From the NCBI GenBank assembly GCA_049641805.1, contig JBARNX010000043.1, positions 1 through 55,401 on the forward strand: a stretch of 55,401 nucleotides of DNA, read 5' to 3'. Numbering within the stretch: position 1 is the first letter of the stretch; each line of letters opens with the position of its first letter. The notes beneath the pieces were generated by a model, which did not search any database, was not told where the DNA came from, and was given only the letters and a program-made list of their open reading frames with translations. Source of the DNA: Minisyncoccales bacterium. GTDB lineage: Bacteria > Patescibacteriota > Minisyncoccia > Minisyncoccales > UBA5738. Positions 1-55,401 of this stretch are shown here, piece after piece. The position numbers were made by a program, and so were the translations under genes.

Positions 1-584
1 TTCGCCCATTGAGGAGCTCTGCGGGCTTTTTTCAGGCCCGGCTTCTTTCTTTCTTTCATCCGCGGATCGCGGGTGAGATAGCCGGATTTTTTCAGCCGCT
101 TTTTGAAATCCGCGTTAAACAACACCAGCGCGCGGGTAATACCGTGGCGCAACGCCTCGGCTTGGGCATTGATACCGCCGCCCTTAACCAGCGCGGTAAC
201 CCGGAATCTGTCGGTGCAATTCATTTTGACCAGCGGCGCTTCAATAATATTTTTGAATTCAACGGTCTTGAAATATTGGTCAAACGGCTTGTCATTGACT
301 AAAAATATTTTATCGCCGCGGGTATAGAGACGGACGCGCGCGATCGCGGTCTTTCTGCGGCCAATAGATTCATAATATTTGTCGGTCTTTTTCCTGCCCG
401 AAGCGTCCAGAGTATCGTTGGCAACGCTATCTTCAACTTTGATCTCCGCGATTTTTACGGCAACGATTTCCGGAGTTTTTTCGGTCTTTTTTACCGCCGG
501 ATGCGTCTTTTTCACCGCAGGTTTAGTTCCCGCGGCCTTGGTCTCTTTAGGTTCAATTTTTTGAGTATCCTTGGTTTTTGCCAT
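1..584 (-). CDS. rpsI: 30S ribosomal protein S9. The last residue(s) are cut off by the window edge. Carries a ~60-aa K/T/E-rich N-terminal extension.
   Basis: Absent from the ORF track because there is no stop inside the window. The minus frame from the ATG at 584 reads MAKTKDTQKIEPKE...GGGINAQAEALRHGITRAL...RDPRMKERKKPGLKKARRAPQWA, the canonical S9 C-terminus. Confidence 0.9.
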   Translation of the reverse strand, partial: MAKTKDTQKIEPKETKAAGTKPAVKKTHPAVKKTEKTPEIVAVKIAEIKVEDSVANDTLDASGRKKTDKYYESIGRRKTAIARVRLYTRGDKIFLVNDKPFDQYFKTVEFKNIIEAPLVKMNCTDRFRVTALVKGGGINAQAEALRHGITRALVLFNADFKKRLKKSGYLTRDPRMKERKKPGLKKARRAPQWA

Positions 585-596
585 ATTGATTTGCAT

Positions 597-962
597 TTAC
601 TGTTGCACGGTCAGCCGTTTTATCATTTGGTCGCGCAATTTGTTGGTTGGAAGCATGCGGTACACCGCTTGTCGCAAAAGCTGGCCGGGATTCTTTTCCA
701 TCGTTTCCCCCATTGTGGTTGCTTTCAAACCGCTCATGTAACCGCTGTAACGGTAATCTTTTTCCTGCTCAAGCTTCTTGCCGGTAATCATTACTTTCCG
801 GAAATTTTTGACCGTCACAAAATCTCCCGCGTCAACATTTTTGGCGAATCCCGGTTTATCCTTGCCCCGCAAGAATACCGCAACAATTACCGCGAGCTTT
901 CCCAAAACCATTCCTGTGGCATCGATTGTTCGCTTTTCTCTTTTAATGGAAGTCGTTTTCAT
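597..962 (-). CDS. rplM: 50S ribosomal protein L13
   Basis: 121 aa with GMVLGKLA...RGKDKP...YRYSGY, which is L13-like. Sits directly upstream of rpsI, as in the conserved rplM-rpsI pair. Confidence 0.93.
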   Translation of the reverse strand: MKTTSIKREKRTIDATGMVLGKLAVIVAVFLRGKDKPGFAKNVDAGDFVTVKNFRKVMITGKKLEQEKDYRYSGYMSGLKATTMGETMEKNPGQLLRQAVYRMLPTNKLRDQMIKRLTVQQ

Positions 963-964
963 AA

Positions 965-1417
965 CTAAGATTTTATTTCTTCTTTCTTTTCGATTTTGGC
1001 GGTCTTTTTGGTTTTCTTTGCCGCGATCTGCTTGCTTTTTCCCTTGACCGTTTCAACGGCCAACGGCCGATCCAGCAATTCCACCACCGCCATGGGCGCT
1101 CCGTCCTTAAGTCTTTGGCCCAAAAGCGCGACGCGAGTATATCCGCCGGCACGATCCTTAAAGCGGGGCGCGATCACCGCCGTCAATTTGCGGCTGGCGA
1201 CTTCGGGCAGAATTGATGCCAAAGCTTTTTTTGAAGCCAAATCGCCGACCTTCGCCTTGGTAATCAATCTCTCAACGAAAGACGCGGCCTGGCGCGCGCG
1301 AACCTTGGTGGTTTGAATCTTTTCCCGCAATATCAGATTGACCGCCAAAGAACGCATAAACGCTCTTCTTTGATCGGTTTTCCGGCTGAATTTTTTACCT
1401 TTAATTCTCTTGTACAT
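965..1417 (-). CDS. rplQ: 50S ribosomal protein L17 with a K-rich C-terminal tail
   Basis: MYKRIKGKKFSRKTDQRRAFMRSLAVNLI lines up with the usual L17 N-terminus. The track start at 1438 was trimmed to the ATG at 1417. Confidence 0.9.
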   Translation of the reverse strand: MYKRIKGKKFSRKTDQRRAFMRSLAVNLILREKIQTTKVRARQAASFVERLITKAKVGDLASKKALASILPEVASRKLTAVIAPRFKDRAGGYTRVALLGQRLKDGAPMAVVELLDRPLAVETVKGKSKQIAAKKTKKTAKIEKKEEIKS

Positions 1418-1467
1418 AATAATATTATCAGAACTCAAATGTCAAAATTAAAATTTAATCGGTTGGG

Positions 1468-2157
1468 TTATGCGTTGAAAACATTCCGAAACATCGTAAA
1501 ATGGCTGACCAATATCTCCGAAGCCTGCGCGAACGCGGTTTCCGGAGTGATGGTGCCGTCGGTTTCGATTTCAAAAATTACTTTGTCAAAATCCGTCCGA
1601 TCGCCTACGCGCATATTTTGAACCTTGAAACCGACTTTTTTAACCGGCGTAAACATCGCATCCATCGCAATCACCCCGATTTCCAGCTTGGCTTTGGTTT
1701 GGCGCATTTCTTTTGACATATAGCCGGTTCCTTTTTCAACCTTGATTTCCATTTCCAATTTGGAACTTTTCGCGGTCAAACCGGCAATGTGGGTTTCGGG
1801 ATTGGCAAGTTCCAACTGGCTGGGAATTTCCAAATCCGCGCCAGTGATCTCTTTCTCGCCCTTGGCCTTCAACACGCAAGTCTGCGGCTCATCGCCGGTC
1901 AGTTTGAATCTTAATTGGCGAACATTGATCATCAATGTGATTACATCTTCCATCACTCCCGCGATCGTCGAAAATTCATGCGGCACATTTTTAATATTTA
2001 TCTGGGTCACGGCGGCGCCTTCAAGCGACGACAGCATCACCCGCCTCAACGCATTGCCGACGGTAACGCCATAGCCGGGATACAGCGCCTCGATTTCGAT
2101 TGACGCGCTGTTGCCTTTTTTATCAATTACTTTGGGTTCAAGCGGTAATGGTATCAT
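1468..2157 (-). CDS. rpoA: DNA-directed RNA polymerase alpha subunit, N-terminal (assembly) domain only, 229 aa
   Basis: Contains GYGVTVGNALRRVMLSSLEGAAV and FEIETDG..TPE, which are alpha-NTD motifs. The ORF stops 29 nt before rplQ with no C-terminal domain. Confidence 0.9.
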   Translation of the reverse strand: MIPLPLEPKVIDKKGNSASIEIEALYPGYGVTVGNALRRVMLSSLEGAAVTQINIKNVPHEFSTIAGVMEDVITLMINVRQLRFKLTGDEPQTCVLKAKGEKEITGADLEIPSQLELANPETHIAGLTAKSSKLEMEIKVEKGTGYMSKEMRQTKAKLEIGVIAMDAMFTPVKKVGFKVQNMRVGDRTDFDKVIFEIETDGTITPETAFAQASEILVSHFTMFRNVFNA

Positions 2158-2268
2158 GATTTTTTGCCGTAAGTCCTCGAACGTTTTACCGCGTCACGCG
2201 CGGGTATTTGCGTCCAGGAAATCAACGGCGTTAGAATTAATGTCAAATTTCAAATGTCAAATTAAATG

Positions 2269-2901
2269 CTATCTGGCATAGAATTCAAACACCGAACCGA
2301 TCTCGGCGGGCAAAGCCAATTCTTCCATTGAAATATCGCCAACTCTCTTGCCCTCCATTTTGTCCGCGTCAAGCGACAGCCATAACGGCGTTTTGTAGGA
2401 TTTCAAGGCCGGCTGCAATTGGACAAAATAAGCGTTCTTGATTTTGCGCGGCGCCACGGAAACCACATCTCCTTTAACAACCTTGTATGAAGGCAAATTA
2501 ACCGGCTTTCCGTTGACCAAAAAACTCTTATGGCTCACCAACTGCCTCGCCGCGAGCCGGGAGGGTGCGAATCCAAGCCGGAACACAACATTATCCAACC
2601 GCCCTTCAAGCGCGCCCATCAGCGCCAGCGGCAGGTCTTCGGCGCTTCCTTTTTTCGCGAGAACAGCTTTCACATAGTTCTTGAATTGCTGTTCACGCAG
2701 GTTATACCACGCTTTCACGCGCTGTTTTTCGCGCAATTCCCGGCCGAATTCCGAAAGGGATCGCGCCCGGCGCTTTCCTTTTTTGCCCGGAGCGGTCGGA
2801 CGGCGCACCATGGCGCATTTCTGTCCGTAACAGCGGCTTCCTTTGAGAAGCAGTTTGGCTCCCGCGCGGCGGCAAATCTTGCATTTTATGTTCGTTTCCA
2901 T
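2269..2901 (-). CDS. rpsD: 30S ribosomal protein S4 (Cys-rich N-terminus)
   Basis: CKICRRAGAKLLLKGSRCYGQKC, followed by an S4 RNA-binding domain (RLDNVVFRLGFAPSRLAARQLVSH). Confidence 0.93.
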   Translation of the reverse strand: METNIKCKICRRAGAKLLLKGSRCYGQKCAMVRRPTAPGKKGKRRARSLSEFGRELREKQRVKAWYNLREQQFKNYVKAVLAKKGSAEDLPLALMGALEGRLDNVVFRLGFAPSRLAARQLVSHKSFLVNGKPVNLPSYKVVKGDVVSVAPRKIKNAYFVQLQPALKSYKTPLWLSLDADKMEGKRVGDISMEELALPAEIGSVFEFYAR

Positions 2902-2904
2902 TGA

Positions 2905-3025
2905 AAATAATTTAAAATTTAAATATCAAAGTTTAAAATTTTTGTGTTGAAATTTTTTGAAAAAAATTTCAATGATATATAATTTTCCTTAATTTTGATT
3001 TTTGATCTTTTGGCTTTTCACTTTT
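2905..3025. repeat. Family-A palindromic AT-rich intergenic repeat, copy A1 (approximate ends)
   Basis: AAATATCAAAG..TTGTGTTGAAATTTTTT..AAAAATTTCAATGATATAT..TTCCTTAATTTTGATTTTTGATC. Fills the rpsD-rpsK spacer. Confidence 0.8.
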
Positions 3026-3476
3026 ACACTCTTCGGGTCTTTCTCGGTTTGCAACCATTGTGCGGAATCGGCGTGATATCTTTTATCGAAACAATATCAA
3101 TACCGCGCGCCGCCAGCGACCTGATCGCCGAATCGCGGCCGGAACCGATACCCTTCACCAAAACCTGCACTTTCTCAACCGCCATTTTCTTTATGATCTC
3201 GGCCACGGCTTCCGCGACTTTGGAAGCCGCGAACGGCGTGCCTTTCTTGGTACCCTTGAAACCGATGCTTCCCGAAGACTTCCAGCATAAAATATTCCCG
3301 CTTTCATCGGCGAACGAAACAATCGTATTGTTATATGACGAGGAAATGTAAACCATTCCTTGCTTTGTGCGCCCGGGCATTTTTACGGTGAATTCCTTTT
3401 TTGCCTTGGCTTCAACGGCATCCCGTTCTTTCAACAATTCCTCTTTATTTTGAGTGGCAACATGCTTCTTACCCAT
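3024..3476 (-). CDS. rpsK: 30S ribosomal protein S11 with a ~30-aa N-terminal extension
   Basis: GFKGTKKGTPFAA...GSGRDSAIRSLA..GI.I..I.D.TPIPHNGCKPRK.RRV. Confidence 0.94.
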   Translation of the reverse strand: MGKKHVATQNKEELLKERDAVEAKAKKEFTVKMPGRTKQGMVYISSSYNNTIVSFADESGNILCWKSSGSIGFKGTKKGTPFAASKVAEAVAEIIKKMAVEKVQVLVKGIGSGRDSAIRSLAARGIDIVSIKDITPIPHNGCKPRKTRRV

Positions 3477-3480
3477 TGTA

Positions 3481-3593
3481 ATTAATTTAAAATGTAAATA
3501 TCAAAATGAAAAATTATTGTGTTGAAATTTTTTTAAAAATTTTAACAATATATTATTCCTTGATTTTGATTTTTGATTTTTCAACTTTTAATT
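3481..3593. repeat. Family-A repeat, copy A2
   Basis: AAATGTAAATATCAAAATG..GTTGAAATTTTTTTAAAAATTTTAACAATATATTATTCCTTGATTTTGATTTTTGATTTTTCAACTTTTAA. Confidence 0.85.
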
Positions 3594-3597
3594 TGTC

Positions 3598-3987
3598 TTA
3601 TGTCGGCGTCGCTGCCGGTTTGCGGCCCGAACCCACGGTCTTACGAATATTACCGCGCACGGTTCTGGTGTTGGTCCGCGTTCTTTGGCCCCTGACCGGC
3701 AAATTGCGGGAATGGCGCATACCCCTCCAAGCCACGATATCCTTCAAGCGTTTGATGTTCATCATCACATCGCGCTTCAAATCGCCTTCCACGCGGTAAT
3801 TCTTCTTGACTATTTCCTCGATCAATTTCATCTGTTCCGGCGTCAAATCTTTTGCTTTGACAGTTGGGCCGATCTTGGCTTCGGCAAGCACCACTTTAGC
3901 CGATGATCTCCCAATCCCGTAAATGTATCCGAGCGCGATTCCGATTTGTTTGTTGTCCGGTATGTTTACACCGATTATGCGTGGCAT
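3598..3987 (-). CDS. rpsM: 30S ribosomal protein S13
   Basis: MPRIIGVNIPDNKQIGIALGYIYGIG...WRGMRH...LPVRGQRTRTN.RT. Confidence 0.95.
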   Translation of the reverse strand: MPRIIGVNIPDNKQIGIALGYIYGIGRSSAKVVLAEAKIGPTVKAKDLTPEQMKLIEEIVKKNYRVEGDLKRDVMMNIKRLKDIVAWRGMRHSRNLPVRGQRTRTNTRTVRGNIRKTVGSGRKPAATPT

Positions 3988-4081
3988 ATGAATTCTTTAA
4001 AATTATGGCACGGAACGCAAAACAAAAACTCAAGCTCTATTTTTATATTTATCTTCGAGCTTTCAATTTTGTTTTATGTTT

Positions 4082-4198
4082 TTACCCCTGTCGCTGTTTA
4101 TGTTTCGGATTTTTCTTGCAAATAACATAAATCCGGTTGTCTCTTTTGACAATCTGGCAATCCTTGCAAATTTTTCTTAATGATGCTCTGACCTTCAT
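4082..4198 (-). CDS. rpmJ: 50S ribosomal protein L36 (38 aa, below the ORF-track size cutoff)
   Basis: Hand translation gives [38 protein letters not shown], with TAA at 4082-4084. Lies in the canonical infA-rpmJ-rpsM position. Confidence 0.92.
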
Positions 4199-4215
4199 AA
4201 TTGCAATTAAAAAAA

Positions 4216-4434
4216 TTATTTACCCCGATACACTATTCTTCCCTTTTTTTCGTCATAAGGACTCATTTCAACCGTCACGATATCGCCATTCAGAATTTTT
4301 ATCCTAAACATTCTCAACTTTCCCGCCAAATGGCCGATCACTTCCCGGCCATCGGAAAGCTTTACGCGGAATTTGGCGTTCGGTAAAGATTCAAACACTT
4401 GCCCTTGAAATCTCAATACTTTTTTATTTTCCAT
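4216..4434 (-). CDS. infA: Translation initiation factor IF-1
   Basis: 72-aa S1-like protein with [15 protein letters not shown]......LAGK.R...I.I..GD.V.VE.SPYD...GRI.YR. Confidence 0.94.
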
Positions 4435-4518
4435 TGAAACAATTTATAAGTATACCAGAAAGCTTCATTAAAGTCAAATACCGATACCAATACCCGCTTC
4501 ATACTCTTCGCGCCCGAT

Positions 4519-5889
4519 TCATTCCAATATGGTTTGAACTTCGATCCGATCCAATTCCCGGGGAACATTCAACCGCCAAGGCGGCGAAAGCTGTATCTGG
4601 GCATCTTTCATCCCAGGTTGGCTCATCAGAAATAATTGCGCCTCCTTAAGCCCCTTCTCGGATAAACCCTTCTTTAAATCCGCTTCGCCCATCCCCGAAT
4701 AAATCATCACTTCCGCGGCCGCGGATAAAGAAGGCTTGCCGTTCGCCGGGTCAATTCCGGCATACGACGATTTAATGGCCAAGCTTTTTTCATTCGCGAA
4801 ACTTCCGGCGGGAATTTTACCCGTTATAAAATCTTTGCTTAATTTTTCAAGATCGGATTTTTTATAAGCCACCGTGCTTGCTTTGGCCATCATCTGGCCG
4901 CCGATTTTGGCAATACTGTCCCCGGCTTTCCCGATGATGGTTGTCGTGCCTAATTCAAATTTCTCAACGCTGGCGTCAACAATTTCCAGCCCCTGTTCTT
5001 TAACTTTGGCTTGGAGCTCCTTTTCAATTTCTTCTTTGGCAAGATCGGCCATCGCGATTTTGGCATTATCAATGTCCTCTTTTTTCACCTCGGGAGCGCT
5101 GTTTTGCGATCCGCCCGTGAATTTTTCAAACGACTGGCCGTAAACAAATGTATATTGCGCCGTGCCCACCAGCCCGGGAACCGAGAACACCGATGCGTCA
5201 ATATTATATTTTTCGCCCGCGATTGCGGCAACCACCTTCACCGTGGTCGATGATTTTGGTTCCAGAACAACATCCTCGGTCGTCTTGAACCACGGCGTTT
5301 CATCGCCGGCCAAAGCGGGTTGGAATTTATCCAAGGGCGCTTGCAGGCGCGTACCCTTAACCAATCTTTGCGCGGTCGTATAATTATTAAACAATTTCAC
5401 CGTACCCTGCGCCATTCCCTGCACATCTTTCTTGCCGGTCACCGGAAATTCTCCTTTTATCGTGTTGCTCACGGAAATCGCAAATCCCGGAATCAAATTT
5501 TTTTCTCTATTGATTTCCAAAGTCGCCGGATCCACGCCGACTTTAACATCCTGCCTTAAAATCGAGGTCGCGGGCCATATCTTGACTATGGCCTTGGCGA
5601 ATTTCAAATCCAAGCCATACATCGCCAACGCCACAAACGCCACCGCAAGCGCCAATTTCAGAATCAATCCTTTGAAAAAACTTTTTTCCTTGATTTTTTC
5701 TGAATTCTGCCGGCCATCCGGATTCATCCGGTTAATAAAAGTCATTCTTGGTTTTATTTGCGGCTCAATCTTTTTAACCGGCAGATCGTCCGGCTCCAAA
5801 AGCGCGTTTTGCTCCAAATCGGTTTCCTCGAATTTCCGCTCCGCGTTTCTATCCGCCGGCGGCATAATATCAATAACTTTTTTAACCAT
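4519..5889 (-). CDS. Hypothetical single-pass membrane protein with a large extracytoplasmic domain
   Basis: 456 aa. Charged N-terminal tail, one hydrophobic helix (LILKLALAVAFVALAMYGL), then ~360 aa with no motif I recognise. Confidence 0.6.
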   Translation of the reverse strand: MVKKVIDIMPPADRNAERKFEETDLEQNALLEPDDLPVKKIEPQIKPRMTFINRMNPDGRQNSEKIKEKSFFKGLILKLALAVAFVALAMYGLDLKFAKAIVKIWPATSILRQDVKVGVDPATLEINREKNLIPGFAISVSNTIKGEFPVTGKKDVQGMAQGTVKLFNNYTTAQRLVKGTRLQAPLDKFQPALAGDETPWFKTTEDVVLEPKSSTTVKVVAAIAGEKYNIDASVFSVPGLVGTAQYTFVYGQSFEKFTGGSQNSAPEVKKEDIDNAKIAMADLAKEEIEKELQAKVKEQGLEIVDASVEKFELGTTTIIGKAGDSIAKIGGQMMAKASTVAYKKSDLEKLSKDFITGKIPAGSFANEKSLAIKSSYAGIDPANGKPSLSAAAEVMIYSGMGEADLKKGLSEKGLKEAQLFLMSQPGMKDAQIQLSPPWRLNVPRELDRIEVQTILE

Positions 5890-5974
5890 AATTTAAAAAA
5901 ATATCTCTGTTTAGAGTTTAATGCTTACATTGTAACAAAAAATTATTCCCAACGCCAATCCAATACCTGGATTT

Positions 5975-6022
5975 TCAATTGCCAATTTCCAATTTTCAAT
6001 GGAAATTGGTCATTGGAAATTG
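5975..6022. repeat. Family-C hairpin (CCAATTTCC/GGAAATTGG words), copy C1
   Basis: CAATTGCCAATTTCCAATTTTCAATGGAAATTGGTCATTGGAAATTG. Abuts the stop of the 6025 gene. Confidence 0.6.
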
Positions 6023-6024
6023 TT

Positions 6025-6534
6025 TCAAGTGTATTTATCCGCGATCGCCGAGGCGGCAAACGAAAACGGCTTGATCATCGGCTCAAAGCCGTTGCCGCGG
6101 ATCAATCCGGTCACTTCGCGCACCATTTCCCGCGTGGCGCCGCGTTCGCCCACATCGGCGTGAATGTAGGAAAAATCCCATTTTAAATTGTCGGGCGAAA
6201 TCAATTTGTGCATTTCCAAAGTTTCACGCAAAATCAGCGCCAGTTCGCAGGAAAGCAATACTTCCTGCAAAATCCTCTGTTTGAAATTGTAAAACTTTTT
6301 GCCGCCGTAGCTGATTTTTTTCAAGAAAAACCGCCCGCCCGCGCCCATGCGCCGCACCACGATCGTGGCCGGAAAATGCGGCTGTTCCAGCGACGCCGAA
6401 TCGCACCCCACCACGATCTCATATTCCCGTTGCGGCTCTTCGGCCATATACGCAAAAATCTCCGTAATAACATCATCAAAACTCAAATTCCCCTTGGTCG
6501 GATTAAAAAAATATCCCTCGTGAAAATTTTCCAT
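6025..6534 (-). CDS. DUF458/YkuK-family (RNase H-like fold) protein
   Basis: FFNPTKGNLSFDDV...EIVVGCDS...ATIVVRRMGAGGRFF...IHADVG resembles YkuK-type proteins from memory. The track start at 6663 was trimmed to the ATG at 6534. Confidence 0.55.
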   Translation of the reverse strand: MENFHEGYFFNPTKGNLSFDDVITEIFAYMAEEPQREYEIVVGCDSASLEQPHFPATIVVRRMGAGGRFFLKKISYGGKKFYNFKQRILQEVLLSCELALILRETLEMHKLISPDNLKWDFSYIHADVGERGATREMVREVTGLIRGNGFEPMIKPFSFAASAIADKYT

Positions 6535-6688
6535 ATTTTTACCTGATTTCCCAATTCTTGATATTAACATCTCCAACAGAAATATCAACGCATTTTTACA
6601 GTAAATTACCAACGAGCGGTTGCCGGAAAACAGGCGAAAACCATTATTATGCAAACCCGGCAATCGCTAAAAATATAAAACCAACACC

Positions 6689-6725
6689 AAAAAAACATTC
6701 CAACATTCTTGAGAATGTTGGAATG
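6689..6725 (-). terminator. Rho-independent terminator downstream of tpiA
   Basis: Perfect 13-bp stem CATTCCAACATTC/GAATGTTGGAATG with a 4-nt loop, followed on the minus strand by a 7-U tract. Confidence 0.8.
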
Positions 6726-6783
6726 TCCGTATATCCATACACACGATTTAAACATTATTTAAATCGTATTTCGCCCGCGGAAA

Positions 6784-7509
6784 TTAAATTTTTGCCGATG
6801 CAATGATAGCACAGAATTCTTTAGGGTCGAGGGAGGCGCCGCCAACGAGGAGGCCGGAATAGCCGGCATCTTTGAGGTAAGACGCGGCGTTTTTGGCATT
6901 CACCGACCCGCCGTATAACAGCGGGATTTTTTCATTGGTGATATTTTTAATAAACCGGCTCACCACCGCGGCTTCGTCGGGTTCGCAGGCAAGGCCGGTG
7001 CCGATGGCCCACACGGGTTCATAGGCAATCATCACCGGTGCGGTATTTAAATCAACATCCTTTAACCCTTCCTTTATCTGTGCCTCCACAATATCGGTGA
7101 TTTTGCCGTCAATGCGCTGTCCGCGGGTTTCACCGCAACAAAATATCGGCGCCAATCCCGCGGCCAGCGCGGCTTTCACCTTCTTGTTGATTGTTTCATC
7201 CGTTTCGCCGAAGATATGCCGCCGTTCGGAGTGTCCGATGATAACATAACCGCAACCCGCGGCTCTTAACTGCGTTGGCGAAATCTCTCCGGTGAACGCC
7301 CCCGAATTTTGCCAGTGGCAATCTTGACCGCCCAACCCCGCCGCACTTTTCAAAATTTCTTTGGCGGTTTCCAAATAGCACGCGGGCGGACAAACCGCCG
7401 CGGCGATTTTTAAGCTTTTTTTAATCCCCTTTTTATATCCCAAAAGGATTTTTTTGGCCTCAATTCTGTTTTCCGGATTGCACTTCCAATTCGCCACAAT
7501 GTATTTCAT
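6784..7509 (-). CDS. tpiA: Triosephosphate isomerase
   Basis: ANWKCN, IIGHSERR, AYEPVWAIGTG and LYGGSV motifs. Confidence 0.93.
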   Translation of the reverse strand: MKYIVANWKCNPENRIEAKKILLGYKKGIKKSLKIAAAVCPPACYLETAKEILKSAAGLGGQDCHWQNSGAFTGEISPTQLRAAGCGYVIIGHSERRHIFGETDETINKKVKAALAAGLAPIFCCGETRGQRIDGKITDIVEAQIKEGLKDVDLNTAPVMIAYEPVWAIGTGLACEPDEAAVVSRFIKNITNEKIPLLYGGSVNAKNAASYLKDAGYSGLLVGGASLDPKEFCAIIASAKI

Positions 7510-7741
7510 ATTTGAATTTTTAATTTATTCCATTATACCAGCCATCCCGGTTTTCACAAATCAACCCGCTAAAAAATATTCCATAAATTTAGCGATCGCT
7601 AAAAATATCAAATTTCGATTTGCATAATAAAAAATATATTTTCCAAATGTATTTCGTCGAGCGGGGTATAAACCCCGCACAACGACCAAAGGGGGCACCC
7701 TTTTGGTGCGCCCCGGGGCAAAGCCCCGAGGTATTGCGCTC

Positions 7742-7777
7742 AATAAAAGAGCCTGTTCCATCCAAACTGGAACAGGC
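7742..7777 (-). terminator. Rho-independent terminator downstream of the GIY-YIG gene
   Basis: Stem GCCTGTTCCA/TGGAACAGGC with a 7-nt loop, then UCUUUUAUU on the minus strand. Confidence 0.7.
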
Positions 7778-7890
7778 GCGGCCGATCTTCATCGCTGGTT
7801 CTCATTTGAAATTTTATTTATTAGGCATACGAACAATCTGAATTTCAATACCATTGAAGGGGTCTAACCCTCGCGATGAAAAAAATTATA

Positions 7891-8151
7891 TCAGTTTTGG
7901 TTTTTGATTGGATGGGCGCCGGTTAAATTAAGTTTTTTATCGCGGCGCCAGCTTTTTATTTGGGCTTCGCGCTTCAGGGCGGCGGATTTTGTCGGAAGTT
8001 TTTCGGTGTAAATCATCTTTTTGACTTCGCGCGAGGCAGTATAATGGCCGCCTTTTTTATTTTTGTGTTCGGCGAAGCGGCGTTCCAAGTCGGTGGTAAT
8101 GCCGGTGTAGATGCTGTTGTCGGCGCATTGGAGGAGATAAACAAAATACAT
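7891..8151 (-). CDS. GIY-YIG (URI) domain nuclease, small stand-alone UPF0213/YhbQ-like
   Basis: YFVYLLQC.D.S.YTGIT.DLERR..EH...KGG.YT......K..Y.E......A...E.QIK.W.R.KK. Confidence 0.85.
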   Translation of the reverse strand: MYFVYLLQCADNSIYTGITTDLERRFAEHKNKKGGHYTASREVKKMIYTEKLPTKSAALKREAQIKSWRRDKKLNLTGAHPIKNQN

Positions 8152-8344
8152 AAATTCGATTTAAAAGTCTCTCGTCGGCATTAACCTCCTCGGAACAATT
8201 TTCGCCTTGTTATAGAAATAGATTTGCTGGCGCAAAGAGGTATAGTCCCTCGCGATTACGCTCGGGATATAGATTCTCCGCCCGAGGTGGACCTGTTCTT
8301 TGGCGGGAACCATAATGAATGAATTCAAATGCTTTTTCGCAAAG

Positions 8345-8415
8345 CTGCGGGACATGGATTCGAACCATGATAAACGGATTCAGAGTCCGTTGTCCTACCA
8401 TTAGACGATCCCGCA
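8345..8415 (-). tRNA. tRNA-Gln (anticodon CUG), no encoded CCA, embedded in a 19-bp leader/trailer duplex
   Basis: UGCGGGA UC GUCU AAUGGUA GGAC A ACGGA CUCUGAA UCCGU UUAUC AUGGU UCGAAUC CAUGU CCCGCA G. Has U1:A72 and G73, as expected for Gln. Flanks 8327-8345 and 8416-8434 are perfectly complementary. Confidence 0.9.
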
Positions 8416-8629
8416 GCTTTGCGAAAAAGCATTTTATTTTAAAACAGTGCCCAAAAATTTTCTGCCTTGCCCGGTTTTCAAAAATTTTTCTCGCAACATC
8501 GCCTCGCCTCTTGTTTTGAATTCTTCGGAATCAAAAATATATCTCGCATTCGGGCATACTCAAGGCAGGCAGCCAAAGAACGACCCTTGAGATTCTTAAA
8601 TCAAACAATGGGAGTTTAGCGGATTATGG

Positions 8630-9538
8630 CTAAACTTTCAAGTAGCGAGTGATAGCAATCATACTGGAAAAAATTCCCAATCCGGCGCCGATACCGATCT
8701 GGATCCCAATCAGAGTCCAAATACCGGTAAGGAAATTCTGCCACAAACTCATCCCGGGAAGAATCGCGGCCAGCATCGGGCTCAAATACCAGCAAATCAC
8801 CGCCGCGATTAAAAATGAAAACACCGCGCCCAGAATGCCGAAAATCAACCCTTCAACCAAAAACTGCCCGCGCACAAACCATCGCGACGCGCCCACAAGC
8901 CGCTGAATGGCAATTTCGCGGCCGCGGCTCAAAATAGCCGTCCGGATAGTGTTATAAGTGACAATCACCGATATAAAGCCGAGAATGGCGAACAATACCA
9001 ACCCGACCTTCTTGGTGTTCTCGGTGATCGCGAAAATCTTTTGGATTACTTCTTTTTTTTCGTTATAATTCACGCGGTTCACCATATCCTTATATTCATC
9101 CTGCGCCAGCAACGCGGAAACTTCGTCAAACTTCACCGTTGATACCGCGCTCACATTCAATAACGAAACAAGCGGATTGCCGTTAATCTCATTGAGCGAT
9201 TCCAACAAAACCGCGTCATTTTGGTGGCGAATCTTGAAATCTTCCAGTGCCTGGTCTTTGGACACATACTGCACATTTTCAATGCCCGGGATTTGATTGA
9301 TTTTGTCTTTAACTCTCAAAATATCGTTTTCGGAAACACTCTCGTTAAAATAAACCGAAATATCCGCCTTGGACTGAAATTCTCTGATCAAAAAAGCGCT
9401 CACATCCTTCATCTCGAATAACAACGAAGTAAGCAAAATCGGAATCATTATTATGAAAATATTGGCTATCGCGATTCCGCCGTCGCGGCTCAAATTATGC
9501 CAGCCCAAACCGATTATTCTTTTAATGGAAGTAAACAT
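8630..9538 (-). CDS. ftsX: Cell-division ABC transporter permease FtsX
   Basis: Has N- and C-terminal transmembrane segments and QRLVGASRWFVRGQFLVEG. Immediately downstream of ftsE. Confidence 0.88.
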   Translation of the reverse strand: MFTSIKRIIGLGWHNLSRDGGIAIANIFIIMIPILLTSLLFEMKDVSAFLIREFQSKADISVYFNESVSENDILRVKDKINQIPGIENVQYVSKDQALEDFKIRHQNDAVLLESLNEINGNPLVSLLNVSAVSTVKFDEVSALLAQDEYKDMVNRVNYNEKKEVIQKIFAITENTKKVGLVLFAILGFISVIVTYNTIRTAILSRGREIAIQRLVGASRWFVRGQFLVEGLIFGILGAVFSFLIAAVICWYLSPMLAAILPGMSLWQNFLTGIWTLIGIQIGIGAGLGIFSSMIAITRYLKV

Positions 9539-9544
9539 ATTAAC

Positions 9545-9630
9545 AAATGAAAATTGAAATTAAAAATGCCGCAAATCTAAATTTTGATATTTTACACTAT
9601 CATTTTGATTTTTGATTTTTACATTTTAAT
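9545..9630. repeat. Degenerate family-A-like hairpin in the ftsE-ftsX spacer
   Basis: AAATGAAAATTGAAATTAAAAATG ... CATTTTGATTTTTGATTTTTACATTTTA. Confidence 0.55.
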
Positions 9631-10329
9631 CTATAATGCGAACCTTCCCTTTTCTTCGTCGCGGATAACCTTGCCTTTTTCCAGAGTCACTACGCGTCTT
9701 TTGAGTTTATTAACAATCTCGCGGTTATGCGTGGCCAGCACCACGGTCGTACCCATCTCATTGATTTTGAGCAAAAGCTTTAGAATATCCAAGGTATGAT
9801 AAGGATCAAGATTGCCGGTGGGTTCATCGGCCAACACCACCTCGGGCCGATGGATCAGCGCGCGCGCGATGGCTACCCGTTGGCGTTCTCCGCCGGAAAG
9901 CTCGGCCGGAAAATTTTTCTCGCGGTCGGACAATTCCACAATCTCCAATATCCGCGGCACATCCCGCCTGATTTCGGTGTCGCTGGCGCCGATGACTTTC
10001 ATCACATAAGCGATATTGTCGCGCACGGTCATATTGGGCAAAAGTTTGTAATCCTGAAAAACCGCGCCGATGCTGCGGCGCAAACCATTGAGATTCCCTT
10101 GTTTCAATTTATAGATGTTCTGATCTTTGAATAAAATACTGCCGTTAGTCGGTTTTTCTTCAACCAGCATCAGCTTGAAAAGCGTGGTTTTCCCCGCGCC
10201 CGACCGGCCCACCACCGACACAAATTCGCCCGGCATTATGCCAAACGAAACTCCATCCAGCGCCACGATATTGTTGGCGCCCGCGATCCGCGAACCATAA
10301 ACTTTCGTGATGTCGTTAAATTTAATCAT
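9631..10329 (-). CDS. ftsE: Cell-division ABC transporter ATPase FtsE
   Basis: Walker [10 protein letters not shown], signature [15 protein letters not shown] and Walker [12 protein letters not shown]. Confidence 0.9.
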
Positions 10330-10338
10330 ATGGATGCC

Positions 10339-10423
10339 CGATCGTTAATCGTCAATCTTTAATCTTTAACTAAAAATGCAAAATTATCCGTTTTTGTTAA
10401 AGATTAAGGATTAACGATTAAAG
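10339..10423. repeat. Family-F hairpin (TTAATCGT/ACGATTAA words), copy F1
   Basis: CGTTAATCGTCAATCTTTAATCTTTAAC ... GTTAAAGATTAAGGATTAACGATTAA. Confidence 0.6.
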
Positions 10424-10424
10424 G

Positions 10425-11493
10425 TTATTGCAATCTTATTTCCGCTTCGATAAACTTATCCAATCTTCCGTCAAGAACTTCGTCCACTTGCGTCGTTTCC
10501 GCGCCGGTGCGCGTATCTTTCACCAGCTTATAGGGATCAAGCACATAGTTGCGGATCTGGTTGCTCCAACTGGCCGAAACCCGCTCGCCTTTGATCTTCG
10601 ACAATTCAGTCTCGCGCGTTTCCCGCATCAGCTGAAACAACTTCATTTTCAACAATTCCATGGCTCGATCGCGATTTTGCCCCTGCACGCGCTCAGTTTG
10701 GCAAGTGGTAAATATCCCTGTCGGGATATGGGTAATGCGCACCGCCGACTCGCGCTTATTCACATATTGTCCGCCCGGACCGGACGACCGGTAGAAATCA
10801 ATCCTCAAATCTTCGGGCTTCAATTCCAAATTTTTCAATTCGCTTTTTGGGAATTCCGGATAAACCTCCACCAGTGCGAACGATGTCTGGCGCAAATGCT
10901 TGGCATTGAACGGTGACAGCCGCACCAAACGGTGCACGCCGGTTTCTTTTTTCAAATAACCATATGCCGTCAATCCTTTAATATACACCGATACCTCTTT
11001 ATAACCAACCCGGCCGTCGGTAACGCCATCGCCAAACGACTCGTGCAAAATGGCGGTTCTAAATCCTTTGCGCTCGCAATAACGATTGTACATCCGCAAA
11101 AGCATCGCGCCCCAATCCTGCGCGTCCTGGCCTCCCGCGCCGGAATGAATCGTCAATATCGCGTTTTCGCGGTCATATTTGCCTGACAAAAAAACGATTT
11201 GTTCGATTGCTTCAAGTTTTTTGAGAGCTTGGGCGATTGCTTCGTTGTCCCCCGCGCCAACCAATAATTCCAGTTCCACCTCCAGATTCTCAAAATCTTC
11301 AACCGTTTTTTTCAGACTGGCCAGCTCTTCGCTGACTCGCGCCGCCGTATCGGGAGAACCCCAAAAATCCGGCCGGGAAGTTTCGATATCCAACTCTTTT
11401 ATTTTCTCTTTTTTGGCGCGAAAGTCAAAGACGGTCCATCAAAAGATGGAGCTTATCCTGCAATCCCTTAATCTGTGAATTTGTGTCCTCCAT
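10425..11493 (-). CDS. prfB: Peptide chain release factor 2, needs a programmed +1 frameshift (22 codons in frame 0, then 333 codons in frame +1)
   Basis: Frame 0 reads MEDTNSQIKGLQDKLHLLMDRL then TGA. Frame +1 continues DFRAKKEKIKELDIETSRPDFW... Contains the SPF motif (RLSPFNAK) and GGQ (SGPGGQYVN). Confidence 0.92.
11424..11430 (-). promoter_or_regulatory. prfB +1 frameshift heptamer CUU UGA C
   Basis: The minus strand reads cgt CTT TGA Ctt. This is identical to the classical RF2 autoregulatory shift site. Confidence 0.88.
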
Positions 11494-11704
11494 AATAATA
11501 ATTTATACAATCCCCACTGCCAATTTACCACACAAAAAACCAAAAGTGAAGCTCAAATCAAACGGCGTATTCTAGCGGCAGGCCTTGTGTCCGCCCGTAT
11601 TGCAACCCGCGCAAAAAAGCAAAGGGCGAAAACCTGGTTTCACCCCTACGGATATAAATCAAAATTCGGCATTGCAGGGGCGATTACGCGCAATCGCCTG
11701 TTTC

Positions 11705-11780
11705 TGGAGCCGAGAAGAGGGGTCGAACCTCCGACCTGCGGTTTACGATACCGCCGCTCTGCCAACTGAGCTATCTCGGC
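11705..11780 (-). tRNA. tRNA-Thr (anticodon CGU) with encoded CCA
   Basis: GCCGAGA UA GCUC AGUUGGCA GAGC G GCGGU AUCGUAA ACCGC AGGUC GGAGG UUCGACC CCUCU UCUCGGC U CCA. Confidence 0.9.
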
Positions 11781-12172
11781 TTGATAACGGATTTGCTGCC
11801 ACGACAAAATCTTATCACAAGTAAAAGTTTGAAGCAATAAGACTTATTAAAAAATACCCTTGCGGGCAAGATTTAAAAAAACTTGAGAGGATGATGGGGA
11901 CGATCGGGTTTGCATCCGGCGCTGTAGTTTTATATACTCACCGGGAAACCCTTTGGATAGCGCTTTCGGGAACTGTCCTAGAGGCCGGGCCTGAAGGACG
12001 GTAACCGGGCAACCATCATATTCTTCCTCATCATTCTCCCAACTTTCACTTTTTCTCGATAAGACGCTTATCGTCTTACACCTACATTATACAATACTTT
12101 TCTATTACTTGTCAATAGCAAAAACGGCGGGAACCGAAAATCGGCTTGCCGCCAGCCAATTTCCTCAAAAAG

Positions 12173-12403
12173 TTATGGCTGGGGATTTTGGTTTCCCGGC
12201 GCTTCTCTTTCGTAATCCGGCCGTATCTTCTTTCCGGGGATACCCAAAGCCATAAAAAAACCGCCCGCGATCAAACTCATGACTATCGCCACCTCGAATT
12301 GCGTTGCGGACAAAACCGAATTTTTGTGCGCCATCAAACCCAAGCCGAACCCAACCGAGATTCCGCCCAAGATAGTGAATAAAAATTTGATTATCGAATT
12401 CAT
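12173..12403 (-). CDS. Small hypothetical membrane protein (two predicted transmembrane helices)
   Basis: 76 aa: IIKFLFTILGGISVGFGLGLM and VAIVMSLIAGGFFMALGI, then a charged tail. The overlapping plus-strand ORF has no such features. Confidence 0.5.
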   Translation of the reverse strand: MNSIIKFLFTILGGISVGFGLGLMAHKNSVLSATQFEVAIVMSLIAGGFFMALGIPGKKIRPDYEREAPGNQNPQP

Positions 12404-12525
12404 GGATTTGCGGCTTAGAATTTATAATCCAGAGTAATTATTATATACCTTAAATTTTAAACCAAAACACCAAAAAGACAATATCGCCGCGTATTGCCGC
12501 AAACCAAAATAGAAGCCGCCTTCGG

Positions 12526-15351
12526 CTAACGCCTTTTGGCGAAATCGCAAATATCTTTAAACTCGCACCACTCGCATTGCCAACCCGGTTTGGCGCGAAA
12601 ATCGCTTTTGGTAATTTCCTTGATTATGGAAGAAATTTTACTCCTTTCATCAACAATATCTTGGCCATTGGGAGAAAATGACAACGGTTTGCATTCGTTT
12701 AAATAAAAATAAGTTAATTTCTCCGCGTTCAGGCCAAACACTTCCTTGGCCGCAATCTGGTAAATCATCAACTGCATCTTGTCTTCGGGCCGCAACCGTT
12801 CCTTGGCAGCGCCGGTTTTGTAATCAATAATTTCAATCCCGCGCCCGCTTTCATCGATGCGGTCAATCTTGCCCGTAATGGAATAGCCGTCGATTTTCAG
12901 ATTAAAATCCTGCTCCAGCGCCGGAACGCCATTGATGGTGTGTATTCTTGGCTGGCGGACGGAAAAATCTTTCCAAAAATTTTTTAACGATTCCAATCCC
13001 TGTTTGTAATAAGTTTCTTTTTCGCTTTTGCCGTCATACCATTCGTCGATCCAATTCTTTTTGTAAATATCCGCCAGCTGTTTGAAACTCCCTTTTTTGT
13101 TTCCCATTTCAAACAAAAATTCGTAAAGCGCGTTATGCATTGTTTTGCCATAGCTGAAAAACGCCTTACCCCGCGTGGGAATTCGCAAAATATGGGCAAA
13201 TTTATATTGCATCGGACACTTTTCAAAAGTCGCCAGCTGCGTAAACGAAAAGTGGCCCGGCAAAACTCCGCGCACTTGCGGCTTGCGGCAGTTATTGGCA
13301 ACGCGCACCGTACGCACTTCATCTTCATGGTTGTCGCCGTTATAGCCCATTTCATGCAAAAACCGCGAGATTTTTTTGGGCCTTGCCCCGCCATAGTCCG
13401 CGGCCGAAGTCAGATACAACCCGCGCCGCGCCCGGGTCATTGCCACATAAAATAAACGCCTTTCTTCTTCCAAATGCGCGTCGCCGGCCGGAACCGGATC
13501 GTTTGCCAATTCCTCGGGAATTTCAATTTCATCGCCGCGCGCGCTGGTCGGAAATTTTCGATCGACAAGATTGGCAATAAAAACATACTCGAATTCCAGC
13601 CCTTTGGCGGAATGAATCGTCATAATCTGCACCGCGTCCGGAGTTTTAATCGGATCAAAATTCAATTTGCCTTCCTCTCCGGATTCGATTTCCATATCAA
13701 GTTCATCAATAAATTTTTTTAAATTGGGATCGATATTGGCCGCTTCAAAATCCTTGATTTTGCCATAAAATTGGCCTATAAAACCAATTTCGCCGCGGCG
13801 ATCCTGACGCACCAATTGCTCCAGATAACCCGAATCTTCCAAAAATGACAGCATCAATTCGGAAACTTTTCTTTCCCGCACAATCGCGCCGTGCTTTGAT
13901 GCCATTTCCAGCAATTTGTTGATGCCCGCGATACCGTGTTCGGTCAATCCGCTTATCAACGGCAATTCGTTTAACGACTCATAAATCGATTGGGATTTTT
14001 TATACCCGTATTGGGTAATTTTAACGATATCCGCGTTTGGAATCATCAAAAACGGCATATTGATCACCCGCCACACCGCCGAACTTTCGTGGTAATTGTT
14101 CAAAAACTTCAGATAGGAAATAATATCCAGCACCGCGGGCTTGGAATATAAACCCTTTAACGCCATAAATTGCGCCGGCAGGCCCGACCGCTCGCACGCG
14201 CGCGCAAACTGGCCGGCACTCTCATTGGCCCGCAGTAAAATCGCGAAATCACCGTAAGCGCAATTTTTTTCCTCCTTTAGAATTTTAATGATTTCATTGA
14301 TCACGCCCTGCACTTCCTGCTCCACGCTTTTAAAATGCAAATGCCTGATGGCGCCATTGCAGTTCGCGTCAGCGATCAAACGCTTGTCTATTTTATCAAT
14401 AAATTCCAAACGGCGCGGATTATTGGCCTGGATAAAATTATAAGCCTGGTCCAAAATATTCTGGCATGAACGGTAATTACGCGTCAGCACCACGCTCTCC
14501 GCTTCGGGAAAATCTCTCTTAAACTGGAGGATATTGCCAAAACTCGCGCCCCGCCAGCGGTAAATCGCCTGATCGTCGTCGGCGCATACGGTAAGATTAT
14601 TGTTCGGAGCGGCGATAAATTTAACCAGCTCGTATTGTATCCAATTGGTATCTTGAAATTCATCCACCAGAATATATTTGAATTGTTTGCGGAGTCTTTC
14701 CAGAACCGCGGGCCGCTTTTTAAAAAGATCAACCGCGTAATTAAGCAAATCGCCGAAATCCAGCAAATTATTTTCCATTAATAGATTTCTATAATGACCG
14801 TAAGCGCGGGCCAGCTCAAGCAACCTTTCTTTTTCTTCAACCGCGCCTTTGGCATACTTCAAATAATCCGCGGGAAATATTCCCTGGTCCTTGCACCGCG
14901 AGAAATGATTGAGCAGGGCGTGGATGAACTTTGCCGGATTACCTAGCGGTTTGTAATATTTCAACTTCAACCGGTCAAGATTATTCCGCATCAAAAGCCA
15001 CGCCGCGGTCTGATCAACCAGCTTGAAATTTCCCGGAATGCCGATATCCAGCCCGTTCTGGCGCAAAATCCGCTCACAAAACGAATGGAAAGTACATATC
15101 CAAAGGTCGGCATAACCAAACGACAAAAGATTATCCGCCCGGTCTTCCATCTCCCCGGCGGCTTTATCAGTGAAAGTAAGCGCCAAAATTTCCTCGGGTT
15201 TAGCCATCTTCTGTTCTACCAGCCACGCGATTCGATGCGTGATCGCCCTAGTCTTGCCCGTTCCCGCGCCCGCCACAATCAAAAGCGGCCCGTTTGCGTG
15301 GGCAACGGCGGCTTTTTGTTCCTTATTAAGTTTATTCAAGTCTAATGCCAT
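12526..15351 (-). CDS. UvrD/PcrA-type superfamily-1 helicase fused to a C-terminal PD-(D/E)XK (Cas4/AddB-like, 4-Cys) nuclease
   Basis: Walker A AGAGTGKT, DEFQDT, TIHSAKGLEF and YVAMTRAR. The C-terminus has CPMQYKF ... IDYKTG ... CEWCEFKDIC. Confidence 0.85.
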   Translation of the reverse strand: MALDLNKLNKEQKAAVAHANGPLLIVAGAGTGKTRAITHRIAWLVEQKMAKPEEILALTFTDKAAGEMEDRADNLLSFGYADLWICTFHSFCERILRQNGLDIGIPGNFKLVDQTAAWLLMRNNLDRLKLKYYKPLGNPAKFIHALLNHFSRCKDQGIFPADYLKYAKGAVEEKERLLELARAYGHYRNLLMENNLLDFGDLLNYAVDLFKKRPAVLERLRKQFKYILVDEFQDTNWIQYELVKFIAAPNNNLTVCADDDQAIYRWRGASFGNILQFKRDFPEAESVVLTRNYRSCQNILDQAYNFIQANNPRRLEFIDKIDKRLIADANCNGAIRHLHFKSVEQEVQGVINEIIKILKEEKNCAYGDFAILLRANESAGQFARACERSGLPAQFMALKGLYSKPAVLDIISYLKFLNNYHESSAVWRVINMPFLMIPNADIVKITQYGYKKSQSIYESLNELPLISGLTEHGIAGINKLLEMASKHGAIVRERKVSELMLSFLEDSGYLEQLVRQDRRGEIGFIGQFYGKIKDFEAANIDPNLKKFIDELDMEIESGEEGKLNFDPIKTPDAVQIMTIHSAKGLEFEYVFIANLVDRKFPTSARGDEIEIPEELANDPVPAGDAHLEEERRLFYVAMTRARRGLYLTSAADYGGARPKKISRFLHEMGYNGDNHEDEVRTVRVANNCRKPQVRGVLPGHFSFTQLATFEKCPMQYKFAHILRIPTRGKAFFSYGKTMHNALYEFLFEMGNKKGSFKQLADIYKKNWIDEWYDGKSEKETYYKQGLESLKNFWKDFSVRQPRIHTINGVPALEQDFNLKIDGYSITGKIDRIDESGRGIEIIDYKTGAAKERLRPEDKMQLMIYQIAAKEVFGLNAEKLTYFYLNECKPLSFSPNGQDIVDERSKISSIIKEITKSDFRAKPGWQCEWCEFKDICDFAKRR

Positions 15352-15384
15352 TTATTTTTTTCGCGCACCTTCCATAATTCAAAC

Positions 15385-15415
15385 AAAACCGCCCCTGGCA
15401 AATTCGGGCGGTTTT
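15385..15415. terminator. Bidirectional-looking terminator hairpin between the HEPN gene and the helicase start
   Basis: AAAACCGCCC ... GGGCGGTTTT. On the minus strand it is followed by UUUUGUUUG. Confidence 0.65.
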
Positions 15416-15425
15416 TGTTTGATTA

Positions 15426-15830
15426 TCAAAATACAATCTTATTTGAACAATGATTTTTGATTTTTATTCCCGCCCCATATGCTTCTTCGGCCATTTCCCA
15501 TGTAAAACCCTCGGGGAAATTACCCGGGTAACGGACGCCAATATAATAAGGCCCGAGAACAGCAAAACATTCTTTCAAATCATTTATTTGTTTATCATAA
15601 ACAAAAATCAAGTTTCCCAACTGGGTCAAATCATGGATGCGGGGATAATCGCCGCTGTAAAACAAAAGCAAAGCCTTAAGGGTTTTCTCTGCCATTTGCT
15701 GGGAAATAAAACAAACCAGCGATGGTGAAACATCTTTATCTTTGATAAGCGCGATTATATTATTCTCATCTTCTTGCGCGTATGCCATCCACTCGCCTAT
15801 AATTTGTTTTTTATCCTGATTATCGTTCAT
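15426..15830 (-). CDS. HEPN-domain protein (toxin partner of a HEPN/MNT pair)
   Basis: 134-aa helical protein with ...AEKTLKALLL...RIHDLTQL..., and an 11-nt overlap with the upstream MNT gene. Confidence 0.75.
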   Translation of the reverse strand: MNDNQDKKQIIGEWMAYAQEDENNIIALIKDKDVSPSLVCFISQQMAEKTLKALLLFYSGDYPRIHDLTQLGNLIFVYDKQINDLKECFAVLGPYYIGVRYPGNFPEGFTWEMAEEAYGAGIKIKNHCSNKIVF

Positions 15831-16161
15831 ATAAAACTTTCCCCGAATTAATGATCTTTAGTATAAAAGGATCGCCGATTTTCTTTCTCTGTTCCAATTG
15901 CGCCGATTTATACACCAATATATCAACAGGCATATCCCGATCGGCAATAATCCGGTCAACATCTCTTATCATTTCTATTTGCGGCTTATCTTCGTCCTTG
16001 ATTATAAAAATATCCGCATCGCTATCCTTGTGCGGTTTCCCCCAAGCAAAAGACCCGAAAAGAATAATTTTTTTCGGTTTATAATTTTTAACTATTTTAT
16101 CGCTTATCTTAGCGATTTTTCCATCAATTATTCCCGCCATATTATTTTTTGATGATACCAT
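15820..16161 (-). CDS. Minimal nucleotidyltransferase (MNT) domain protein (antitoxin partner)
   Basis: IILFGSFAWGKPHKDSDADIFII, i.e. the GS-x-D-x-D pol-beta-type nucleotidyltransferase motif. Confidence 0.8.
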   Translation of the reverse strand: MVSSKNNMAGIIDGKIAKISDKIVKNYKPKKIILFGSFAWGKPHKDSDADIFIIKDEDKPQIEMIRDVDRIIADRDMPVDILVYKSAQLEQRKKIGDPFILKIINSGKVLYER

Positions 16162-16265
16162 GATTGATCAAAATCGCGAAGCTTAATAAGCCATATCGAA
16201 TTTTTAAAAATCCCGCCGCGATTGCTCAAAATTATTCGTTACGGATTTCCCGGTTAACGGGTATA

Positions 16266-16859
16266 TTATCGGTTATGGATTTCTTCTTCCTTTTGCGTCC
16301 AATCTTCGTATTTTTCTTCCACAATTTCTTTTTCTTTTTGTATCCGTTGATGTTTTTCCTCCAATTCTTTGGGAATCGCGCGTTTTTGCTTGGTGTAATA
16401 ATCAAAAATCGCTTCCGCCAGCGCATCGGCGGCCAAAACCGAACAATGCAGTTTAATCGGCGGCAATCCGCCCAAACTTTGCACGATTTCCTGCTTGTCA
16501 ATGGCAATCGCTTCTTCCAAAGTTTTACCTTTTGCCAAGTCCGTAATCGCACTGGAAGTGGCAATCGCCGCCACACACCCGAAAGTCTCGAATTTGATAT
16601 CCTTGACAATTTCCTTGCTTGATTTATTTTTAGAAACCTTAATATATAACCACATCACATCGCCGCAGACCAAGTTGCCCACTTTGCCCACGCCGTCCGG
16701 ATCCTTGATTTTGCCGTAATTATGCGGCGCCATAAAATGTTCCATCACATCGGCGGTATAAGGACCGTTGGCACTGGTTCTTCCTTTCGGGCATACGCCG
16801 CATTTGGGTTTGCAAACCGCGCAATTTTTTGTCGTTTTTTTTGTAATTTTCTTAGTCAT
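16266..16859 (-). CDS. iscU: IscU/NifU-type Fe-S scaffold with a Cys-rich N-terminal extension and an E/K-rich C-terminal tail
   Basis: VCGDVMWLYIKV, FGCVAAIATSS and LHCSVLA supply the three scaffold Cys. The N-terminus has CAVCKPKCGVC. Confidence 0.85.
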   Translation of the reverse strand: MTKKITKKTTKNCAVCKPKCGVCPKGRTSANGPYTADVMEHFMAPHNYGKIKDPDGVGKVGNLVCGDVMWLYIKVSKNKSSKEIVKDIKFETFGCVAAIATSSAITDLAKGKTLEEAIAIDKQEIVQSLGGLPPIKLHCSVLAADALAEAIFDYYTKQKRAIPKELEEKHQRIQKEKEIVEEKYEDWTQKEEEIHNR

Positions 16860-18066
16860 TGGCTTTAAACGGCGAAATTTCTCTCAACCTCGTTATTATT
16901 TTGGGCAAGGTTTTCAAAACATAATTTATATCCGAATCCTTGGTCCAGCGCCCTATCGACAGCCGGAGCGAACCATGCGCTTCCTGCGGCTTCAAGCCGA
17001 TCGCGGTCAGAACATGGCTGGCGGCCAACTTTGCCGAAGAACATGCCGATCCGGTGGACGCGGCAATGCCGTTGATGTCCAGCTGGATAATCATCGACTC
17101 GCCCTCCACAAACTCAAACCAGATGTTGGCGTTGCCCGGCAAGCGCCCGGTTGGATGGCCGTTTAAATGCGAATGAGGAATATTTTTTAATATCCCGGCG
17201 ATCAATTTATCGCGCAATTTTATCTGGCGCGCCGATTCTTTTGCCATTTCTTTCTTGGCGATTAACGCCGCCTGCGCAAAACCATAGATTGCCGGCACAT
17301 TCACCGTCGATGAACGCATTCCCGACTCCTGGCCGCCGCCGTGCAATATCGGTTCGATTTTCACTCCTTGGCGAACATACAAACAAGCCGCGCCTTTCTG
17401 TCCGTAAATTTTTTGCGAACTGGCGGTTAATAAATCAATGTTCATTTTTTCAACATCAATTCCAATTTTGCCGAATGATTGCGCCGCGTCGGTGTGAAAA
17501 TACACGCCTTTATTGCGGCATATCTTGCCGATTTCGGCAATCGGTTCAATCGTGCCGATTTCGTTGTTCGCGTGCATCACCGAAACCAGAATCGTATCCG
17601 GCCGAATCGCCGCGGAAACATCGGCGGGATTAACTATGCCGTATTGATCCACCTTCAGCCGCGTGGCCTCAAAACCCTGCTTTTCCAGCCATGCCGCGCT
17701 TTCCATCACGCACGCGTGCTCAATGGAAGAAATTATCAAATGCTTGCCGCGGTTTTTGTTCGCAAACATCACCCCTTTCAAGGCCAAATTGTTGCTCTCC
17801 GTAGCCGAACCGGTAAAAACAATTTCCTTGGGTTGCGCGTTGATAACGCCGGCGATATCCGCGCGGCTCTGTTCCAAAACTTCCCGCGCCTGCTGGCCGA
17901 AACCGTGAAACGACATCGAATTGGCAAACATATCCGGCAAATTATCAGCGGTAAGTTTAGCCACCCGCGGGTCAACCGGGGTCGCGGCCCCGTAATCCAT
18001 GTAGATACGCTGAGGTTGCGGCTGGCCAACTTTTTTCTTTTTTTTAGCAATTATTTTTTTAACCAT
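16852..18066 (-). CDS. iscS: Cysteine desulfurase (NifS/IscS class)
   Basis: IYMDYGAATP, HANNEIGT, SSQKIYGQKG (PLP lysine) and STGSACSS (active-site Cys). The track start at 18117 was trimmed to the ATG at 18066. Confidence 0.88.
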   Translation of the reverse strand: MVKKIIAKKKKKVGQPQPQRIYMDYGAATPVDPRVAKLTADNLPDMFANSMSFHGFGQQAREVLEQSRADIAGVINAQPKEIVFTGSATESNNLALKGVMFANKNRGKHLIISSIEHACVMESAAWLEKQGFEATRLKVDQYGIVNPADVSAAIRPDTILVSVMHANNEIGTIEPIAEIGKICRNKGVYFHTDAAQSFGKIGIDVEKMNIDLLTASSQKIYGQKGAACLYVRQGVKIEPILHGGGQESGMRSSTVNVPAIYGFAQAALIAKKEMAKESARQIKLRDKLIAGILKNIPHSHLNGHPTGRLPGNANIWFEFVEGESMIIQLDINGIAASTGSACSSAKLAASHVLTAIGLKPQEAHGSLRLSIGRWTKDSDINYVLKTLPKIITRLREISPFKAND

Positions 18067-18074
18067 AATTTTAC

Positions 18075-18216
18075 TTAAATCCGAAGCACGAAATCCGAAA
18101 CAAGCAAGAATTTTCAAAATTAAAATGTTTTAAACAAAACGCGGATTTTTGTTTTGAAAATTTTTAAATTAAAATTTCGATATTGTTTCGGATTTCGAAA
18201 TTCGATATTCGGATTT
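18075..18216. repeat. Family-E hairpin (ATCCGAAA/TTTCGGAT words), copy E1
   Basis: AAATCCGAAGCACGAAATCCGAAACAAG ... TTGTTTCGGATTTCGAAATTCGATATTCGGATTT. Confidence 0.65.
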
Positions 18217-18218
18217 AA

Positions 18219-18623
18219 TTAAACTTTATTTTTAATCAGGTCTTCCAATGTTACCGACTCCAAAAAATCATTCACTGCGGCTTGCATTTTGCACCACAAG
18301 TTTTTGGCCAGGCAATCTTTCTGGCGCGGACATTTGCCGTCGATGCATTTCACTTTCGTGGCCGGGTTTTCAATGGCGTTAAAAATCTCGCCGATCTTAA
18401 TTTTATCCGCGGTTTTGCCCATAATATATCCGCCGCGCACGCCTTTTTTGGCCGCCACCAAATCCGCTTTCAAAAGCTTGGCAAAAATTTTTTCCAAATA
18501 GTCCGCGGGCATTTTATCGCGGATGGCTATCTCGCGCACCGACACCGCGCGGTTATCGATTGAATTCTGCGCCAAATAGGCCATTGCCCGCAATCCGTAT
18601 TGCACCTTGGTGGATATTTTCAT
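18219..18623 (-). CDS. Rrf2-family transcriptional regulator (IscR-like)
   Basis: MKISTKVQYGLRAMAYLA...VSVREIA....P..YLEKI...L...L.....G..GGY, plus a C..GKC....DC cluster. Lies upstream of iscS-iscU. Confidence 0.82.
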   Translation of the reverse strand: MKISTKVQYGLRAMAYLAQNSIDNRAVSVREIAIRDKMPADYLEKIFAKLLKADLVAAKKGVRGGYIMGKTADKIKIGEIFNAIENPATKVKCIDGKCPRQKDCLAKNLWCKMQAAVNDFLESVTLEDLIKNKV

Positions 18624-18637
18624 TTTTTTCGCAATTT

Positions 18638-18663
18638 AAAAGCCGACTCTTTTCGTCGGCTTT
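18638..18663 (-). terminator. Hairpin plus U-rich tract between the SdpI-like gene and the Rrf2 regulator start
   Basis: AAAGCCGAC-TCTTTTC-GTCGGCTTT. It ends 14 nt upstream of the 18623 start codon. Confidence 0.6.
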
Positions 18664-18704
18664 AATATATCATCATTGGATCGCGCTTGTCAAATTGAAA
18701 ATAA

Positions 18705-19337
18705 TTAAGTTTTCTTTTTAAATTCCAAATACGAGTAAACAACCAAATAAAAAGACGAAATTATTATCAAGGCCGTAAAGATTATGAATCCCAATTCACC
18801 CAAAAAGATTGTTACCAAACTCAAAATAGCGATAATCTTAAAAATTTTCGCGCCCAATTTATTGGTTTTGTCCCAGACCTTTTCGCTCGACAGAGTCCAT
18901 GGAGTGCGGATGCCGATGAACCAGTTTTGTTTTGTGTTTTCCAAGATTGTAGCGACAAAACAGAAAAGGACGGCCATTGCCGGCATAATCGCCGCGGTCA
19001 TATTAAATTCAATGCCGTTGTTGGATAGAACGGTAAGCGCGTAAATATAGGCCATAAACGCCACGAACGCAGACATAAATTTCTCATAATAATTCCTAAA
19101 CTTCGCGTAATTCTCTTTCAAGGGATCGATCTTGGGCAAGACTAAAAACAATGAAAACATCGCCAAAGTGATTATGGGCATTAAGAACAACGCCCAGAAT
19201 TTAGGCATATAGCCATTGACATTCCCGTTGCTTCCCCAATGGCTGGCCATCAATTCCGGCATTGCCGGATAGAAATACACGCCCGCGGCAAAACACAAAA
19301 CTATTGCCGCAAAATTAATATTTTCAATGTTTTTCAT
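18705..19337 (-). CDS. SdpI/YhfL-family (DUF1648 + SdpI) integral membrane protein
   Basis: Multi-transmembrane protein with HWGSNGNVNGY and IGIRTPWTLSSEKVWDKTNK. The track start at 19493 was trimmed to the ATG at 19337, which removes the overlap with the upstream gene. Confidence 0.65.
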   Translation of the reverse strand: MKNIENINFAAIVLCFAAGVYFYPAMPELMASHWGSNGNVNGYMPKFWALFLMPIITLAMFSLFLVLPKIDPLKENYAKFRNYYEKFMSAFVAFMAYIYALTVLSNNGIEFNMTAAIMPAMAVLFCFVATILENTKQNWFIGIRTPWTLSSEKVWDKTNKLGAKIFKIIAILSLVTIFLGELGFIIFTALIIISSFYLVVYSYLEFKKKT

Positions 19338-19341
19338 AAAT

Positions 19342-20499
19342 TTACAGCCTATTGGCAATATCCTTGTTTTTAGCAAAAAGATAACGCATGCCGCCCAAAC
19401 CCCAGATGATCGCGGCAAACGAGAATACGCCGCCAACCACCGGTATGGCGAATAAAACCCAAAGAACGGCAACACCGACCAGCGCCTGGGCAACCGGCGA
19501 ATCCTGCTTGCTTTTCCAATAGTCTTTGGTAATCTTTCTGCCCACCGCGAGCGCGGCCAAAATTCTTGACAGAAACAGCGCGGCTATAAAAAGCAAGACC
19601 GCCAGTATCGCCACCGGAATGCCGATGATTGTGATTGCCAGCGCGATCGCGGCAATCGGAACCGCGACCATAATTATCAATCCCCAGCCAAACGACCGGC
19701 CGGGTTTTTCCAATATCGCCCCGGCAATCTTTGATGTGAGATTTTTAAATAAAAACACCAGCGCCAACGCAACCGCCATGTTGATAATAATATCCATCGC
19801 TTTGTCCGCGACATTTTGCCAAGCTGTTTTTCGCGCCTTCGGGAAAACCGCGCCGTCCTTAACCGCGGGAACGGTTCGATTGACGCTGCCTGAAACCTGC
19901 CCGCCCTGATTTGCCAATTCGTTGTCGCTGGTATAATTCAGCTCGCCGCCGATCCGGCTGTCTTTTCGCAAAATCAAATTTTTATCGTGAAAATCGGCAT
20001 TGCCGGCGATATCGCCGTTAATGAATATTTCATTGCCGGCGCCGGCGATATTGCCGCCGATCCGGCCGCCGATATCGGCTTTCCGGCCGGCAAAAAGCAT
20101 TTCTCCAGCGATCGTCGAATCGGCCGTTATTGTTTGCGCCGCCACGGTTACATTTCTTCCCACCGCGCCGTCGATTTTCACAATCTGGCCAACGCACCGC
20201 ACGCTTCCGCTCACGGCGCCGGTGATCGTGATATTCTGTCCGGCGCAAATAATATCGCCGTCTACGGCACCGTTAATATCAACATTCTGTCCGGCGCAAA
20301 TAATATCGCCTTTGATATCGCCGTCGATCATGATCGTTTGGCCGGAAGCCAAAAGCGTTCCGTTAACAACCTCGCTTTCAGGCACGATAACCTGCGATCC
20401 GGTTCTTGCCGTGAAAGCAAGCGCGTCCTTTGGAAATGCGAAATTCAGAATCAAAAAAACCGCGAAAAAGAAATACGCGAACAAGTGTTTTGTGTTCAT
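19342..20499 (-). CDS. Membrane protein with a signal peptide, a bactofilin/DUF583-like beta-helical repeat region and a C-terminal polytopic transmembrane domain
   Basis: Signal-like MNTKHLFAYFFFAVFLILNFAFPKDALA. Reiterated G.I.GDIICAGQNV.I.GAV.G units. About 4 C-terminal hydrophobic helices. Confidence 0.5.
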   Translation of the reverse strand: MNTKHLFAYFFFAVFLILNFAFPKDALAFTARTGSQVIVPESEVVNGTLLASGQTIMIDGDIKGDIICAGQNVDINGAVDGDIICAGQNITITGAVSGSVRCVGQIVKIDGAVGRNVTVAAQTITADSTIAGEMLFAGRKADIGGRIGGNIAGAGNEIFINGDIAGNADFHDKNLILRKDSRIGGELNYTSDNELANQGGQVSGSVNRTVPAVKDGAVFPKARKTAWQNVADKAMDIIINMAVALALVFLFKNLTSKIAGAILEKPGRSFGWGLIIMVAVPIAAIALAITIIGIPVAILAVLLFIAALFLSRILAALAVGRKITKDYWKSKQDSPVAQALVGVAVLWVLFAIPVVGGVFSFAAIIWGLGGMRYLFAKNKDIANRL

Positions 20500-20531
20500 A
20501 TGCAATTATTTACCAGCTATTGTTATTTTAA

Positions 20532-21263
20532 TCATTTTACCATTGATGAATGTTTTAAAGAAGCCCGCTTCATATAATGTTCCCTTCTTTCGCCGCTGAA
20601 TTTCTCGATCGCGTAACGCAACATCATGCGCGGCATCGTCTCATAATGCTTATTCAAAAAATCCTCCTCGATTTCCCGCCCGCAACGCTTGCCGATTTCC
20701 CGCAACGCCCAACCGACCGCTTTGTGGATCAAATCTTCTTTATCGCCAAGCAGGAGTTCGGCAATTCCCAGCGCGGCGCGGCAATCGCCATTTTTTATAA
20801 AGAAAAATGTTGCCAGCATCGCAACCCGCCGCTCCCACAGGCTTTTCGACCTTGCCAGCTCGAAAAGAATGTTTTTGTCTTTGCCCTCCAAATATCCGCC
20901 GACGATTTGCGGCGCGGTCAAATCCACCAAATCCCAATTATTGACATATTTCGTATTTTTCAAATACAGATCGAAAATTTTTCGTTTTGTTTTATCATCC
21001 CCTTTTTGGAATTTCTTAACTAAAATCAAAAGCGCGGCCATACGCTCCTCATGGAATTCGCTTTTCAGCAGTTTTTGCGCTTCGTCCGGCGAAATTTCTT
21101 CCCAATATTTTTTAATCGCCGCCCGTATTTGCGGCACCATCGCGCCCAAAAACTTGTCGCCCTCGGCATATTCTCCCGGCCCGGTCTTAAAAAACTTCTG
21201 CAATCCCAGAGCCTTTTCCTTGCTCGCTCCAATTCGCAATTCTCTTTTTATTTCTTCTATCAT
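20532..21263 (-). CDS. DNA alkylation repair protein (AlkD/AlkC-like HEAT-repeat family)
   Basis: VNNWDLVDL, WERRVAML and KAVGWALREIGKR motifs. Confidence 0.72.
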   Translation of the reverse strand: MIEEIKRELRIGASKEKALGLQKFFKTGPGEYAEGDKFLGAMVPQIRAAIKKYWEEISPDEAQKLLKSEFHEERMAALLILVKKFQKGDDKTKRKIFDLYLKNTKYVNNWDLVDLTAPQIVGGYLEGKDKNILFELARSKSLWERRVAMLATFFFIKNGDCRAALGIAELLLGDKEDLIHKAVGWALREIGKRCGREIEEDFLNKHYETMPRMMLRYAIEKFSGERREHYMKRASLKHSSMVK

Positions 21264-21391
21264 ATTTTCCCCTATCTTAAGATCGCAAAATTGATTCTTC
21301 GCGATAATTTACAATTTTTTTAATTTTGCCCGATATGGCAAGCTTTGGCCCAACCGCAAAATTGCCAAGGCAGAAATGAAAAAAATTGGAA

Positions 21392-21907
21392 TTATTTTCC
21401 CCATTTACAACCGGTTTTAGACTCAATCGCTTTTGTTTCCGCGGCAACGATTTCATTTTTATATTTCTGGTTTTCCGGATAAAACCGTGCGATTGCCAAG
21501 CCCTCGGCAACCATCTTTTGATTGATGTTCTCACTGTCCAAAAATATATAGCGCAGTTGCCGGCCATATTGGTCCAAATCTTCGCTGTCCGCTTCCAGCA
21601 ATACGGTTTTCCCCAAAATCAATTCCTCCAACCGCAATCGCCCCGCGTTATGGCACGGATACCCTTTCTCGTCCGCGTCGATTCCCAGCAAACGCACATG
21701 GTCGCCGCCCGAAACCACAATTGTGTCGCCATCAATAACCTTGGTAACAATCGCCTCTTTGGCCCGCACCGGCGCGTTTGAAACCGCATTTTCGTTTTGC
21801 CCGGGAAAAACGGCAATTTGATCGCGGCTAAACCAAGCCGCGGCCAATAAAACCAGAACAAACAAACCGGCGATTATTGATTTATTTTGTTCAAAAGCAA
21901 TTTTCAT
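21392..21907 (-). CDS. Staphylococcal-nuclease (SNase/thermonuclease) homologue with an N-terminal membrane anchor or signal
   Basis: VIDGDTIVV...VRLLGIDA.E...........LE.....V.LE......D.YGR.LRYIF......N..MV.EGLA. Confidence 0.82.
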   Translation of the reverse strand: MKIAFEQNKSIIAGLFVLVLLAAAWFSRDQIAVFPGQNENAVSNAPVRAKEAIVTKVIDGDTIVVSGGDHVRLLGIDADEKGYPCHNAGRLRLEELILGKTVLLEADSEDLDQYGRQLRYIFLDSENINQKMVAEGLAIARFYPENQKYKNEIVAAETKAIESKTGCKWGK

Positions 21908-22689
21908 TTTTTCATCGCAACCAAAAGATTTTGAATTTGTTTTGCCGCGTTTTCCCGGCCTTGGGCCGCGATTTTTTCCATTATGAAAAAATCAAACCAC
22001 TTGAATGATGCCACTGCCGGTTTGAAGCAAAAGTCACATTGCCTTTCCTCAAACCCGCTCAATTCTTTTTGGATGATATCCATCGCGCGCGCGACGATTT
22101 CGATGCGGTTAATCTTGCCGGCTTTTTCATCATCAATCCGGTCAACCCCGTAAATCGACGAACCGATCACGAATTCCGCACCCGCCGCGCGCGCTTCTCC
22201 GGCCGGCAAATTGCGAGTCACGCCGCCATCGATATAGAATTTGCCATTGATTTTCTGCGCCGCGAACACCCCGGGATAGGCCGACGATGCCATCACCGCG
22301 GCCACCGGGTCGCCGGAATTAAAAACTTCCCGCTCACCCGTGGCAAGATTGGTGGCGCAACAAGAAAAAGGAATCGCCAATTGGCTGAACTCCCTGCCCC
22401 GGCACAAATCCGCCAGCGCCCGCTGGATATATTCAAACACGCCGTCCGCGCCTTTGGCAAACAGCAGTTTATTTTTCTTGCCGAAATTGCCGATCGCATC
22501 ATCGTAAAATCTATGCAATGTCTCCAAACCGCCAATCGAGTACGCCAATCCGATAATCGCGCCCGCGGAAGTTCCGCAGACGCAATTGATTTTTATCCCG
22601 GATTTTTCGATTTCTTCAATCGCCCCGATATGCGCCACCCCCAGCGCCCCGCCGCCGCTCAAAGCAAGTCCGATTTTTTTATTGGTCAT
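21904..22689 (-). CDS. Patatin-like phospholipase
   Basis: LALSGGGALGVAHIGA (oxyanion GGG) and GTSAGA (GxSxG), with a later DGG. Its TGA stop overlaps the nuclease ATG (ATGA). Confidence 0.85.
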   Translation of the reverse strand: MTNKKIGLALSGGGALGVAHIGAIEEIEKSGIKINCVCGTSAGAIIGLAYSIGGLETLHRFYDDAIGNFGKKNKLLFAKGADGVFEYIQRALADLCRGREFSQLAIPFSCCATNLATGEREVFNSGDPVAAVMASSAYPGVFAAQKINGKFYIDGGVTRNLPAGEARAAGAEFVIGSSIYGVDRIDDEKAGKINRIEIVARAMDIIQKELSGFEERQCDFCFKPAVASFKWFDFFIMEKIAAQGRENAAKQIQNLLVAMKK

Positions 22690-22712
22690 AATGATAAAAC
22701 CGCAAAATAGAT

Positions 22713-23753
22713 TTATTGCGCGCGCAAATACTCGGCGGCGGATTCGGGAGTAATGGTGGAAATTTCGATGCGGGCTCCAAACTCAAAACCGGCCATAGTG
22801 CTGGTTTTAGGCATTATGGTCCAATGATAATGATAGAAAGAATAATCGCCGCCGCCGCTGGGCGCGGTGTGCAAATAGAAATTATACGGCGGATCGCCCA
22901 ATCCTTTATATATTTTTTTCATTACCGCGGAAAATATATCGGCCAGACTTTTTATCAAGGCCGGAGTGATCTTCTCAAAATAAGGCGAATGTTTTTTGGG
23001 CGCGATAATCACTTGAAAAGCCGATTTGGGCGCGAACGGGCAAGTGGCGATAAAATCTTTGTTCTCGTAAACAATACGCACCTTATCTTTGCGCTCCCAA
23101 GCCGTCATTTCGCAGCTGATGCATTTTTTGTTCCCTTGATAATATCTTTTTGAATTGGCCAAAGCATTGCGCACATCGACATCGATCAAGGGACTGGTGA
23201 TGATCTGTGAATGCGGATGCGGCTGAGACGCGCCCGCTTCCACTCCGTGATTGTGAAAAATTGAAATGTATTTCACGAAGTCGTGCTTTTTGAGATCCAA
23301 ATAACGCGTCCGATAAGCGGCAATCAATTCTTCCACCGCCGCGATATCCATTAGCGCGATATGTTTTTCGTGGCTGCGCGTAACCACTACTTCGCAAAAA
23401 CCCACCGCGTCCATCGAATGATAAAGCGGCCCCACATGCTGTTTGCAAATTTTAGCTCCCTCAACCGCGCAAAACGCCGGGAATTTGTTGGGAATTACAG
23501 CCAGCGTCCAATCGGCCGGCAACAAAGCCGCATCGACTTTTTTCCCGTTGGCCAGCGCCATAATCGGCGGCGCCTGCTTTTCCAGATTGCAAAAAATACA
23601 ATCCTGCGGCGTTATGGGCGAATGTATCCGCTCGCGCTTAAACGCCTCGGGGCGTTTGCCGCGGCCGGGCGCGATCACCACCCAGTCCCGGGAAACTTCA
23701 TCGTAACGCAACTGCGATGGACAGCATTTATTATTGTTTTCTGTTTGTTCCAT
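22713..23753 (-). CDS. galT: Galactose-1-phosphate uridylyltransferase family (HIT superfamily)
   Basis: RYDEVSRDWVVIAPGRGKRP, CIFC and HNHGVEAGASQPHPHSQI (HxHxQ). Confidence 0.78.
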   Translation of the reverse strand: MEQTENNNKCCPSQLRYDEVSRDWVVIAPGRGKRPEAFKRERIHSPITPQDCIFCNLEKQAPPIMALANGKKVDAALLPADWTLAVIPNKFPAFCAVEGAKICKQHVGPLYHSMDAVGFCEVVVTRSHEKHIALMDIAAVEELIAAYRTRYLDLKKHDFVKYISIFHNHGVEAGASQPHPHSQIITSPLIDVDVRNALANSKRYYQGNKKCISCEMTAWERKDKVRIVYENKDFIATCPFAPKSAFQVIIAPKKHSPYFEKITPALIKSLADIFSAVMKKIYKGLGDPPYNFYLHTAPSGGGDYSFYHYHWTIMPKTSTMAGFEFGARIEISTITPESAAEYLRAQ

Positions 23754-24603
23754 ATACTCCTTTGATAAGATTTAAACGGATGCGCACCAGATCCTGGAAC
23801 ATCTTAACCATCGAGCCGATTTTGACGGTACTGCGCGTGTCATTCTTCCACAATATGCCGACTTCCTTGATTCGCAACTTAGCCCGTCGAACAAGTACCA
23901 GAATTTCCGGATCAAACGCAAACCGGTCGATTTTGCATTTTGGCAAAATTTCCTGCGCGGCCATGGCGGTCATCGCCTTGAAACCGCACTGCGTATCTTT
24001 GATCGCCCAAGTGCCAACCATAATATTGGTTAATAATCCCCAACCCTCCCCCAAAAACCGCCGGATCATCGGCTGGGGCGGCTCAAGCTTCGCGCCTTTG
24101 GCATCGCGCGAACCGATTACCGCGCCATAACCTTCTTTGAAATATGGCAGGAGTTTTTCCACTTGCTCGATTGGCGTGGAATTATCCGAATCGGTAAACA
24201 ATCTGATCTGACCCTTGGCCGCCAACATTCCCTGCCGCACCACATAACCTTTGCCGTGGTTTGCCCGGTTATCAATCAATTTCAATTTCCCCACTTTGCC
24301 GATCAGCGCCTCCACCGCGGCCGCGGTCCCGTCTTTTGACCCGTCATTAACCACGATAATCTCGTAAGTATACGGCTGTTTTTTTAAATAATCGCCAATC
24401 GCGGTCAGAGTCCGCGGCAAACGCTGTTCTTCATTGTATGCCGGCACCACCACTGAAAGATAAATATCATGATTGGCAGCGGGTCGAAACGATCTTGGCG
24501 CTCCGCCAGCCGCCCGGTCGCGGCCGCGCGCGCCTCCCCTGCCGCTTAGATTGCCCTTGCTTCTTCCATTCGCCTTATTGATTTCACCATTGTTACTGAT
24601 CAT
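23731..24603 (-). CDS. Family-2 glycosyltransferase (dolichyl/polyprenyl-phosphate hexosyltransferase-like) with an RGG-rich N-terminal leader
   Basis: LSVVVPAYNEE....T........Y.YEIIVVNDGS.DGT...TDSD. Confidence 0.8.
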   Translation of the reverse strand: MISNNGEINKANGRSKGNLSGRGGARGRDRAAGGAPRSFRPAANHDIYLSVVVPAYNEEQRLPRTLTAIGDYLKKQPYTYEIIVVNDGSKDGTAAAVEALIGKVGKLKLIDNRANHGKGYVVRQGMLAAKGQIRLFTDSDNSTPIEQVEKLLPYFKEGYGAVIGSRDAKGAKLEPPQPMIRRFLGEGWGLLTNIMVGTWAIKDTQCGFKAMTAMAAQEILPKCKIDRFAFDPEILVLVRRAKLRIKEVGILWKNDTRSTVKIGSMVKMFQDLVRIRLNLIKGVYGTNRKQ

Positions 24604-24673
24604 TATTTTGCGTTATTGTTCGTTATTGCTTTTCGTCCTTTTTTATAATCTACCACAAAACCCGGTTCCAAAC

Positions 24674-24700
24674 AAAAACAGAGGTCTTGTCTCTGTTTTT
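24674..24700 (-). terminator. Rho-independent terminator after map. Marks the end of the S10/spc/secY transcription unit.
   Basis: AAAAACAGAG-GTCTTGT-CTCTGTTTTT, then GUUUGG on the minus strand. Lies 26 nt downstream of the map stop. Confidence 0.75.
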
Positions 24701-24725
24701 TCAAGAGTTATGTTAATTGGCCGGA

Positions 24726-25526
24726 TTAGTCTTCAAATTCGTCTTCGTTTGGCAATTCAGGTTCATCGATTTTTGTCAGAATATGAGCGCCATCAGAAAA
24801 AATCGCGATGGTGTGTTCAAAGTGCGCCGCCCAACTGCCGTCTTTGACGCGGTAAGTCCAGCCGTTCTTGTCGCGGTAAATATCCGGATTCCCGGCGGTC
24901 ACCATCGGCTCCGGACAAAAAACCATACCGACTTTAATTGCCGGCCCTTTGTGCCGCCGCCCGTAGTTGAGGACTTGGGGATCCTCGTGGAGGTTCCGGC
25001 CGATGCCGTGTCCGCACAAATCCGAAATCACATGAAATCCCTGGCTTTCCACATAGCGTTCAATGGTATTGCCCACATCGCCGAAAGTATTTCCGGCGCG
25101 GGATTTCTTTATGGCGTATTTCAGCGCTTTTTTGGTAATGCGCAACATCCGCCGTATTTCCGGCGCGGCCTCGCCCACCGCCACCGACAGCGCGGTATCG
25201 GTGTGAAATCCTTTATAAACCATACCCACATCGACCGTAACCAAATCCCCGTCTTTAATAATTCTTTTTGAAGGAATCCCGTGCACCACCTCGTCGTTGA
25301 TGGAGACGCAGGTCGCGGCCGGAAAACCGCCGCCGCCCGAATTCTCGGGCAAGCTGAATGATGGTTTCCCGCCGCACTCGAAAATCAGTTTCTCCGCCAG
25401 ATTATCAATCTCTTTGGTGGCAATACCAATTTTCACTTCATCTTTCAAGCGCGCCAAAACCGAGGCCAACAACTTGCCTCCTTGAGCGATTATTTCCAAA
25501 TCTTGAGGTGTTTTAATGTAAATCAT
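24726..25526 (-). CDS. map: Methionine aminopeptidase type I with an acidic C-terminal tail
   Basis: VVHGIPS, DGDLVTVDVG, GHGIG, EPM.T and FEHT motifs. The TTG track start at 25550 was trimmed to the ATG at 25526. Confidence 0.9.
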   Translation of the reverse strand: MIYIKTPQDLEIIAQGGKLLASVLARLKDEVKIGIATKEIDNLAEKLIFECGGKPSFSLPENSGGGGFPAATCVSINDEVVHGIPSKRIIKDGDLVTVDVGMVYKGFHTDTALSVAVGEAAPEIRRMLRITKKALKYAIKKSRAGNTFGDVGNTIERYVESQGFHVISDLCGHGIGRNLHEDPQVLNYGRRHKGPAIKVGMVFCPEPMVTAGNPDIYRDKNGWTYRVKDGSWAAHFEHTIAIFSDGAHILTKIDEPELPNEDEFED

Positions 25527-25534
25527 TTTTTGAC

Positions 25535-25560
25535 AAAACTGTCCCGCCAAAGCGGGACAG
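25535..25560 (-). terminator. GC hairpin plus U tract between adk and map, ending 8 nt before the map ATG (terminator- or attenuator-like)
   Basis: The minus strand reads CUGUCCCGC-UUUG-GCGGGACAG-UUUUGUCAAAAA-AUG. Confidence 0.5.
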
Positions 25561-25574
25561 CAGATATCCTGGCA

Positions 25575-26363
25575 TTAAATTTCGTAAACTTTGAAACACG
25601 GCCCCAGCGCATCCAAAATGTCGGAAAAAACATTTTCCACATATTGGTCGGCATTGATCTTTTTCAAATTAAAATTCCGGCTGCGGTAATAATCTTCCAG
25701 CGGCGCCATAGTTTGATCATATTCTTCCAAGCGCAATTTTATGGTTTCCACATTATCCAAATCGCGATGGATCAACCGCGATCCGTCGAGCGGACAGCGC
25801 CTCAAATTGGCATTTTCCGGAATATAAAGGATTGAATGGCGCATCAATTCGCAGATCCGGCGGTTGCTGTTGCGAAAAATCGTCTGTTCTCGCGGCAAAT
25901 CGAGAAAGAAGATATGAATGTTTTTCTTGCCGTAGAGTTTTTCCAAAAAAGGAATTTCTATTTCGGCTTCCGGCAATGACCGCGGAGATCCGGATAATAT
26001 GAGCGACTTGCCCAGGCTGTGTATCTCGGCCATTCTTTTATTCATCAGGCAAGCCGTGAATTCCACCGAACACAACACGCCTTTGCGCCTCTTCTCAAGC
26101 TCGACATCAATAGGATATCTCTTGCCCTCGATTTCGATTGTTTCGCCGGATTTCGCGTTCTTGAATTTTTCCTCAAGCACGCGGCTGGTATCCAGATTAT
26201 AGAAATAGAATTTAGACGCCAGCAACTCCGACTGCGTACCTTTGCCCGCGCCCGGAGGACCAAAAAGCAATATCACTTTCTTGATATGGTTGCCGGGGAG
26301 ATTGTTGGAAGATACATTGCCGCCTTCGGCGGACTGGAAAATTTCTTTGTTAAAAAGTTTCAT
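25575..26363 (-). CDS. adk: Adenylate kinase, long form with a ~30-aa N-terminal extension
   Basis: P-loop LLFGPPGAGKGTQS. Canonical secY-adk-map position. Confidence 0.85.
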   Translation of the reverse strand: MKLFNKEIFQSAEGGNVSSNNLPGNHIKKVILLFGPPGAGKGTQSELLASKFYFYNLDTSRVLEEKFKNAKSGETIEIEGKRYPIDVELEKRRKGVLCSVEFTACLMNKRMAEIHSLGKSLILSGSPRSLPEAEIEIPFLEKLYGKKNIHIFFLDLPREQTIFRNSNRRICELMRHSILYIPENANLRRCPLDGSRLIHRDLDNVETIKLRLEEYDQTMAPLEDYYRSRNFNLKKINADQYVENVFSDILDALGPCFKVYEI

Positions 26364-27630
26364 ATTCGCGCATTTGAAGCTGAGCCCTGATTTGTCGCAC
26401 AGTTTCCAGAATAACGCTAACCGCGATCAAAAGCGATGTACCGCCGATCAAAAAACTGAATGAATTGATGCCCGTAAACGATCCGATCACCTGCGGCATA
26501 ATCGCGATTATTCCCAAAAACACCGCGCCCACAAGAAGCACCCGATTCAAAATATAATGCAGAAAATCGGCGGTCGGGGTTCCGGGACGAATACCGGGAA
26601 CAAACCCGCCCATCTTTTGCAAATTATTCGATATTTGCTTAGGGTCGAATGTCACTGCGGTATAAAAATAAGTGAAAAGCACCACCAGCAGGAAATAAGA
26701 AGCCATATAGAACGCGCTATCGGCCTGGAAAAGATTGGCGGTTGCCTGCGCGACACTGCCCACCCATCCGGGCGAAGAAACCAGAAAATTGGCAATCATT
26801 GACGGAAACAGCAATATCGAAAGCGCGAAGATAATTGGAATCACGCCCGCCGGATTGATATTCAACGGCAAATAGGTTGATACCCCGCCCACCATTTTCA
26901 TCCCCCGTACGCGTTTGGCATACGACACGGGAATATTGCGCCGCGCTTCATTAACCAATACCACCGCGGCCACCATCGCAATCGCCATCACGAAAAACGC
27001 GATGTAGCCGGGAATCATCGACGGATCATAAGCGGATGCCATTTGTTGGACATTCTTTGGAAAATCGGCCACAATGCCGGCAAAGATCAAAAGCGAAACG
27101 CCGTTGCCGATCCCCTTTTCGGTTATCAATTCGCCCATCCACATCAAAAGCATCGATCCGGCCGTGATCGTCAAAAGCGCCGCAACCATTACCAAAGGCG
27201 AGGAAAACTCCACCACATTCTGGCGTTGCAGCAATATCATCATCGCGTAACCTTGCAATAATGCCAAAGGAACCGTAGCGATGCGCGCATATTGGTTAAA
27301 TTTGGTCCGGCCCGCTTCGCCTTCTTCCTTATACATCTTCTCCAGCGTCGGAAAAATCATTGTCAATAACTGCAAAATAATGATTGCCGTAATGTAAGGC
27401 CCGAGCCCGAGCATCGCAATCGAAAGCCGATCCATTGATCCGCCCGTAAACGCGCCTAAAAGCTGAAACATCTGAAACTGGCCGAAGAATATTTTCAGCT
27501 GATTGACATCGATTCCGGGAATCGGGATATTGCACATCATCCGGTACAGCGCAAAAGCTCCCAGCACAAAAATAATCTTGTTGCGCAAGTCCTTGATCTT
27601 AAAAGCCTGAATTACAGTTTGGTACCACAT
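26350..27630 (-). CDS. secY: Preprotein translocase subunit SecY
   Basis: 10-transmembrane pattern with LGLGPYITA.II.QLL and GIGNG.SL.IF.GI. The TTG track start at 27663 lies inside repeat A3 and was trimmed to the ATG at 27630. Confidence 0.92.
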   Translation of the reverse strand: MWYQTVIQAFKIKDLRNKIIFVLGAFALYRMMCNIPIPGIDVNQLKIFFGQFQMFQLLGAFTGGSMDRLSIAMLGLGPYITAIIILQLLTMIFPTLEKMYKEEGEAGRTKFNQYARIATVPLALLQGYAMMILLQRQNVVEFSSPLVMVAALLTITAGSMLLMWMGELITEKGIGNGVSLLIFAGIVADFPKNVQQMASAYDPSMIPGYIAFFVMAIAMVAAVVLVNEARRNIPVSYAKRVRGMKMVGGVSTYLPLNINPAGVIPIIFALSILLFPSMIANFLVSSPGWVGSVAQATANLFQADSAFYMASYFLLVVLFTYFYTAVTFDPKQISNNLQKMGGFVPGIRPGTPTADFLHYILNRVLLVGAVFLGIIAIMPQVIGSFTGINSFSFLIGGTSLLIAVSVILETVRQIRAQLQMREYETF

Positions 27631-27748
27631 TTCAAAATTAAAAATGTAAAAATCAAAGATCAAAATTAAGGGAAAAACATATCGTTAAAATTTTGCCCTG
27701 AAAAATTTTAACTCCAAAATTTTTAACTTTGATCTTTTAACTTTTAAT
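27631..27748. repeat. Family-A repeat, copy A3 (inverted orientation)
   Basis: AATGTAAAAATCAAAGATCAAAATTAAGGGAAAAACATATCGTTAAAATTTT..AAAATTTTAACTCC..TTTTAACTTTGATCTTTTAAC. Confidence 0.85.
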
Positions 27749-28178
27749 TTTTTACGCTGCCGCCCGCTTTCTCTATCTTTTCCTTCGCCGATTTGGAAAC
27801 TTCACAATCCTCGACAATCAAATTCTTGGTAATTTTTCCCGTACCCAGTATCTTTATTTCGGAATATCGACCCGAAACCCGGGGCGCCAAATTCATTTCC
27901 ACCAAAGTTCTGGGAGTGACTTTCTGGCCGTTTTCGAATTTTGATTCAAGCTCCTTGATATTCACAATTTCCGCCTTAACGCCAACTTTATGGTTTTTAT
28001 AACCTCTCAATTTGGGATAGCGCTTTAAAACATCCCTGATGATCGGACGAAAATTGCGGCCCGATCTTGCGGTCTGGCCCTTGCCGCCGTGGCCCGAATA
28101 AGTGCCGCGCTTGCCTCCGCGGCCGACGCGCTTCCGGGATTTGACGGCGATTTTAACGGCTAATTGATGTATCTGCAT
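27744..28178 (-). CDS. rplO: 50S ribosomal protein L15
   Basis: RKRVGRGGKRGTYSGHGGKGQTARSG. Confidence 0.93.
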   Translation of the reverse strand: MQIHQLAVKIAVKSRKRVGRGGKRGTYSGHGGKGQTARSGRNFRPIIRDVLKRYPKLRGYKNHKVGVKAEIVNIKELESKFENGQKVTPRTLVEMNLAPRVSGRYSEIKILGTGKITKNLIVEDCEVSKSAKEKIEKAGGSVKN

Positions 28179-28202
28179 AAATAGTAAATTAGTTTTCGCG
28201 CG

Positions 28203-28910
28203 CTACTTGGCGACCGGCGTCACTTCCGGCTCCTTGATCGCCGGCGCGACAACTTCCGGTTTTTTGGAAGTTTGAAGTTTCAGATATTCAAAAGCTTTTA
28301 AAGTCGCGCGCGCGTTGTTCAATTTATTTTTAGTCGTACCCAACATTTTGGAAGAAATGTCTTTTATCCCGGCCAGCTGGCAAATCAAGCGCACCACGCC
28401 GCCCGCCATCAAACCGCGGCCTTTGCGCTGGGGCTTGATGATAACCTGAGCGGGGCCGACCTTGGCAACCGCTTCGTGGGAAATCGTTCCCTTGACCACC
28501 GGCACAATCACCATATCCTTTTTTGACTGAATGGTCGCTTTTTCGACTGCTTGAGCCACATCCAAACCGGAAGCGACCCCCAAGCCAACTTTGCCCGCCT
28601 TATTGCCGCTGATCACGATCGCGCGAAAACGCAACCGCCGTCCTCCGGCGCGAGTATGGGAAACCCTCGACAAATCAAGCAGTTTGGAATCCATACCGTC
28701 GCGATCCTTTTCTTCGCGTTTGCCGTAACCTCCCCGCGATCTGCCGCCGCCGAAACGGCTATCGCCTTTGGGCCGCGAAAACCGATTGTCCTGGCCGCGA
28801 AAACCGCTCCGGTCGTTCCGGGGCGCAACTTGTGCCGCCGCCGGCGTTGCCGGAACAGCCGCAACCTGCGGCACCGTTCCTTTTTGTGTTGTTTGTTGTG
28901 TTGCTTCCAT
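28203..28910 (-). CDS. rpsE: 30S ribosomal protein S5 with a ~75-aa RGG/Q-rich N-terminal extension
   Basis: VSHTRAGGRRLRFRAIVISGN..G.VG.G...........A............ plus the C-terminal S5 domain. Only 24 nt separate it from rplO, so there is no room for L30. Confidence 0.92.
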   Translation of the reverse strand: MEATQQTTQKGTVPQVAAVPATPAAAQVAPRNDRSGFRGQDNRFSRPKGDSRFGGGRSRGGYGKREEKDRDGMDSKLLDLSRVSHTRAGGRRLRFRAIVISGNKAGKVGLGVASGLDVAQAVEKATIQSKKDMVIVPVVKGTISHEAVAKVGPAQVIIKPQRKGRGLMAGGVVRLICQLAGIKDISSKMLGTTKNKLNNARATLKAFEYLKLQTSKKPEVVAPAIKEPEVTPVAK

Positions 28911-28927
28911 GTTTCAATTTTGATTTT

Positions 28928-29311
28928 TTAGAACTCCAATCCTCCTTTGCGCGCGCCTTCCGCCAGACTCTTCACTCGGCCGTGATAGCGGTAAGCTCCG
29001 CGATCAAACACGACCTGTTTGGCTTTTAATTCCTGCGCGGCTTTGGCGATCGACTCGCCAACCGTAAACGCCATCGCGCATTTTTCGGACAACTCGCCTT
29101 TCCGACCGGCCGCCTTTACCGCCTTCAAATCGCTGCTGACCGCCAATGTCACTCCTTTTTGGTCATCGATCAACTGGGCCAGAATGTGCTTGTTTGACCT
29201 GAATACGCACAACCGAGGTTTTGCCGCCGTACCCGAAATCCGGGCGCGAACGCGGCGATGCCGATCCGTTTTTCGCTGTATTTTATGCTTAATTTTATTT
29301 CTGATGCTCAT
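28928..29311 (-). CDS. rplR: 50S ribosomal protein L18
   Basis: [29 protein letters not shown]...VVFDRG.Y.YHGRVK.LAEGAR.GGL.F. Confidence 0.94.
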
Positions 29312-29319
29312 AGATAGTT

Positions 29320-29403
29320 TTAATCACCAATCTTCAATCATTAACCCTTAACATAAATTAATTCCGCATTTCGCTAAAGATTAAAAGATTGACAGTTAAT
29401 GAT
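29320..29403. repeat. Family-F hairpin, copy F2
   Basis: AATCACCAATCTTCAATCATTAAC ... CTAAAGATTAAAAGATTGACAGTTAATGATT. Confidence 0.55.
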
Positions 29404-29948
29404 TATTTCGCGCCGGCCGCCGCCTTCTTGCCAACCTTCTTGCGCACTTTTTCGCCGACATAACGGATTCCCTTGCCCTTATAAGGCTCCGGCGGTCGAA
29501 CCCGGCGAATCTGTGCCGCCACTTTGGAAACCAATTCCTTATCGCAACCCGACAAGCTAATGATATTTTTTTCAACTTTAAAAACAACTCCCGGTTCGGC
29601 ATCAATCGCAACCGGATGGGAAAACCCCATATTCAAAACCAAACCCTTGCCTTCAACCGCCGCGCGGTACCCGATTCCCTCAATTTGCAATTGTTTGACA
29701 AAATCCTGAGTTGATCCCTGAACCATATTTGCCAAATGCATTCTGACCGTACCCCACATCGCGCGCGCAACTTTGCTTTCATTGGCGGGATTCACCGTTA
29801 AAACCGACGCCTCTTTGGTAATTAAAACCTCCGGACCGAAATTCCGCGATAGTTGCCCTTTCGGACCCTTTACCGTAATTTTCGCGCCATCAATGGCGAC
29901 ATCAACTCCGGAAGGTATGATTATTGGTTTCTTGCCTATTCTGCTCAT
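29403..29948 (-). CDS. rplF: 50S ribosomal protein L6
   Basis: MSRIGKKPI.IP.GV.V.I.G..ITVKGPKG.L. Confidence 0.94.
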   Translation of the reverse strand: MSRIGKKPIIIPSGVDVAIDGAKITVKGPKGQLSRNFGPEVLITKEASVLTVNPANESKVARAMWGTVRMHLANMVQGSTQDFVKQLQIEGIGYRAAVEGKGLVLNMGFSHPVAIDAEPGVVFKVEKNIISLSGCDKELVSKVAAQIRRVRPPEPYKGKGIRYVGEKVRKKVGKKAAAGAK

Positions 29949-29954
29949 TTTGCT

Positions 29955-30066
29955 TAATTTAAAATTGAAATATCAAAATGTAAAATTGTTGTGTTAAAAT
30001 TTTCTTTAAAAATTTTAACGATATATCTTCCTTAATTTTGATCTTTGATTTTTAAACTTTTAATTT
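29955..30066. repeat. Family-A repeat, copy A4
   Basis: GAAATATCAAAATGTAAAATTGTTGTGTTAAAATTTTCTTTAAAAATTTTAACGATATATCTTCCTTAATTTTGATCTTTGATTTTTAAAC. Confidence 0.88.
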
Positions 30067-30070
30067 TCTA

Positions 30071-30475
30071 TTACCAGATCTCGCAAAGCATTTCTCCGCC
30101 GATGTTCTGTTTCTTGGCTTCGTATTCAGTCATCAACCCCTTGGAAGTCGTGATTATCCCTATGCCATGGCCCTGCTTCACTCTTTTGATATCGCCCGCG
30201 GCCACATAAACCCTCAAACCCGGCTTGGAAATCTTTTTGTAACCCGAAATTGCCGGAATTTTATTCGTATATTTCAAAGAAATCTCCAGACAAGGATGCA
30301 TTTTGCCGGTCTTTTTTATTTTCCGGCTCTTTTTTTCCACGCCCGCGACAAGCCCTTTTCTTTCCAAGATTTTGGCAACGGCATATTTCATGCTCGAATA
30401 CGGCACCGCCACCAACGGCTTTTCCACCGCCTGCGCATTGCGGATCATTGTTAACATATTTGCGACTGTATCCAT
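30071..30475 (-). CDS. rpsH: 30S ribosomal protein S8
   Basis: DTVANMLT.IRNA......V..P.S......A.IL...G......GIGII.TS.G.MT...A....IGGE.LC..W. Confidence 0.94.
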   Translation of the reverse strand: MDTVANMLTMIRNAQAVEKPLVAVPYSSMKYAVAKILERKGLVAGVEKKSRKIKKTGKMHPCLEISLKYTNKIPAISGYKKISKPGLRVYVAAGDIKRVKQGHGIGIITTSKGLMTEYEAKKQNIGGEMLCEIW

Positions 30476-30480
30476 GTTTC

Positions 30481-30592
30481 AAATTTAAAATTCAAATATC
30501 AAAATGTAAAATTGTTGTGTTAAAATTTTTAAAGAAAATTTTAACGATATATTTTCCCTTAATTTTGATCTTTGATTTTTCAACTTTTAATT
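30481..30592. repeat. Family-A repeat, copy A5
   Basis: Near-identical to A4: TCAAATATCAAAATGTAAAATTGTTGTGTTAAAATTTTTAAAGAAAATTTTAACGATATATTTTCCCTTAATTTTGATCTTTGATTTTTCAAC. Confidence 0.88.
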
Positions 30593-30597
30593 ATTTA

Positions 30598-30783
30598 TTA
30601 CCAGCTGCTTTTCGTTACCCCCGGAATCAGACCTTTGTTGGCCGCCTCTCGGAAGCAAATCCGGCATAAACCGAATTTCCTCATATAACCGTGCTTTCTG
30701 CCGCACTTAAAACATCTGCGCACGACCCTTGATTTGAATTTGGGAGTCCTTTTTGATTTGGCGATTTGTGCTTTTGTTGCCAT
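30598..30783 (-). CDS. rpsN: 30S ribosomal protein S14, short zinc-binding (type Z) form
   Basis: 61 aa with [18 protein letters not shown]......PGV.K.SW. Confidence 0.93.
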
Positions 30784-30789
30784 ACTGAT

Positions 30790-30898
30790 AATTCAAAATT
30801 TAAATATCAAAATGTAAAATTATTGTGTTAAAATTTTCTAAAAGAATTTTAACGATATATTATTCCTTGATTTTGATTTTTGATTTTTCAACTTTTAA
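30790..30898. repeat. Family-A repeat, copy A6. The rplE stop codon lies in its last arm.
   Basis: AATTCAAAATTTAAATATCAAAATGTAAAATTATTGTGTTAAAATTTTCTAAAAGAATTTTAACGATATATTATTCCTTGATTTTGATTTTTGATTTTTCAACTTTTAAC. Confidence 0.88.
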
Positions 30899-31455
30899 CT
30901 TTCTCTGATCGGGAATTTAAGAAGTTTGAACAGAGCCGCGCCTTCTTCCTTGGTTTCCGCGGTCGTCACTACCGTAATTTCAAAACTGAAAATAAAATTT
31001 ATTTTTTCCGGCGAAATCTCCGGAAACGCGATGTGTTCTTTTATGCCAAAGGTCAGATTGCCGGCTTGATCGATCCCTTTCGGGGGAATACCTTGAAAAT
31101 CGCGCGACCGGGGCAAGGCCACCGTGATCACTCTTTCCAAAAAATCATACATCTTGTTGCGCCTCAAAGTCGATTTGGCGCCGATATTCTGGCCTTCGCG
31201 GATCTTAAAACTCGAAATTGAGTTCTTCGCCTGCGTTACCATCGCTTTCTGGCCGCAAATTTGGGTAAGGTCGCGGGCAACCGCTTCCTGGATTTTTTTC
31301 TGTTCATCCTTGGTTTTCCCCGAAACCAAACGGCCAAAACCGCAGTTAACCACAACTTTTTCAATCTTGGGAACCTCCATTTCGTTGCGATAGCCAAACT
31401 GCTTCATCATTGCCGGTACCGCTTCCTTTTTATATTTTTCCAATAAATAAGCCAT
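30895..31455 (-). CDS. rplE: 50S ribosomal protein L5
   Basis: VPKIEKVVVN.G.G ... RDF.G....G.D..GN.TFGI.E...FPEI. Confidence 0.94.
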   Translation of the reverse strand: MAYLLEKYKKEAVPAMMKQFGYRNEMEVPKIEKVVVNCGFGRLVSGKTKDEQKKIQEAVARDLTQICGQKAMVTQAKNSISSFKIREGQNIGAKSTLRRNKMYDFLERVITVALPRSRDFQGIPPKGIDQAGNLTFGIKEHIAFPEISPEKINFIFSFEITVVTTAETKEEGAALFKLLKFPIRES

Positions 31456-31463
31456 ATCAGAAC

Positions 31464-31572
31464 AAATTCAAAATTTAAATATCAAAATGTAAAATTATTG
31501 TGTTAAAATCGCTTGCAATTTCAACGATATATTATTCCTTAATTTTGATCTTTGATTTTTCAACTTTTAATT
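31464..31572. repeat. Family-A repeat, copy A7. Shares a private inner variant with A8.
   Basis: Inner module AAAATCGCTTGCAATTTCAAC at 31505-31525, identical to 32765-32785. Confidence 0.88.
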
Positions 31573-31574
31573 TT

Positions 31575-31898
31575 TTAGATCTCGGATAGGCACTTTTTGC
31601 AAATCCTAACCGTATTTTTACCGCCATCCTTGCCGCCTTCGATCACTTTATATCCGACTCTCGCCGCCTTGCCGCATTTGGGACAAATAAGCTTCACATT
31701 GGACGCGTCGATGGATTTTGGCAAGGAAACGATCTGGCCTTTTTGCCCCTGTTGTCTCGGTTTCTGGCTTTTTTTGGCGATATTCACGCCTTCCACCACG
31801 ATCCGCCCGTCTTTAGGCAACGCCGTCAAAACCTTTCCGGTCTTGGCACGGTCTTTCCCGGATATCACCAATACATTATCGCCTTTGATTATCTTCAT
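31575..31898 (-). CDS. rplX: 50S ribosomal protein L24 with a C-terminal Cys4 (zinc-ribbon-like) extension
   Basis: KOW motif KGDNVLVISGKDRAKTGKV. The C-terminus has CPKC...CKKC. Confidence 0.9.
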   Translation of the reverse strand: MKIIKGDNVLVISGKDRAKTGKVLTALPKDGRIVVEGVNIAKKSQKPRQQGQKGQIVSLPKSIDASNVKLICPKCGKAARVGYKVIEGGKDGGKNTVRICKKCLSEI

Positions 31899-31915
31899 AT
31901 ATAAACTTTAAGCCT

Positions 31916-31975
31916 AAAGCGAAAAGTGTAAAGTAAGAATTCGAATCCGTATTTTTACTTTGCACTTTGCGCTTT
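31916..31975. repeat. Unique 21-bp-arm hairpin in the rplX-rplN spacer
   Basis: AAAGCGAAAAGTGTAAAGTAA / TTACTTTGCACTTTGCGCTTT, with 2 mismatches. Confidence 0.6.
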
Positions 31976-31988
31976 TAGTTTTGCACTT

Positions 31989-32360
31989 TTATACCAGTTC
32001 TTCGGCCAACGCCGCCACTTTATCGTAACCCTTCTCTTTTAATTCCTTGGCAACCGGTCCAAAGATCCTTCCGCCTTTGGGTTCCATTGTCTTGCCTTCC
32101 AAAACCACGCAGGCGTTGTCGTCGAAGCGCACATATGTGCCGTCCTGGCGTTTGTACTCTTTTTTCTGCCGAATGATCACCACCCGCACTTTTTCGTGTT
32201 TTTTAACCATCTTGCGCGGATCGGCTTCTTTGACCGCGGCCATCACCACATCGCCCACCGCCGCGTACCGCCGCCGCGTACCGCCGGACACATGGAAACA
32301 CTGGACGATCCTTGCCCCTGTGTTATCCGCGACCTTAAGCATTGTTCGAAGTTGAATCAT
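31989..32360 (-). CDS. rplN: 50S ribosomal protein L14
   Basis: MIQLRTMLKVADNTGAR...C..V.GG....YA.VGD......K. The TTG track start at 32396 was trimmed to the ATG at 32360. Confidence 0.94.
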   Translation of the reverse strand: MIQLRTMLKVADNTGARIVQCFHVSGGTRRRYAAVGDVVMAAVKEADPRKMVKKHEKVRVVIIRQKKEYKRQDGTYVRFDDNACVVLEGKTMEPKGGRIFGPVAKELKEKGYDKVAALAEELV

Positions 32361-32447
32361 ATTAATATCGCCTCTTTTCGGCGTCTGAATAATCAAAGTT
32401 TAAAACGGAGTAATTGTACTATAAAAATTAAAAAAATGCAACCCTGA

Positions 32448-32720
32448 CTACCCGGCGGTTTTAGCTTCTTTTTCTTCCGCCTTGGCCGCGGCGATCTTTC
32501 CTGCCACTTTCCAGCGCTTATCGGCCGACATCGGACGGCATTCCTCGATCACCACCGCGTCGCCAATCTTGTATTCGCCGGTTTCGCAATGAGCTTTATA
32601 TTTTTTACTCACCTTATACCGTTTGTGGTATTTGGGATGTTCTTTTAAACGCTCAACCAAAACCACCACGGTTTTAGCCATTTTGTCGGACATGACTTTT
32701 CCTGTTAATTGATGCTTCAT
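32448..32720 (-). CDS. rpsQ: 30S ribosomal protein S17
   Basis: L.GKV.SDKM.KTVVV.VER...HP.Y.K......KY.AH......GD.V.I.ECRP.S..KRW.V. Confidence 0.93.
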
Positions 32721-32724
32721 ATCT

Positions 32725-32834
32725 AATTCAAAATTTTAATATCAAAATGTAAAATTATTGTGTTAAAATCGCTTGCAATTTCAACGATATATATTTTTCC
32801 TTGATTTTGATCTTTGATTTTTCAACTTTTAATT
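32725..32834. repeat. Family-A repeat, copy A8. The rpmC stop lies in its last arm.
   Basis: Same AAAATCGCTTGCAATTTCAAC inner variant as A7 (32765-32785). Confidence 0.88.
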
Positions 32835-33020
32835 TTCTATGGTTTCTTTTTGCAAAGTTTTAATCCGCGCGACATCCAGCTTTATCTGCCGGACTTCTTT
32901 CAAATTCTTCACTTTGCCCGCCGACAAATCAAATCTCAACTCGGCCAGCTTGGCAAGTTTTTCATCCAGCATCACGGCTAATTCTTGTTTATTTTTTTGG
33001 CGCAATTCGGAAGTTTTCAT
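32829..33020 (-). CDS. rpmC: 50S ribosomal protein L29
   Basis: MKTSELRQKNKQEL...L......LRF......KN......K.D.ARI.T. The TTG track start at 33035 was trimmed to the ATG at 33020. Confidence 0.88.
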   Translation of the reverse strand: MKTSELRQKNKQELAVMLDEKLAKLAELRFDLSAGKVKNLKEVRQIKLDVARIKTLQKETIEN

Positions 33021-33040
33021 TTTATGTGATTTCAATATGC

Positions 33041-33463
33041 TTAGAATTCTTTTTTGACAAATCTGGTTTTGATCGGCAATTTATCGCCGGCCTTCTCGAG
33101 CGCCTCGCGGGCGATATCTTCTTTAACGCCATCCAACTCAAACATCAAGCGGCCGGGCTTCACCACAAAAGCGTAATGGTCAACTCCTCCCTTGCCGCCG
33201 CCCAAAGGCACTTCTTCGCCTTTGCTGGTTACCGGCTTGTCCGGGAATATTCTGATCCAAAGCTTGCCGCCCTTCTTTAAATATCTTAAAATCGCCCGGC
33301 GGCCCGCTTCGATCTGGCGCGAAGAAATCCATTTCTCTTCAAGCGCTTTCAAACCGAAACTGCCGTAATTCAACTCGGCTCCGCGGTACGAAAGACCGAT
33401 ACCGCGGCGGCGGCCCTTCTGCCATTTGCGATGCTTAACTTTTTTTGGCATTAAAATTGACAT
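33041..33463 (-). CDS. rplP: 50S ribosomal protein L16 (start uncertain: ATG at 33463 or ATG at 33451)
   Basis: (MSIL)[17 protein letters not shown]......G..L.YG.FGLKA.E...I..RQIEA.R.A. The TTG track start at 33502 lies in hairpin C2. Confidence 0.9.
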
Positions 33464-33474
33464 ATACTCAATAA

Positions 33475-33556
33475 TTTCAAATTTCCAATTTCCAAATGTC
33501 AAATTAAGAATTTTGGCATTGGATATTCATTGGAAATTGGACATTTGGAATTGGAC
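33475..33556. repeat. Family-C hairpin, copy C2
   Basis: TCAAATTTCCAATTTCCAAATGTCAAAT ... ATTGGAAATTGGACATTTGGAATTGGA. Confidence 0.65.
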
Positions 33557-33560
33557 TTTT

Positions 33561-34223
33561 TTAGATTTTCTCCCCTTTATATATCCACACCTTGATCCCG
33601 ATGACGCCGTAGGTGCAATGCGCTTCGGTCAGCTCGTAATCAATATCGGCCCTAATGGTTTGCCGCGGCAAACGCCCCTTGCCAAGCCACGCCGTGCGCG
33701 CGATTTCAACACCGTTCAACCTTCCCGCCACCTGAACCCTCACTCCCTGCACATCCCGCGAACCCATAGCCTTCTCTATCGATTGCTTCAGAACCTTCAA
33801 ATAAGGCATCCGCTTCTCGATTTGCGCCGCGATTGATTGGCCGATATAAGCCGCCGATGCCCAGGGATTCGTGATTTCTCTGATTTCAACGCGCAAATCC
33901 GCGCCGTTCTTTTTTGTTTTGCCGGTTTTCGGTCCCTTAAAAATCAATTTCTCCAATTTCTTCCGCAACTCCTCAATCCCTTGCCCCTGGCGGCCGATAA
34001 TAAGACCCGGGCGCACGCATGAAATTATCACATTCATTTTGCCGGGAAACCGGTCGATCTCAACCTCGGAAATGCCGATGCCCGCGAGGCGCTTGTGAAG
34101 GAATTGGCGTATCAGAAAATCTTCTTCCAGCATCGCAGGAAATTTCTTTTCGTAATAACCGCGGGAATACCATCCCGAGCTGTCTTTTATTCTGAATCCT
34201 TTCGGATGAACCTTGTGAGCCAT
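33561..34223 (-). CDS. rpsC: 30S ribosomal protein S3
   Basis: MAHKVHPKGFR....S.W.S.......F...L.ED..IR (KH domain), plus GRLNG.EIAR.....G..P..T.RADIDY. Confidence 0.94.
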   Translation of the reverse strand: MAHKVHPKGFRIKDSSGWYSRGYYEKKFPAMLEEDFLIRQFLHKRLAGIGISEVEIDRFPGKMNVIISCVRPGLIIGRQGQGIEELRKKLEKLIFKGPKTGKTKKNGADLRVEIREITNPWASAAYIGQSIAAQIEKRMPYLKVLKQSIEKAMGSRDVQGVRVQVAGRLNGVEIARTAWLGKGRLPRQTIRADIDYELTEAHCTYGVIGIKVWIYKGEKI

Positions 34224-34228
34224 AGTAA

Positions 34229-34308
34229 TAATTCAAAATTTAAATATCAAAATGTAAAATTGTTGCGTTATTCCTTGATTTTGATCTTTGATTTTTCAAC
34301 TTTTAACT
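34229..34308. repeat. Family-A short form (no inner module), copy A9. Its right arm is translated as the L22 C-terminus.
   Basis: AATTCAAAATTTAAATATCAAAATGTAAAATTGTTGCGTTATTCCTTGATTTTGATCTTTGATTTTTCAACTTTTAAC. Confidence 0.85.
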
Positions 34309-34636
34309 TTTCTTTAAGTATCATTGTGATATGAGCCGTTCTTTTTTGCAGTTTGTCGGCGCGGCCGCGCGATCTGGGAAAAACTCTTTCCGACATCGGG
34401 CCGTCGTTAACCATCAATCGATCAATATAAAAATTATTCGGATCCAATTTATAAGTATTCTTCGCCGTCGCCATCGCCGATTGCAAAAGCTTCAATATCG
34501 GCAAACTGGCCTTCTTGGCGGTAAATCTCAAAATCGCTTCGGCCTCGGTCGTCGATTTGTATCTCACCAGATCCGCCACCATCCTCACTTTCCGGGCGGT
34601 GATCTTTAAATTTCGTAATTTTACCGTGATTGCCAT
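34268..34636 (-). CDS. rplV: 50S ribosomal protein L22. The last ~12 residues (LKVEKSKIKIKE) are encoded by repeat A9.
   Basis: ARKVRMVADLVR......A..IL.F..K.A......L.SA.ATA.......P....I....V..GP...R..PR.RGRA....KRT.HIT.IL. Confidence 0.92.
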   Translation of the reverse strand: MAITVKLRNLKITARKVRMVADLVRYKSTTEAEAILRFTAKKASLPILKLLQSAMATAKNTYKLDPNNFYIDRLMVNDGPMSERVFPRSRGRADKLQKRTAHITMILKEKLKVEKSKIKIKE

Positions 34637-34643
34637 ATTAGTA

Positions 34644-34722
34644 AATCAAAATGTAAATATCAAAATGTAAAATTGTTGCGTTATTCCTTGATTTTGATCT
34701 TTGATTTTTCAACTTTTAACTT
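34644..34722. repeat. Family-A short form, copy A10
   Basis: From ATATCAAAATG through CAACTTTTAAC it is identical to A9. Confidence 0.85.
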
Positions 34723-34723
34723 T

Positions 34724-35044
34724 TTACTTCTTCTTTGCCGATGCCGCAACGGTTACCGCTCCGGCGCTCGCCTGCTTGGCTTCAAGATCCTTTTGCATCT
34801 TGCCGCCGTGGCGATGGAATTTGGTCGTCGGAGAAAATTCTCCCAGCTTATGCCCCACCATTTCTTCATTGGGCTTGACCGAAATGAATTCTTTGCCGTT
34901 ATGAACCGCGAATGCCAGCCCGATCATTTCGGGAACGATCGTGCTCCGGCGCGACCAAGTCTTAATGACCGCAATGCCGCCCTTTTTGACTTTTTCCATT
35001 AATTTCTCGTCCACGAAAGGACCTTTTTTTAAACTTCGTGCCAT
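34724..35044 (-). CDS. rpsS: 30S ribosomal protein S19 with a short A/K-rich C-terminal extension
   Basis: [15 protein letters not shown]..........[14 protein letters not shown]...AVHNGK.F..V.....[14 protein letters not shown]. Confidence 0.94.
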
Positions 35045-35048
35045 ATAA

Positions 35049-35145
35049 ATAATTCAAAATGAAAATTATTGTGTTGAAATTTTCTTTAAAAATTCCAACG
35101 GTATATTTTTCTTGATTTTGATCTTTGATTTTTCAACTTTTAATT
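35049..35145. repeat. Family-A repeat, copy A11 (left arm truncated)
   Basis: AATTCAAAATGAAAATTATTGTGTTGAAATTTTCTTTAAAAATTCCAACGGTATATTTTTCTTGATTTTGATCTTTGATTTTTCAAC. Confidence 0.8.
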
Positions 35146-35149
35146 TTCA

Positions 35150-35923
35150 CTATTTCGCTCTTCGTTTGACAATTAACTTACTGGTCCACTTTCTCGGATT
35201 GCGGGTACGAACGCCCATTGCCGGTTTGCCCCACGGAGTCTTGGGATGCCTCAATCCGATACCCGTCCGTCCCTCGCCGCCGCCATGCGGATGGTCGCAG
35301 GGATTCATCACCGAACCGCGCACCGTCGGCCGCCATCCTTTCCTTCTCATCGCGCCCGCAGTATGATAATTTTCGAATCGGTATTCCGGATGCGAGGTCT
35401 TGCCGATCGACGCGTAACATTCCGCCGGCACTTTCCTCACTTCTTTAGAAGGCATCTGCAATTGGACAAATTGGCCTTCGGTAGCCATCACCCGCGCCGC
35501 CGATCCGGCGGACCTTGCCATCTTCCCGCCTTTTCCGGGCTGTAATTCGATATTAAAAACTTCGGTACCGACCGGAATGTTTTTCAGCATCACGCGATTG
35601 CCGGTTTTGATCGCCGCGGTTTCGCCGCAAATGATGTCTGCCCCCGCCACCAATTCATCGGCCGCCAAAACATAGCGCCGGTCCCCGTCATCGTATTTCA
35701 CCAATGCCAAATACGCGGTGCGGTTCGGATCGTATTCCATGGCGATCACTTTTCCCGCGATTCCGAATTTTTCCTGTCCAAAATCAACCACGCGGTACAT
35801 CCTTTTGACGCCGCTGCCGCGATGGCGAACCGTGATCCGGCCGGAGAAATTCCTGCCCGCCTTGCTTTTTAACGGCCTAAGCAAATGCTTTTCCGGCCTT
35901 TTTTTGGATAATAAAACCTTCAT
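35150..35923 (-). CDS. rplB: 50S ribosomal protein L2 (short N-terminus)
   Basis: GRITVRHRGSGVKR.YR.VDF and GSVMNPCDHPHGGGEGR. The TTG track start at 35941 lies in hairpin D1 and was trimmed to the ATG at 35923. Confidence 0.92.
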   Translation of the reverse strand: MKVLLSKKRPEKHLLRPLKSKAGRNFSGRITVRHRGSGVKRMYRVVDFGQEKFGIAGKVIAMEYDPNRTAYLALVKYDDGDRRYVLAADELVAGADIICGETAAIKTGNRVMLKNIPVGTEVFNIELQPGKGGKMARSAGSAARVMATEGQFVQLQMPSKEVRKVPAECYASIGKTSHPEYRFENYHTAGAMRRKGWRPTVRGSVMNPCDHPHGGGEGRTGIGLRHPKTPWGKPAMGVRTRNPRKWTSKLIVKRRAK

Positions 35924-35929
35924 AATAAT

Positions 35930-36064
35930 TTCCAATGTCAAATTTCAAATGTCAAACAAAATCCTAATGCCAAATGTCAAAATAAAATACGGTAATTTAA
36001 TTTTGGCATTTGACATTTGAACTTTGGCATTTGTTTGAAATTTGTCATTTGGATTTTGACATTT
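35930..36064. repeat. Family-D hairpin (CAAATGTCAAA/TTTGACATTTG words), copy D1
   Basis: CCAATGTCAAATTTCAAATGTCAAACAAAATCCTAATGCCAAATGTCAAAAT ... TTTTGGCATTTGACATTTGAACTTTGGCATTTGTTTGAAATTTGTCATTTGG. Confidence 0.7.
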
Positions 36065-36480
36065 TATTTAGGCAGAACTTCAATGCTCTGGCCTTCCTTG
36101 ATTTTCACGATCGCCTTGCGATAGCCCGGTTCCGTGACAATTCCGCGGCCGCGCCGGCGCCGCTTGCCGGGGACATTCACCACATTCACGCCTACGACTT
36201 CCACTCCGTAATAATTTCCAATCGCGCGGGCAACTTCTTTTTTGTTCGCGCCGCTTGCCACTTTGAAAACATACTGGTTGATTTTCACAAGTTTTGAAGC
36301 CTTTTCGGTCACATGCGCGTGTTCCAAAACCCGCATTGCCTGTCCGCTGACTTTGCGAACGGTTTTAACGCTCTCGCCCGTTTTGGCGACGACGGATTTC
36401 TTTTCTTTTTTTAACGCCGCGCTTTTTTTAACGCCGGAATATTTGCCGCCCTCTTTTTTGAATATGTCGGTGATTGCCAT
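36064..36480 (-). CDS. rplW: 50S ribosomal protein L23 with a ~45-aa K-rich N-terminal extension
   Basis: TEKA........N.Y.FKV...ANK.EV..AI...Y.V.V..VN..N..GK.RR...........KA.V....G. Confidence 0.9.
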   Translation of the reverse strand: MAITDIFKKEGGKYSGVKKSAALKKEKKSVVAKTGESVKTVRKVSGQAMRVLEHAHVTEKASKLVKINQYVFKVASGANKKEVARAIGNYYGVEVVGVNVVNVPGKRRRRGRGIVTEPGYRKAIVKIKEGQSIEVLPK

Positions 36481-36482
36481 AG

Positions 36483-37202
36483 CTATTTCTTTTTATTCGC
36501 GGATTTCTTGGCGGTTTCGACGATCTTTACCGCTTCTTTTTTCTTGCTTTCGTCCGGCTTTTTGGCTGCGACCGCGCCAATATCGCTGATCGCTCCCACC
36601 GGCATCAACAAACATTTGGTATTCAACAAATCAAGAACATTGAGCTTGGCCGCTTCAATCGTTTTTACATCGGCAAGATTGCGGCTCGCCAAAACTTCGT
36701 TTTTGGCCGCCGCGGGCAACGCGATCATTATTTTTCCTTTTTTGAAATTATCGTTGACTTTTCTGACGCTTTCCAAAACTCGGAGCATTTCTTTGGTTTT
36801 AGGCTGGCTAACCGCCAAGCTTTCAAGAAAGAACAGCGAGTTGGCCGAAACTTTGGCCGTCAATATCATCGCCAGGGCTTTCCGTCTCATTTTCTTGTTG
36901 ATTTTTCCGCCGTAAATCTTTTCATTGGTCGGACCAAAAACCACTCCTCCATGGCGCCATTGCGGCGATCTGATTGATCCCTGCCGCGCGCGGCCGGTAC
37001 CCTTCTGCCTCCACGGTTTCTTGCCGCCGCCGGATACTTGGCCCCTGCCTTTCGTATGCGCCGTTGACTGCCGCCGGTTATTCATCTGGGTCGTCGCCAC
37101 CTGATAAACCAAATCTCGGTTCATCTTGACTTCAAACAAATCTTTCGGAAGTTCAATCGTCCCCGCGGCTTCCCCTTTTTGATTGTATGTCGTAACTTGC
37201 AT
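36483..37202 (-). CDS. rplD: 50S ribosomal protein L4 with a K-rich C-terminal extension
   Basis: GGGKKPWRQKGTGRARQGSIRSPQWRHGGVVFGP. Confidence 0.94.
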   Translation of the reverse strand: MQVTTYNQKGEAAGTIELPKDLFEVKMNRDLVYQVATTQMNNRRQSTAHTKGRGQVSGGGKKPWRQKGTGRARQGSIRSPQWRHGGVVFGPTNEKIYGGKINKKMRRKALAMILTAKVSANSLFFLESLAVSQPKTKEMLRVLESVRKVNDNFKKGKIMIALPAAAKNEVLASRNLADVKTIEAAKLNVLDLLNTKCLLMPVGAISDIGAVAAKKPDESKKKEAVKIVETAKKSANKKK

Positions 37203-37207
37203 ATTCT

Positions 37208-37317
37208 TAATTCAAAATGTAAAAATCAAAAATCAAAATCAAGGAATAATATATCGTTAAAATTTTTTTAAAAAATTTTAACTCCATAATTTTCAACTTT
37301 GATCTTTAAACTTTCAA
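37208..37317. repeat. Family-A repeat, copy A12 (inverted orientation)
   Basis: AATGTAAAAATCAAAAATCAAAATCAAGGAATAATATATCGTTAAAATTTTTTTAAAAAATTTTAACTCC..TTTTCAACTTTGATCTTTAAAC. Confidence 0.85.
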
Positions 37318-37914
37318 TTATCCCCGGATTTCCAATAGTGTTCCTTTTCTTCCCGGAACCGCGCCCAAAATTGCCATCAAATTCTTTTCCGCGTCAACCA
37401 TCACGATTTTCAAATTTTTCACGGTAACCCGGTCAACTCCCATCCGTCCCGGCATCTTCTTTCCTTTGCGAATCGCCGCGCCGCCCATTCCCACCGAACC
37501 GACATTGCGCAATTCGTGTTTAGTGCCGTGCGTGCAGGAAAGCCGTCCCTTGAAACCATGTTTTTTAACCGCCCCCTGAAAACCCTTGCCTTTGGAAAGG
37601 CCGGAAACTTTAATAATATCTCCCTCTTTGAAACTGTCCACCTTGACCGAATCGCCAGCTTTCAAATCCAAACCGCCGCCAATGCTCCGATATTCTTTAA
37701 TGGTCCGAAACGGCTTTCCCGCCTGACTCTTTTTGATCCGCTTTGAAGCGATATCGCCAAATCCCAACTGCACCGCCGCGTAACCGTCGTTTTCCTTGGT
37801 CTTTAATTGCGTCACCCGGCAAGGTCCGGCCTCAATCATCGTAACCGGCATCCTTTTGCCGCTGGCCGCGAAGATTTCTGTCATTCCGATTTTTTTTCCT
37901 AAAATGAATTTCAT
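37318..37914 (-). CDS. rplC: 50S ribosomal protein L3
   Basis: GKKIGMT.IF...G...PVT.IEAGPC.VTQ.KT...DGY.AVQLGF ... GKGFQG..K.HGF.G. Confidence 0.94.
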   Translation of the reverse strand: MKFILGKKIGMTEIFAASGKRMPVTMIEAGPCRVTQLKTKENDGYAAVQLGFGDIASKRIKKSQAGKPFRTIKEYRSIGGGLDLKAGDSVKVDSFKEGDIIKVSGLSKGKGFQGAVKKHGFKGRLSCTHGTKHELRNVGSVGMGGAAIRKGKKMPGRMGVDRVTVKNLKIVMVDAEKNLMAILGAVPGRKGTLLEIRG

Positions 37915-37933
37915 GTTGGCAGTTTAACAATGG

Positions 37934-37953
37934 AAAACCGGGCATAGCCCGGT
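37934..37953 (-). terminator. GC hairpin plus U tract between rpsJ and rplC (attenuator- or terminator-like)
   Basis: The minus strand reads ACCGGGC-UAU-GCCCGGU-UUUCC, 20 nt upstream of the rplC ATG. Confidence 0.45.
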
Positions 37954-38018
37954 CCCAACTATGGCTATTTCTTTAATATTTGATTTCAATATACTGGATC
38001 CAAAAGCAATTATTACGA

Positions 38019-38369
38019 TTACATTTTAATCTCAATATCCACGCCTGCCGGCAAAGTGAGATTCCGAAGCGAATCAATGACCTTGGGCGTCGGATTCACG
38101 ATGTCCAGCAAGCGCTTGTGCACCCGAATCTCGAATTGCTCCCGCGCGTCTTTATGGACGAATGTTGACCGGTTCACGGTGTATTTATGAATCTCAATCG
38201 GAAGCGGTATCGGCCCAAGAATTTCGGCGCCATAACGATTTATCGTCTCAATGATCTGCTTGGTGCAATTGTCAACCACCTTGTGGTCATATGCCCGAAG
38301 CTTAATCCTCAATTTGGGCCTGGAAGTTTCCTTGATCTCTTTATTTTTCTTTGTAATCGTTGATGCCAT
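38019..38369 (-). CDS. rpsJ: 30S ribosomal protein S10
   Basis: KLRIKLRAYDHK.VD........ET.......I.GPIPLP......TV.RS....K..REQFE.R.HKRL.DI. Confidence 0.94.
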   Translation of the reverse strand: MASTITKKNKEIKETSRPKLRIKLRAYDHKVVDNCTKQIIETINRYGAEILGPIPLPIEIHKYTVNRSTFVHKDAREQFEIRVHKRLLDIVNPTPKVIDSLRNLTLPAGVDIEIKM

Positions 38370-38470
38370 TTGTCTGCAATTCCATTAAATTTGCTTTTGG
38401 AATTTCCTTTTAAAAGTTTTGTTAATCGCGAGATTAATCAAGCCCGTCTTTATGTAATGCCGGCTTTAGC

Positions 38471-39670
38471 TTACTTTACTATTTTGGTTACCACGCCCGC
38501 TCCCACGGTTTTGCCGCCTTCGCGGATGGCGAATTTGGATTTCTCTTCCAGCGCGATCGGATTAATCAATTTCACATTGAAAGTGACCGTATCGCCGGGC
38601 ATCACCATTTCAACTCCGGGGTTCAAAGTTACCTCGCCGGTCACATCGCAGGTGCGAACATAAAATTGTGGCTTGTAACCGCTGAAGAACGGAGTATGGC
38701 GGCCGCCTTCTTCCTTGGTCAAAATGTAAACTTCGGAAGTGAATTCCGTGTGGGGAGTGATTGAGCCGGTCTTGGCAAGCACCTGCCCGCGTTCCACATC
38801 CTCTTTCTTCGTTCCGCGCAACAAAATACCCACATTGTCGCCCGCCCGGCCTTCATCCAAAATTTTCTGGAACATCTCAATCGAAACCGCGGTTGTCTTT
38901 GATGTGGGTTTGATACCGACTAATTCAACTTCCTCATTGGCATGCACGATGCCGCGCTCAATTCTGCCCGTTGCCACGGTCCCGCGGCCGGCAATCGAAA
39001 ACACATCTTCCACGGCCATCAAGAAAGGCTTATCGGTGTCGCGCACCGGTTCGGGAATATACTCGTCAACTTTATCCATTAAATCAAGGATTGGTTTCAC
39101 CGCCGGATCATCAACGGTTTTCGCGTCAAGCGCTTTCAGCGCGGACCCGCGCACGAAAGGAACTTCATCTCCGGGGAAATGGTATTTCTTCAATAATTCG
39201 CGCACTTCGGATTCCACCAAATCAATCATTTCCGGATCATCCACCATATCGCATTTGTTCAGGAACACTACCAAGGACGGCAAACCGACTTGGTGCGCCA
39301 GCAAAATGTGCTCGCGGGTTTGCGGCATCGCGCCGTCGTTGGCGGAAACCACCAAAATACCCCCATCCATCTGCGCCGCGCCGGTAATCATATTTTTGAT
39401 GTAATCGGCATGCCCCGGACAATCAATATGCGCATAGTGCCTCTTTTCGGTTTCATATTCCAAATGCGCGATGTTAATCGTCACGCCGCGCTGCTTCTCT
39501 TCCGGAGCCGAATCAATCTGATCAATTGATCTCAAGGTAACCTTATTTCCTTTGAGGCTCAAACAATGCAAAATTGCCGCGCTCAAAGTGGTTTTGCCAT
39601 GGTCAACATGGCCAATGGTACCAATGTTCAAATGAGATTTGCCTCTGACGAATTTTTCTTTTTCTGCCAT
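38471..39670 (-). CDS. tuf: Elongation factor Tu
   Basis: [18 protein letters not shown] and NKCD GTPase motifs. Full-length, 399 aa. Confidence 0.97.
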
Positions 39671-39782
39671 AGGTTTTTTTGTTATAAATATAGTTAAAAA
39701 CTTAGATTAAAAAATACAAAAAATCGCAACAATCTTATTTTACTCATTTTCGGGAAAAAGTCAAATGCTTCCGGGAAAACGA

Positions 39783-39918
39783 CCAATTACCAATTCCCAA
39801 TTACCAATAAATGCCAGAATGTCCAATATCAAAATTCAAATTTCATTTATATTTTCAAATTGGACATTTTTAAATTTTGGAATTTATTGGAAATTTGTCA
39901 TTGGAAATTGGAAATTTC
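39783..39918. repeat. Family-C hairpin, copy C3 (largest)
   Basis: CCAATTACCAATTCCCAATTACCAAT ... ATTGGAAATTTGTCATTGGAAATTGGAAATTTCC, in the 249-nt tuf-fusA spacer. Confidence 0.65.
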
Positions 39919-39919
39919 C

Positions 39920-42028
39920 TTACTTTCTCTTTCCCGAAATAACTTCTTGGGCGACATTATTGGGAACTTCTTCGTAATGGTCGAATTCCATCGTGAATGT
40001 TCCCCGGCCCTGCGTCAACGAACGCAGATTTGTGGCATAACCGAACATTTCCGCCAGCGGCACTTTCACATTGATGATTTTGCTTTCCATCTGGTCGTCG
40101 GAATTTTCAATCTTGCCGCGACGCGACGACAGATCGCCAATCACATCTCCGAAAAATTCTTCCGGAATCGTCACTTCCAATTTCATTATCGGTTCAAGCA
40201 ATATCGGATTGGCTTTTCTGGCCGCGGTTTGCAGCGCCATCGAACCGGCGATCTTAAACGCCATTTCCGACGAATCAACTTCGTGGAACGAACCGTCATA
40301 TAGCGTCGCTTTCATATCCACCATCGGATAGCCGGCCACCACGCCCTTGGCCATGGCTTCCTCAATTCCTTTCTCGGTCGGTTTGATATATTCTTTGGGA
40401 ATGACGCCGCCTTTGATCTCGTCCGCAAATTCAAATCCTTCGCCGCGTTCCTTGGGTTCAAGCCTGATCCATACATCGCCGTACTGGCCGCGGCCGCCGG
40501 ATTGCTTAACGAATTTACCCTGCGCTTCGGAATTGGTTTTAATGGTTTCTTTATATGCCACCTGCGGGCGTCCCACATTGGCTTCAACTTTAAATTCGCG
40601 GCGCATCCGGTCAACCAAAATATCCAAATGCAATTCGCCCATGCCGCGGATAATAATCTCATTTGTTTCCTGGTCGGTTTCCACGCGGAAAGTCGGATCC
40701 TCATCGGACAGCTTCTTTAGCGCAAAACCCATTTTCTCTTGATCAGCCTTAGTCTTGGGCTCGATGCGAATCGAAATAACCGGTTCCGGAAAAGTAATCT
40801 TTTCAAGAATGATCGGATTATTTTCGTCGGAAAGGGTGTGCCCGGTGGAAGTGTTTTTCAAACCAACGGTTGCGGCAATATCGCCGGCATACACATCGTC
40901 AATCTCGGTACGGTCATTGGCATACATACGCAATAAGCGTCCGATCCTTTCCTTCTCTCCCGTGGTCGTGTTTAAAACATAGGATCCTTTTTTCAGATAA
41001 CCCGAGTAAACCCGGAAAAATGTCAGCGTCCCGACATACGGATCCGCCGCCACTTTAAACGCCAGCGCCGTGAACGGTTCATCGTCGGAAGGTCCGCGCA
41101 AAACCTCGGATTCGCCTTTCACCTCCATACCTTTCACCGGCGGCAAATCCAAAGGACTGGGCAAATAATAGCAAACCGCGTCAAGTACCGGTTGAACGCC
41201 GGTGTTTTTCAAGGACGAACCGTAAAATACCGGAATAATCGTTCCCTTCATCGTGGCCGCGCGCAAAACCCGGCGCAGATCGTTCAAAGCGATTTCTTCC
41301 CCGGCCAAATAGCTGTTCATTAAAGTTTCATCTTCCGCCACGATTTTTTCGATCAATTTGGCGCGCCATTCATTGGCCATTTCCACCATATCCGCCGGAA
41401 TTTCTTCCTCAACCACATCCTGGCCGTTATCGCCGTTAAAACGCACCGCTTTCATCGTCAGCAAATCAACCACGCCGCTCAACGCGCTTTCTTCTCCGAT
41501 CGGAATATTCGCGGCCACGGCGTTTTTGTTCAATTTTTTCCAAATGGACTGCAAACTGCGTTCAAAGCTGGCGCCTGTCCTATCCATCTTATTGATAAAA
41601 CAGATGCGCGGCACGGAATATTTGTCCGCTTGTCGCCACACGGTTTCGGATTGGGGCTGCACGCCGGCCACGCCGTCAAACACCACCACCGCACCGTCCA
41701 AGACGCGCAAAGCGCGCTGCACTTCGGCGGTAAAATCGATATGTCCGGGAGTGTCGATAATATTAAAGCGATGTTCATTGGTTTTCTGCTTGCTCAAATA
41801 CTCTCCCGGAGACCAAAAACAGGTCGTTGCCGCCGAAGTAATGGTGATACCGCGCTCGCGCTCCTGAGCCATCCAGTCCATAATGGCCGCGCCTTCGTGC
41901 ACCTCGCCAATCTTGTGCGACAAGCCGGTATAAAACAAAATCCGCTCGGATGTGGTGGTTTTGCCGGCATCGATATGAGCGATTACGCCGAAATTACGAT
42001 ATTTTTCAATTGGAGCTAAGCGTGGCAT
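39920..42028 (-). CDS. fusA: Elongation factor G
   Basis: [24 protein letters not shown] and NKMDR. The TTG track start at 42052 lies in repeat B1 and was trimmed to the ATG at 42028. Confidence 0.96.
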
Positions 42029-42030
42029 AA

Positions 42031-42150
42031 AAATGCAAAATGTAAAAATCAAAGATCAAAATGACAATGTAAAATGTTAAAGTGTCGCGACATGGACATT
42101 TTGCAACTTTACATTGTCATTTTCCATTTTGATTTTTCAATTTTAAATTT
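42031..42150. repeat. Family-B hairpin repeat, copy B1
   Basis: AAAAATCAAAGATCAAAATGACAATGTAAAATGTTAAAGTGTCGCGACATGGACATTTTGCAACTTTACATTGTCATTTTCCATTTTGATTTTTC. Confidence 0.85.
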
Positions 42151-42167
42151 AAAATAATCTTTTCCAC

Positions 42168-42205
42168 AAAAAAACAGAAAGGGTAAATCATTCGCCTTTC
42201 TGTTT
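42168..42205 (-). terminator. Rho-independent terminator immediately after rpsG (inside the str operon)
   Basis: 11-bp stem AAACAGAAAGG/CCTTTCTGTTT, followed on the minus strand by UUUUUUUGUGG. Confidence 0.7.
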
Positions 42206-42216
42206 CTTTGATTAAA

Positions 42217-42684
42217 TTAAAACTTGAAATGTGCGAATGCCCGGTTTGCCTCGGCCATACGGTGCGTATCCTCTTTTTTCTTGATGGCCACGCCCGTGTT
42301 ATTGGCCGCGCCAATCAGCTCCTCGGCCAATTTGATCTTCATCGGCTGACCCTTCTTCTTGCGCGCCGATTCAAGCAACCAACGAACCGCCAGCGCAGTA
42401 CCCCTTTCCTTGACCACCGGCTTGGGTACTTGATAGGTCGCGCCGCCAACGCGCTGGGATTTAACTTCCAAAAGCGGGCGGGCGTTTTCCAAAGCCAGAT
42501 TGAAAACTTCCAGCGGATCTTTCTGGGTTTTCTCTTTCATTATATCCAAAGCGCCGTAAACGATCTTCTTGGCCGCGTTCTTCTTACCCTTCTTCATTAT
42601 ATGGTTAATGATCTGGGAAATTAAAACGCTGTTATAAATCGCGTCCGGAGCAATTTCTTTTTTTGTATTTTTCTTGCCGCTCAT
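42217..42684 (-). CDS. rpsG: 30S ribosomal protein S7
   Basis: PD..YNS.L....IN..M..GKK..A..IVY.AL ... ARKKKG.PM...LA.E.I.AANN.G.A.KKKED.HRMAEAN.AFAHF. Confidence 0.93.
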
Positions 42685-42696
42685 AAAATTCAACTT

Positions 42697-42772
42697 TTGA
42701 CTATTGACTGTTTACTTTTAACGAAAACGCGAATTTGAATTTAGTCAACGGTTAATAGTTAATGGTTAATGA
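42697..42772. repeat. Family-F-like hairpin, copy F3
   Basis: TTGACTATTGACTGTTTACTTTTAAC ... GTCAACGGTTAATAGTTAATGGTTAA. Confidence 0.5.
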
Positions 42773-42776
42773 TAAT

Positions 42777-43187
42777 TTATTTGCCCTTTTTGACGCCGTA
42801 TTTCGATCTTTCCTGCTTGCGCTTCTCCACTCCGGTGCAATCAAGCTTGCCGCGCACGATATGATAACGCACGCCCGGAAGATCTTTTACGCGGCCGCCG
42901 CGGATCAACACGATCGAATGTTCCTGCAATTTGTGGCCTTCGCCCGGAATATAAGCCGTAACTTCCATGCCGTTGGTCAACTTCACCCTGGCCACCTTGC
43001 GCAACGCCGAATTCGGTTTCTTGGGAGTCGAGGTAAATACTTTGGTGCAAATGCCGCGCTTCAAGGGCGAACTGTAATTCCGGCCCCGGTTTTTCAAAGT
43101 ATTAAAACCAAACGCCAGCGCCGGCGATTTGGTTTTATGCACGCGCTTCGTCCGCTTATGTTTAATCAATTGGTGAATAGTTGCCAT
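42777..43187 (-). CDS. rpsL: 30S ribosomal protein S12
   Basis: MATIHQLIK......K.KSPAL......[61 protein letters not shown]. The track start at 43316 was trimmed to the ATG at 43187. Confidence 0.95.
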
Positions 43188-43211
43188 AGCAAAATGTATT
43201 GCGAATTTTAA

Positions 43212-43249
43212 AAGGTCGTTCCTCGGCGTGCTCGCCGAGGTGCGACCTT
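43212..43249 (-). promoter_or_regulatory. Strong GC hairpin plus U-rich tract in the rpsL leader (terminator- or attenuator-like), ending 24 nt before the rpsL ATG
   Basis: AAGGTCG-TT-CCTCGGCG-TGCT-CGCCGAGG-TG-CGACCTT, i.e. 15 paired positions. Confidence 0.55.
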
Positions 43250-43350
43250 GGTAAACTGCATTCTGAATTCGTGTATCAAACAAAATATAATTACCACAAT
43301 AAAAAATAAAAGTCAAACTAGTTTATACTTATTGTTTATACTTATTATAT

Positions 43351-43388
43351 TATTCTATAATTTTAGCTATGGCTAAAATTATAGAATA
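43351..43388. promoter_or_regulatory. Perfect 17-bp-arm palindrome carrying a TATAAT on each strand (candidate operator or -10 region upstream of the str operon)
   Basis: TATTCTATAATTTTAGC-TATG-GCTAAAATTATAGAATA. Preceded by a tandem 13-mer, GTTTATACTTATT x2, at 43321-43346. Confidence 0.45.
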
Positions 43389-43535
43389 TATTGGTTTTAT
43401 GAAAAAAATCCACATTGCTCAATCCTATACAATTCTCGCGATGGCAACTTTCATATGGGTCTGATTTTGTCCAAAATAAACCGAAGAGCGGGCTCCACAC
43501 CGAAATCCGTTTTCACTTTTAATTTAGAAACAGAT

Positions 43536-44168
43536 CTACACCGGCGGGACGCCCACGATCAGGCGATATAAGAACATCAGGATGGGATCCATGATCGGAG
43601 AAAGGAAGTAGATTATTATGAAAAGAAAAACGAATCCGTACCGCTGGAGAAAAATTTTGAAATCTTCCTGCGACGGCGGCAAAAGCGCGAACAAAATATG
43701 CGAGCCGTCCAGCGGCGGAATCGGAATGAGGTTGAAAACCGCCAACACCAAATTAATAATTACCACCGACTGCGCCAAAGTGTAAAAACCGGCGCTCACC
43801 GGGTCCAAGATTACCGGCCAAAACCTTAATATCAAGCCAAAAATCGCCGCCAGAGCGAAATTCGCGGCCACGCCCGCAACCGCCACTTTGACTTGGCCGT
43901 ATTTTTGATCGCGGAAATTATAAGGATTGATCGGCACGGGTTTGGCCCATCCGAAAATGAACGGCGACCGCAACAAGATCAATAACAAAGGCAAGAAAAA
44001 CGAACCGACCCAATCAAGATGCTTCAACGGATTTAAAGTTAAACGGCCGGCGTATTTTGCCGTGGGATCGCCCAGCGAATTTGCCACCGCGCCGTGCGCC
44101 ACCTCGTGGATAACCACCGAAAAAATCAGCGCGATAATTGAAAAAATTAAAATTAAAATTTCAGCCAT
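43536..44168 (-). CDS. Site-2 protease family (peptidase M50) membrane metalloprotease
   Basis: HEVAHG (HExxH) in the first transmembrane helix, and NLIPIPPLDGSH. The track start at 44213 was trimmed to the ATG at 44168. Confidence 0.8.
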   Translation of the reverse strand: MAEILILIFSIIALIFSVVIHEVAHGAVANSLGDPTAKYAGRLTLNPLKHLDWVGSFFLPLLLILLRSPFIFGWAKPVPINPYNFRDQKYGQVKVAVAGVAANFALAAIFGLILRFWPVILDPVSAGFYTLAQSVVIINLVLAVFNLIPIPPLDGSHILFALLPPSQEDFKIFLQRYGFVFLFIIIYFLSPIMDPILMFLYRLIVGVPPV

Positions 44169-44182
44169 AAAATTAGACAAAG

Positions 44183-44240
44183 CTCGAATATCGAATATCG
44201 AAATCCGAAACAAGTTCGCGCTTCGGGTTTCGAATTTTAA
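44183..44240. repeat. Family-E hairpin, copy E2
   Basis: GAATATCGAATATCGAAATCCGAAACAAG-TTCGCG-CTTCGGGTTTCGAATT. Confidence 0.5.
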
Positions 44241-44271
44241 CTCGGTTACATCTTATCACAAAGCCCGCCTC

Positions 44272-44300
44272 TTGCCAATTCATCGAAAATATCTTATTAT
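44272..44300 (+). promoter_or_regulatory. Candidate sigma-70-type promoter for rpmB
   Basis: TTGCCA, a 17-nt spacer, then TATTAT, ending 21 nt upstream of the rpmB ATG. The AT-rich context makes chance matches likely. Confidence 0.35.
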
Positions 44301-44321
44301 AGCTCTGTTAACAAAATATCT

Positions 44322-44513
44322 ATGTCAAAAATTTGCGCATTGTGCGGAAAACAAGGAATGATGACTTGGTCGCGCGTCCGCTTGAGGGCAACCAAGTTCA
44401 ACCCCACCGCCAAAAGAAAACAATATCCCAATTTGCAATCGACAACTTTACCCACCGGGAAAAAAGTAACCGCTTGCGCCAAATGCATCAAAACATTGAA
44501 CAAAACCAAATAG
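44322..44513 (+). CDS. rpmB: 50S ribosomal protein L28 (Cys4 form)
   Basis: MSKICALCGK.......S........R...PNLQ........G.KV..C.KC.K. Confidence 0.8.
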   Translation: MSKICALCGKQGMMTWSRVRLRATKFNPTAKRKQYPNLQSTTLPTGKKVTACAKCIKTLNKTK

Positions 44514-44545
44514 CCCATAAGCAATGGACGGTTTGTTCGCTTGCC

Positions 44546-44566
44546 AATCCGCCGCAAAAGCGGATT
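44546..44566 (+). terminator. Weak hairpin after rpmB
   Basis: AATCCGC-CGCAAAA-GCGGATT, followed by GTTGCTTATT. Confidence 0.35.
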
Positions 44567-44671
44567 GTTGCTTATTCCGTTAATTCCAAAATTTCCAATA
44601 TCCAATTTCAAAATAAATGTTAAAATTCCATAATATCAAAATGGGACGCGTTAAATTTTGACATTTGGGAA

Positions 44672-44742
44672 CGGGTTGTATTACAACGGCAGTATGTGCC
44701 CTTGGGGTGGGTACGATCCGGGTTCAATTCCCGGCAGCCCGA
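44672..44742 (+). tRNA. tRNA-Pro (anticodon GGG), no encoded CCA, weak D stem
   Basis: CGGGUUG UA UUAC AACGGCA GUAU G UGCCC UUGGGGU GGGUA CGAU CCGGG UUCAAUU CCCGG CAGCCCG A. G37 is typical of Pro. One U-U mismatch in the D stem. Confidence 0.75.
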
Positions 44743-44800
44743 CAAACAAAACTAGTTGCGTTTGAAATAATTTTTTAAAAAACCGGCACAACACCGGCGA

Positions 44801-44824
44801 AATCCGGCTTCGCCGGATTTTTTG
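44801..44824 (+). terminator. Rho-independent terminator after tRNA-Pro
   Basis: AATCCGGC-TTC-GCCGGATT, followed by TTTTGTTGTTTTT. Confidence 0.75.
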
Positions 44825-44887
44825 TTGTTTTTCCCAAAACCATTGATTGGATTTGAAGACGCGGCGAAAATTCAATATACTGATTTA

Positions 44888-47413
44888 ATGGATATTTTTT
44901 CTAACTCGACAAAAGGAACGGATGAGATCCTCTCAAAATTGGGCACCGATTTAAAAAACGGCCTTGATACGCAAACCGTCGCGCGGCGGCAAGAGAAATA
45001 CGGCAAAAACAACCTTGCCCTGAGAGAAACCGCGGGCTGGCATATTTTTTTCCGCCAATTCAAGTCGGCGTTCGTTTATCTCTTGATCGCGGCCATAACC
45101 ATCACCTTTTTTCTGGGCGAATGGATCGACGCGCTGATGATCTTGATCTTCCTGGCAATCAACGGCGGTTTGGGATTCTATCAGGAATTCAGCTCGGAAA
45201 AAACCTCCCAGCTATTGAATAAATTCGCGTTGCCCCGGGCTAAAGTATTGAGAAACGGAAGAACGGAACAAATAACCGCCGATGCCTTGGTTCCCGGAGA
45301 CATAGTGATACTTGAAACCGGCAACCGAGTACCGGCCGATCTGCGGCTGATCGAAACGGATAATACAATCATCGACGAAACGATTTTAACCGGCGAATCG
45401 GCCCCGGTTCATAAAAATTCCATAACTCTGAAGGCAAAACCCGCTTCTTACGGTCAAGCCGCCAACTTGGCGTTTTCGGGTACCGATGTCCTTAAAGGCG
45501 AAGCGCGCGGCATAGTAATCGCCACAGGCAAGGATACGGTTTTCGGCCAAATCGCCAAACTGGCCGGTGAAACAAAAAAAGAAAGCGATTTCGAAAAAGG
45601 CATCCGGCGTTTTTCGCAATTCATTTTAAAACTGGTCGGAATAACGCTTTTAGTGGTTTTCTCCGCCCATTTGCTTATCAGCCGCGACGGCATCGATATT
45701 TTTGAACTGGTAATTTTTTTGGTGGCTTTGACCGTAAGCGTCATCCCCGAAGCCCTGCCGCTGGTAACCACTTTTTCCCTGTCCCGAGGCGCCAAACGGC
45801 TGGCAAAGAAAAAAGTCATCGTCAAACGACTGTCCGCAATTGAAGATTTGGGAAGTATGGAAATCCTGTGCAGCGACAAAACGGGCACATTGACGGAAAA
45901 TCGTCTGGCGATTGCCGATGTTTATTCGCAAAACCGCGATCAAACAATATGGATGGCCAATCTGGCGTCTTCCTTCGAACTGGAATCGAAAATCGAACCG
46001 TTTGACATCGCGCTGGAAAAAGGATTGTCCGTCGAACAAAAAAAGAAAATCAAAGCGGCGGTTAAAATATCGGAAAATACTTTTGATCCCGAATCAAGAT
46101 TGAATTCGGCGGCGGTTCTGGCCGGCGGCAAAATTTTTCTGGTCAAAAGAGGCGCTCCGGAAGCGATTATCGCATCGTGCGCGGGATTGGCAAAAACCGA
46201 GAAAGAAAATATCAATGAATGGATAAGCCGGCAGGGCAAACAAGGCCGCCGGGTTTTGGCCGTTGCCTGCCGGGAATTCGAAGCCGGCGGCAAAAAAAAC
46301 TGCGACTATGACCGCCGGCTTTCCCGGCGCGATTTCATATTCGCCGGGGTTGTTTCTTTTGTCGATCCGATCAAAAAAAGCTCGTTTGCCACTGTCAAAC
46401 AAGCGGAAAAACTCGGAGTCAAGATAATCATTATAACCGGCGACAATCCCGAAGTCGCCGGAGCGGTCGCCTGCGAGATCGGCTTGATCGAAACGCCGGA
46501 GAAAGTGGTAACCGAAGAACAGTGGCGCCGGGCCAACGCCGAAAAACGCCGTTATTTTCTGGAAAATTACCGCGTGTTCGCCCGCATCACGCCCGAGGAA
46601 AAATTCGCAATCATTGAGGCATTGCGCGGCGCGCATACGGTCGGCTTCTTGGGAGAAGGCATCAATGACGCCGCGGCATTGAAGATCGCCGGCGTATCGA
46701 TGGCGGTCGACAGCGCCTCCGATATCGCGCGCGAAGCCTCGGATATTATTTTACTGGAAAAGAATTTGGATGTCGTCATCGAAGGCATCAGGGAAGGCCG
46801 CCAGATATTTGCCAATACTGCCAAATACATCAAATCAACACTGGCATCCAACTTTGGAAATTTCTTCGCCGTGGCCATCGCCTCCTTGATAGTCGATTTC
46901 CTGCCAATGCTTCCGATCCAAATACTGCTGGTCAATTTGCTGTCCGATGCCCCGATGATCTCGATTTCCACCGATACGGTCCAAGAGAATGAACTTAAAT
47001 CGCCCAAAAAATATCAAACCAACGAGATTATCATCATCTCTATGATCCTAGGCATGGTCAGCACGGTTTTTGACTTTATATTTTTTTCGTCTTTTTACCG
47101 CGCTTCTCCGGAAGTCCTGCGAACCAATTGGTTCATCGGCAGTATTTTGACGGAATTGGCGCTGTTGTTTTCCATCCGCACCACAACCCATTTTTTGAAA
47201 GCAAAACGCCCTTCGCTGCCGATAATCGCCTTAAGCGCCGCCACTTTAATTCTGACCGTCGGCCTTCCCTATACGGCTTTCGGACAGGAAGTTTTTCGAT
47301 TCGTCGCGCCGGCGCCGACTCATCTGGGATGGATATTTTTACTGGTGTCCGCGTATTTCGCCGTTTCCGAAACGGTGAAATTGCTTTATTACAAAAACCG
47401 GGCAAAAGCTTAG
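44888..47413 (+). CDS. Cation-transporting P-type ATPase (P2/P3-like, Mg2+/Ca2+-type; ion not assignable)
   Basis: TGES.PV, CSDKTGTLTEN (phospho-Asp), ITGDN and GEGINDAAALK.A. The track start at 44822 overlaps the tRNA terminator and was trimmed to the ATG at 44888. Confidence 0.88.
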   Translation: MDIFSNSTKGTDEILSKLGTDLKNGLDTQTVARRQEKYGKNNLALRETAGWHIFFRQFKSAFVYLLIAAITITFFLGEWIDALMILIFLAINGGLGFYQEFSSEKTSQLLNKFALPRAKVLRNGRTEQITADALVPGDIVILETGNRVPADLRLIETDNTIIDETILTGESAPVHKNSITLKAKPASYGQAANLAFSGTDVLKGEARGIVIATGKDTVFGQIAKLAGETKKESDFEKGIRRFSQFILKLVGITLLVVFSAHLLISRDGIDIFELVIFLVALTVSVIPEALPLVTTFSLSRGAKRLAKKKVIVKRLSAIEDLGSMEILCSDKTGTLTENRLAIADVYSQNRDQTIWMANLASSFELESKIEPFDIALEKGLSVEQKKKIKAAVKISENTFDPESRLNSAAVLAGGKIFLVKRGAPEAIIASCAGLAKTEKENINEWISRQGKQGRRVLAVACREFEAGGKKNCDYDRRLSRRDFIFAGVVSFVDPIKKSSFATVKQAEKLGVKIIIITGDNPEVAGAVACEIGLIETPEKVVTEEQWRRANAEKRRYFLENYRVFARITPEEKFAIIEALRGAHTVGFLGEGINDAAALKIAGVSMAVDSASDIAREASDIILLEKNLDVVIEGIREGRQIFANTAKYIKSTLASNFGNFFAVAIASLIVDFLPMLPIQILLVNLLSDAPMISISTDTVQENELKSPKKYQTNEIIIISMILGMVSTVFDFIFFSSFYRASPEVLRTNWFIGSILTELALLFSIRTTTHFLKAKRPSLPIIALSAATLILTVGLPYTAFGQEVFRFVAPAPTHLGWIFLLVSAYFAVSETVKLLYYKNRAKA

Positions 47414-47887
47414 GAGGCTTTCATAAATCTCTAAAATTTCAAAAATGCGGCGCGCCTCGTTATGGCGATGTTTCTCCAAGCCAAAGTTACTAAAAAATCC
47501 CTCGACAAGCTCGGGATTCTTTAGTAACCCTGTGAAAAAGTAATTCCACAAATATAGGTGGGTGCCAAGGCCTCCGCCACGGCGGAGGACCATTTCAAGC
47601 TCCCGTGGATGTTGTGTTGGAAAACTTTTATTACAGGGTTGTTTTGAGTATAACCAACCCCAGAACCTTGTCAAATCCCACTTATCCCCAATTATTAAAC
47701 AAAATTAACCCTGATTTTCGCCAAGTTCAAACCCGGTTTTTTCATAAATTCACGATTAAATTACCTTGAATTGCAAAACAAGCATTGGGGAAATTTCACC
47801 AAATGCGGCGGTAACCGCGCAAATTTTAGGTAAAAAATATTTGAAAAACAATATGCCTATTTTTAAAAATTGTCAATAGTAGCACAA

Positions 47888-47912
47888 CTAAAAATCCCGC
47901 AATAACGGGATT
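47888..47912 (-). terminator. Second (distal) terminator of the 47992-49065 gene
   Basis: The minus strand reads AAUCCCG-UUAUUG-CGGGAUU-UUUUAG. Confidence 0.65.
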
Positions 47913-47939
47913 AAAAAATAAATTCAAATACAGTTTGGC

Positions 47940-47979
47940 AAAGGTCTAACCCCCGCGATTACGCGGGGGTTAGACCTTT
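47940..47979. terminator. Perfect 18-bp GC-rich hairpin 13 nt downstream of the 47992 stop
   Basis: AAAGGTCTAACCCCCGCG-ATTA-CGCGGGGGTTAGACCTTT. Confidence 0.7.
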
Positions 47980-47991
47980 GAAATACAAAAT

Positions 47992-49065
47992 TCAAATACC
48001 CAAGGTTTGCACCAATTGCTTAATTAGCGATACCGCTACGGCTGGGGCTTGGAGGCTTACCGAGAGGCGGCCTTCATCGTCTTTCACGGTCCATGGTTTT
48101 TCGACAATGTTCACTTTCTTGTTGGCCGCGTCATAGGAATATTCGTAACCCGAGGTCAATTCGTAGTCGTCGACATAATCTTTGGCGACTTCAACCGGTA
48201 TGGCATTGCGCAAAAACATCTTGGGAAGGCCGTGCAATTCCATGGCTTTTTCCATCAGTTTCTGGTCGGTTTCCAAACGCTGGCGGATGGGCTCGATCCC
48301 CAATTCGTCGCCTTCCTTGGCCACCAATTTTTGTTTGTCGAAACCGGAACACGCCGGATTGTCGCAAATCAAATAAAATTCTTCCGTTTTTTCATCGTAA
48401 CCGACATTAGCCGTGGGCAACAATCCTAAATTGCGCGATGTGTTACAGGCCGGGCAAATCCGGCGGCCGGCGATGCGGCCGGCAATCACATTGGTCGGCA
48501 CATCGATAAACGCCATAATATCCGCGTCGTCGCGGGCGCCGATAAGTTCGCGGAAAAACAGCGAATAAGACACTTGGTCCATATCGCGCGGAAATCCGTC
48601 GATAAAAATCGTTTTCTTGGATTTCTTGGCAATCTCCATTTTAATCAGCGCCAGAATCAATTCGGTCGGCAAGAGCGTTTTGGTGTCGCGGCCTTCAATG
48701 GCCGGGATCAATTTTTCCACCGCGATCCAGCCGCGATAATTTTTCTTAAGGTATTCGGTAATTTCCTGTTTTTTGGATTCATCTTGAATATCCTTGGAAA
48801 TCCCGCGAATCATATCGCCCACGGAAAAATGCTCAAGTTTGTCGGCGCCCAGCAATTCGGCCAGCATTTTGGAATAAGTGCCTTTGCCGGAATTTTTTTT
48901 GCCCAAAAGATAAACAATAAAAGTATTGTCTTTGACATATTCCTTCAACTTTTCGATTTCCTCCCCGGCCTTGTAATAAAAATAATCGTTGCGCTCCTTG
49001 GGGTCGGTCAGATTAAACTTGCGATCCTTGCCTTCCATTTTGGTTTTGAAAATTGGAAAATCCAT
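47992..49065 (-). CDS. Adenylate/nucleoside-monophosphate kinase-like protein, 357 aa, with a Zn-type LID and a ~120-aa C-terminal extension
   Basis: P-loop LLGKKNSGKGTYSKML. DGFPR. LID GRRICPACN...CDNPAC. The C-terminal region has no motif I recognise. Confidence 0.65.
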   Translation of the reverse strand: MDFPIFKTKMEGKDRKFNLTDPKERNDYFYYKAGEEIEKLKEYVKDNTFIVYLLGKKNSGKGTYSKMLAELLGADKLEHFSVGDMIRGISKDIQDESKKQEITEYLKKNYRGWIAVEKLIPAIEGRDTKTLLPTELILALIKMEIAKKSKKTIFIDGFPRDMDQVSYSLFFRELIGARDDADIMAFIDVPTNVIAGRIAGRRICPACNTSRNLGLLPTANVGYDEKTEEFYLICDNPACSGFDKQKLVAKEGDELGIEPIRQRLETDQKLMEKAMELHGLPKMFLRNAIPVEVAKDYVDDYELTSGYEYSYDAANKKVNIVEKPWTVKDDEGRLSVSLQAPAVAVSLIKQLVQTLGI

Positions 49066-49074
49066 GAATTTAGT

Positions 49075-49190
49075 TGAAAATTAAAAAATCAAAGATCAAA
49101 ATGACAATGCAAAATGTTAAAATGTCGCGATTTGGACATTTTTTCACTTTAAATTGTCATTTTACATTTTGATTTTTACATTTTACATTT
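49075..49190. repeat. Family-B hairpin repeat, copy B2
   Basis: AAAAATCAAAGATCAAAATGACAATGCAAAATGTTAAAATGTCGCGATTTGGACATTTTTTCACTTTAAATTGTCATTTTACATTTTGATTTTTAC. Confidence 0.85.
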
Positions 49191-50091
49191 ACTTTTCCGT
49201 CTTTAAGAAAAGGAGTTCGCCGTCGGTTTTAAAAACAATATCGCCGTTTTGGTCGGTTCTCAATGTTTTAATATCATACTTTGCCAACAAATCCAAGGTC
49301 TCCTGATGCGGATGGCCGTAGGAGTTGTTCAATCCCGCGGAAATCACGGCCGCGGCGGGAAACAGCCCCGCGGTAAACGCCTCATCAACCGAAGTTTTGC
49401 TGCCGTGGTGCGCCACTTTCAAAACATCGGCCGGTTCGGGATCAACTGAAAACGCGGTTTTTTCTTCCTTAACGGTGGCATCGCCCGTAAATAAAAACGA
49501 TCTCCGACCGTAAACCAAGCGCGCCACCACCGAGGAATCATTGGCGCTTTGGCTGGAATTCAAAACACCGCCGGTCGGCGCCAAAATTTTCAAAACGCAA
49601 TCAGGATCAAACCCAAGAACAAGCATCCGGCCCGGCCGCGCGATTACCAAATTAGCGCCTTCCTTGGCAATCAAATCGCCCCATTCTTCGCTTTCCGCGT
49701 TATCCTTGACGGCCCCCGACCAAATGATATTGCGCACTTGATAATTCTTAAGCACCGCCAGCAATCCGGCCAAATGATCGCGATCGGCATGGGATAAGAC
49801 CACCCAATCAATATCACGGTCATAAAATGGCATCGCGGCCCCCAATTTATCCAGCACCGCGCCGCCGGGTCCGCCATCAATCAAAATTTGGACTCCGTTG
49901 GGCAATTGCGCAAAAGCCGCGTCTCCCTGGCCCACATCAAAAAATTTCACTTCCAAGTATTTCCTCTGCGAATTTCCAAAAATCGCCAGCCAAACAAAGA
50001 AATTGGCCAGCGCCAATCCCAAAACCAGCCATTTTATCCATTGATCTTGTTTCTCACCCGCTTTTCGCGAATTTTCGCCCGGTTTCTCCAT
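49189..50091 (-). CDS. ComEC/Rec2-related metallo-beta-lactamase domain protein with a single N-terminal transmembrane helix (no competence channel domain)
   Basis: FDVGQGDA, LSHADRDHLAGL and VAHHGSKTS. Confidence 0.75.
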   Translation of the reverse strand: MEKPGENSRKAGEKQDQWIKWLVLGLALANFFVWLAIFGNSQRKYLEVKFFDVGQGDAAFAQLPNGVQILIDGGPGGAVLDKLGAAMPFYDRDIDWVVLSHADRDHLAGLLAVLKNYQVRNIIWSGAVKDNAESEEWGDLIAKEGANLVIARPGRMLVLGFDPDCVLKILAPTGGVLNSSQSANDSSVVARLVYGRRSFLFTGDATVKEEKTAFSVDPEPADVLKVAHHGSKTSVDEAFTAGLFPAAAVISAGLNNSYGHPHQETLDLLAKYDIKTLRTDQNGDIVFKTDGELLFLKTEK

Positions 50092-50283
50092 TCGACTATT
50101 CTAGCACATTGTCCAATTTTAAAGCGCCGGCTTTAAACCCGCGCTTTAAAATTTGATTCTTTTTATTCCCCGTCAGCTTGCTGCGGGAAACAAAAAGAAT
50201 GAGGATTCCAAAGGAAACATCCTTTGGTTGATGGCGGGGTTAATACCCCGACAGCAATGTATTTTTTATTTATTTTTTGAAAA

Positions 50284-50475
50284 TTATGCCGCGGCTGCGG
50301 CTGCGGCCTCCGCCTCCGCCTTGCCCATAATCTTAAACATCTTGGTGCCGCAAACCGGGCATTCGCCGGTCATCGCTTGGCGAACCATTCCGCCCTTGCC
50401 TTTCATTTCCACGGGTTTCTCGTTCTTCATTTCCTGTTTGGCCTTGCATTTAACGCAATATCCGATTGTTGCCAT
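50284..50475 (-). CDS. Small zinc-ribbon protein (DUF5679-like) with a poly-Ala/Glu tail
   Basis: 63 aa with CVKCKAK.EM......MKGKGG......G.CPVCGTKMF.I. Confidence 0.55.
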   Translation of the reverse strand: MATIGYCVKCKAKQEMKNEKPVEMKGKGGMVRQAMTGECPVCGTKMFKIMGKAEAEAAAAAAA

Positions 50476-50621
50476 GGTATTATTTATTATTTATTATTTT
50501 TACTTGTCCTTATTCGAACTTATTCAATATGCCGGTTTGATTAAAACGACCTTTAACCAGCCTAGATTCATTGCTTTATATAGAGTAATTGAGCTTAAAA
50601 ATTAAGTCAAGAGTAAAATCA

Positions 50622-50738
50622 ATTTAAAATTAAAAAATCAAAGATCAAAATGACAATACAAAATGTTAAAATGCCGCGATTTGGATATTTTTCAACTTTA
50701 AATTGTCATTTTCCATTTTGATTTTTTCATTTTACATT
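50622..50738. repeat. Family-B hairpin repeat, copy B3 (in the divergent 50475/50790 spacer)
   Basis: AAAAATCAAAGATCAAAATGACAATACAAAATGTTAAAATGCCGCGATTTGGATATTTTTCAACTTTAAATTGTCATTTTCCATTTTGATTTTTTC. Confidence 0.85.
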
Positions 50739-50789
50739 AAACGCGGTTTATTCTAATATAGAGCCATCTCGATCTAAATTTAAATAAAT

Positions 50790-51713
50790 ATGGCACAAGA
50801 AAAAATCTATGTCATCGGGCACAAATCGCCGGATACTGATACGGTTTGTTCGGCAATCGCCTATGCTGAATATCTCAAAAAAAACAAGATTGACGCGGTA
50901 GCCGCGGTTTGCGGAGATTTAAACCCGGAAACCAAGTTTGTTTTAAAGACCTTCGGTATCGATAAACCCAAAAAAATCGATTCGGTCGCGGGAAAAATCT
51001 TAACGCTGGTGGATCATAACGAAACCAGCCAAATGCCCGAGGGCGCGGATGCGGCCAGGATTATCGAAATCATCGACCATCATAAAATTTCTTTCGTATG
51101 TCCCGAGCCAATTAAATTTCACTCCGAACCGCTCGGCTCTACCGCCGCCATCGTGGCCAAGATAATGCTGGCCAACAAATTCAAAATCACCAAGCAACTG
51201 GCCGGAATCTTGGTTTCGGCGATCCTTTCGGACACCGTAGTCTTTAAATCAACCACGACCACGGAAACTGATATCAAAATCGCCAAAATTTTAGGCAAAA
51301 TCGCCAAAATCCCCAATTTGAAAACTTTCGGGATCGAAATCAAAAAACAAAAGGCCAGCCTCAAAGGAATGAACGCCGGCCAAATCCTGCGTTCGGATTT
51401 CAAAACCTTTGAAACAAACGGCAAAAAATTCGGCATCGGCCAGATCGAAGCGGTTGATTTGAAAGAAGCAAAAAACCGCGCCGCCGAACTTCTCAAAGAG
51501 ATGGAAAAAACAAACCAAAAAGAAGGATTGAGCTTCACCGCGCTGATGATCACCGACATCATCAACTGCGGTTCGGAAATTCTGATCGCCGGCAACGCCT
51601 CGACCATTGAAAAAGCTTTTGGCAAAACCTGCGCCAATAACGCGATTTATATGGAAAATATGATGTCCCGCAAAAAAGACCTCCTGCCTCCGGTAATGAA
51701 AGCCATCGGATAA
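50790..51713 (+). CDS. ppaC: Family II (Mn-dependent, DHH-DHHA2) inorganic pyrophosphatase
   Basis: VIGHKSPDTDTVCSAIAYA, LVDHNE, IIDHHK, SDT..FKS.TTT and GS. Confidence 0.85.
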   Translation: MAQEKIYVIGHKSPDTDTVCSAIAYAEYLKKNKIDAVAAVCGDLNPETKFVLKTFGIDKPKKIDSVAGKILTLVDHNETSQMPEGADAARIIEIIDHHKISFVCPEPIKFHSEPLGSTAAIVAKIMLANKFKITKQLAGILVSAILSDTVVFKSTTTTETDIKIAKILGKIAKIPNLKTFGIEIKKQKASLKGMNAGQILRSDFKTFETNGKKFGIGQIEAVDLKEAKNRAAELLKEMEKTNQKEGLSFTALMITDIINCGSEILIAGNASTIEKAFGKTCANNAIYMENMMSRKKDLLPPVMKAIG

Positions 51714-51732
51714 TTTCTTGCTATTGCCGAAA

Positions 51733-51789
51733 GCGAATTCGTGGAGATTTGATCTCCCAAAAGCTGAGATCAATTCTCCGCGAATTCGC
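51733..51789. other. 24-nt-arm hairpin between ppaC and ribE
   Basis: GCGAATTCGTGGAGATTTGATCTC / GAGATCAATTCTCCGCGAATTCGC with 2 mismatches. No following U tract. Confidence 0.6.
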
Positions 51790-51828
51790 GCCCGCGGATA
51801 ACACCCAGCAAATAATGTAACCAACAAT

Positions 51829-52431
51829 ATGTTCACCGGAATTATAAAAAATTTGGGCAAAATCAAACGGATCGCCGGAACCAAACTGGCCATCGAAACC
51901 GACACCGAGTTTTGCGCCAAACTGGAAATTGGCGCCAGCATCGCAGTCAATGGCATTTGCCTGACGGTCACGGTATTTGACAAAAGTTCTTTTACTGTGG
52001 AAATAATGCCGGAAACCGTGAAACGCACCAATTTGCAATATCTGCGAACCGGCGATGAAGCAAATCTGGAAATGCCGACCACCGGCGAATCGTTTCTGGC
52101 CGGACACATTGTGCAGGGCCACATTGATGGTATCGCGCGATTGCAAAGCATGGTCGATGACGGCAACAGCCGCATGCTGAAATTTACCGTGGACGAAACT
52201 CTAACCAAATATATCGTCGAGAAAGGCTCGATCGCGATCAACGGCGTCTCTCTTACCGTGATCGAAGCGGGAAGCAATTATTTCACCGTCGGCATAATCC
52301 CCCACACCTGGGACGCGACCATGTTTCACAATTTCAAAACCGGAGATTTTGCCAATGTCGAGGTTGATGTTCTGGCAAAGTACATCGAACGACTGATAAG
52401 CTACCGCGCGCCCAATAAAAAAAATGGATGA
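51829..52431 (+). CDS. ribE: Riboflavin synthase (alpha chain)
   Basis: MFTGII...G.I and the duplicated barrel motifs GASIAVNGICLTV / GSIAINGVSLTV. Confidence 0.88.
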   Translation: MFTGIIKNLGKIKRIAGTKLAIETDTEFCAKLEIGASIAVNGICLTVTVFDKSSFTVEIMPETVKRTNLQYLRTGDEANLEMPTTGESFLAGHIVQGHIDGIARLQSMVDDGNSRMLKFTVDETLTKYIVEKGSIAINGVSLTVIEAGSNYFTVGIIPHTWDATMFHNFKTGDFANVEVDVLAKYIERLISYRAPNKKNG

Positions 52432-52862
52432 AAGATATTAAAGACATAAAAATCGCCATCGTCAGCGCCACTTTCCATAAACTGGTTACCGACAACCTTG
52501 AAAAACATTGCGTCGACACCCTCAAAGAAAAAGGACTGTCGGACAGCCAGATTGAAATCATAAGAATTCCCGGCGCATTGGAAATACCGCTGATGGCCAA
52601 AAAAATGGCAAAGAAAAAAATTTACGACGCCATTATTGTTTTTGGCGCGATCCACAAAGGCAAAACCACTCACTTTGAATTGATTTCCCAAGAATGCGCT
52701 CGGGGCTGTATGGATGTTTCTTGGCAATTCGAAATCCCGGTGATCTTTGAAGTGCTGACCGTAATGGATATCGCCGATGCCCTTGAACGCGCCACCCGCG
52801 AAAAAGAAAACAAAGGCGCCGAAGCCGCCCTCACGGCCTTGGAAATGATCAAGCTGATGTAA
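52428..52862 (+). CDS. ribH: 6,7-dimethyl-8-ribityllumazine synthase
   Basis: IAIV.A.FH......L.......L...G......I.I.R.PGA.EIP..A......YDAII..G..I.G.T.HFE....E. ATGA overlap with ribE. Confidence 0.86.
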   Translation: MKDIKDIKIAIVSATFHKLVTDNLEKHCVDTLKEKGLSDSQIEIIRIPGALEIPLMAKKMAKKKIYDAIIVFGAIHKGKTTHFELISQECARGCMDVSWQFEIPVIFEVLTVMDIADALERATREKENKGAEAALTALEMIKLM

Positions 52863-52890
52863 TTTCGCTTTACTTTAAAAACGCTTCCAT

Positions 52891-54000
52891 TTATTGGGGC
52901 GTTTTTGCGATAATAAACTTTCCGGCTTTGATCTGCGCTTTCATATCGCCGGAAACAACCGAATTTTTCGCCAGCCAGGATAATACTTCGCCTTGTTTTT
53001 CCTCGCTTGATAAACTGACTTGGAAATTTTTCATTTCCGTGGAATGCAGATCGTATTCGATTTTTCCCTTGTCTAAAATTATTTTAACTGCCAGGCCGTG
53101 CCGCACTTCATCGGAAAATATCTGGTCAAAAACAAAATTGCCCAGCGAATAGAAAATCGGTTTGCCGTTATAAACTTCGATCGGCTGGACCACATGCGGA
53201 TGGCTGCCCAAAATCGCGTCCGCGCCCGCGTCGATAAATTGGCGGCCCTTAACTTGGGAACCCGGCCAAAAATCAGTTTGGTATTCCGCGCCCCAATGGG
53301 CATAGACAACGACGAAATCCGCCTGCTTTCTTGCTTCCTTGATTTTGGCGATCGTGCCCGCGATTGCCGGATCGCTAAATTCGTTATAGCCGATAAAAGC
53401 AATTTTCAATCCGTTGATATCTTTTACCAATGTCGGTCCCTCATTATAAAAATCGCCGAAATGATCAATACCCGCTTTGTCCAAATATGTCCGCGATTGC
53501 GCAAAACCGTCTTTGCCGAAATCCTGAACATGATTATTGGCCAAATTAACGATATTAAACCCGCTATCCTTGAGTACCTTCGCCAACGCCGGTTCAAAAG
53601 TGAAACTGGTATTATTCGGATCCAGCGGCCGCGGCTTGAAATCCGTGAACGATCCTTCCAAATTTGCCAAAACCAAATCATTGCCTGACAGAAAATCTTT
53701 GATGTTTTCAAAAGGATGATTTGCTCCCCGCCGATCGATCTCCCGCTTGATATAGCGATCCAAAAGCAGATCGCCAAACGCCAAAACCGTTACCGGCTTG
53801 CCGCCATCATCGTTTAGCATAACAGGGACCTCGTTCTCCAAGACTGCCGTTCCGGCATCAGGCGGCCTATCTTCCTCGGTTGATTTTTGCGACCAAAAAA
53901 TCGCCGCCAGACCAAAAATCGCCGCGGATATTATTATGCCCGCAAATTTCGCGGTTTTCGCGCTTCTAACTTTAATTTTGACTGTTTTTTTTACCGCCAT
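52891..54000 (-). CDS. CapA/PGA_cap-family metallophosphatase, membrane-anchored
   Basis: AFGDLLLDR, LANLEG, NLANNH, YAHWG.EY, LGSHPHV.QP and YSLGNF.FDQ. The GTG track start at 54021 was trimmed to the ATG at 54000. Confidence 0.8.
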   Translation of the reverse strand: MAVKKTVKIKVRSAKTAKFAGIIISAAIFGLAAIFWSQKSTEEDRPPDAGTAVLENEVPVMLNDDGGKPVTVLAFGDLLLDRYIKREIDRRGANHPFENIKDFLSGNDLVLANLEGSFTDFKPRPLDPNNTSFTFEPALAKVLKDSGFNIVNLANNHVQDFGKDGFAQSRTYLDKAGIDHFGDFYNEGPTLVKDINGLKIAFIGYNEFSDPAIAGTIAKIKEARKQADFVVVYAHWGAEYQTDFWPGSQVKGRQFIDAGADAILGSHPHVVQPIEVYNGKPIFYSLGNFVFDQIFSDEVRHGLAVKIILDKGKIEYDLHSTEMKNFQVSLSSEEKQGEVLSWLAKNSVVSGDMKAQIKAGKFIIAKTPQ

Positions 54001-54049
54001 TCCTATATAACGGACAAACACCTCTGCCGAACCGATTCAATACTCTGCT

Positions 54050-55093
54050 TTAGGAAGCTTTGATGAATAACTTCCAGCCTTGGTTGACGACGCGCCAGAC
54101 CACTTGCTCTTGCGGGACTTGGATCGAGCCCTGAGGGGTTTGCTGGATCATATTCGTTTGCTGTTTGCGGTAGTCAACGGAAAGCTCAAAATAATTCTGC
54201 AGGTCAAGGCTCTCCACATAAGCGATGCGGTAATCTTTTTTATTTTGCATCGCGTTCTGCCCCAGCTCGTTTTCCGGGTTCCACAACGAATTCAAATTCA
54301 TTTCTCGATTATATTCTTCCAGCAAATCGGTCATCGCCTTTGACAACTCGCTGTCCGCATAATGCACGGTTTTGACGCCCAAATCCTCTTTGGCTTCTTT
54401 ACGGCCGATGAAATACTGGTGCGAATAAAGTTTTTCCGTGAAATAATCCACCACTTTCTCGATCTCCTCTTCGCGCATAGGCTGGGTATGGCTTTTCAAT
54501 AGCCGCTTGGCCAGGATGCGAATCAGATTGTGGATGCGATTCACATTGCCCAAGGCCAGCGGATGGATCTGCGGATTGGCATCCACGAATTTCTCAAAAA
54601 TGCGCGAAAGCTGTTCGTCGTCTTTGATGCCGAATTTGCTTTTGGCCAGATCAAAATAAGCCATCACATCCTCCACCGAAATCGGAATTCTCTGGTGCGG
54701 GTTTTGCGGGTCGGCCGGATTGAAAACATTGGCCGTGGACGGATCAATGGGCGAAATTTCCGACAGGTTGCTCATCACAATCTCATCGGCGCCCAAGGCA
54801 ATCATCGTGGCGGCGCTATGCGCTTTATAAGGCACCAGCACCGAAAACTTATCGCAATATTCGCGGATCATCGAAACCAAACGCCATGGCACCATCGTGT
54901 CTCCGCCGGAACTGTACAAAAACAAATCGATATTCTCGGTTTTGCCGATGGCCTGTAATTGCTTGCCGGCTATCGGAATGATATCCATTGCCACGCGTGC
55001 GCTCACCGGCCCCGGACGGTCGCTGGTCAAATAAGTAATCACCCGCGATTTGCGCAAACCTTCAATCCGTTGAATCAATTGTTTTTTATCCAT
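54050..55093 (-). CDS. SDH-family (serine dehydrogenase proteinase / ClpP-fold, SppA-like) serine protease with a ~170-aa C-terminal region of unknown function
   Basis: ITYLTSDR...IDLFLYSSGGD........MIREYC.KF.VLVP..AHSAATMIALGADEIVM...SE.SPIDP. The track start at 55165 was trimmed to the ATG at 55093. Confidence 0.6.
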   Translation of the reverse strand: MDKKQLIQRIEGLRKSRVITYLTSDRPGPVSARVAMDIIPIAGKQLQAIGKTENIDLFLYSSGGDTMVPWRLVSMIREYCDKFSVLVPYKAHSAATMIALGADEIVMSNLSEISPIDPSTANVFNPADPQNPHQRIPISVEDVMAYFDLAKSKFGIKDDEQLSRIFEKFVDANPQIHPLALGNVNRIHNLIRILAKRLLKSHTQPMREEEIEKVVDYFTEKLYSHQYFIGRKEAKEDLGVKTVHYADSELSKAMTDLLEEYNREMNLNSLWNPENELGQNAMQNKKDYRIAYVESLDLQNYFELSVDYRKQQTNMIQQTPQGSIQVPQEQVVWRVVNQGWKLFIKAS

Positions 55094-55205
55094 AGATTTT
55101 TTCGTTTTTAGATTGCCATAATCATACCATTTCCTCCAACATTTGCCACCCTCGCAAAATGGCACCTCGCAAAAAATCGCGCCCGAATTTGGGATCGCGA
55201 AATGA

Positions 55206-55401
55206 TTATTCGCCGGTTTTGTTTTCCGCGTATCTGTAATTCACCAAGCTGATATCGGCGTAAACCGCGCTTTTGAATTTCCACAAAACATCAAGGCAAA
55301 AAGCGGTGTCTTCGCCGATACGCAAATCGCTATATTCAACCTCCTCAAAAACATCCCGGCGCACCGCCGCGTATCCGTGATGCGGATGGGCCCCCTCTAT
55401 C
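55206..55401 (-). CDS. C-terminal fragment of a family-2 glycosyltransferase (5' part lies outside the window)
   Basis: Hand translation gives ...HPHHGYAAVRRDVFEEVEYSDLRIGEDTAFCLDVLWKFKSAVYADISLVNYRYAENKTGE*. The GED..F motif is typical of GT2. Confidence 0.6.
   Translation of the reverse strand, partial: IEGAHPHHGYAAVRRDVFEEVEYSDLRIGEDTAFCLDVLWKFKSAVYADISLVNYRYAENKTGE

Follow-up and report, generated by a model that had tools for sequence, protein, structure and literature searches.

An RNA polymerase alpha subunit very probably reduced to its N-terminal domain as a lineage-fixed trait in a family of Minisyncoccales

The stretch of DNA analysed here (the window, 55,401 nt) came from the genome of a Minisyncoccales bacterium (genome G000, contig C47), an assembly of 991,710 bp in 74 contigs that was 100% complete and 0.21% contaminated. 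According to the Pfam matches of the neighbouring genes, rpoA was located in the usual cluster with the gene order infA-rpsM-rpsK-rpsD-rpoA-rplQ-rplM. The features of the locus were as follows:

597..962, minus strand: rplM (L13), downstream of rplQ; PF00572, 119.2 bits
965..1417, minus strand: rplQ (L17), 150 aa from the conserved ATG; PF01196, 94.7 bits
1418..1467, minus strand: rpoA-rplQ spacer, 50 nt, with stops in all three frames
1468..2157, minus strand: rpoA, NTD-only alpha subunit judged from its sequence, 229 aa; identified by ORF, Pfam, TIGR02027 and PDB alignment
2269..2901, minus strand: rpsD (S4), directly upstream of rpoA; PF00163 and PF01479
3024..3476, minus strand: rpsK (S11); PF00411, 127 bits
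3598..3987, minus strand: rpsM (S13); PF00416, 103.2 bits

The 229-aa rpoA ORF started with ATG and ended with a TAA stop at 1468-1470. Two starts were possible for rplQ, a TTG at 1438 (given in the ORF list) and an ATG at 1417, and these two starts account for the range of 29-50 nt that had been given for the rpoA-rplQ gap in the original prediction. The ATG at 1417 opened the sequence MYKRIKGKKFS, which was conserved in 12/12 orthologous loci; therefore, 965-1417 was considered as the likely rplQ gene and 50 nt as the likely length of the spacer. The C-terminal tail of the rplQ product was lysine-rich. The gap had also been predicted to encode nothing; each of the three spacer frames indeed contained a stop, and in-frame read-through past the rpoA stop reached a second stop after 10 codons.

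The spacer contained a promoter-like match, TTGACA-18-TATTAT (1445..1416, 11/12 positions), and one copy of the TTGACATTTGA repeat (1435-1445). The A/T-rich intergenic repeats consisted of long palindromic repeat elements and 7-nt repeats of the TTGACAT type. The intergenic palindromic repeat was rejected as a candidate structured RNA, the fold of 2902-3023 (minus strand) having a z of -0.48, indistinguishable from that of shuffled sequences. The pattern TTGA[CA][AT]-N16-18-TANNNT had 60 matches in 637 upstream regions defined by crude ORF calls, a count that is silent on UP elements.

Canonical bacterial RpoA is a protein of about 310-340 aa that consists of an N-terminal domain (NTD), a linker and a C-terminal domain (CTD). 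Pfam analysis of the window rpoA placed PF01193, the Rpb3/Rpb11-type dimerisation domain, at residues 26-220 (83 bits); PF01000, the RpoA insert domain, lay nested inside it at residues 53-170 (94.2 bits). The two matches exceeded their cut-offs, and together the two domains make up the alpha NTD. The alpha-CTD model (PF03118) had no match in the 229-aa protein at E<=1. The protein passed TIGR02027 with 233.5 bits (cut-off 227.8), covering model positions 3-210 of 298. It scored below the cut-off of each of the seven other NCBIfam rpoA (PRK05182) equivalog models because its match stopped about two thirds of the way through each of them, the NCBIfam rpoA models being covered over their first ~210-238 positions of 298-344.

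Among the PDB chains, the best match was 9n9p (E 5.8e-52). Residues 6-223 of the window rpoA aligned with residues 9-231 of the E. coli alpha chain, so the protein ends at about the end of the E. coli NTD. Only 9 residues with a net charge of about 0 followed the last NTD helix, and no tail was present. The gene was single-copy, with one PF01000 match in the whole genome. The prediction that a 229-aa RpoA ends approximately where the assembly domain ends was thus borne out by Pfam, by NCBIfam and by the alignment to E. coli alpha, and on its sequence the window rpoA is a complete NTD with nothing beyond.

A gene of this length might be a normal rpoA that was cut short by a sequencing or assembly error, or by a recent nonsense or frameshift mutation, and in a single window of a 74-contig, metagenome-type assembly such an error could pass unseen. 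However, 12 distinct rpoA orthologues stopped at the same position (nine of 229 aa, one of 231 aa and two of 228 aa), and their stop codons varied among TAA, TGA and TAG. Amino acid identity of the orthologues was 79-88% in the same genus and ~70% in the second genus, and the rpoA-rplQ spacer was 9-70 nt in all 12 loci. The dN/dS of the window rpoA was 0.025-0.114 against eight same-length orthologues (dS 1.1-4.7, Nei-Gojobori); on these substitution ratios, the gene is under purifying selection. In addition, a closed genome of the same genus had the same CTD-less form.

Window positions 1200-2400 were compared with the Logan contigs of four runs, each from a different study. Record 4 of run X6 (1373-1753) and records 19 and 20 of run X9 crossed the rpoA stop without a gap. 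A contig of run X4 covered all of 1200-2400 with one substitution; this run belongs to study P1, which has the possible source runs X1 and X2, and is therefore maybe not independent. The only indels listed among the compared contigs fell in the spacer that precedes rpoA, at 2229-2265. No RNA run was listed that contained window 1200-2400. A sequencing error at the stop at 1468 was one of the two findings that would have contradicted the original prediction; the conserved end point, the purifying selection and the contigs of other studies without an indel showed that the stop was not such an error. The same evidence ruled out the artefact or pseudogene reading, and its remaining probability is negligible.

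Another explanation is a split alpha, in which the CTD is made as a separate protein and joins the polymerase in trans. Stand-alone CTD-like ORFs do occur in other Patescibacteria: genome G218 had a CTD-less rpoA (262-aa frame) together with a 135-aa PF03118 ORF (49.4 bits) at a separate locus (L116:1627-2034), and genome G015 had a stand-alone 127-aa PF03118 ORF (55.5 bits, L117:1558-1941). In the six frames of the 991,710-bp genome of the window, however, PF03118 had 0 matches at E<=10; the same model was over the cut-off in 10/10 bacterial control genomes. A profile made from 21 CTDs of related Patescibacteria to guard against divergence (A1) also had 0 matches at E<=10 in the six frames of this genome. 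As positive controls, A1 detected the CTDs of G019 (1.6e-31) and G015 (4.4e-34), and it was sensitive enough to pick up the stand-alone CTD-like ORF of G015 (4.3e-13).

A1 likewise had 0 matches in two further genomes: G005 of the same genus, which is closed and consists of a single contig, and G013 of the same family. The absence of the CTD from the 74-contig assembly rests on the completeness estimate and on the closed congener genome. The search for an alpha-CTD ORF elsewhere in the genome, which had been proposed with the original prediction, thus returned none with PF03118 or A1. Since the positive controls were detected and the family had a CTD in 0/15 genomes, the closed genome included, a CTD encoded in trans was ruled out for the window's genome, and a split alpha is very improbable.

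The sample of the window's family (f1) comprised the window's genome, 12 further genomes of its genus and 2 genomes of a second genus. The gene rpoA was found in 14/15 of these genomes in stop-to-stop frames of 231-279 aa; the genome without it (G009) was 71% complete. Among the other 26 families sampled in the order, 10 had a CTD match above the Pfam threshold, and in one further family there was only a 19.6-bit CTD fragment containing a stop. In an even sample of the class, the CTD was found in 222/301 genomes and not found in 79/301; among the genomes at >=90% completeness, it was found in 209/286. In the phylum, where all sampled genomes were >=90% complete, the CTD was found in 352/401 and not found in 49/401. 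The same search in Pseudomonadota, which served as the baseline, found the CTD in 148/151 genomes and did not find it in 3/151.

The proportion of genomes in which the CTD was not found was therefore 2% for Pseudomonadota and 12% for Patescibacteria; it reached 26% at the level of the class and 100% at that of the family. This survey of rpoA in related genomes, suggested at the outset as a check, showed that the CTD-less alpha is a lineage-wide trait. As far as the genome sequences tell, CTD loss is fixed in the window's family and recurrent elsewhere in the phylum.

The rpoA genes were extracted from the fetched loci and the proteins were aligned, and the alpha subunits could be organized into three forms. 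Form A (n=21, 303-340 aa) consisted of NTD, linker and CTD; the median linker was 33 aa long, and the median net charge of the linker was -1. Form B (n=20, 235-293 aa) consisted of the NTD and a low-complexity tail, for which the medians were 48 aa in length and +10 in net charge. The tails of form B were net positive in 19/20, the exception being L059 (-13), and several of them shared one terminal lysine/arginine run. Form C (n=12, 228-231 aa), which was the form of the window's family, consisted of the NTD only, with 9-11 residues past the last NTD helix and a net charge of about 0.

Phylogenetic trees based on the concatenated sequences of S11, S4, the alpha NTD and L17 (49 rows, 701 columns) were constructed with IQ-TREE (quick) under LG+G4 and LG+C20+F+G4; the four markers are linked, and one of them is the alpha NTD itself. 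In both trees, form C was a single clade with 100% SH-aLRT. The CTD label changed 10 times under LG+G4 and 11 times under LG+C20+F+G4, and well-supported branches forced at least 5 and at least 4 of these changes, respectively. A sister relationship of f1 with the tailed lineage f18 had 98% SH-aLRT under LG+G4; it was not reproduced under LG+C20+F+G4 and was not retained. These results showed several changes of the CTD state in a single order, a statement on number that carries no direction of change, and one origin of the tail-less form in the genomes sampled.

Global relatives were taken as the best 150 hits from a search of 1.84 billion cluster representatives. Among these best 150, A1 found a CTD in 99 and none in 51. 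The number of 51 is an upper bound, because A1 was derived from CPR sequences and may miss divergent CTDs, and because several of the 'CTD-less' entries of >=300 aa had tails resembling out-of-frame translation. Tails of <=15 aa were present in only 4 of the 48 CTD-less representatives with a complete NTD among the best 150, one of the four having no N-terminus. Even among CTD-less alphas, therefore, the form without a tail is rare.

Among the CTD-less proteins of the best 150, 35 had tails of 16-80 aa. The net charge of the whole tail was positive in 14/35, with a median of -1. Thus, the proposal that CTD-less tails are always polybasic held in the order (19/20) and failed for whole tails globally. 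The last 12 residues of these 35 proteins had a median charge of +4, with +4 or more in 22/35; in the CTD-bearing representatives, the median was 0, with +4 or more in 7/99. The RGRP motif, which we take to be AT-hook-like, was present in 3/51 CTD-less and 0/99 CTD-bearing representatives. CTD-less relatives mostly keep a short tail with a terminal basic patch, and the window's family is without a tail.

The genome contained three sigma70-family genes (3 Sigma70_r2 matches), one primary and two small. The primary sigma was 401 aa long with regions 1.1, 1.2, 2, 3 and 4, and its N-terminus carried a polybasic, lysine-rich extension of ~50 aa ahead of region 1.1. The ORF upstream of the primary sigma gene, recognised by eye, is presumably primase-like. 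Omega (PF01192) had no match in the window's genome at E<=1 and was found in 0/41 genomes of the order, compared with 14/14 controls, and a divergent omega may escape this model. One OmpR/PhoB-type regulator was kept in the genome; therefore, some activator-dependent transcription may persist via other contacts. Two-domain CRP/FNR regulators are described as absent from the CPR clade in the excerpts available of PMC12531629.

The lysine-rich start of the primary sigma bears on a further explanation, in which the holding of upstream DNA was taken over by something non-homologous to the CTD, such as the sigma N-terminal extension, a nucleoid protein or an accessory protein. This explanation shares the reading of the gene with the genuine NTD-only alpha and departs from it only as to what follows for function. 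The function of the CTD could be replaced by a non-homologous protein or by a different part of the polymerase, and HMM searches would not detect this. The basic C-terminal patch that is usual in the CTD-less alphas of relatives (22/35 vs 7/99, as above) is in line with such a takeover, and the sequences of these tails suggest a selection to keep some DNA affinity.

However, the sigma extension occurred order-wide, in CTD-bearing, tailed and tail-less genomes alike. The first 45 residues of the called sigma ORFs (fewer in 4 rows, and with some starts approximate) had a net charge of +10 to +19 in 15 genomes of family f1 and of +22 to +29 in 5 genomes of the order that have a CTD. Since the extension is also found in CTD-bearing genomes, it is not a specific compensation, and this role was ruled out. 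The window alpha, moreover, has no tail at all, with its 9 uncharged-on-balance residues after the last NTD helix. A takeover of this kind is on the whole unlikely, although it deserves some weight. No family of the order had larger genomes than f1 (median 1.0 Mb, compared with 0.55 Mb for forms A and B; rounded sizes); as this family has the largest genomes yet the shortest alpha, simple genome streamlining is no explanation.

The best explanation, in which we have high confidence, is that the window gene is a genuine and functional rpoA encoding a lineage-fixed alpha that is NTD-only in the family, the CTD not being supplied elsewhere in the genome. Two NTD-only alphas would dimerise and scaffold beta and beta', as suggested by the alignment of the NTD to solved polymerases and by the purifying selection. 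Promoters would be found through the sigma factors alone, that is, one primary sigma and two small sigma70-family proteins. By analogy with E. coli, alpha would make no contact with A/T-rich upstream (UP) elements and would offer no alpha-CTD surface for class I activators. From E. coli biochemistry, in the excerpts available of PMC8321222 and in general knowledge, we infer that an alpha with only the NTD would let the enzyme assemble and transcribe at a basal level; the reading of UP elements and class I activation were probably lost.

A joint reading of these results is offered tentatively and with doubt: a graded loss of the alpha C-terminus may have evolved repeatedly, together with a move of DNA anchoring from alpha to sigma that pre-adapted these bacteria to CTD loss. 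The steps would lead from a full CTD to a linker-derived tail with a basic or AT-hook-like patch, and from there to nothing. Such a tail could still hold A/T-rich upstream DNA non-specifically, and the last step, to no tail, would be fixed only in the window's family. With anchoring shifted to sigma, the CTD would be dispensable, so that it would have been lost many times in the phylum and almost never elsewhere. On this tentative reading, which also draws on the lack of a recognisable omega in the order (0/41 genomes), the polymerase core of the window's organism (alpha-NTD2-beta-beta') would be the most reduced one known in bacteria apart from those of insect endosymbionts.

The alpha-CTD, through which UP elements are read and on which many activators dock, is generally treated in textbooks as universal in bacterial RNA polymerases. 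The CTD-less alpha was the form of a whole family with genomes of ~1 Mb, and of approximately a quarter of the sampled class and an eighth of the phylum. At this scale of loss, which would come as a surprise to transcription specialists, CTD-independent initiation may be regular in much of bacterial diversity and not an endosymbiont oddity only. The family would be a natural system for asking what the alpha-CTD is needed for, and alphas that naturally end in a CTD, in a basic tail or in neither would be ready material for reconstitution. It is also predicted that E. coli promoter models and activator mechanisms do not transfer to CTD-less organisms.

Compared with canonical RpoA (TIGR02027), the window alpha was an orthologue at the same S13-S11-S4-rpoA-L17 position with the same PF01193/PF01000 NTD, which was 40-64% identical to the NTDs of other bacteria; unlike canonical RpoA, it was without the linker and without the helix-hairpin-helix CTD of PF03118. 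Archaeal Rpo3 (D) and eukaryotic Rpb3 are alpha-like assembly subunits that also have no CTD, but the window alpha was of the bacterial type, with 175-257 bits for the bacterial rpoA models and 28.6 for the archaeal D model NF001988. Unlike the split alpha of G218, a stand-alone PF03118 ORF was found 0 times in the window's genome, G005 and G013. A plastid rpoA without a CTD is mentioned for Euglena in one sentence of the excerpts of PMC8321222.

The same 2021 paper states in one sentence that the alpha-CTD was lost in Parcubacteria, citing Nelson & Stegen 2015 (PMC8321222, in excerpts). The window belongs to the same broad lineage, its nearest named records being Paceibacterota, Parcubacteria and Patescibacteria. 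How the loss is distributed, which forms it takes and on what evidence it rests are not given in that sentence. In Nelson & Stegen 2015, none of the terms polymerase, rpoA, alpha or truncat occurred in the main text. A systematic description of alpha-CTD loss in Patescibacteria was not found in the literature searched, supplementary tables being outside that search, and neither the extent of the loss nor the three forms nor the tail-less extreme seems to have been published in this literature. Because of the mention in 2021, the phenomenon of CTD loss was already known, and the window is a well-documented new case of it.

The genomes of Hodgkinia and Tremblaya are on the order of 0.15 Mb. Unlike these, the window's genome is ~1 Mb, its NTD is intact and its primary sigma has all regions. 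In the excerpts of PMC8321222, the alphas of Hodgkinia and Tremblaya mostly keep the alpha-NTD and have lost the CTD, under an extreme genome reduction in which sigma and beta are eroded too. To the extent of that account, the window alpha is like theirs, with a bacterial-type NTD kept and the CTD absent from both gene and genome. In extent, the window alpha matched the engineered truncations of E. coli alpha (approximately residues 1-235; for example PDB 1bdf, a 235-aa NTD chain). With such truncations, according to the excerpts of PMC8321222, the core assembles and carries out basal transcription, and UP-dependent and class I activator-dependent transcription are absent. Unlike the engineered truncations, that of the window is natural, fixed in a family and, judged by its dN/dS, under purifying selection.

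Two stand-alone proteins resembling the alpha C-terminal domain (CTD) were found in other genomes, one in the Patescibacteria genome G218 and one in the CTD-bearing control G015.

L116:1627-2034 (+), G218: stand-alone alpha-CTD-like protein of 135 aa (PF03118, 49.4 bits)
L117:1558-1941 (-), G015: stand-alone alpha-CTD-like protein of 127 aa (PF03118, 55.5 bits)

The rpoA of G218 itself had a frame of 262 aa without the CTD, and the ORF adjoining its stand-alone CTD-like ORF was recognised by eye as what we take to be ruvA. More short CTD-only frames were present among the surveyed genomes (e.g., G308, G382, and G618). The two stand-alone CTD-like ORFs may represent a split alpha, or they may encode an unrelated CTD-like DNA-binding protein. 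In G033, another Patescibacteria genome, rpoA carried a basic tail in place of the CTD; a sub-threshold CTD fragment (G033:C23:3158-3235, 19.6 bits), interrupted by an in-frame TGA and located on a contig other than that of rpoA, may be a relic.

The search for the omega subunit of RNA polymerase (PF01192) gave no match at E<=1 in the whole genome of the window's organism (G000), and none at E<=0.01 in 41 genomes of the order (G000 and 40 relatives), while all 14 positive-control genomes were matched. Nothing was found in the literature that treated the omega subunit, RNA polymerase, and the Candidate Phyla Radiation together.

The primary sigma factor of G000 had a lysine-rich N-terminal extension of about 50 aa ahead of region 1.1.

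L124:1012-2217 (-), G000 contig C18: primary sigma factor gene, 401 aa

In the 30 genomes compared, sigma N-termini of a similar polybasic kind were present across the order, irrespective of the alpha form. Ribosomal protein L17 (window 965-1417, -) continued for about 35 aa past its Pfam domain (residues 21-114 of 150) in a C-terminal tail rich in lysine. As both sigma and L17 were lysine-rich at a terminus, such termini recur among the information-processing proteins of G000, except in alpha, which had none.

A conserved A/T-rich palindromic repeat of about 110 nt occupied many spacers separating the ribosomal-protein genes of the window.

2902-3023, 3477-3597, ~29949-30098, 31456-31574, 32721-32838, 37203-37317: copies of the ~110-nt palindromic repeat, ribosomal-protein gene spacers

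The repeat had an inner 11-bp A/U hairpin enclosed by the outer arms AAAATCAAAGATCAAAAT / ATTTTGATATTT. The RNA fold of the copy at 2902-3023 was no better than that of shuffles (z = -0.48), and the repeat may be a DNA-level repeat element. The spacers also contained TTGACAT/TTGAAAT repeat runs with a period of 7 nt, which lay on either side of rpoA and included perfect -35-like hexamers.

1435-1445, 2243-2260, 35931-36066, and others: TTGACAT/TTGAAAT repeat runs, spacers

With up to one mismatch, TTGACATTTGA occurred 14 times against 1.97 expected, a count reached by none of 100 shuffles.

Three alpha relatives from the global cluster representatives, P0001 (569 aa), P0006 (526 aa), and P0117 (664 aa), each had two separate alpha-NTD matches, which could reflect tandem duplication, gene fusion, or an artefact of gene calling. 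Among the best 150 relatives, the motif RGRP was present in none of the 99 CTD-bearing representatives; it stood at the C-terminal end of three alphas without the CTD (P0018, P0059, and P0071), where it was lysine-flanked and presumably resembles an AT-hook.

Follow-up and report, generated by a model that had tools for sequence, protein, structure and literature searches.

A confirmed family of AT-rich repeats of ~110 bases, termed family A, lies in the gaps between many ribosomal-protein genes in a 55,401-nt stretch of DNA (the window) originating from a Candidatus Nealsonbacteria MAG (Patescibacteria; CPR, tiny genome), and is best read as acting like fast-moving selfish DNA rather than a fixed regulatory signal. 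Such behaviour is unusual here, in a cluster that ranks among the most compact and best conserved in bacteria. No prior description of such repeats between ribosomal-protein genes was found in the searched literature, consistent with the view of the earlier note, made from the sequence alone, that the arrangement was undescribed.

A profile search with nhmmer recovered all 12 copies in the window (81–118 nt; E values 4e-26 to 3e-11; Table 1), with boundaries within a few bases of those listed earlier. The copies were mutually 85–95% identical across ~110 nt and had a composition of ~80% A+T. Shuffles predicted 0.43 and 0.00 occurrences of the two arm words, whose observed counts in the window were 18 and 12; for a 28-nt word, the count was 12 versus 0.00 expected. 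Word counts, profile matches and the level of identity between copies led us to reject chance AT-rich low complexity, to which practically no probability is given, even though the spacers have only 20–25% GC, the word-based arms pair partly through composition and several copies folded no better than shuffles. Assembly artefact was ruled out by independent assemblies, one of them a closed PacBio genome. Comparisons were made with a near-identical assembly (L088, 99.995% identity to the window), a sister strain with a closed genome (L087, CP092821.1; 95.7% identity in coding DNA and 91.1% at 4-fold sites) and a congener (L085; 60% identity at 4-fold sites).

Every copy filled one stop-to-start spacer (87–122 nt) of the S10, spc and alpha clusters. 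The ribosomal-protein identity of the flanking genes was corroborated by Pfam labels, both from S10 through SecY (labelled on L088) and in the alpha cluster (IF1, S13, S11, S4, RpoA and L17). The claim that the repeat sits between almost every gene proved too strong: of the 20 junctions between S10 and SecY, 10 carried family A, as did two in the alpha cluster, and four further junctions carried palindromes unrelated to it. Ten copies were in forward orientation and two had their centre inverted relative to transcription. Alignments supported the proposed four-part architecture (outer arm, inner hairpin, linker, outer arm), as well as the private inner variant at 31505-31525 and 32765-32785, which was common to two neighbouring window copies only, one of them lineage-specific. 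The degenerate copy listed at 9545-9630, which lies between ftsE and ftsX, is doubtful, having only arm words in common, not reaching nhmmer E<1e-3 and showing no fold (z=0.05).

Table 1. Palindromic elements and related junctions in the window, with the state of the same junction in the sister strain (L087) and the congener (L085)
Element	Junction	Position	Strand	Support	Remarks
Family A, full	L5–S14	30788..30903	-	nhmmer E 4.2e-26	TAA within 5' arm is the L5 stop codon; L087: 38-nt fused-termini remnant
Family A, full, private inner variant GTTGAAATTGCAAGCGATTTTAAC	L24–L5	31462..31574	-	nhmmer E 1.2e-25	Specific to window lineage, since L087 carries family C
Family A, full	S14–S8	30480..30593	-	nhmmer E 3.7e-25	L085: 3' arm alone; L087: fused termini alone
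Family A, full, private inner variant as in 31462..31574	L29–S17	32723..32837	-	nhmmer E 4.6e-24	L087: orthologous copy, identical flanks, other inner hairpin
Family A, full	S8–L6	29954..30068	-	nhmmer E 1e-23	L087: ortholog with additional GC-rich module
Family A, centre inverted	L3–L4	37208..37322	+	nhmmer E 1.4e-23	Strongest transcript-strand hairpin in family A (-31.1 kcal/mol, z -6.3); L087 and L085: family C
Family A, full	S13–S11 (alpha cluster)	3483..3595	-	nhmmer E 3.9e-22; flanks by Pfam	
Family A, centre inverted	L15–SecY	27633..27750	+	nhmmer E 1.2e-21	Transcript-strand fold z -3.2
Family A, 3' arm truncated	L2–S19	35047..35149	-	nhmmer E 3.5e-20	L085: unrelated 45-nt spacer; L087: C-like element
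Family A, full	S11–S4 (alpha cluster)	2907..3024	-	nhmmer E 3.7e-20; flanks by Pfam	
Family A, short form, inner hairpin deleted	L22–S3	34228..34310	-	nhmmer E 6.7e-12	32-nt deletion, since L085 carries the long form here between identical flanks
Family A, short form	S19–L22	34642..34722	-	nhmmer E 2.9e-11	Deletion boundary as in neighbouring 34228..34310; L085: 3' arm alone
Doubtful decayed family-A relative	ftsE–ftsX (Pfam)	9545..9630	-	3-mismatch word matches	Repeat family D3
Family B	S7–EF-G	42030..42150	+	Fold -34.1 kcal/mol, z -5.6	Repeat family D7; outer-arm words as in family A, core different; nhmmer E 8.8e-8 against family-A profile
Family B	Adenylate-kinase-like gene–metallo-beta-lactamase-fold gene	49072..49189	+	Repeat search, nhmmer; fold z -7.6	
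Family B		50621..50739	+	Repeat search, nhmmer	
Family D palindrome (AAAGCGC words)	L14–L24	31899..31988	-	Fold z -3.5	94% conserved versus L087
Family F palindrome (AAATGTC/GACATTT words)	L23–L2	35924..36063	-	Fold -42 kcal/mol, z -5.4	L087 and L085: family D
F-like palindrome	S3–L16	33464..33560	-	Fold z -3.2	L087: full family-A copy
Family E palindrome (TTAATC/GATTAA words)	L6–L18	29312..29402	-	Fold z -4.2	L087: inverted family-A copy
17-nt spacer aaaatcaaaattgaaac	L18–S5	28911..28927	-	Comparison with L087	Putative empty site or fused-termini footprint of a family-A insertion

The palindromes of the window outside family A folded at -21 to -42 kcal/mol. Family D is the dominant junction family of another relative (L005), with homologues in more than 10 junctions there, and family E has a related copy at 10330-10424 (z -7.1). 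The arms of every palindrome family were made of phased 7–11-nt words.

Element content differed between the window and the sister strain, which holds ~9 family-A copies in 20 kb, at 14 of the 20 junctions despite 95.7% coding identity, and turnover is therefore far faster than point substitution. The differences comprised other families, fused-termini remnants (at L5–S14 and S14–S8), an added GC-rich module (in six L087 copies, absent throughout the 55-kb window) and clean empty/filled sites. At the L18–S5 junction, a 149-nt inverted family-A copy with TTGAAA on both sides is found in L087 exactly where the window has its 17-nt spacer. The sister strain also carries a different TIR element, 183 nt long and cleanly inserted with a duplicated TAA, which shows that transposition into ribosomal-protein junctions does happen. 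The congener showed other families or no element at seven of the window's family-A junctions; at the three junctions sharing family A, the copies differed in form (long versus short or half). Collectively, these comparisons demonstrated that copies come and go, lose internal parts, give way to other families and pick up modules, and that neighbouring copies copy each other.

Many Paceibacteria relatives have compact operons with spacers of 1–20 nt throughout, and others have ~100-nt palindromic spacers of quite different repeat families; long spacers are therefore neither ancestral nor required. The earlier note had named equal stability of shuffled spacers, absence of covariation, and equally long spacers without the element in related genomes as signs of mere AT-rich low complexity. 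These signs were present only in part. Equal stability in shuffles did not hold for every copy, and covariation was minimal. Long spacers without the element do exist in relatives, yet these are not low complexity, because they are filled with other repeat families.

Family A is probably a mosaic palindromic repeat of the MITE/REP/RPE kind, neither coding nor autonomous, that colonises gene junctions. Of the four options that the earlier note offered without choosing among them, the MITE/REP-like selfish option gained support from presence/absence at strain level, family replacement per junction, internal deletions, module gain and local copying. Like bacterial MITEs, the element is small (<300 bp) and non-coding, occurs in many similar copies with terminal inverted repeats and shows insertion polymorphism. 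It would target the gaps between stop and start codons of co-directional genes, which are AT-rich and very short. Copies may spread in trans by transposases, 39 of which have been reported for the sister genome (bioRxiv 10.1101/2022.04.20.488981), although the 20 window proteins scanned included no transposase; alternatively or additionally, they may spread by recombination between word-repeat arms, mostly short-range within the operon. Insertions into an essential operon would be tolerated because no Shine-Dalgarno spacing has to be kept in this lineage, where presumably any AU-rich stretch ahead of the start codon suffices. Shine-Dalgarno motifs were nearly absent in ~65 Paceibacteria loci and present in control lineages. 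After insertion, purifying selection would act on the 25–45 nt beside the ATG, the 5' arm and inner hairpin would stay dispensable, and the operon would still be read from conserved canonical signals, namely a promoter before L14, at the expected start of the spc operon, and a hairpin leader before L3.

Several observations sit less comfortably with a mobile repeat. No target-site duplication could be delimited for family A: TTA flanks both ends of eight of 10 forward copies but is inseparable from the terminal AATT palindrome, and the TTGAAA bordering the filled L18–S5 site is also part of the element end. Sequence-specific transposases do not easily explain how at least six unrelated families came to have one common architecture in a 1.16-Mb genome. 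Every one of the 12 window copies and of the ~9 in the sister strain's 20 kb lies at a ribosomal-protein junction, pointing to a preference or advantage that would not be expected of purely selfish DNA.

The description of family A as palindromic held in part. The outer arms can pair in the consensus (27 pairs; 87–93% of cells pair, versus 59–67% when slid by one column), imperfectly and mostly through A-U. However, transcript-strand folds of whole forward copies reached z of only -0.05 to -3.5 versus shuffles, and the consensus helix retained by RNAalifold was the 9-bp inner hairpin alone, with one covarying pair. The paired alternatives noted for the inner stem were confirmed: at one pair, six copies have AU, two GC, two GU and one AC. 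T7 intercistronic sites and REP stabilisers offer parallels for a selected RNA structure that would divide the polycistronic mRNA into units, acting either as a processing site (for RNase III or otherwise) or as a stabiliser of 3' ends. Retention of the inner hairpin in 10 of 12 copies (with pairing through G.U confined to the transcript strand in 31462-31574, 32723-32837 and 35047-35149), the covarying pair, the strong folds of the other window palindromes and the strong hairpins in most long junction spacers of relatives (median z -3.1, 67% below -2) are consistent with such selection. Against it, the antisense strand folded better in seven of 10 forward copies, no strand preference was found across 212 long spacers, and the outer arms were without covariation, their observed score being reached by shuffles 500/500. 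Moreover, the hairpin or a whole arm is lost in both short forms and several relatives' copies, and compact relatives and empty junctions do without a hairpin. A processing or mRNA-stabilising hairpin is thus not borne out as the reason for the element, and selected RNA structure appears quite unlikely. An intrinsic terminator consists of a GC-rich stem followed by a U tract; none of 12 terminator-like matches at 27.4–39.9 kb fell within an element, the element stems are A-U, and this class was rejected.

The part of the element nearest the start codon behaved differently. At three common junctions the ATG-proximal 45 nt were 90% identical between the window and the congener (122/135), versus 60% at 4-fold sites, and this conservation persisted even without the 5' arm. 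Since they are conserved well above neutral sites, the 25–45 nt beside the start codon have probably been co-opted as an expression signal, although concerted evolution instead of selection could account for the same pattern. Under the mobile-repeat reading, the block would serve as the translation-initiation region of the downstream gene or, less likely, as a weak promoter.

Were the ATG-proximal arm a sigma-70-type promoter, each copy would be a promoter cassette and each ribosomal-protein gene would be transcribed separately, either as leaderless mRNA (TTTACA-N17-T[AG]AATT, ~6 nt, ATG) or with a leader of ~15 nt (TTAACA-N17-GATATT). A promoter scan matched TTAACA-17-GATATT in five copies and TTTACA-17-TAAATT in two, all 12 copies have the same geometry, with the -10-like hexamer mostly 6–7 nt from the ATG, the genes lack Shine-Dalgarno motifs, and the conserved block is retained alone in the congener. 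Nevertheless, equally good antisense matches occurred in seven copies, and no TANNNT peak at a fixed ATG distance was seen across 264 long junction spacers of relatives. In L087 the GC-rich module replaces both candidate -35 boxes and the last ~25 nt alone are kept. The fixed ATG distance is largely forced, because ancestral spacers were only 1–20 nt, and the canonical promoter is conserved at the spc start, compact relatives needing none internally. The evidence on the per-gene promoters suggested earlier points both ways, and we regard the cassettes as improbable. Somewhat less remote, if still unlikely, is that ribosomal-protein junctions in these Paceibacteria without Shine-Dalgarno motifs form a niche for domesticated, interchangeable structured modules. 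Each element would be a per-cistron expression unit, with the AU-rich 3' arm as ribosome landing pad or leaderless/short-leader promoter and the hairpin as a processing or insulating device. Rapid swapping would then amount to regulatory evolution of ribosomal-protein stoichiometry and not mere parasitism.

One palindrome per gene, of variable sequence and common architecture, with phased 7–11-nt words, also recalls structure-recognised recombination sites (integron attC-like) or iteron-like protein-binding arrays with phased 7-nt arm words as binding units. This is very improbable: unlike cassettes, the genes belong to the core ribosomal-protein set and follow its canonical order; attC sites run R''(RYYYAAC)...R'(GTTRRRY), opposite to the inner hairpin (GTTAAAA...TTTTAAC); the scan of window proteins revealed no integrase; and the words differ wholly between families, making a single binding protein unlikely. 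Membership of integron attC sites was rejected on hairpin order and gene content.

Among known repeat systems, the REP/BIME and ERIC (IRU) elements of enterobacteria are likewise palindromic repeats in transcribed intercistronic regions, with long and short variants, and can stabilise upstream mRNA (PMC2229807, PMC3184786). REP elements are 20–40 nt, GC-rich, marked by a GTAG tetranucleotide and tied to RAYT transposases, and ERIC has a fixed 127-nt consensus, whereas family A is AT-rich, ~110 nt and without such motifs; REP/REPIN-RAYT membership was accordingly rejected. Family A is absent from Rfam: only tRNAs reached the gathering score in the window, and at E<=1 the only additions were chance hairpin resemblances to plant miRNA models, all outside family A. 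Phage T7 intercistronic RNase III sites similarly form hairpins that separate successive genes on a long polycistronic transcript, but are fixed, conserved and functional, unlike family A, which is polymorphic between near-identical strains and often hairpin-less.

The CREE/NEMIS MITE of Neisseria, according to PMC2649163, PMC2229807, PMC3184786 and PMC10969869, resembles family A in size (100–155 bp), imperfect terminal inverted repeats, many copies, co-transcribed positions beside or between genes, long and short forms by internal deletion, and presence/absence between strains; its ends can create promoter-like hexamers, and RNase III can cleave the hairpin of its RNA. The two are unrelated in sequence, with TA target duplication and an IHF site being CREE features, and word-repeat arms, several unrelated families in one junction niche, a nearly saturated ribosomal-protein superoperon and a CPR host without Shine-Dalgarno motifs setting family A apart. 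Rickettsia palindromic elements (RPE) also comprise several palindromic families of ~100–150 bp in the reduced genome of a host-associated bacterium, and parts of them contribute translated, in-frame sequence to host genes (PMC10969869). Sequence similarity between the two is not expected. RPE typically lie inside ORFs, whereas the elements here lie between ORFs and overlap gene ends only, with no internal insertion seen; the parallel is provided by family-A arms that supply stop codons and, through the translated 5' arm of 34228..34310, the Lys-rich C-terminal tail of L22 (KLKVEKSKIKIKE).

The family-A arm words were strongly over-represented in the window: the left-arm word ATATCAAAATGTAAAATT occurred 18 times at ≤ 3 mismatches (0.43 expected) and a 28-nt right-arm word 12 times (0.00 expected), and repeat finding grouped the same sites. 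With the full copies as its seed, a profile recovered 12/12 of the listed copies (E 4e-26 to 3e-11). Profile search and word counts thus bore out the 12 clear copies of this ~ 110-nt AT-rich repeat marked in the earlier note, at essentially the same coordinates, and alignments made visible its four-part architecture (5′ arm, inner hairpin, linker, 3′ arm), the two short forms without the inner module and the inner variant private to two copies. A thirteenth, degenerate copy did not hold up: this site carries arm words only, its profile match was not significant and its fold z-score was 0.05. Every family-A copy observed, 12 in the window and ~ 9 in the sister strain DGGOD1a, is located at a ribosomal-protein junction. 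In exact-word scans, the arm word gave no matches in viral contigs and four single matches in genome contigs, from other Patescibacteria-type MAGs at varied housekeeping junctions; a family-A-specific word was found in metagenome contigs of the same population and one congener only. Nothing relevant was returned by an Rfam scan, either at gathering score or at E ≤ 1.

All genes at both clusters are on the minus strand. Pfam labels taken from a near-identical locus (L088, 99.995% identical to the window) identify the flanking ORFs as S10, L3, L4, L23, L2, S19, L22, S3, L16, L29, S17, L14, L24, L5, S14, S8, L6, L18, S5, L15 and SecY; the second (alpha) cluster comprises IF1, S13, S11, S4, RpoA and L17. 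Family A occupies 10 of the 20 S10-to-SecY junctions (X>Y denotes the stop-to-start spacer between genes X and Y) and two alpha-cluster junctions. An element between almost every gene, as first described, is therefore too much to claim for family A alone, but four more junctions (L23>L2, S3>L16, L14>L24 and L6>L18) carry unrelated AT-rich palindromes (− 21 to − 42 kcal/mol, z − 3.2 to − 5.4). Counting these, at least five further palindromic families (B, C, D, E and F) lie at other gene junctions; their arms consist of phased 7–8-nt words and, in most families but not in E, are A-rich on the 5′ side and T-rich on the 3′ side. At L22, the reading runs into the family-A 5′ arm, giving a 13-residue Lys-rich C-terminal tail (KLKVEKSKIKIKE) that is encoded by the arm in the window and in the congener L085 alike, and in several other genes the stop codon is a TAA within a family-A arm.

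Repeat families and associated features of the window, with element differences from the sister strain DGGOD1a (L087)
Feature	Position (strand)	Observation
Family A, short forms	34228-34310; 34642-34722	
Family A, 'inverted' copies	27633-27750; 37208-37322	
Family A, private inner variant	31505-31525; 32765-32785	
Family A, three forward copies	31462-31574; 32723-32837; 35047-35149	on transcript strand, inner hairpin kept through G.U pairs only
Family A, one further forward copy	3483-3595	inner hairpin kept on non-transcript strand only
Family A, degenerate site	9545-9630	
Family B	42030-42150; 49072-49189; 50621-50739	arm words in common with family A
Family D	31899-31988	single homologue of the dominant family of related locus L005 (AAAGCGC words)
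Family E	10330-10424; 29312-29402	TTAATC words
Further palindromes	18085-18218	
Further palindromes	33464-33560; 35924-36063; 39790-39919; 2239-2261	
L22 tail	34268-34315 (-)	
S17>L14 promoter-like site	32413-32441 (-)	TTGCAT-N17-TACAAT
S10>L3 spacer	37915-38018	
S10>L3 hairpin	37932-37954 (-)	GC-rich, with U tract (gaccgggcuaugcccgguuuucc); ~ 20 nt upstream of L3
Alpha cluster	965-4434	
RpoA ORF	1468-2157 (-)	229 aa
SecY-adk-map	24726-27630	
L3>L4, L24>L5		window A; L087 family C
L23>L2		window F; L087 D
S3>L16		window F; L087 A
L6>L18		window E; L087 inverted A
L18>S5		window 17-nt spacer; L087 149-nt inverted A
L5>S14, S14>S8		window full A; L087 fused-termini remnants (38 nt and 34 nt)
GC-rich REP-like module		~ 32 nt, two short hairpins (cccgccagaggcggg tgcgcctcaggcgca), at equal relative position in six L087 family-A copies: S19>L22, L22>S3, S8>L6, L6>L18, L18>S5, L15>SecY
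L16>L29	L087 7596-7798	another TIR element (183 nt) cleanly inserted, TIRs ~ 22 nt (ggtcttttccacaaataacttcc ... ggaacttatttgtggaagagccc)

A look-up of the exact S14 protein led to JBAQMB010000007.1, taken as the source contig, and to the closed genome CP092821.1 (Candidatus Nealsonbacteria DGGOD1a), which matches the window at 95.7% identity in coding DNA (91.1% at 4-fold sites). Element content differs between the two at 14 of 20 junctions, the kind of presence/absence polymorphism that the earlier note had proposed to look for in close relatives. The unchanged spacers are the non-element ones (S10>L3, 97% identity; S17>L14, 99%); L14>L24 (94%) and L29>S17 (90%) have been retained as well. 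The copy at L29>S17 has unchanged flanks but another inner hairpin, which in the window is of the variant found at the neighbouring L24>L5, itself a lineage-specific copy; this indicates local copying between neighbours. Nowhere in the 55-kb window does the sister strain's GC-rich module occur. The 183-nt insertion at L16>L29 of the sister strain duplicates the TAA stop relative to the window's 20-nt spacer and looks like a Tourist/IS5-like target duplication. The more distant congener L085, from the same metagenome (coding identity to the window 80.5%, 4-fold 59.7%), carries either no element or one of another family at seven junctions holding family A in the window. Of the three junctions at which both have family A, S19>L22 and S14>S8 keep the 3′ arm only in L085, and L22>S3 has the long form there, so the short form in the window arose by deletion of 32 nt comprising the inner hairpin.

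The 5′ arm and inner hairpin are dispensable, being deleted or replaced in near-identical strains. Because whole elements are swapped with unrelated families or absent, family A behaves as mobile, largely selfish DNA, and among the functions listed in the earlier note it is the MITE/REP-like option that strain-level swapping, loss and deletion favour. We consider it likely that family A represents a new mosaic repeat of the MITE/REP/RPE kind whose ATG-proximal end has been partly co-opted. An assembly artefact was ruled out by independent assemblies and a PacBio-closed genome with the same kind of element. Apart from the two 'inverted' copies of the window, two occur in DGGOD1a (L6>L18 and L18>S5); in three of these four, the final ~ 20 nt ahead of the ATG resemble forward-type 3′ termini. 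This resemblance suggests that the central segment alone may have been flipped, via arm-arm recombination, but terminal-segment alignment scores are too close to tell this from inversion of the whole element.

L2-based retrieval placed the window within Patescibacteria/Paceibacteria, near Nealsonbacteria and Staskawiczbacteria, and 21 genes were mapped in 80 related loci. Operons are fully compact in many relatives (spacers of 1–20 nt, e.g. L010, L013, L026, L036 and L060), and spacers of ~ 90–120 nt are found at most junctions in the window, L005, L069, L052, L047, L055, L033 and L041. Family A is missing from the long spacers of these other genomes, one of the cases in which the earlier note would have downgraded the observation to AT-rich low complexity. 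Those spacers are nevertheless filled with repeats: the families differ from genome to genome, and all are imperfect palindromes with arms of tandem 7–11-nt words that span the spacer between the stop codon and a point a few bases short of the next ATG. Among 212 long junction spacers of relatives, the median fold z-score was − 3.1 on both strands (67% below − 2), so palindromic junction spacers are widespread, recurrent and strand-symmetric.

Transcript-strand (minus-strand) folds of the 10 forward copies had energies of − 6.7 to − 17.7 kcal/mol (z + 0.05 to − 3.5), with the antisense strand giving the better fold in 7/10; the two inverted-centre copies alone folded strongly (− 31.1 and − 24.9 kcal/mol; z − 6.3 and − 3.2). 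The palindromic character first ascribed to family A holds for the inner hairpin and for outer arms that are pairable in consensus, but it is weaker than it appears, as forward copies fold poorly. The RNAalifold consensus consisted of the 9-bp inner hairpin only, with a single covarying pair (AU, 6 copies; GC, 2; GU, 2; AC, 1), so the paired changes read earlier in the inner stem have a counterpart at one position. The outer arms allow 27 consensus pairs, with 87–93% of cells paired, but showed no covariation: the observed score was reached by shuffles in 500/500 trials. A processing or stabilising RNA hairpin is unlikely to be the function, since transcript-strand folds are weak and the hairpin is frequently lost.

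Over the 45 nt before the ATG, the window and L085 are identical at 38/45, 44/45 and 40/45 positions in the three shared junctions, a 90% identity versus 60% at 4-fold sites; variants within this block differ from site to site, which favours orthology over homogenisation. In DGGOD1a, the last ~ 25 nt before the ATG are retained even where the GC module replaces the adjoining upstream sequence. This conservation, together with confinement to ribosomal-protein junctions, points to some constraint on family A.

Shine-Dalgarno (SD) motifs are almost absent from the 15 nt upstream of ribosomal-protein starts in ~ 65 Paceibacteria loci (L005–L084) and the window, with SD-like motifs at 0–4 of about 20 genes per Paceibacteria locus, compact or expanded alike, whereas controls from the same retrieval (Berkelbacteria- and Anaerolineae-labelled) had the motif at 13–16 of 14–20 genes. 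We infer SD-independent initiation in the window lineage from this difference. Under such initiation, insertion at a junction would break no SD-ATG spacing, and the AU-rich ATG-proximal part of an element could become the downstream gene's initiation region and then be maintained as such. A translational-coupling 'loop-out' hairpin restoring SD-ATG spacing was rejected, as upstream gene ends contain no SD motifs.

The same block could instead hold per-gene promoters: the arm contains TTAACA-N17-GATATT and TTTACA-N17-T[AG]AATT, the latter lying 4–9 nt (mostly 6–7) before the ATG, as would fit a leaderless start. Equally good matches occur on the antisense strand, however, and with enrichment on both strands the scan is non-discriminating. 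The fixed hexamer-ATG distance is largely forced, because ancestral spacers are only 1–20 nt. Counts of TANNNT and -35-like hexamers by distance from the ATG, taken over 264 long spacers at junctions of relatives, gave no peak, and hence no fixed-distance -10 signal (position -1 was T in 64% and position -3 A in 52%), and the GC-module variants of DGGOD1a have lost both -35 candidates. We therefore regard promoters within the arm as quite improbable.

Canonical signals are found at expected operon boundaries, given the conservation of a sigma-70-like site at S17>L14 and a hairpin at S10>L3. The former, similar in L005, L006 and L085, is probably the real spc-operon promoter, and if so the canonical operon boundary is retained. 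The latter is also present in L005, L006, L085 and L047, in a spacer that measures ≥ 80 nt across almost all Paceibacteria loci, otherwise-compact operons included, and is a candidate attenuator or leader for an operon starting at L3. As canonical GC-rich hairpins are in use, the A-U palindromes are unlikely terminators, and a terminator scan made no call within the elements. An attC-like site was rejected because the order of core sites is wrong.

Returning to family A as a mobile repeat, it agrees with MITEs in size, copy number, TIRs and insertion polymorphism, and does not classify as a REP/RAYT element, an attC site, an intrinsic terminator or an Rfam member. As to target-site duplication, a TTA flanks 8 of 10 forward copies but merges with the terminal AATT palindrome. 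Among known systems, bacterial MITEs come nearest, the Neisseria Correia elements in particular (PMC2649163; reviews PMC2229807, PMC3184786, PMC10969869), which share its size, imperfect TIRs, long and short forms and strain polymorphism, and, according to the same sources, promoter-like ends and an RNase III hairpin. Rickettsia palindromic elements are also close: they form several families within a reduced genome, are translated in part and have no known mobiliser; enterobacterial REP and ERIC elements inside operons offer a further parallel. For DGGOD1a, 39 transposases were reported (bioRxiv 10.1101/2022.04.20.488981). What is new is the niche, the intercistronic junctions of the ribosomal-protein superoperon at near saturation; the coexistence of at least six unrelated families with one word-repeat architecture; and extremely fast turnover in a setting of SD-less CPR bacteria. 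The pattern extends beyond the coordinates of the earlier note, whose authorship knew of no description of it; the DGGOD1a paper, the 2024 prokaryotic-MITE review and targeted literature searches likewise made no mention of such elements. Those searches linked neither CPR/Patescibacteria to MITEs, leaderless promoters or intergenic palindromes, nor MITEs to ribosomal-protein operons.

The element class itself is familiar, and it is its occurrence in the S10/spc/alpha operon that is surprising. Few bacterial gene arrays are as compact and conserved as this cluster, which is also the backbone of CPR phylogenomics. Fast palindrome turnover, at 14/20 junctions with ~ 96% coding identity, implies that operon compactness is not obligatory once SD-dependent coupling is relaxed, and offers a natural experiment on internal-cistron translation in SD-less bacteria. 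As DGGOD1a exists in an enrichment culture, the questions of promoters, processing and translation are open to direct tests. In practical terms, the repeats will break or mis-join assemblies within the very block of marker genes by which CPR genomes are placed, and are very sensitive strain markers.

Some features of gene content and order were also observed. Between the alpha cluster and SecY-adk-map lie ~ 20 kb of unrelated genes. The RpoA ORF matches the Pfam N-terminal and insert domains only, with no apparent alpha C-terminal domain; if this truncation is real, UP-element recognition would be absent. The window has no L30 gene between S5 and L15, an absence typical of CPR bacteria.

Follow-up and report, generated by a model that had tools for sequence, protein, structure and literature searches.

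The window, by which we mean the whole 55,401-nucleotide stretch of Minisyncoccales DNA analysed, carries three copies of a repeat, family B, each ~118 nt long and all on the same strand. B1 (42032–42149, minus strand; nhmmer 115.6 bits) separates the rpsG terminator from the fusA ATG (42028), ending 3 nt from that codon. B2 (49072–49189, minus strand) exactly fills the spacer from the stop codon of an MBL/ComEC-like gene (49189) to the ATG of an ADK-like gene (49065), with 6 nt left before the latter, and B3 (50621–50738, minus strand) is found in the spacer between the divergent DUF5679-like gene (start 50475, minus strand) and ppaC/DHH (start 50790, plus strand), 51/145 nt from the neighbouring start codons. 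An earlier note on this DNA had described three dispersed repeats at these places, in this gene context and with ~90% identity judged by eye. All three statements held, the measured pairwise identities being 86% for B1–B2, 86% for B1–B3 and 92% for B2–B3, with a mean column identity of 87% when the flanks are included. A fixed distance to the start codons, which it had suggested checking, was not observed, the distance varying from copy to copy.

Each copy is predicted to fold, on either strand, into one long imperfect hairpin of ~50 bp, the arms being complementary out to their outermost words. The minimum free energies range from −25.9 to −38.2 kcal/mol (−34 to −38 kcal/mol for B1) with z-scores of −4.1 to −7.4, and 0 of 200 shuffled sequences were as stable. 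The inner-arm word AAAATGACAATNNAAAATGTTAAA occurs exactly three times and once more in the opposite arm, against a chance expectation of 0.02, and the outer word AAATCAAAGATCAAAAT gave 17 matches against 0.07 expected. As the earlier note had claimed for the outermost words, AAATCAAAGATCAAAAT is common to families A and B, being found also in the family A spacers at 27.6–37.3 kb. In the Rfam search of the window, tRNAs alone reached the gathering threshold, and no copy of B matched any family. The best sub-threshold match inside the element, MIR6027 (24.6 bits, cut-off 95), is a generic hairpin, as is SurC (33 bits, cut-off 80, over 42121–42274), which touches only the end of B1. We consider it very improbable that B is a discrete small RNA or a riboswitch-like leader regulating fusA, the ADK-like gene and ppaC. 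The stable fold, the conserved sequence and the location directly upstream of three genes are in its favour, but besides the lack of an Rfam match, compensatory changes within B are absent (0 of 15 pairs), close relatives differ in the orientation of the element, the genes downstream bear no relation to each other, and copies in other genomes also follow the stop codons of unrelated genes.

The origin of the arms was revealed by a longer element. The full cassette is ~480 nt long and encodes only a four-helix-bundle protein of 122–126 aa (Pfam 23S_rRNA_IVP, PF05635; NCBIfam TIGR02436). Its 3′ flank is complementary to its leader plus the first ~10 codons, so that the cassette ends form a long stem. 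In one locus (L007), a PF05635 ORF (E 1.2e-16; TIGR02436) is located, with a B-type arm on each side, between the stop codon of topA and the ATG of recR, and homologous genes bordered by the same arms are found in MAGs of Paceibacterota, Moranbacteria, Terrybacteria and Berkelbacteria. When aligned to the cassette ends, the 5′ halves of B were identical at 48–50 of 52–54 nt and the 3′ halves at 43–51 of 50–60 nt; for B1 and the ends of the full cassette, the figures were 50/54 and 49/54. Family B lacks the ~340-nt ORF body, its two ends being joined via a ~14-nt centre (GTCCAAATCGCGAC), and it retains only the start codon and 7–10 codons of the gene. The relic read from B1 (42077–42127, minus strand), ATG GAA AAT GAC AAT GTA AAG ... 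TAA (MENDNVKLQNVHVATL*), is oriented in the same way as the flanking genes, and its first 7 codons give the N-terminus of the full-length proteins (MENDNVK; M(E/Q)ND(N/K)xKFKNEF among homologs). The B2 relic starts at 49167–49165 with TAA immediately after, and the relic ORF of B3 spans 50716–50666. No full-length four-helix-bundle gene was found in the window by tblastn.

Judged by these alignments, both arms of B are homologous to the ends of the four-helix-bundle gene cassette, which makes B its ORF-less miniature. We therefore think it probable that family B represents, in miniature and non-coding form, a hairpin-flanked gene cassette widely distributed among CPR/Patescibacteria. As all copies have the same junction, the miniature appears to have arisen by a single deletion and then to have spread as a non-autonomous element. 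The direction of the derivation, ORF deletion versus gene capture by a hairpin, rests on parsimony and not on proof. The genome junctions recorded for B and its full-length relatives are rpsG|fusA, MBL|ADK, topA|recR, lepB|hisS and PrgI|TraC-like.

The centre of the hairpin had been described in the earlier note as a TCGCGA core, with a 10-bp palindrome, TGTCGCGACA, in the B1 loop. The core is present in B1 and B2, but B3 reads CCGCGA; the palindrome is there as described, in B1 only. That the TGTCGCGACA/TCGCGA core is a transcription-factor operator, the A+T-rich arms being incidental, is scarcely credible despite the perfect 10–12-bp palindrome at the B1 tip. The orthologs in L011/L012/L014 share the CCGCGA of B3, other copies most often have TCTAAATCCCGAC at the centre, and in L007 the sequence homologous to the centre is cassette 3′ UTR. 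Among paralogs in the source metagenome (X2), the arms are constant and the centre (49127–49134) varies most, which argues against a conserved operator.

The miniature cassettes are far from confined to the window. Against a single-copy depth of 128–155 in X2, the B2 centre reaches 2735 and the B3 centre 4314, about 18–33 times single-copy, and at least 11 contigs bear a B-type centre. In one contig (depth 177) the two arms stand 337 nt apart, as in a full-length cassette, and the miniatures outnumber the full-length form by at least 11 B-type contigs to ~1. X2 contigs of genome-like depth enter unrelated flanks at 49190, 50621 and 50738, diverging there with 0.43–0.59 agreement, and metagenome contigs end exactly at both B3 boundaries, 50621 and 50738. 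B-like copies are present in other Paceibacterota MAGs, and the element is found in either orientation relative to transcription. Family B is dispersed, multi-copy, sharply bounded and patchy. Small, non-coding and in its entirety a terminal inverted repeat, and with a presence that varies among relatives, it has much in common with classical MITEs, which descend by deletion from DDE-transposase insertion sequences and are mobilised in trans by the transposase of the latter. We regard this origin as distinctly unlikely, as the full-length relative carries a four-helix-bundle gene and not a transposase, ~135 kb of related loci (L013–L019) contained no Pfam matches to transposase families, no other mobilising enzyme is known or was seen, and no target-site duplication is evident. 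A duplication is not recognisable, the ends being A+T-rich and blending into the terminal repeats: a seeming TAAAT at either end of B2 also belongs to the terminal repeat, and the flanks are A+T-rich. Empty sites are known only in distant relatives.

Among related genomes, copies of B were found in L010/L013 and L011/L012/L014 as well as in the window, and none were found in L015–L019, the element being absent from the 83–62% relatives. Orthologous junctions in relatives lacking B are empty or filled by other hairpins. At the MBL|ADK junction, three lineages carry B, L015, L016 and L017 have unrelated hairpins, the spacer is 8 nt in L018, and the genes overlap in L019. Upstream of fusA, L005 has a B-like copy in the opposite orientation although its EF-G is only 65–72% identical, and the element is absent there in closer relatives (74–92% EF-G identity). 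B3 is inverted in place in L010/L013, a 93%-identical relative, and degraded in L012/L014. B2 behaves differently: its orthologs in L010/L013 and L011/L012/L014 are 92–93% identical with no indels, and the spacer is 92% identical over 123 nt, again with no indels, against Ks of 0.96 for ADK and 1.36 for MBL. B2 is thus under strong sequence constraint, conserved far beyond the neutral expectation and beyond what a purely selfish relic would show. The earlier note had put the high identity down to recent mobility or gene conversion, or else to strong selection, and saw A and B as modular relatives. Dispersal, patchiness, the B3 inversion, the B2 constraint and the common outer words support this in part; the cassette origin had escaped it.

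The B2 constraint would also suit a cis-regulatory hairpin purpose-built at each junction, whether a terminator, attenuator, translational-coupling or mRNA-stability element, with no mobile ancestry. The unrelated hairpins at the same junction in L015–L017 point the same way, as do stop-to-start spacers filled with ends 0–8 nt from the stop and the ATG, and the z-scores of ≤ −3 obtained for the folds of 20 of the 43 window spacers. The cassette ancestry counts against such an in situ origin, the arms holding the start codon and 7–10 codons of a known gene together with that gene's 3′ flank. The sharp ends with heterogeneous flanks, the occurrence of the same element in either orientation relative to transcription, the position of B3 between divergent promoters, and the closer relatives with 8-nt junctions or overlapping genes likewise disagree with it. 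Moreover, the intrinsic terminator scan reported no copy of B, and the host uses separate G+C-rich terminators, apart from the B hairpins. One of these, a terminator-like G+C-containing hairpin after rpsG (ACAGAAAGG...CCTTTCTGT followed by T7; 42170–42205, minus strand), is host sequence outside B1 and recurs at the corresponding position in L015, L016 and L018, all of which lack B1. We consider the in-place origin rather unlikely.

For the miniature cassettes, the sequence suggests how insertions between genes may be accommodated. A consensus scan found a candidate outward sigma-70-like site, TTGTCA-17-TACATT, in the B1 3′ arm (42039–42067, minus strand), ending 10 nt before the fusA ATG, and the same hexamers and spacing are seen in the 3′ flank of full cassettes. 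We infer that the 3′ arm may serve as an outward promoter (TTGTCA-N17-TA(C/A)ATT, 8–14 nt before the next ATG) feeding the next gene, which would then stay expressed. B1, directly behind the conserved terminator, would have replaced whatever fusA promoter relatives have there. By analogy with 23S rRNA intervening sequences and their terminal stems, B1 and B2, if transcribed inside operons, would have their long stem cut by RNase III, and such processing would separate the cistrons. B3 lies upstream of the promoters on both sides and may remain untranscribed. The likely ppaC promoter from the same kind of scan, TTTACA-17-TAATAT (50731–50759, plus strand), has the B3 terminal word as its −35 hexamer; in L014 both hexamers are retained and the spacer between them has changed. 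Over a family A copy, a single metatranscriptome contig reaches into the element, to a point 54 nt or more upstream of the ATG, which argues against a proximal-arm promoter as the sole source of that mRNA.

More tentatively, the cassettes and their ORF-less miniatures could be CPR-wide mobile "intercistronic intervening sequences" at the stop/start junctions of operons, with the Avd-like protein itself perhaps recognising the arms. If this is true, insertions would be tolerated because the stem is removed or opened post-transcriptionally by RNase III and the 3′ arm re-supplies a promoter, and the Avd-like four-helix-bundle protein, not a transposase, would recognise the conserved heptamer-word arms. 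Such recognition would explain the cross-phylum conservation of the arms, the excess of miniatures and the 92% identity of B2 at Ks ~1.

Known systems resemble family B to different degrees. In the early region of phage T7, hairpins between genes are processed by RNase III. The T7 hairpins are, by analogy, similar to B: irregular, with internal loops, and placed between genes that follow one another on a single transcript. The T7 sites do not belong to a repeated mobile cassette, however, and their processing has been demonstrated, whereas B is compared by analogy only. The Neisseria CREE/NEMIS, inverted-repeat elements of ~100–150 bp, are located within transcription units or beside them; promoters can arise at their ends, and RNase III acts on the RNA transcribed from them (PMC2649163). 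The likeness is in the mode of action only, the promoter and RNase III properties being predicted for B. CREE carry a TA duplication and, in many cases, an IHF site, their terminal repeats are 26 bp long, and they belong to a different phylum and have no four-helix-bundle parent; the sequence of B is unrelated, and inspection of the B arms found no CREE-type TA duplication or match to WATCAANNNNTTR. Bacterial MITEs (reviewed in PMC10969869) share with B the short (~118 nt), non-coding, palindromic form, the many dispersed intergenic copies with discrete ends, and, as appears likely for B, the origin as an internal-deletion derivative that is commoner than the longer, full-length element. They differ in that the parent of B has no recognisable transposase and one copy of B is conserved beyond neutral expectation.

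Among known elements, B comes closest to the S23p-carrying intervening sequence (IVS) of 23S rRNA, B itself being located between protein genes and MITE-like in behaviour. We compared B with the IVSs of Leptospira, Coxiella and Brucella, which carry an S23p/four-helix-bundle ORF within 23S rRNA (PMC4990558). In Coxiella, inverted repeats at the termini pair into a 28-bp stem with the S23p ORF in the loop, excision is by RNase III, heptameric repeats precede the ATG, and the ORF is decaying (PMC4990558); among the rRNA insertions of CPR bacteria are some with 23S_rRNA_IVP ORFs and many that are short and without an ORF (PMC11270868). The full-length cassette protein belongs to the same family (PF05635/TIGR02436). 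Also shared are terminal inverted repeats forming a long stem around the ORF, a start codon at the stem or within it, heptamer-like direct repeats before the ATG, decay of the ORFs to ORF-less forms and a sporadic distribution among relatives. On the other hand, B has no 23S_rRNA_IVP ORF in its loop, unlike its full-length relatives; all copies examined lie between protein-coding genes and none in rRNA helices; B is multi-copy, with about 20–30 copies by depth; and the RNase III excision without re-ligation known from the IVS is only predicted for B. In the present DNA, miniatures of a cassette common in ultra-small (CPR) bacteria are interspersed with ordinary genes, in multiple copies and unusually well conserved.

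The family B hairpins are MITE-like, ORF-less miniatures of an IVS-type cassette, a hairpin-bounded unit of ~480 nt that carries a four-helix-bundle gene and is widespread in CPR bacteria. The three copies are at the places given in an earlier note made from the sequence alone, 42032-42149 (B1), 49072-49189 (B2) and 50621-50738 (B3), all on the plus strand. Pairs trimmed to the element are 86-92% identical (B1-B2 86%, B1-B3 86%, B2-B3 92%), and the mean column identity obtained with flanks is 87%. Every copy was predicted to fold, from either strand, into a single long imperfect hairpin of -25.9 to -38.2 kcal/mol (z-scores -4.1 to -7.4), and equal or better folds were seen in 0 of 200 dinucleotide shuffles. 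The inner-arm pattern of B had 4 matches in the window against 0.02 expected, and the outer word AAATCAAAGATCAAAAT had 17 against 0.07; the latter fell mostly in the ribosomal-protein spacers of the family A hairpins, in agreement with the remark that the two families have their outer words in common. Two finer features hold in part, the TCGCGA core being present in B1 and B2 and replaced by CCGCGA in B3, and the 10-bp palindrome being present in B1 and lacking from B2 and B3. No Rfam match to B was found at gathering or E-value thresholds and, as compensatory pair changes within B numbered 0, the repeat alone gives no structural proof.

The full-length form is found in the Berkelbacteria MAG L007, where two B-type arms ~350 nt apart lie between the topA stop codon and the recR ATG, with a 126-aa ORF inside. 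The ORF matches Pfam 23S_rRNA_IVP (E 1.2e-16) and the NCBIfam family TIGR02436 ("four helix bundle protein"). Its homologs at E <= 1e-5 number 3749, and the top-ranking ones, ~70-84% identical, are spread over many CPR phyla. In each cassette context examined (lepB|hisS, lepB|secF and PrgI|TraC-like, from Paceibacterota, Moranbacteria and Terrybacteria), the 5' side ends ...AAAATGTAAAATTAAAAAATCAAA and is followed by the gene start (ATG GAA/CAA AAT GAC AA.), while the 3' side reads T(A/G)A TTTTAACATTTTAAATTGTCATTTTGAT.TTTGAT.TTTACATTTTAAATT and is followed by the ATG of the next gene. These two ends are the two arms of B. The minus strand of B1 reads AAAAATCAAA ATG GAA AAT GAC AAT GTA AAG TTG CAA AAT GTC CAT GTC GCG ACA C TTTAACATTTTACATTGTCATTTTGATCTTTGATTTTTACATTTT, and the relic peptide MENDNVK is the N-terminus of the full-length proteins. 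We compared the halves of B with the cassette of L022, another fetched locus, by local alignment: the 5' end of the three copies (a 24-nt leader and ~10 codons) matched at 50/54, 48/54 and 49/52 positions and the 3' end (stop codon and flank) at 49/54, 43/50 and 51/60, with ~340 nt of the ORF portion missing from B. The B-specific center resembles the 3' UTR of the L007 cassette. The junction is identical in all B copies, including the B-like L002_a from another MAG, which suggests that the miniature probably arose once and then spread. The internal loop that the hairpins conserve, where ATGGAA faces GATCTT, is explained by descent from a cassette, since one arm had to retain a start codon. 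Coding of a small peptide by B was dropped, as the relic ORFs are unconserved and the ATG of B2 is followed immediately by TAA. Also dropped were A-tract DNA curvature, the words having a period of ~7 nt and not 10.5; an IHF motif and a Bacteroidetes-type promoter motif, both misfitting the consensus on inspection; and analogy to integron attC, the neighbors being core housekeeping genes in universal order.

Neighboring genes were identified by Pfam. B1 lies between the genes for EF-G (fusA; 39920-42028, minus strand) and S7 (rpsG; 42217-42693, minus), ending 3 nt ahead of the fusA ATG. Just upstream of it and directly after rpsG is a terminator-like hairpin followed by a run of T7 (42170-42205, minus); as its position is kept in the relatives L015, L016 and L018, rpsL-rpsG and fusA are likely to be separate transcription units in this lineage. 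B2 wholly occupies the 123-nt spacer from the stop codon of a metallo-beta-lactamase/ComEC-like gene (MBL; 49189-50091, minus) to the ATG of an ADK-like kinase gene (47992-49065, minus). B3 lies between two divergent genes, a small gene (50284-50475, minus; DUF5679 in its ortholog) and the DHH/DHHA2 phosphatase gene ppaC (50790-51713, plus). On the DUF5679 side it is upstream of a conserved TTGACT... block, and on the ppaC side it adjoins a TTTACA-17-TAATAT site, the -35 hexamer of which is the last word of B3.

The earlier note had proposed a search for further copies, and such copies were found in both genomes and metagenomes. In the species-representative genome collection, an exact 24-base arm pattern had matches at nine loci, each in a CPR MAG (labeled Saccharibacteria, Paceibacterota, Doudnabacteria, Gottesmanbacteria and, in one case, "Elusimicrobia"), and a search with the B-core pattern gave close relatives of the window in which the sites orthologous to those of B2 and B3 carry copies as well. 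We aligned metagenome contigs to the window and summed their depths. In X2, the source-population metagenome, the single-copy depth is 128-155 and the summed depth was 2735 at the center of B2 and 4314 at that of B3, corresponding to roughly 20-30 copies of B, a figure to which other community members may add. Many X2 contigs of genome-like depth match the window as far as precisely 49190, 50621 or 50738 and run on from there into sequence unrelated to it, and the pattern of breakpoints and depth was repeated in four other metagenomes. At least 11 X2 contigs have a B-type center, and one of genome-like depth (177) has arms 337 nt apart and represents a full-length cassette. In several of these unrelated flanks a stop codon immediately precedes the element or an ATG follows it by ~5 nt. 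Exact-pattern scans of viral contigs, bearing on the idea of a phage vector, gave no match to B. We consider the identity of B and its dispersal well supported, and treat the way it spreads and its effects on neighboring genes as hypotheses.

Relatives at graded distances were fetched with the ADK-like protein as the query. The MBL-ADK junction holds the B element, always 123 nt, in the window, L013 (ADK identity 95%) and L014 (86%), and unrelated hairpins in L015 (83%; 155 nt, CGAA-word type), L016 (81%; 249 nt) and L017 (78%; 174 nt); in L018 (71%) the spacer is 8 nt, and in L019 (62%) the genes overlap by 20 nt. The reading of a fixed distance from B to the ATG as a ribosome-binding signal was downgraded, the distance being explained by insertion into such ancestrally tight junctions. 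A B profile search found no copies in L015-L019. At the rpsG/fusA junction, B1 is present in the window only, and the spacer of L019 is 16 nt. Another locus, L005, has a B-like copy upstream of fusA in the opposite orientation; this copy is an independent acquisition, since the EF-G there is 65-72% identical to that of the window and those of element-free relatives 74-92%. Relative to the window, B3 is flipped in place in L010/L013 (93% identical), and it is chimeric and degraded in L012/L014. Despite this turnover, B2 is strikingly stable: the window and L014 are 92% identical over its 123 nt with zero indels, and the same comparison gives Ks of 0.96 (ADK) and 1.36 (MBL) and a third-position identity of 52-64%. 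The copy that decays in L012/L014 is B3, which is probably not transcribed, and this fits a constraint imposed by some part that B plays in expression at operon junctions.

B1 and B2 each lie in a series of genes that point the same way, and the relic gene has that direction too, so that read-through transcripts would contain an interrupted stem of ~50 bp. If the IVS is a guide, this stem would be a likely RNase III substrate, and cutting would separate the cistrons. A promoter scan found TTGTCA-17-TACATT in the 3' arm of B1 (minus strand, 42067-42039), ending 10 nt ahead of the fusA ATG, and the 3' flank of full-length cassettes has the same hexamers and spacing 8-14 nt ahead of the next gene's ATG; such a candidate promoter would point outward and feed the next gene. 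B1 follows the conserved terminator and occupies the place of ordinary promoter-like sequence in relatives (e.g., TTGCAT-18-TATATA in L015), which would make a putative promoter in B1 the simplest way to express fusA. The RNA runs searched gave no match to the fusA region, and X23, the one metatranscriptome, with distant relatives only, gave no coverage of B. The case for a promoter or processing is weakened by a family A copy, for which the single X23 contig continues into the element and does not begin close to the ATG. A third possibility is translational coupling, in which ribosomes that finish translation at the stem's 5' base may open the stem and expose the next AUG.

Among window spacers of at least 50 nt, 20 of 43 fold with z <= -3. 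Family A comprises A+T-rich elements of ~90-125 nt that separate nearly all ribosomal-protein genes at 27631-37317 (e.g., 29949-30070, 30476-30599, 30786-30894, 31456-31574, 32721-32838, 34224-34267 and 34637-34723); its outer words are those of the cassette 3' arm, its center is different (CAAGGAATAATATATCGTTAAAATTTTC...) and adjacent copies are most alike. The fetched loci gave no match to a full-length relative of family A. Further long intergenic hairpins (10330-10424, 18061-18218, 33471-33560, 35924-36063 and 39799-39919) are built of other short tandem words (TTAATC, AAATCCGAA, AATGTCAAA, etc.); the type with CGAA words is the one that fills the MBL-ADK junction of L015. A second dispersed repeat of ~105 nt, richer in G+C, lies at 50152-50257 and is predicted to form three hairpins in succession (-42 and -49 kcal/mol for the two strands); no Rfam family matched it, its depth is ~30x single-copy in the source metagenome, and it is present at other junctions, e.g., right after rpsD, in L014 (3 copies) and L012 (2 copies) at 91% identity and missing from the orthologous site of L010/L013. 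Between ppaC and the B3 ortholog, L013 has an extra insertion of ~160 nt (1990-2150), lacking from the window, with 24-nt inverted repeats GGGTCTGTCGCCGAATTAGCTTCA ... TGAAGCTAATTCGGCGACAGACCC at its ends, another MITE-like element. The spacer at 51714-51828, from ppaC to a riboflavin-synthase-like gene (Lum_binding), is very strongly folded given its base composition (-44.4 kcal/mol, z -8.5) and is not an FMN riboswitch by Rfam. Most start codons in the window lack a Shine-Dalgarno sequence, an exception being AAGGAG ahead of 23753, which suggests mostly SD-independent initiation; canonical sigma-70-like promoters were seen, e.g., before tpiA (TGGTATAAT, ~7530) and rpsL (TTGACT-17-TAATTA).

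The same cassette follows lepB in L022 and L029 (1501-1935), with hisS next in one and secF in the other. The two arrangements have only the 5' side of the cassette in common, which suggests rearrangement at the 3' arm, and cassettes would thus mark rearrangement points. A type-IV-secretion-like cluster in L020 and L030-L035 (Paceibacterota, Moranbacteria, Terrybacteria) carries the cassette at a constant position (PrgI, cassette, TraC-like, TraG/VirB4-like); either the insertion is old or this site has been used repeatedly. A lone cassette-type arm in L009 (1026-1103) lies just after a GGAGG-ATG and just ahead of a winged-helix segment resembling the DprA C terminus, as read by eye from the translation, and may split, or sit within, a gene.

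The origin of B accounts for the long A+T-rich hairpins wedged between housekeeping genes in this genome and its relatives, and ties the abundant, function-less CPR genes annotated "four helix bundle / 23S rRNA IVS protein" to a mobile hairpin-bounded cassette, which is not limited to rRNA genes and has spawned MITE-like miniatures. The repeats interrupt short-read assemblies of CPR genomes, contigs terminating inside B, and, in organisms that have very few regulators, B and the cassettes may also change how operons are transcribed. The 30-year-old question of the nature and movement of the IVS becomes approachable here, where copies are numerous and in both orientations, occupied as well as empty sites exist and a transposase is lacking.

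The searchable literature yielded no prior account of intergenic palindromes, MITEs or hairpins in CPR/Patescibacteria. The S23p ORF of the 23S rRNA IVS belongs to the same protein family as the cassette gene. The Coxiella IVS is 428 nt long, its stem is cut by RNase III, tandem heptamer repeats precede its ATG and its ORF is decaying (PMC4990558); the insertions known from rRNA genes of CPR include some with 23S_rRNA_IVP ORFs and many short ones at IVS sites that lack an ORF (PMC11270868). B is like the IVS in architecture and ancestry but departs from it in two defining features, having no ORF and lying outside rRNA. It behaves like a MITE, though one without a recognizable transposase parent or target-site duplication, and the MITE review (PMC10969869) makes no mention of CPR. 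In mode of action only, B comes closest to the Correia element of Neisseria, whose ends can give rise to promoters and which is an RNase III substrate (PMC2649163).
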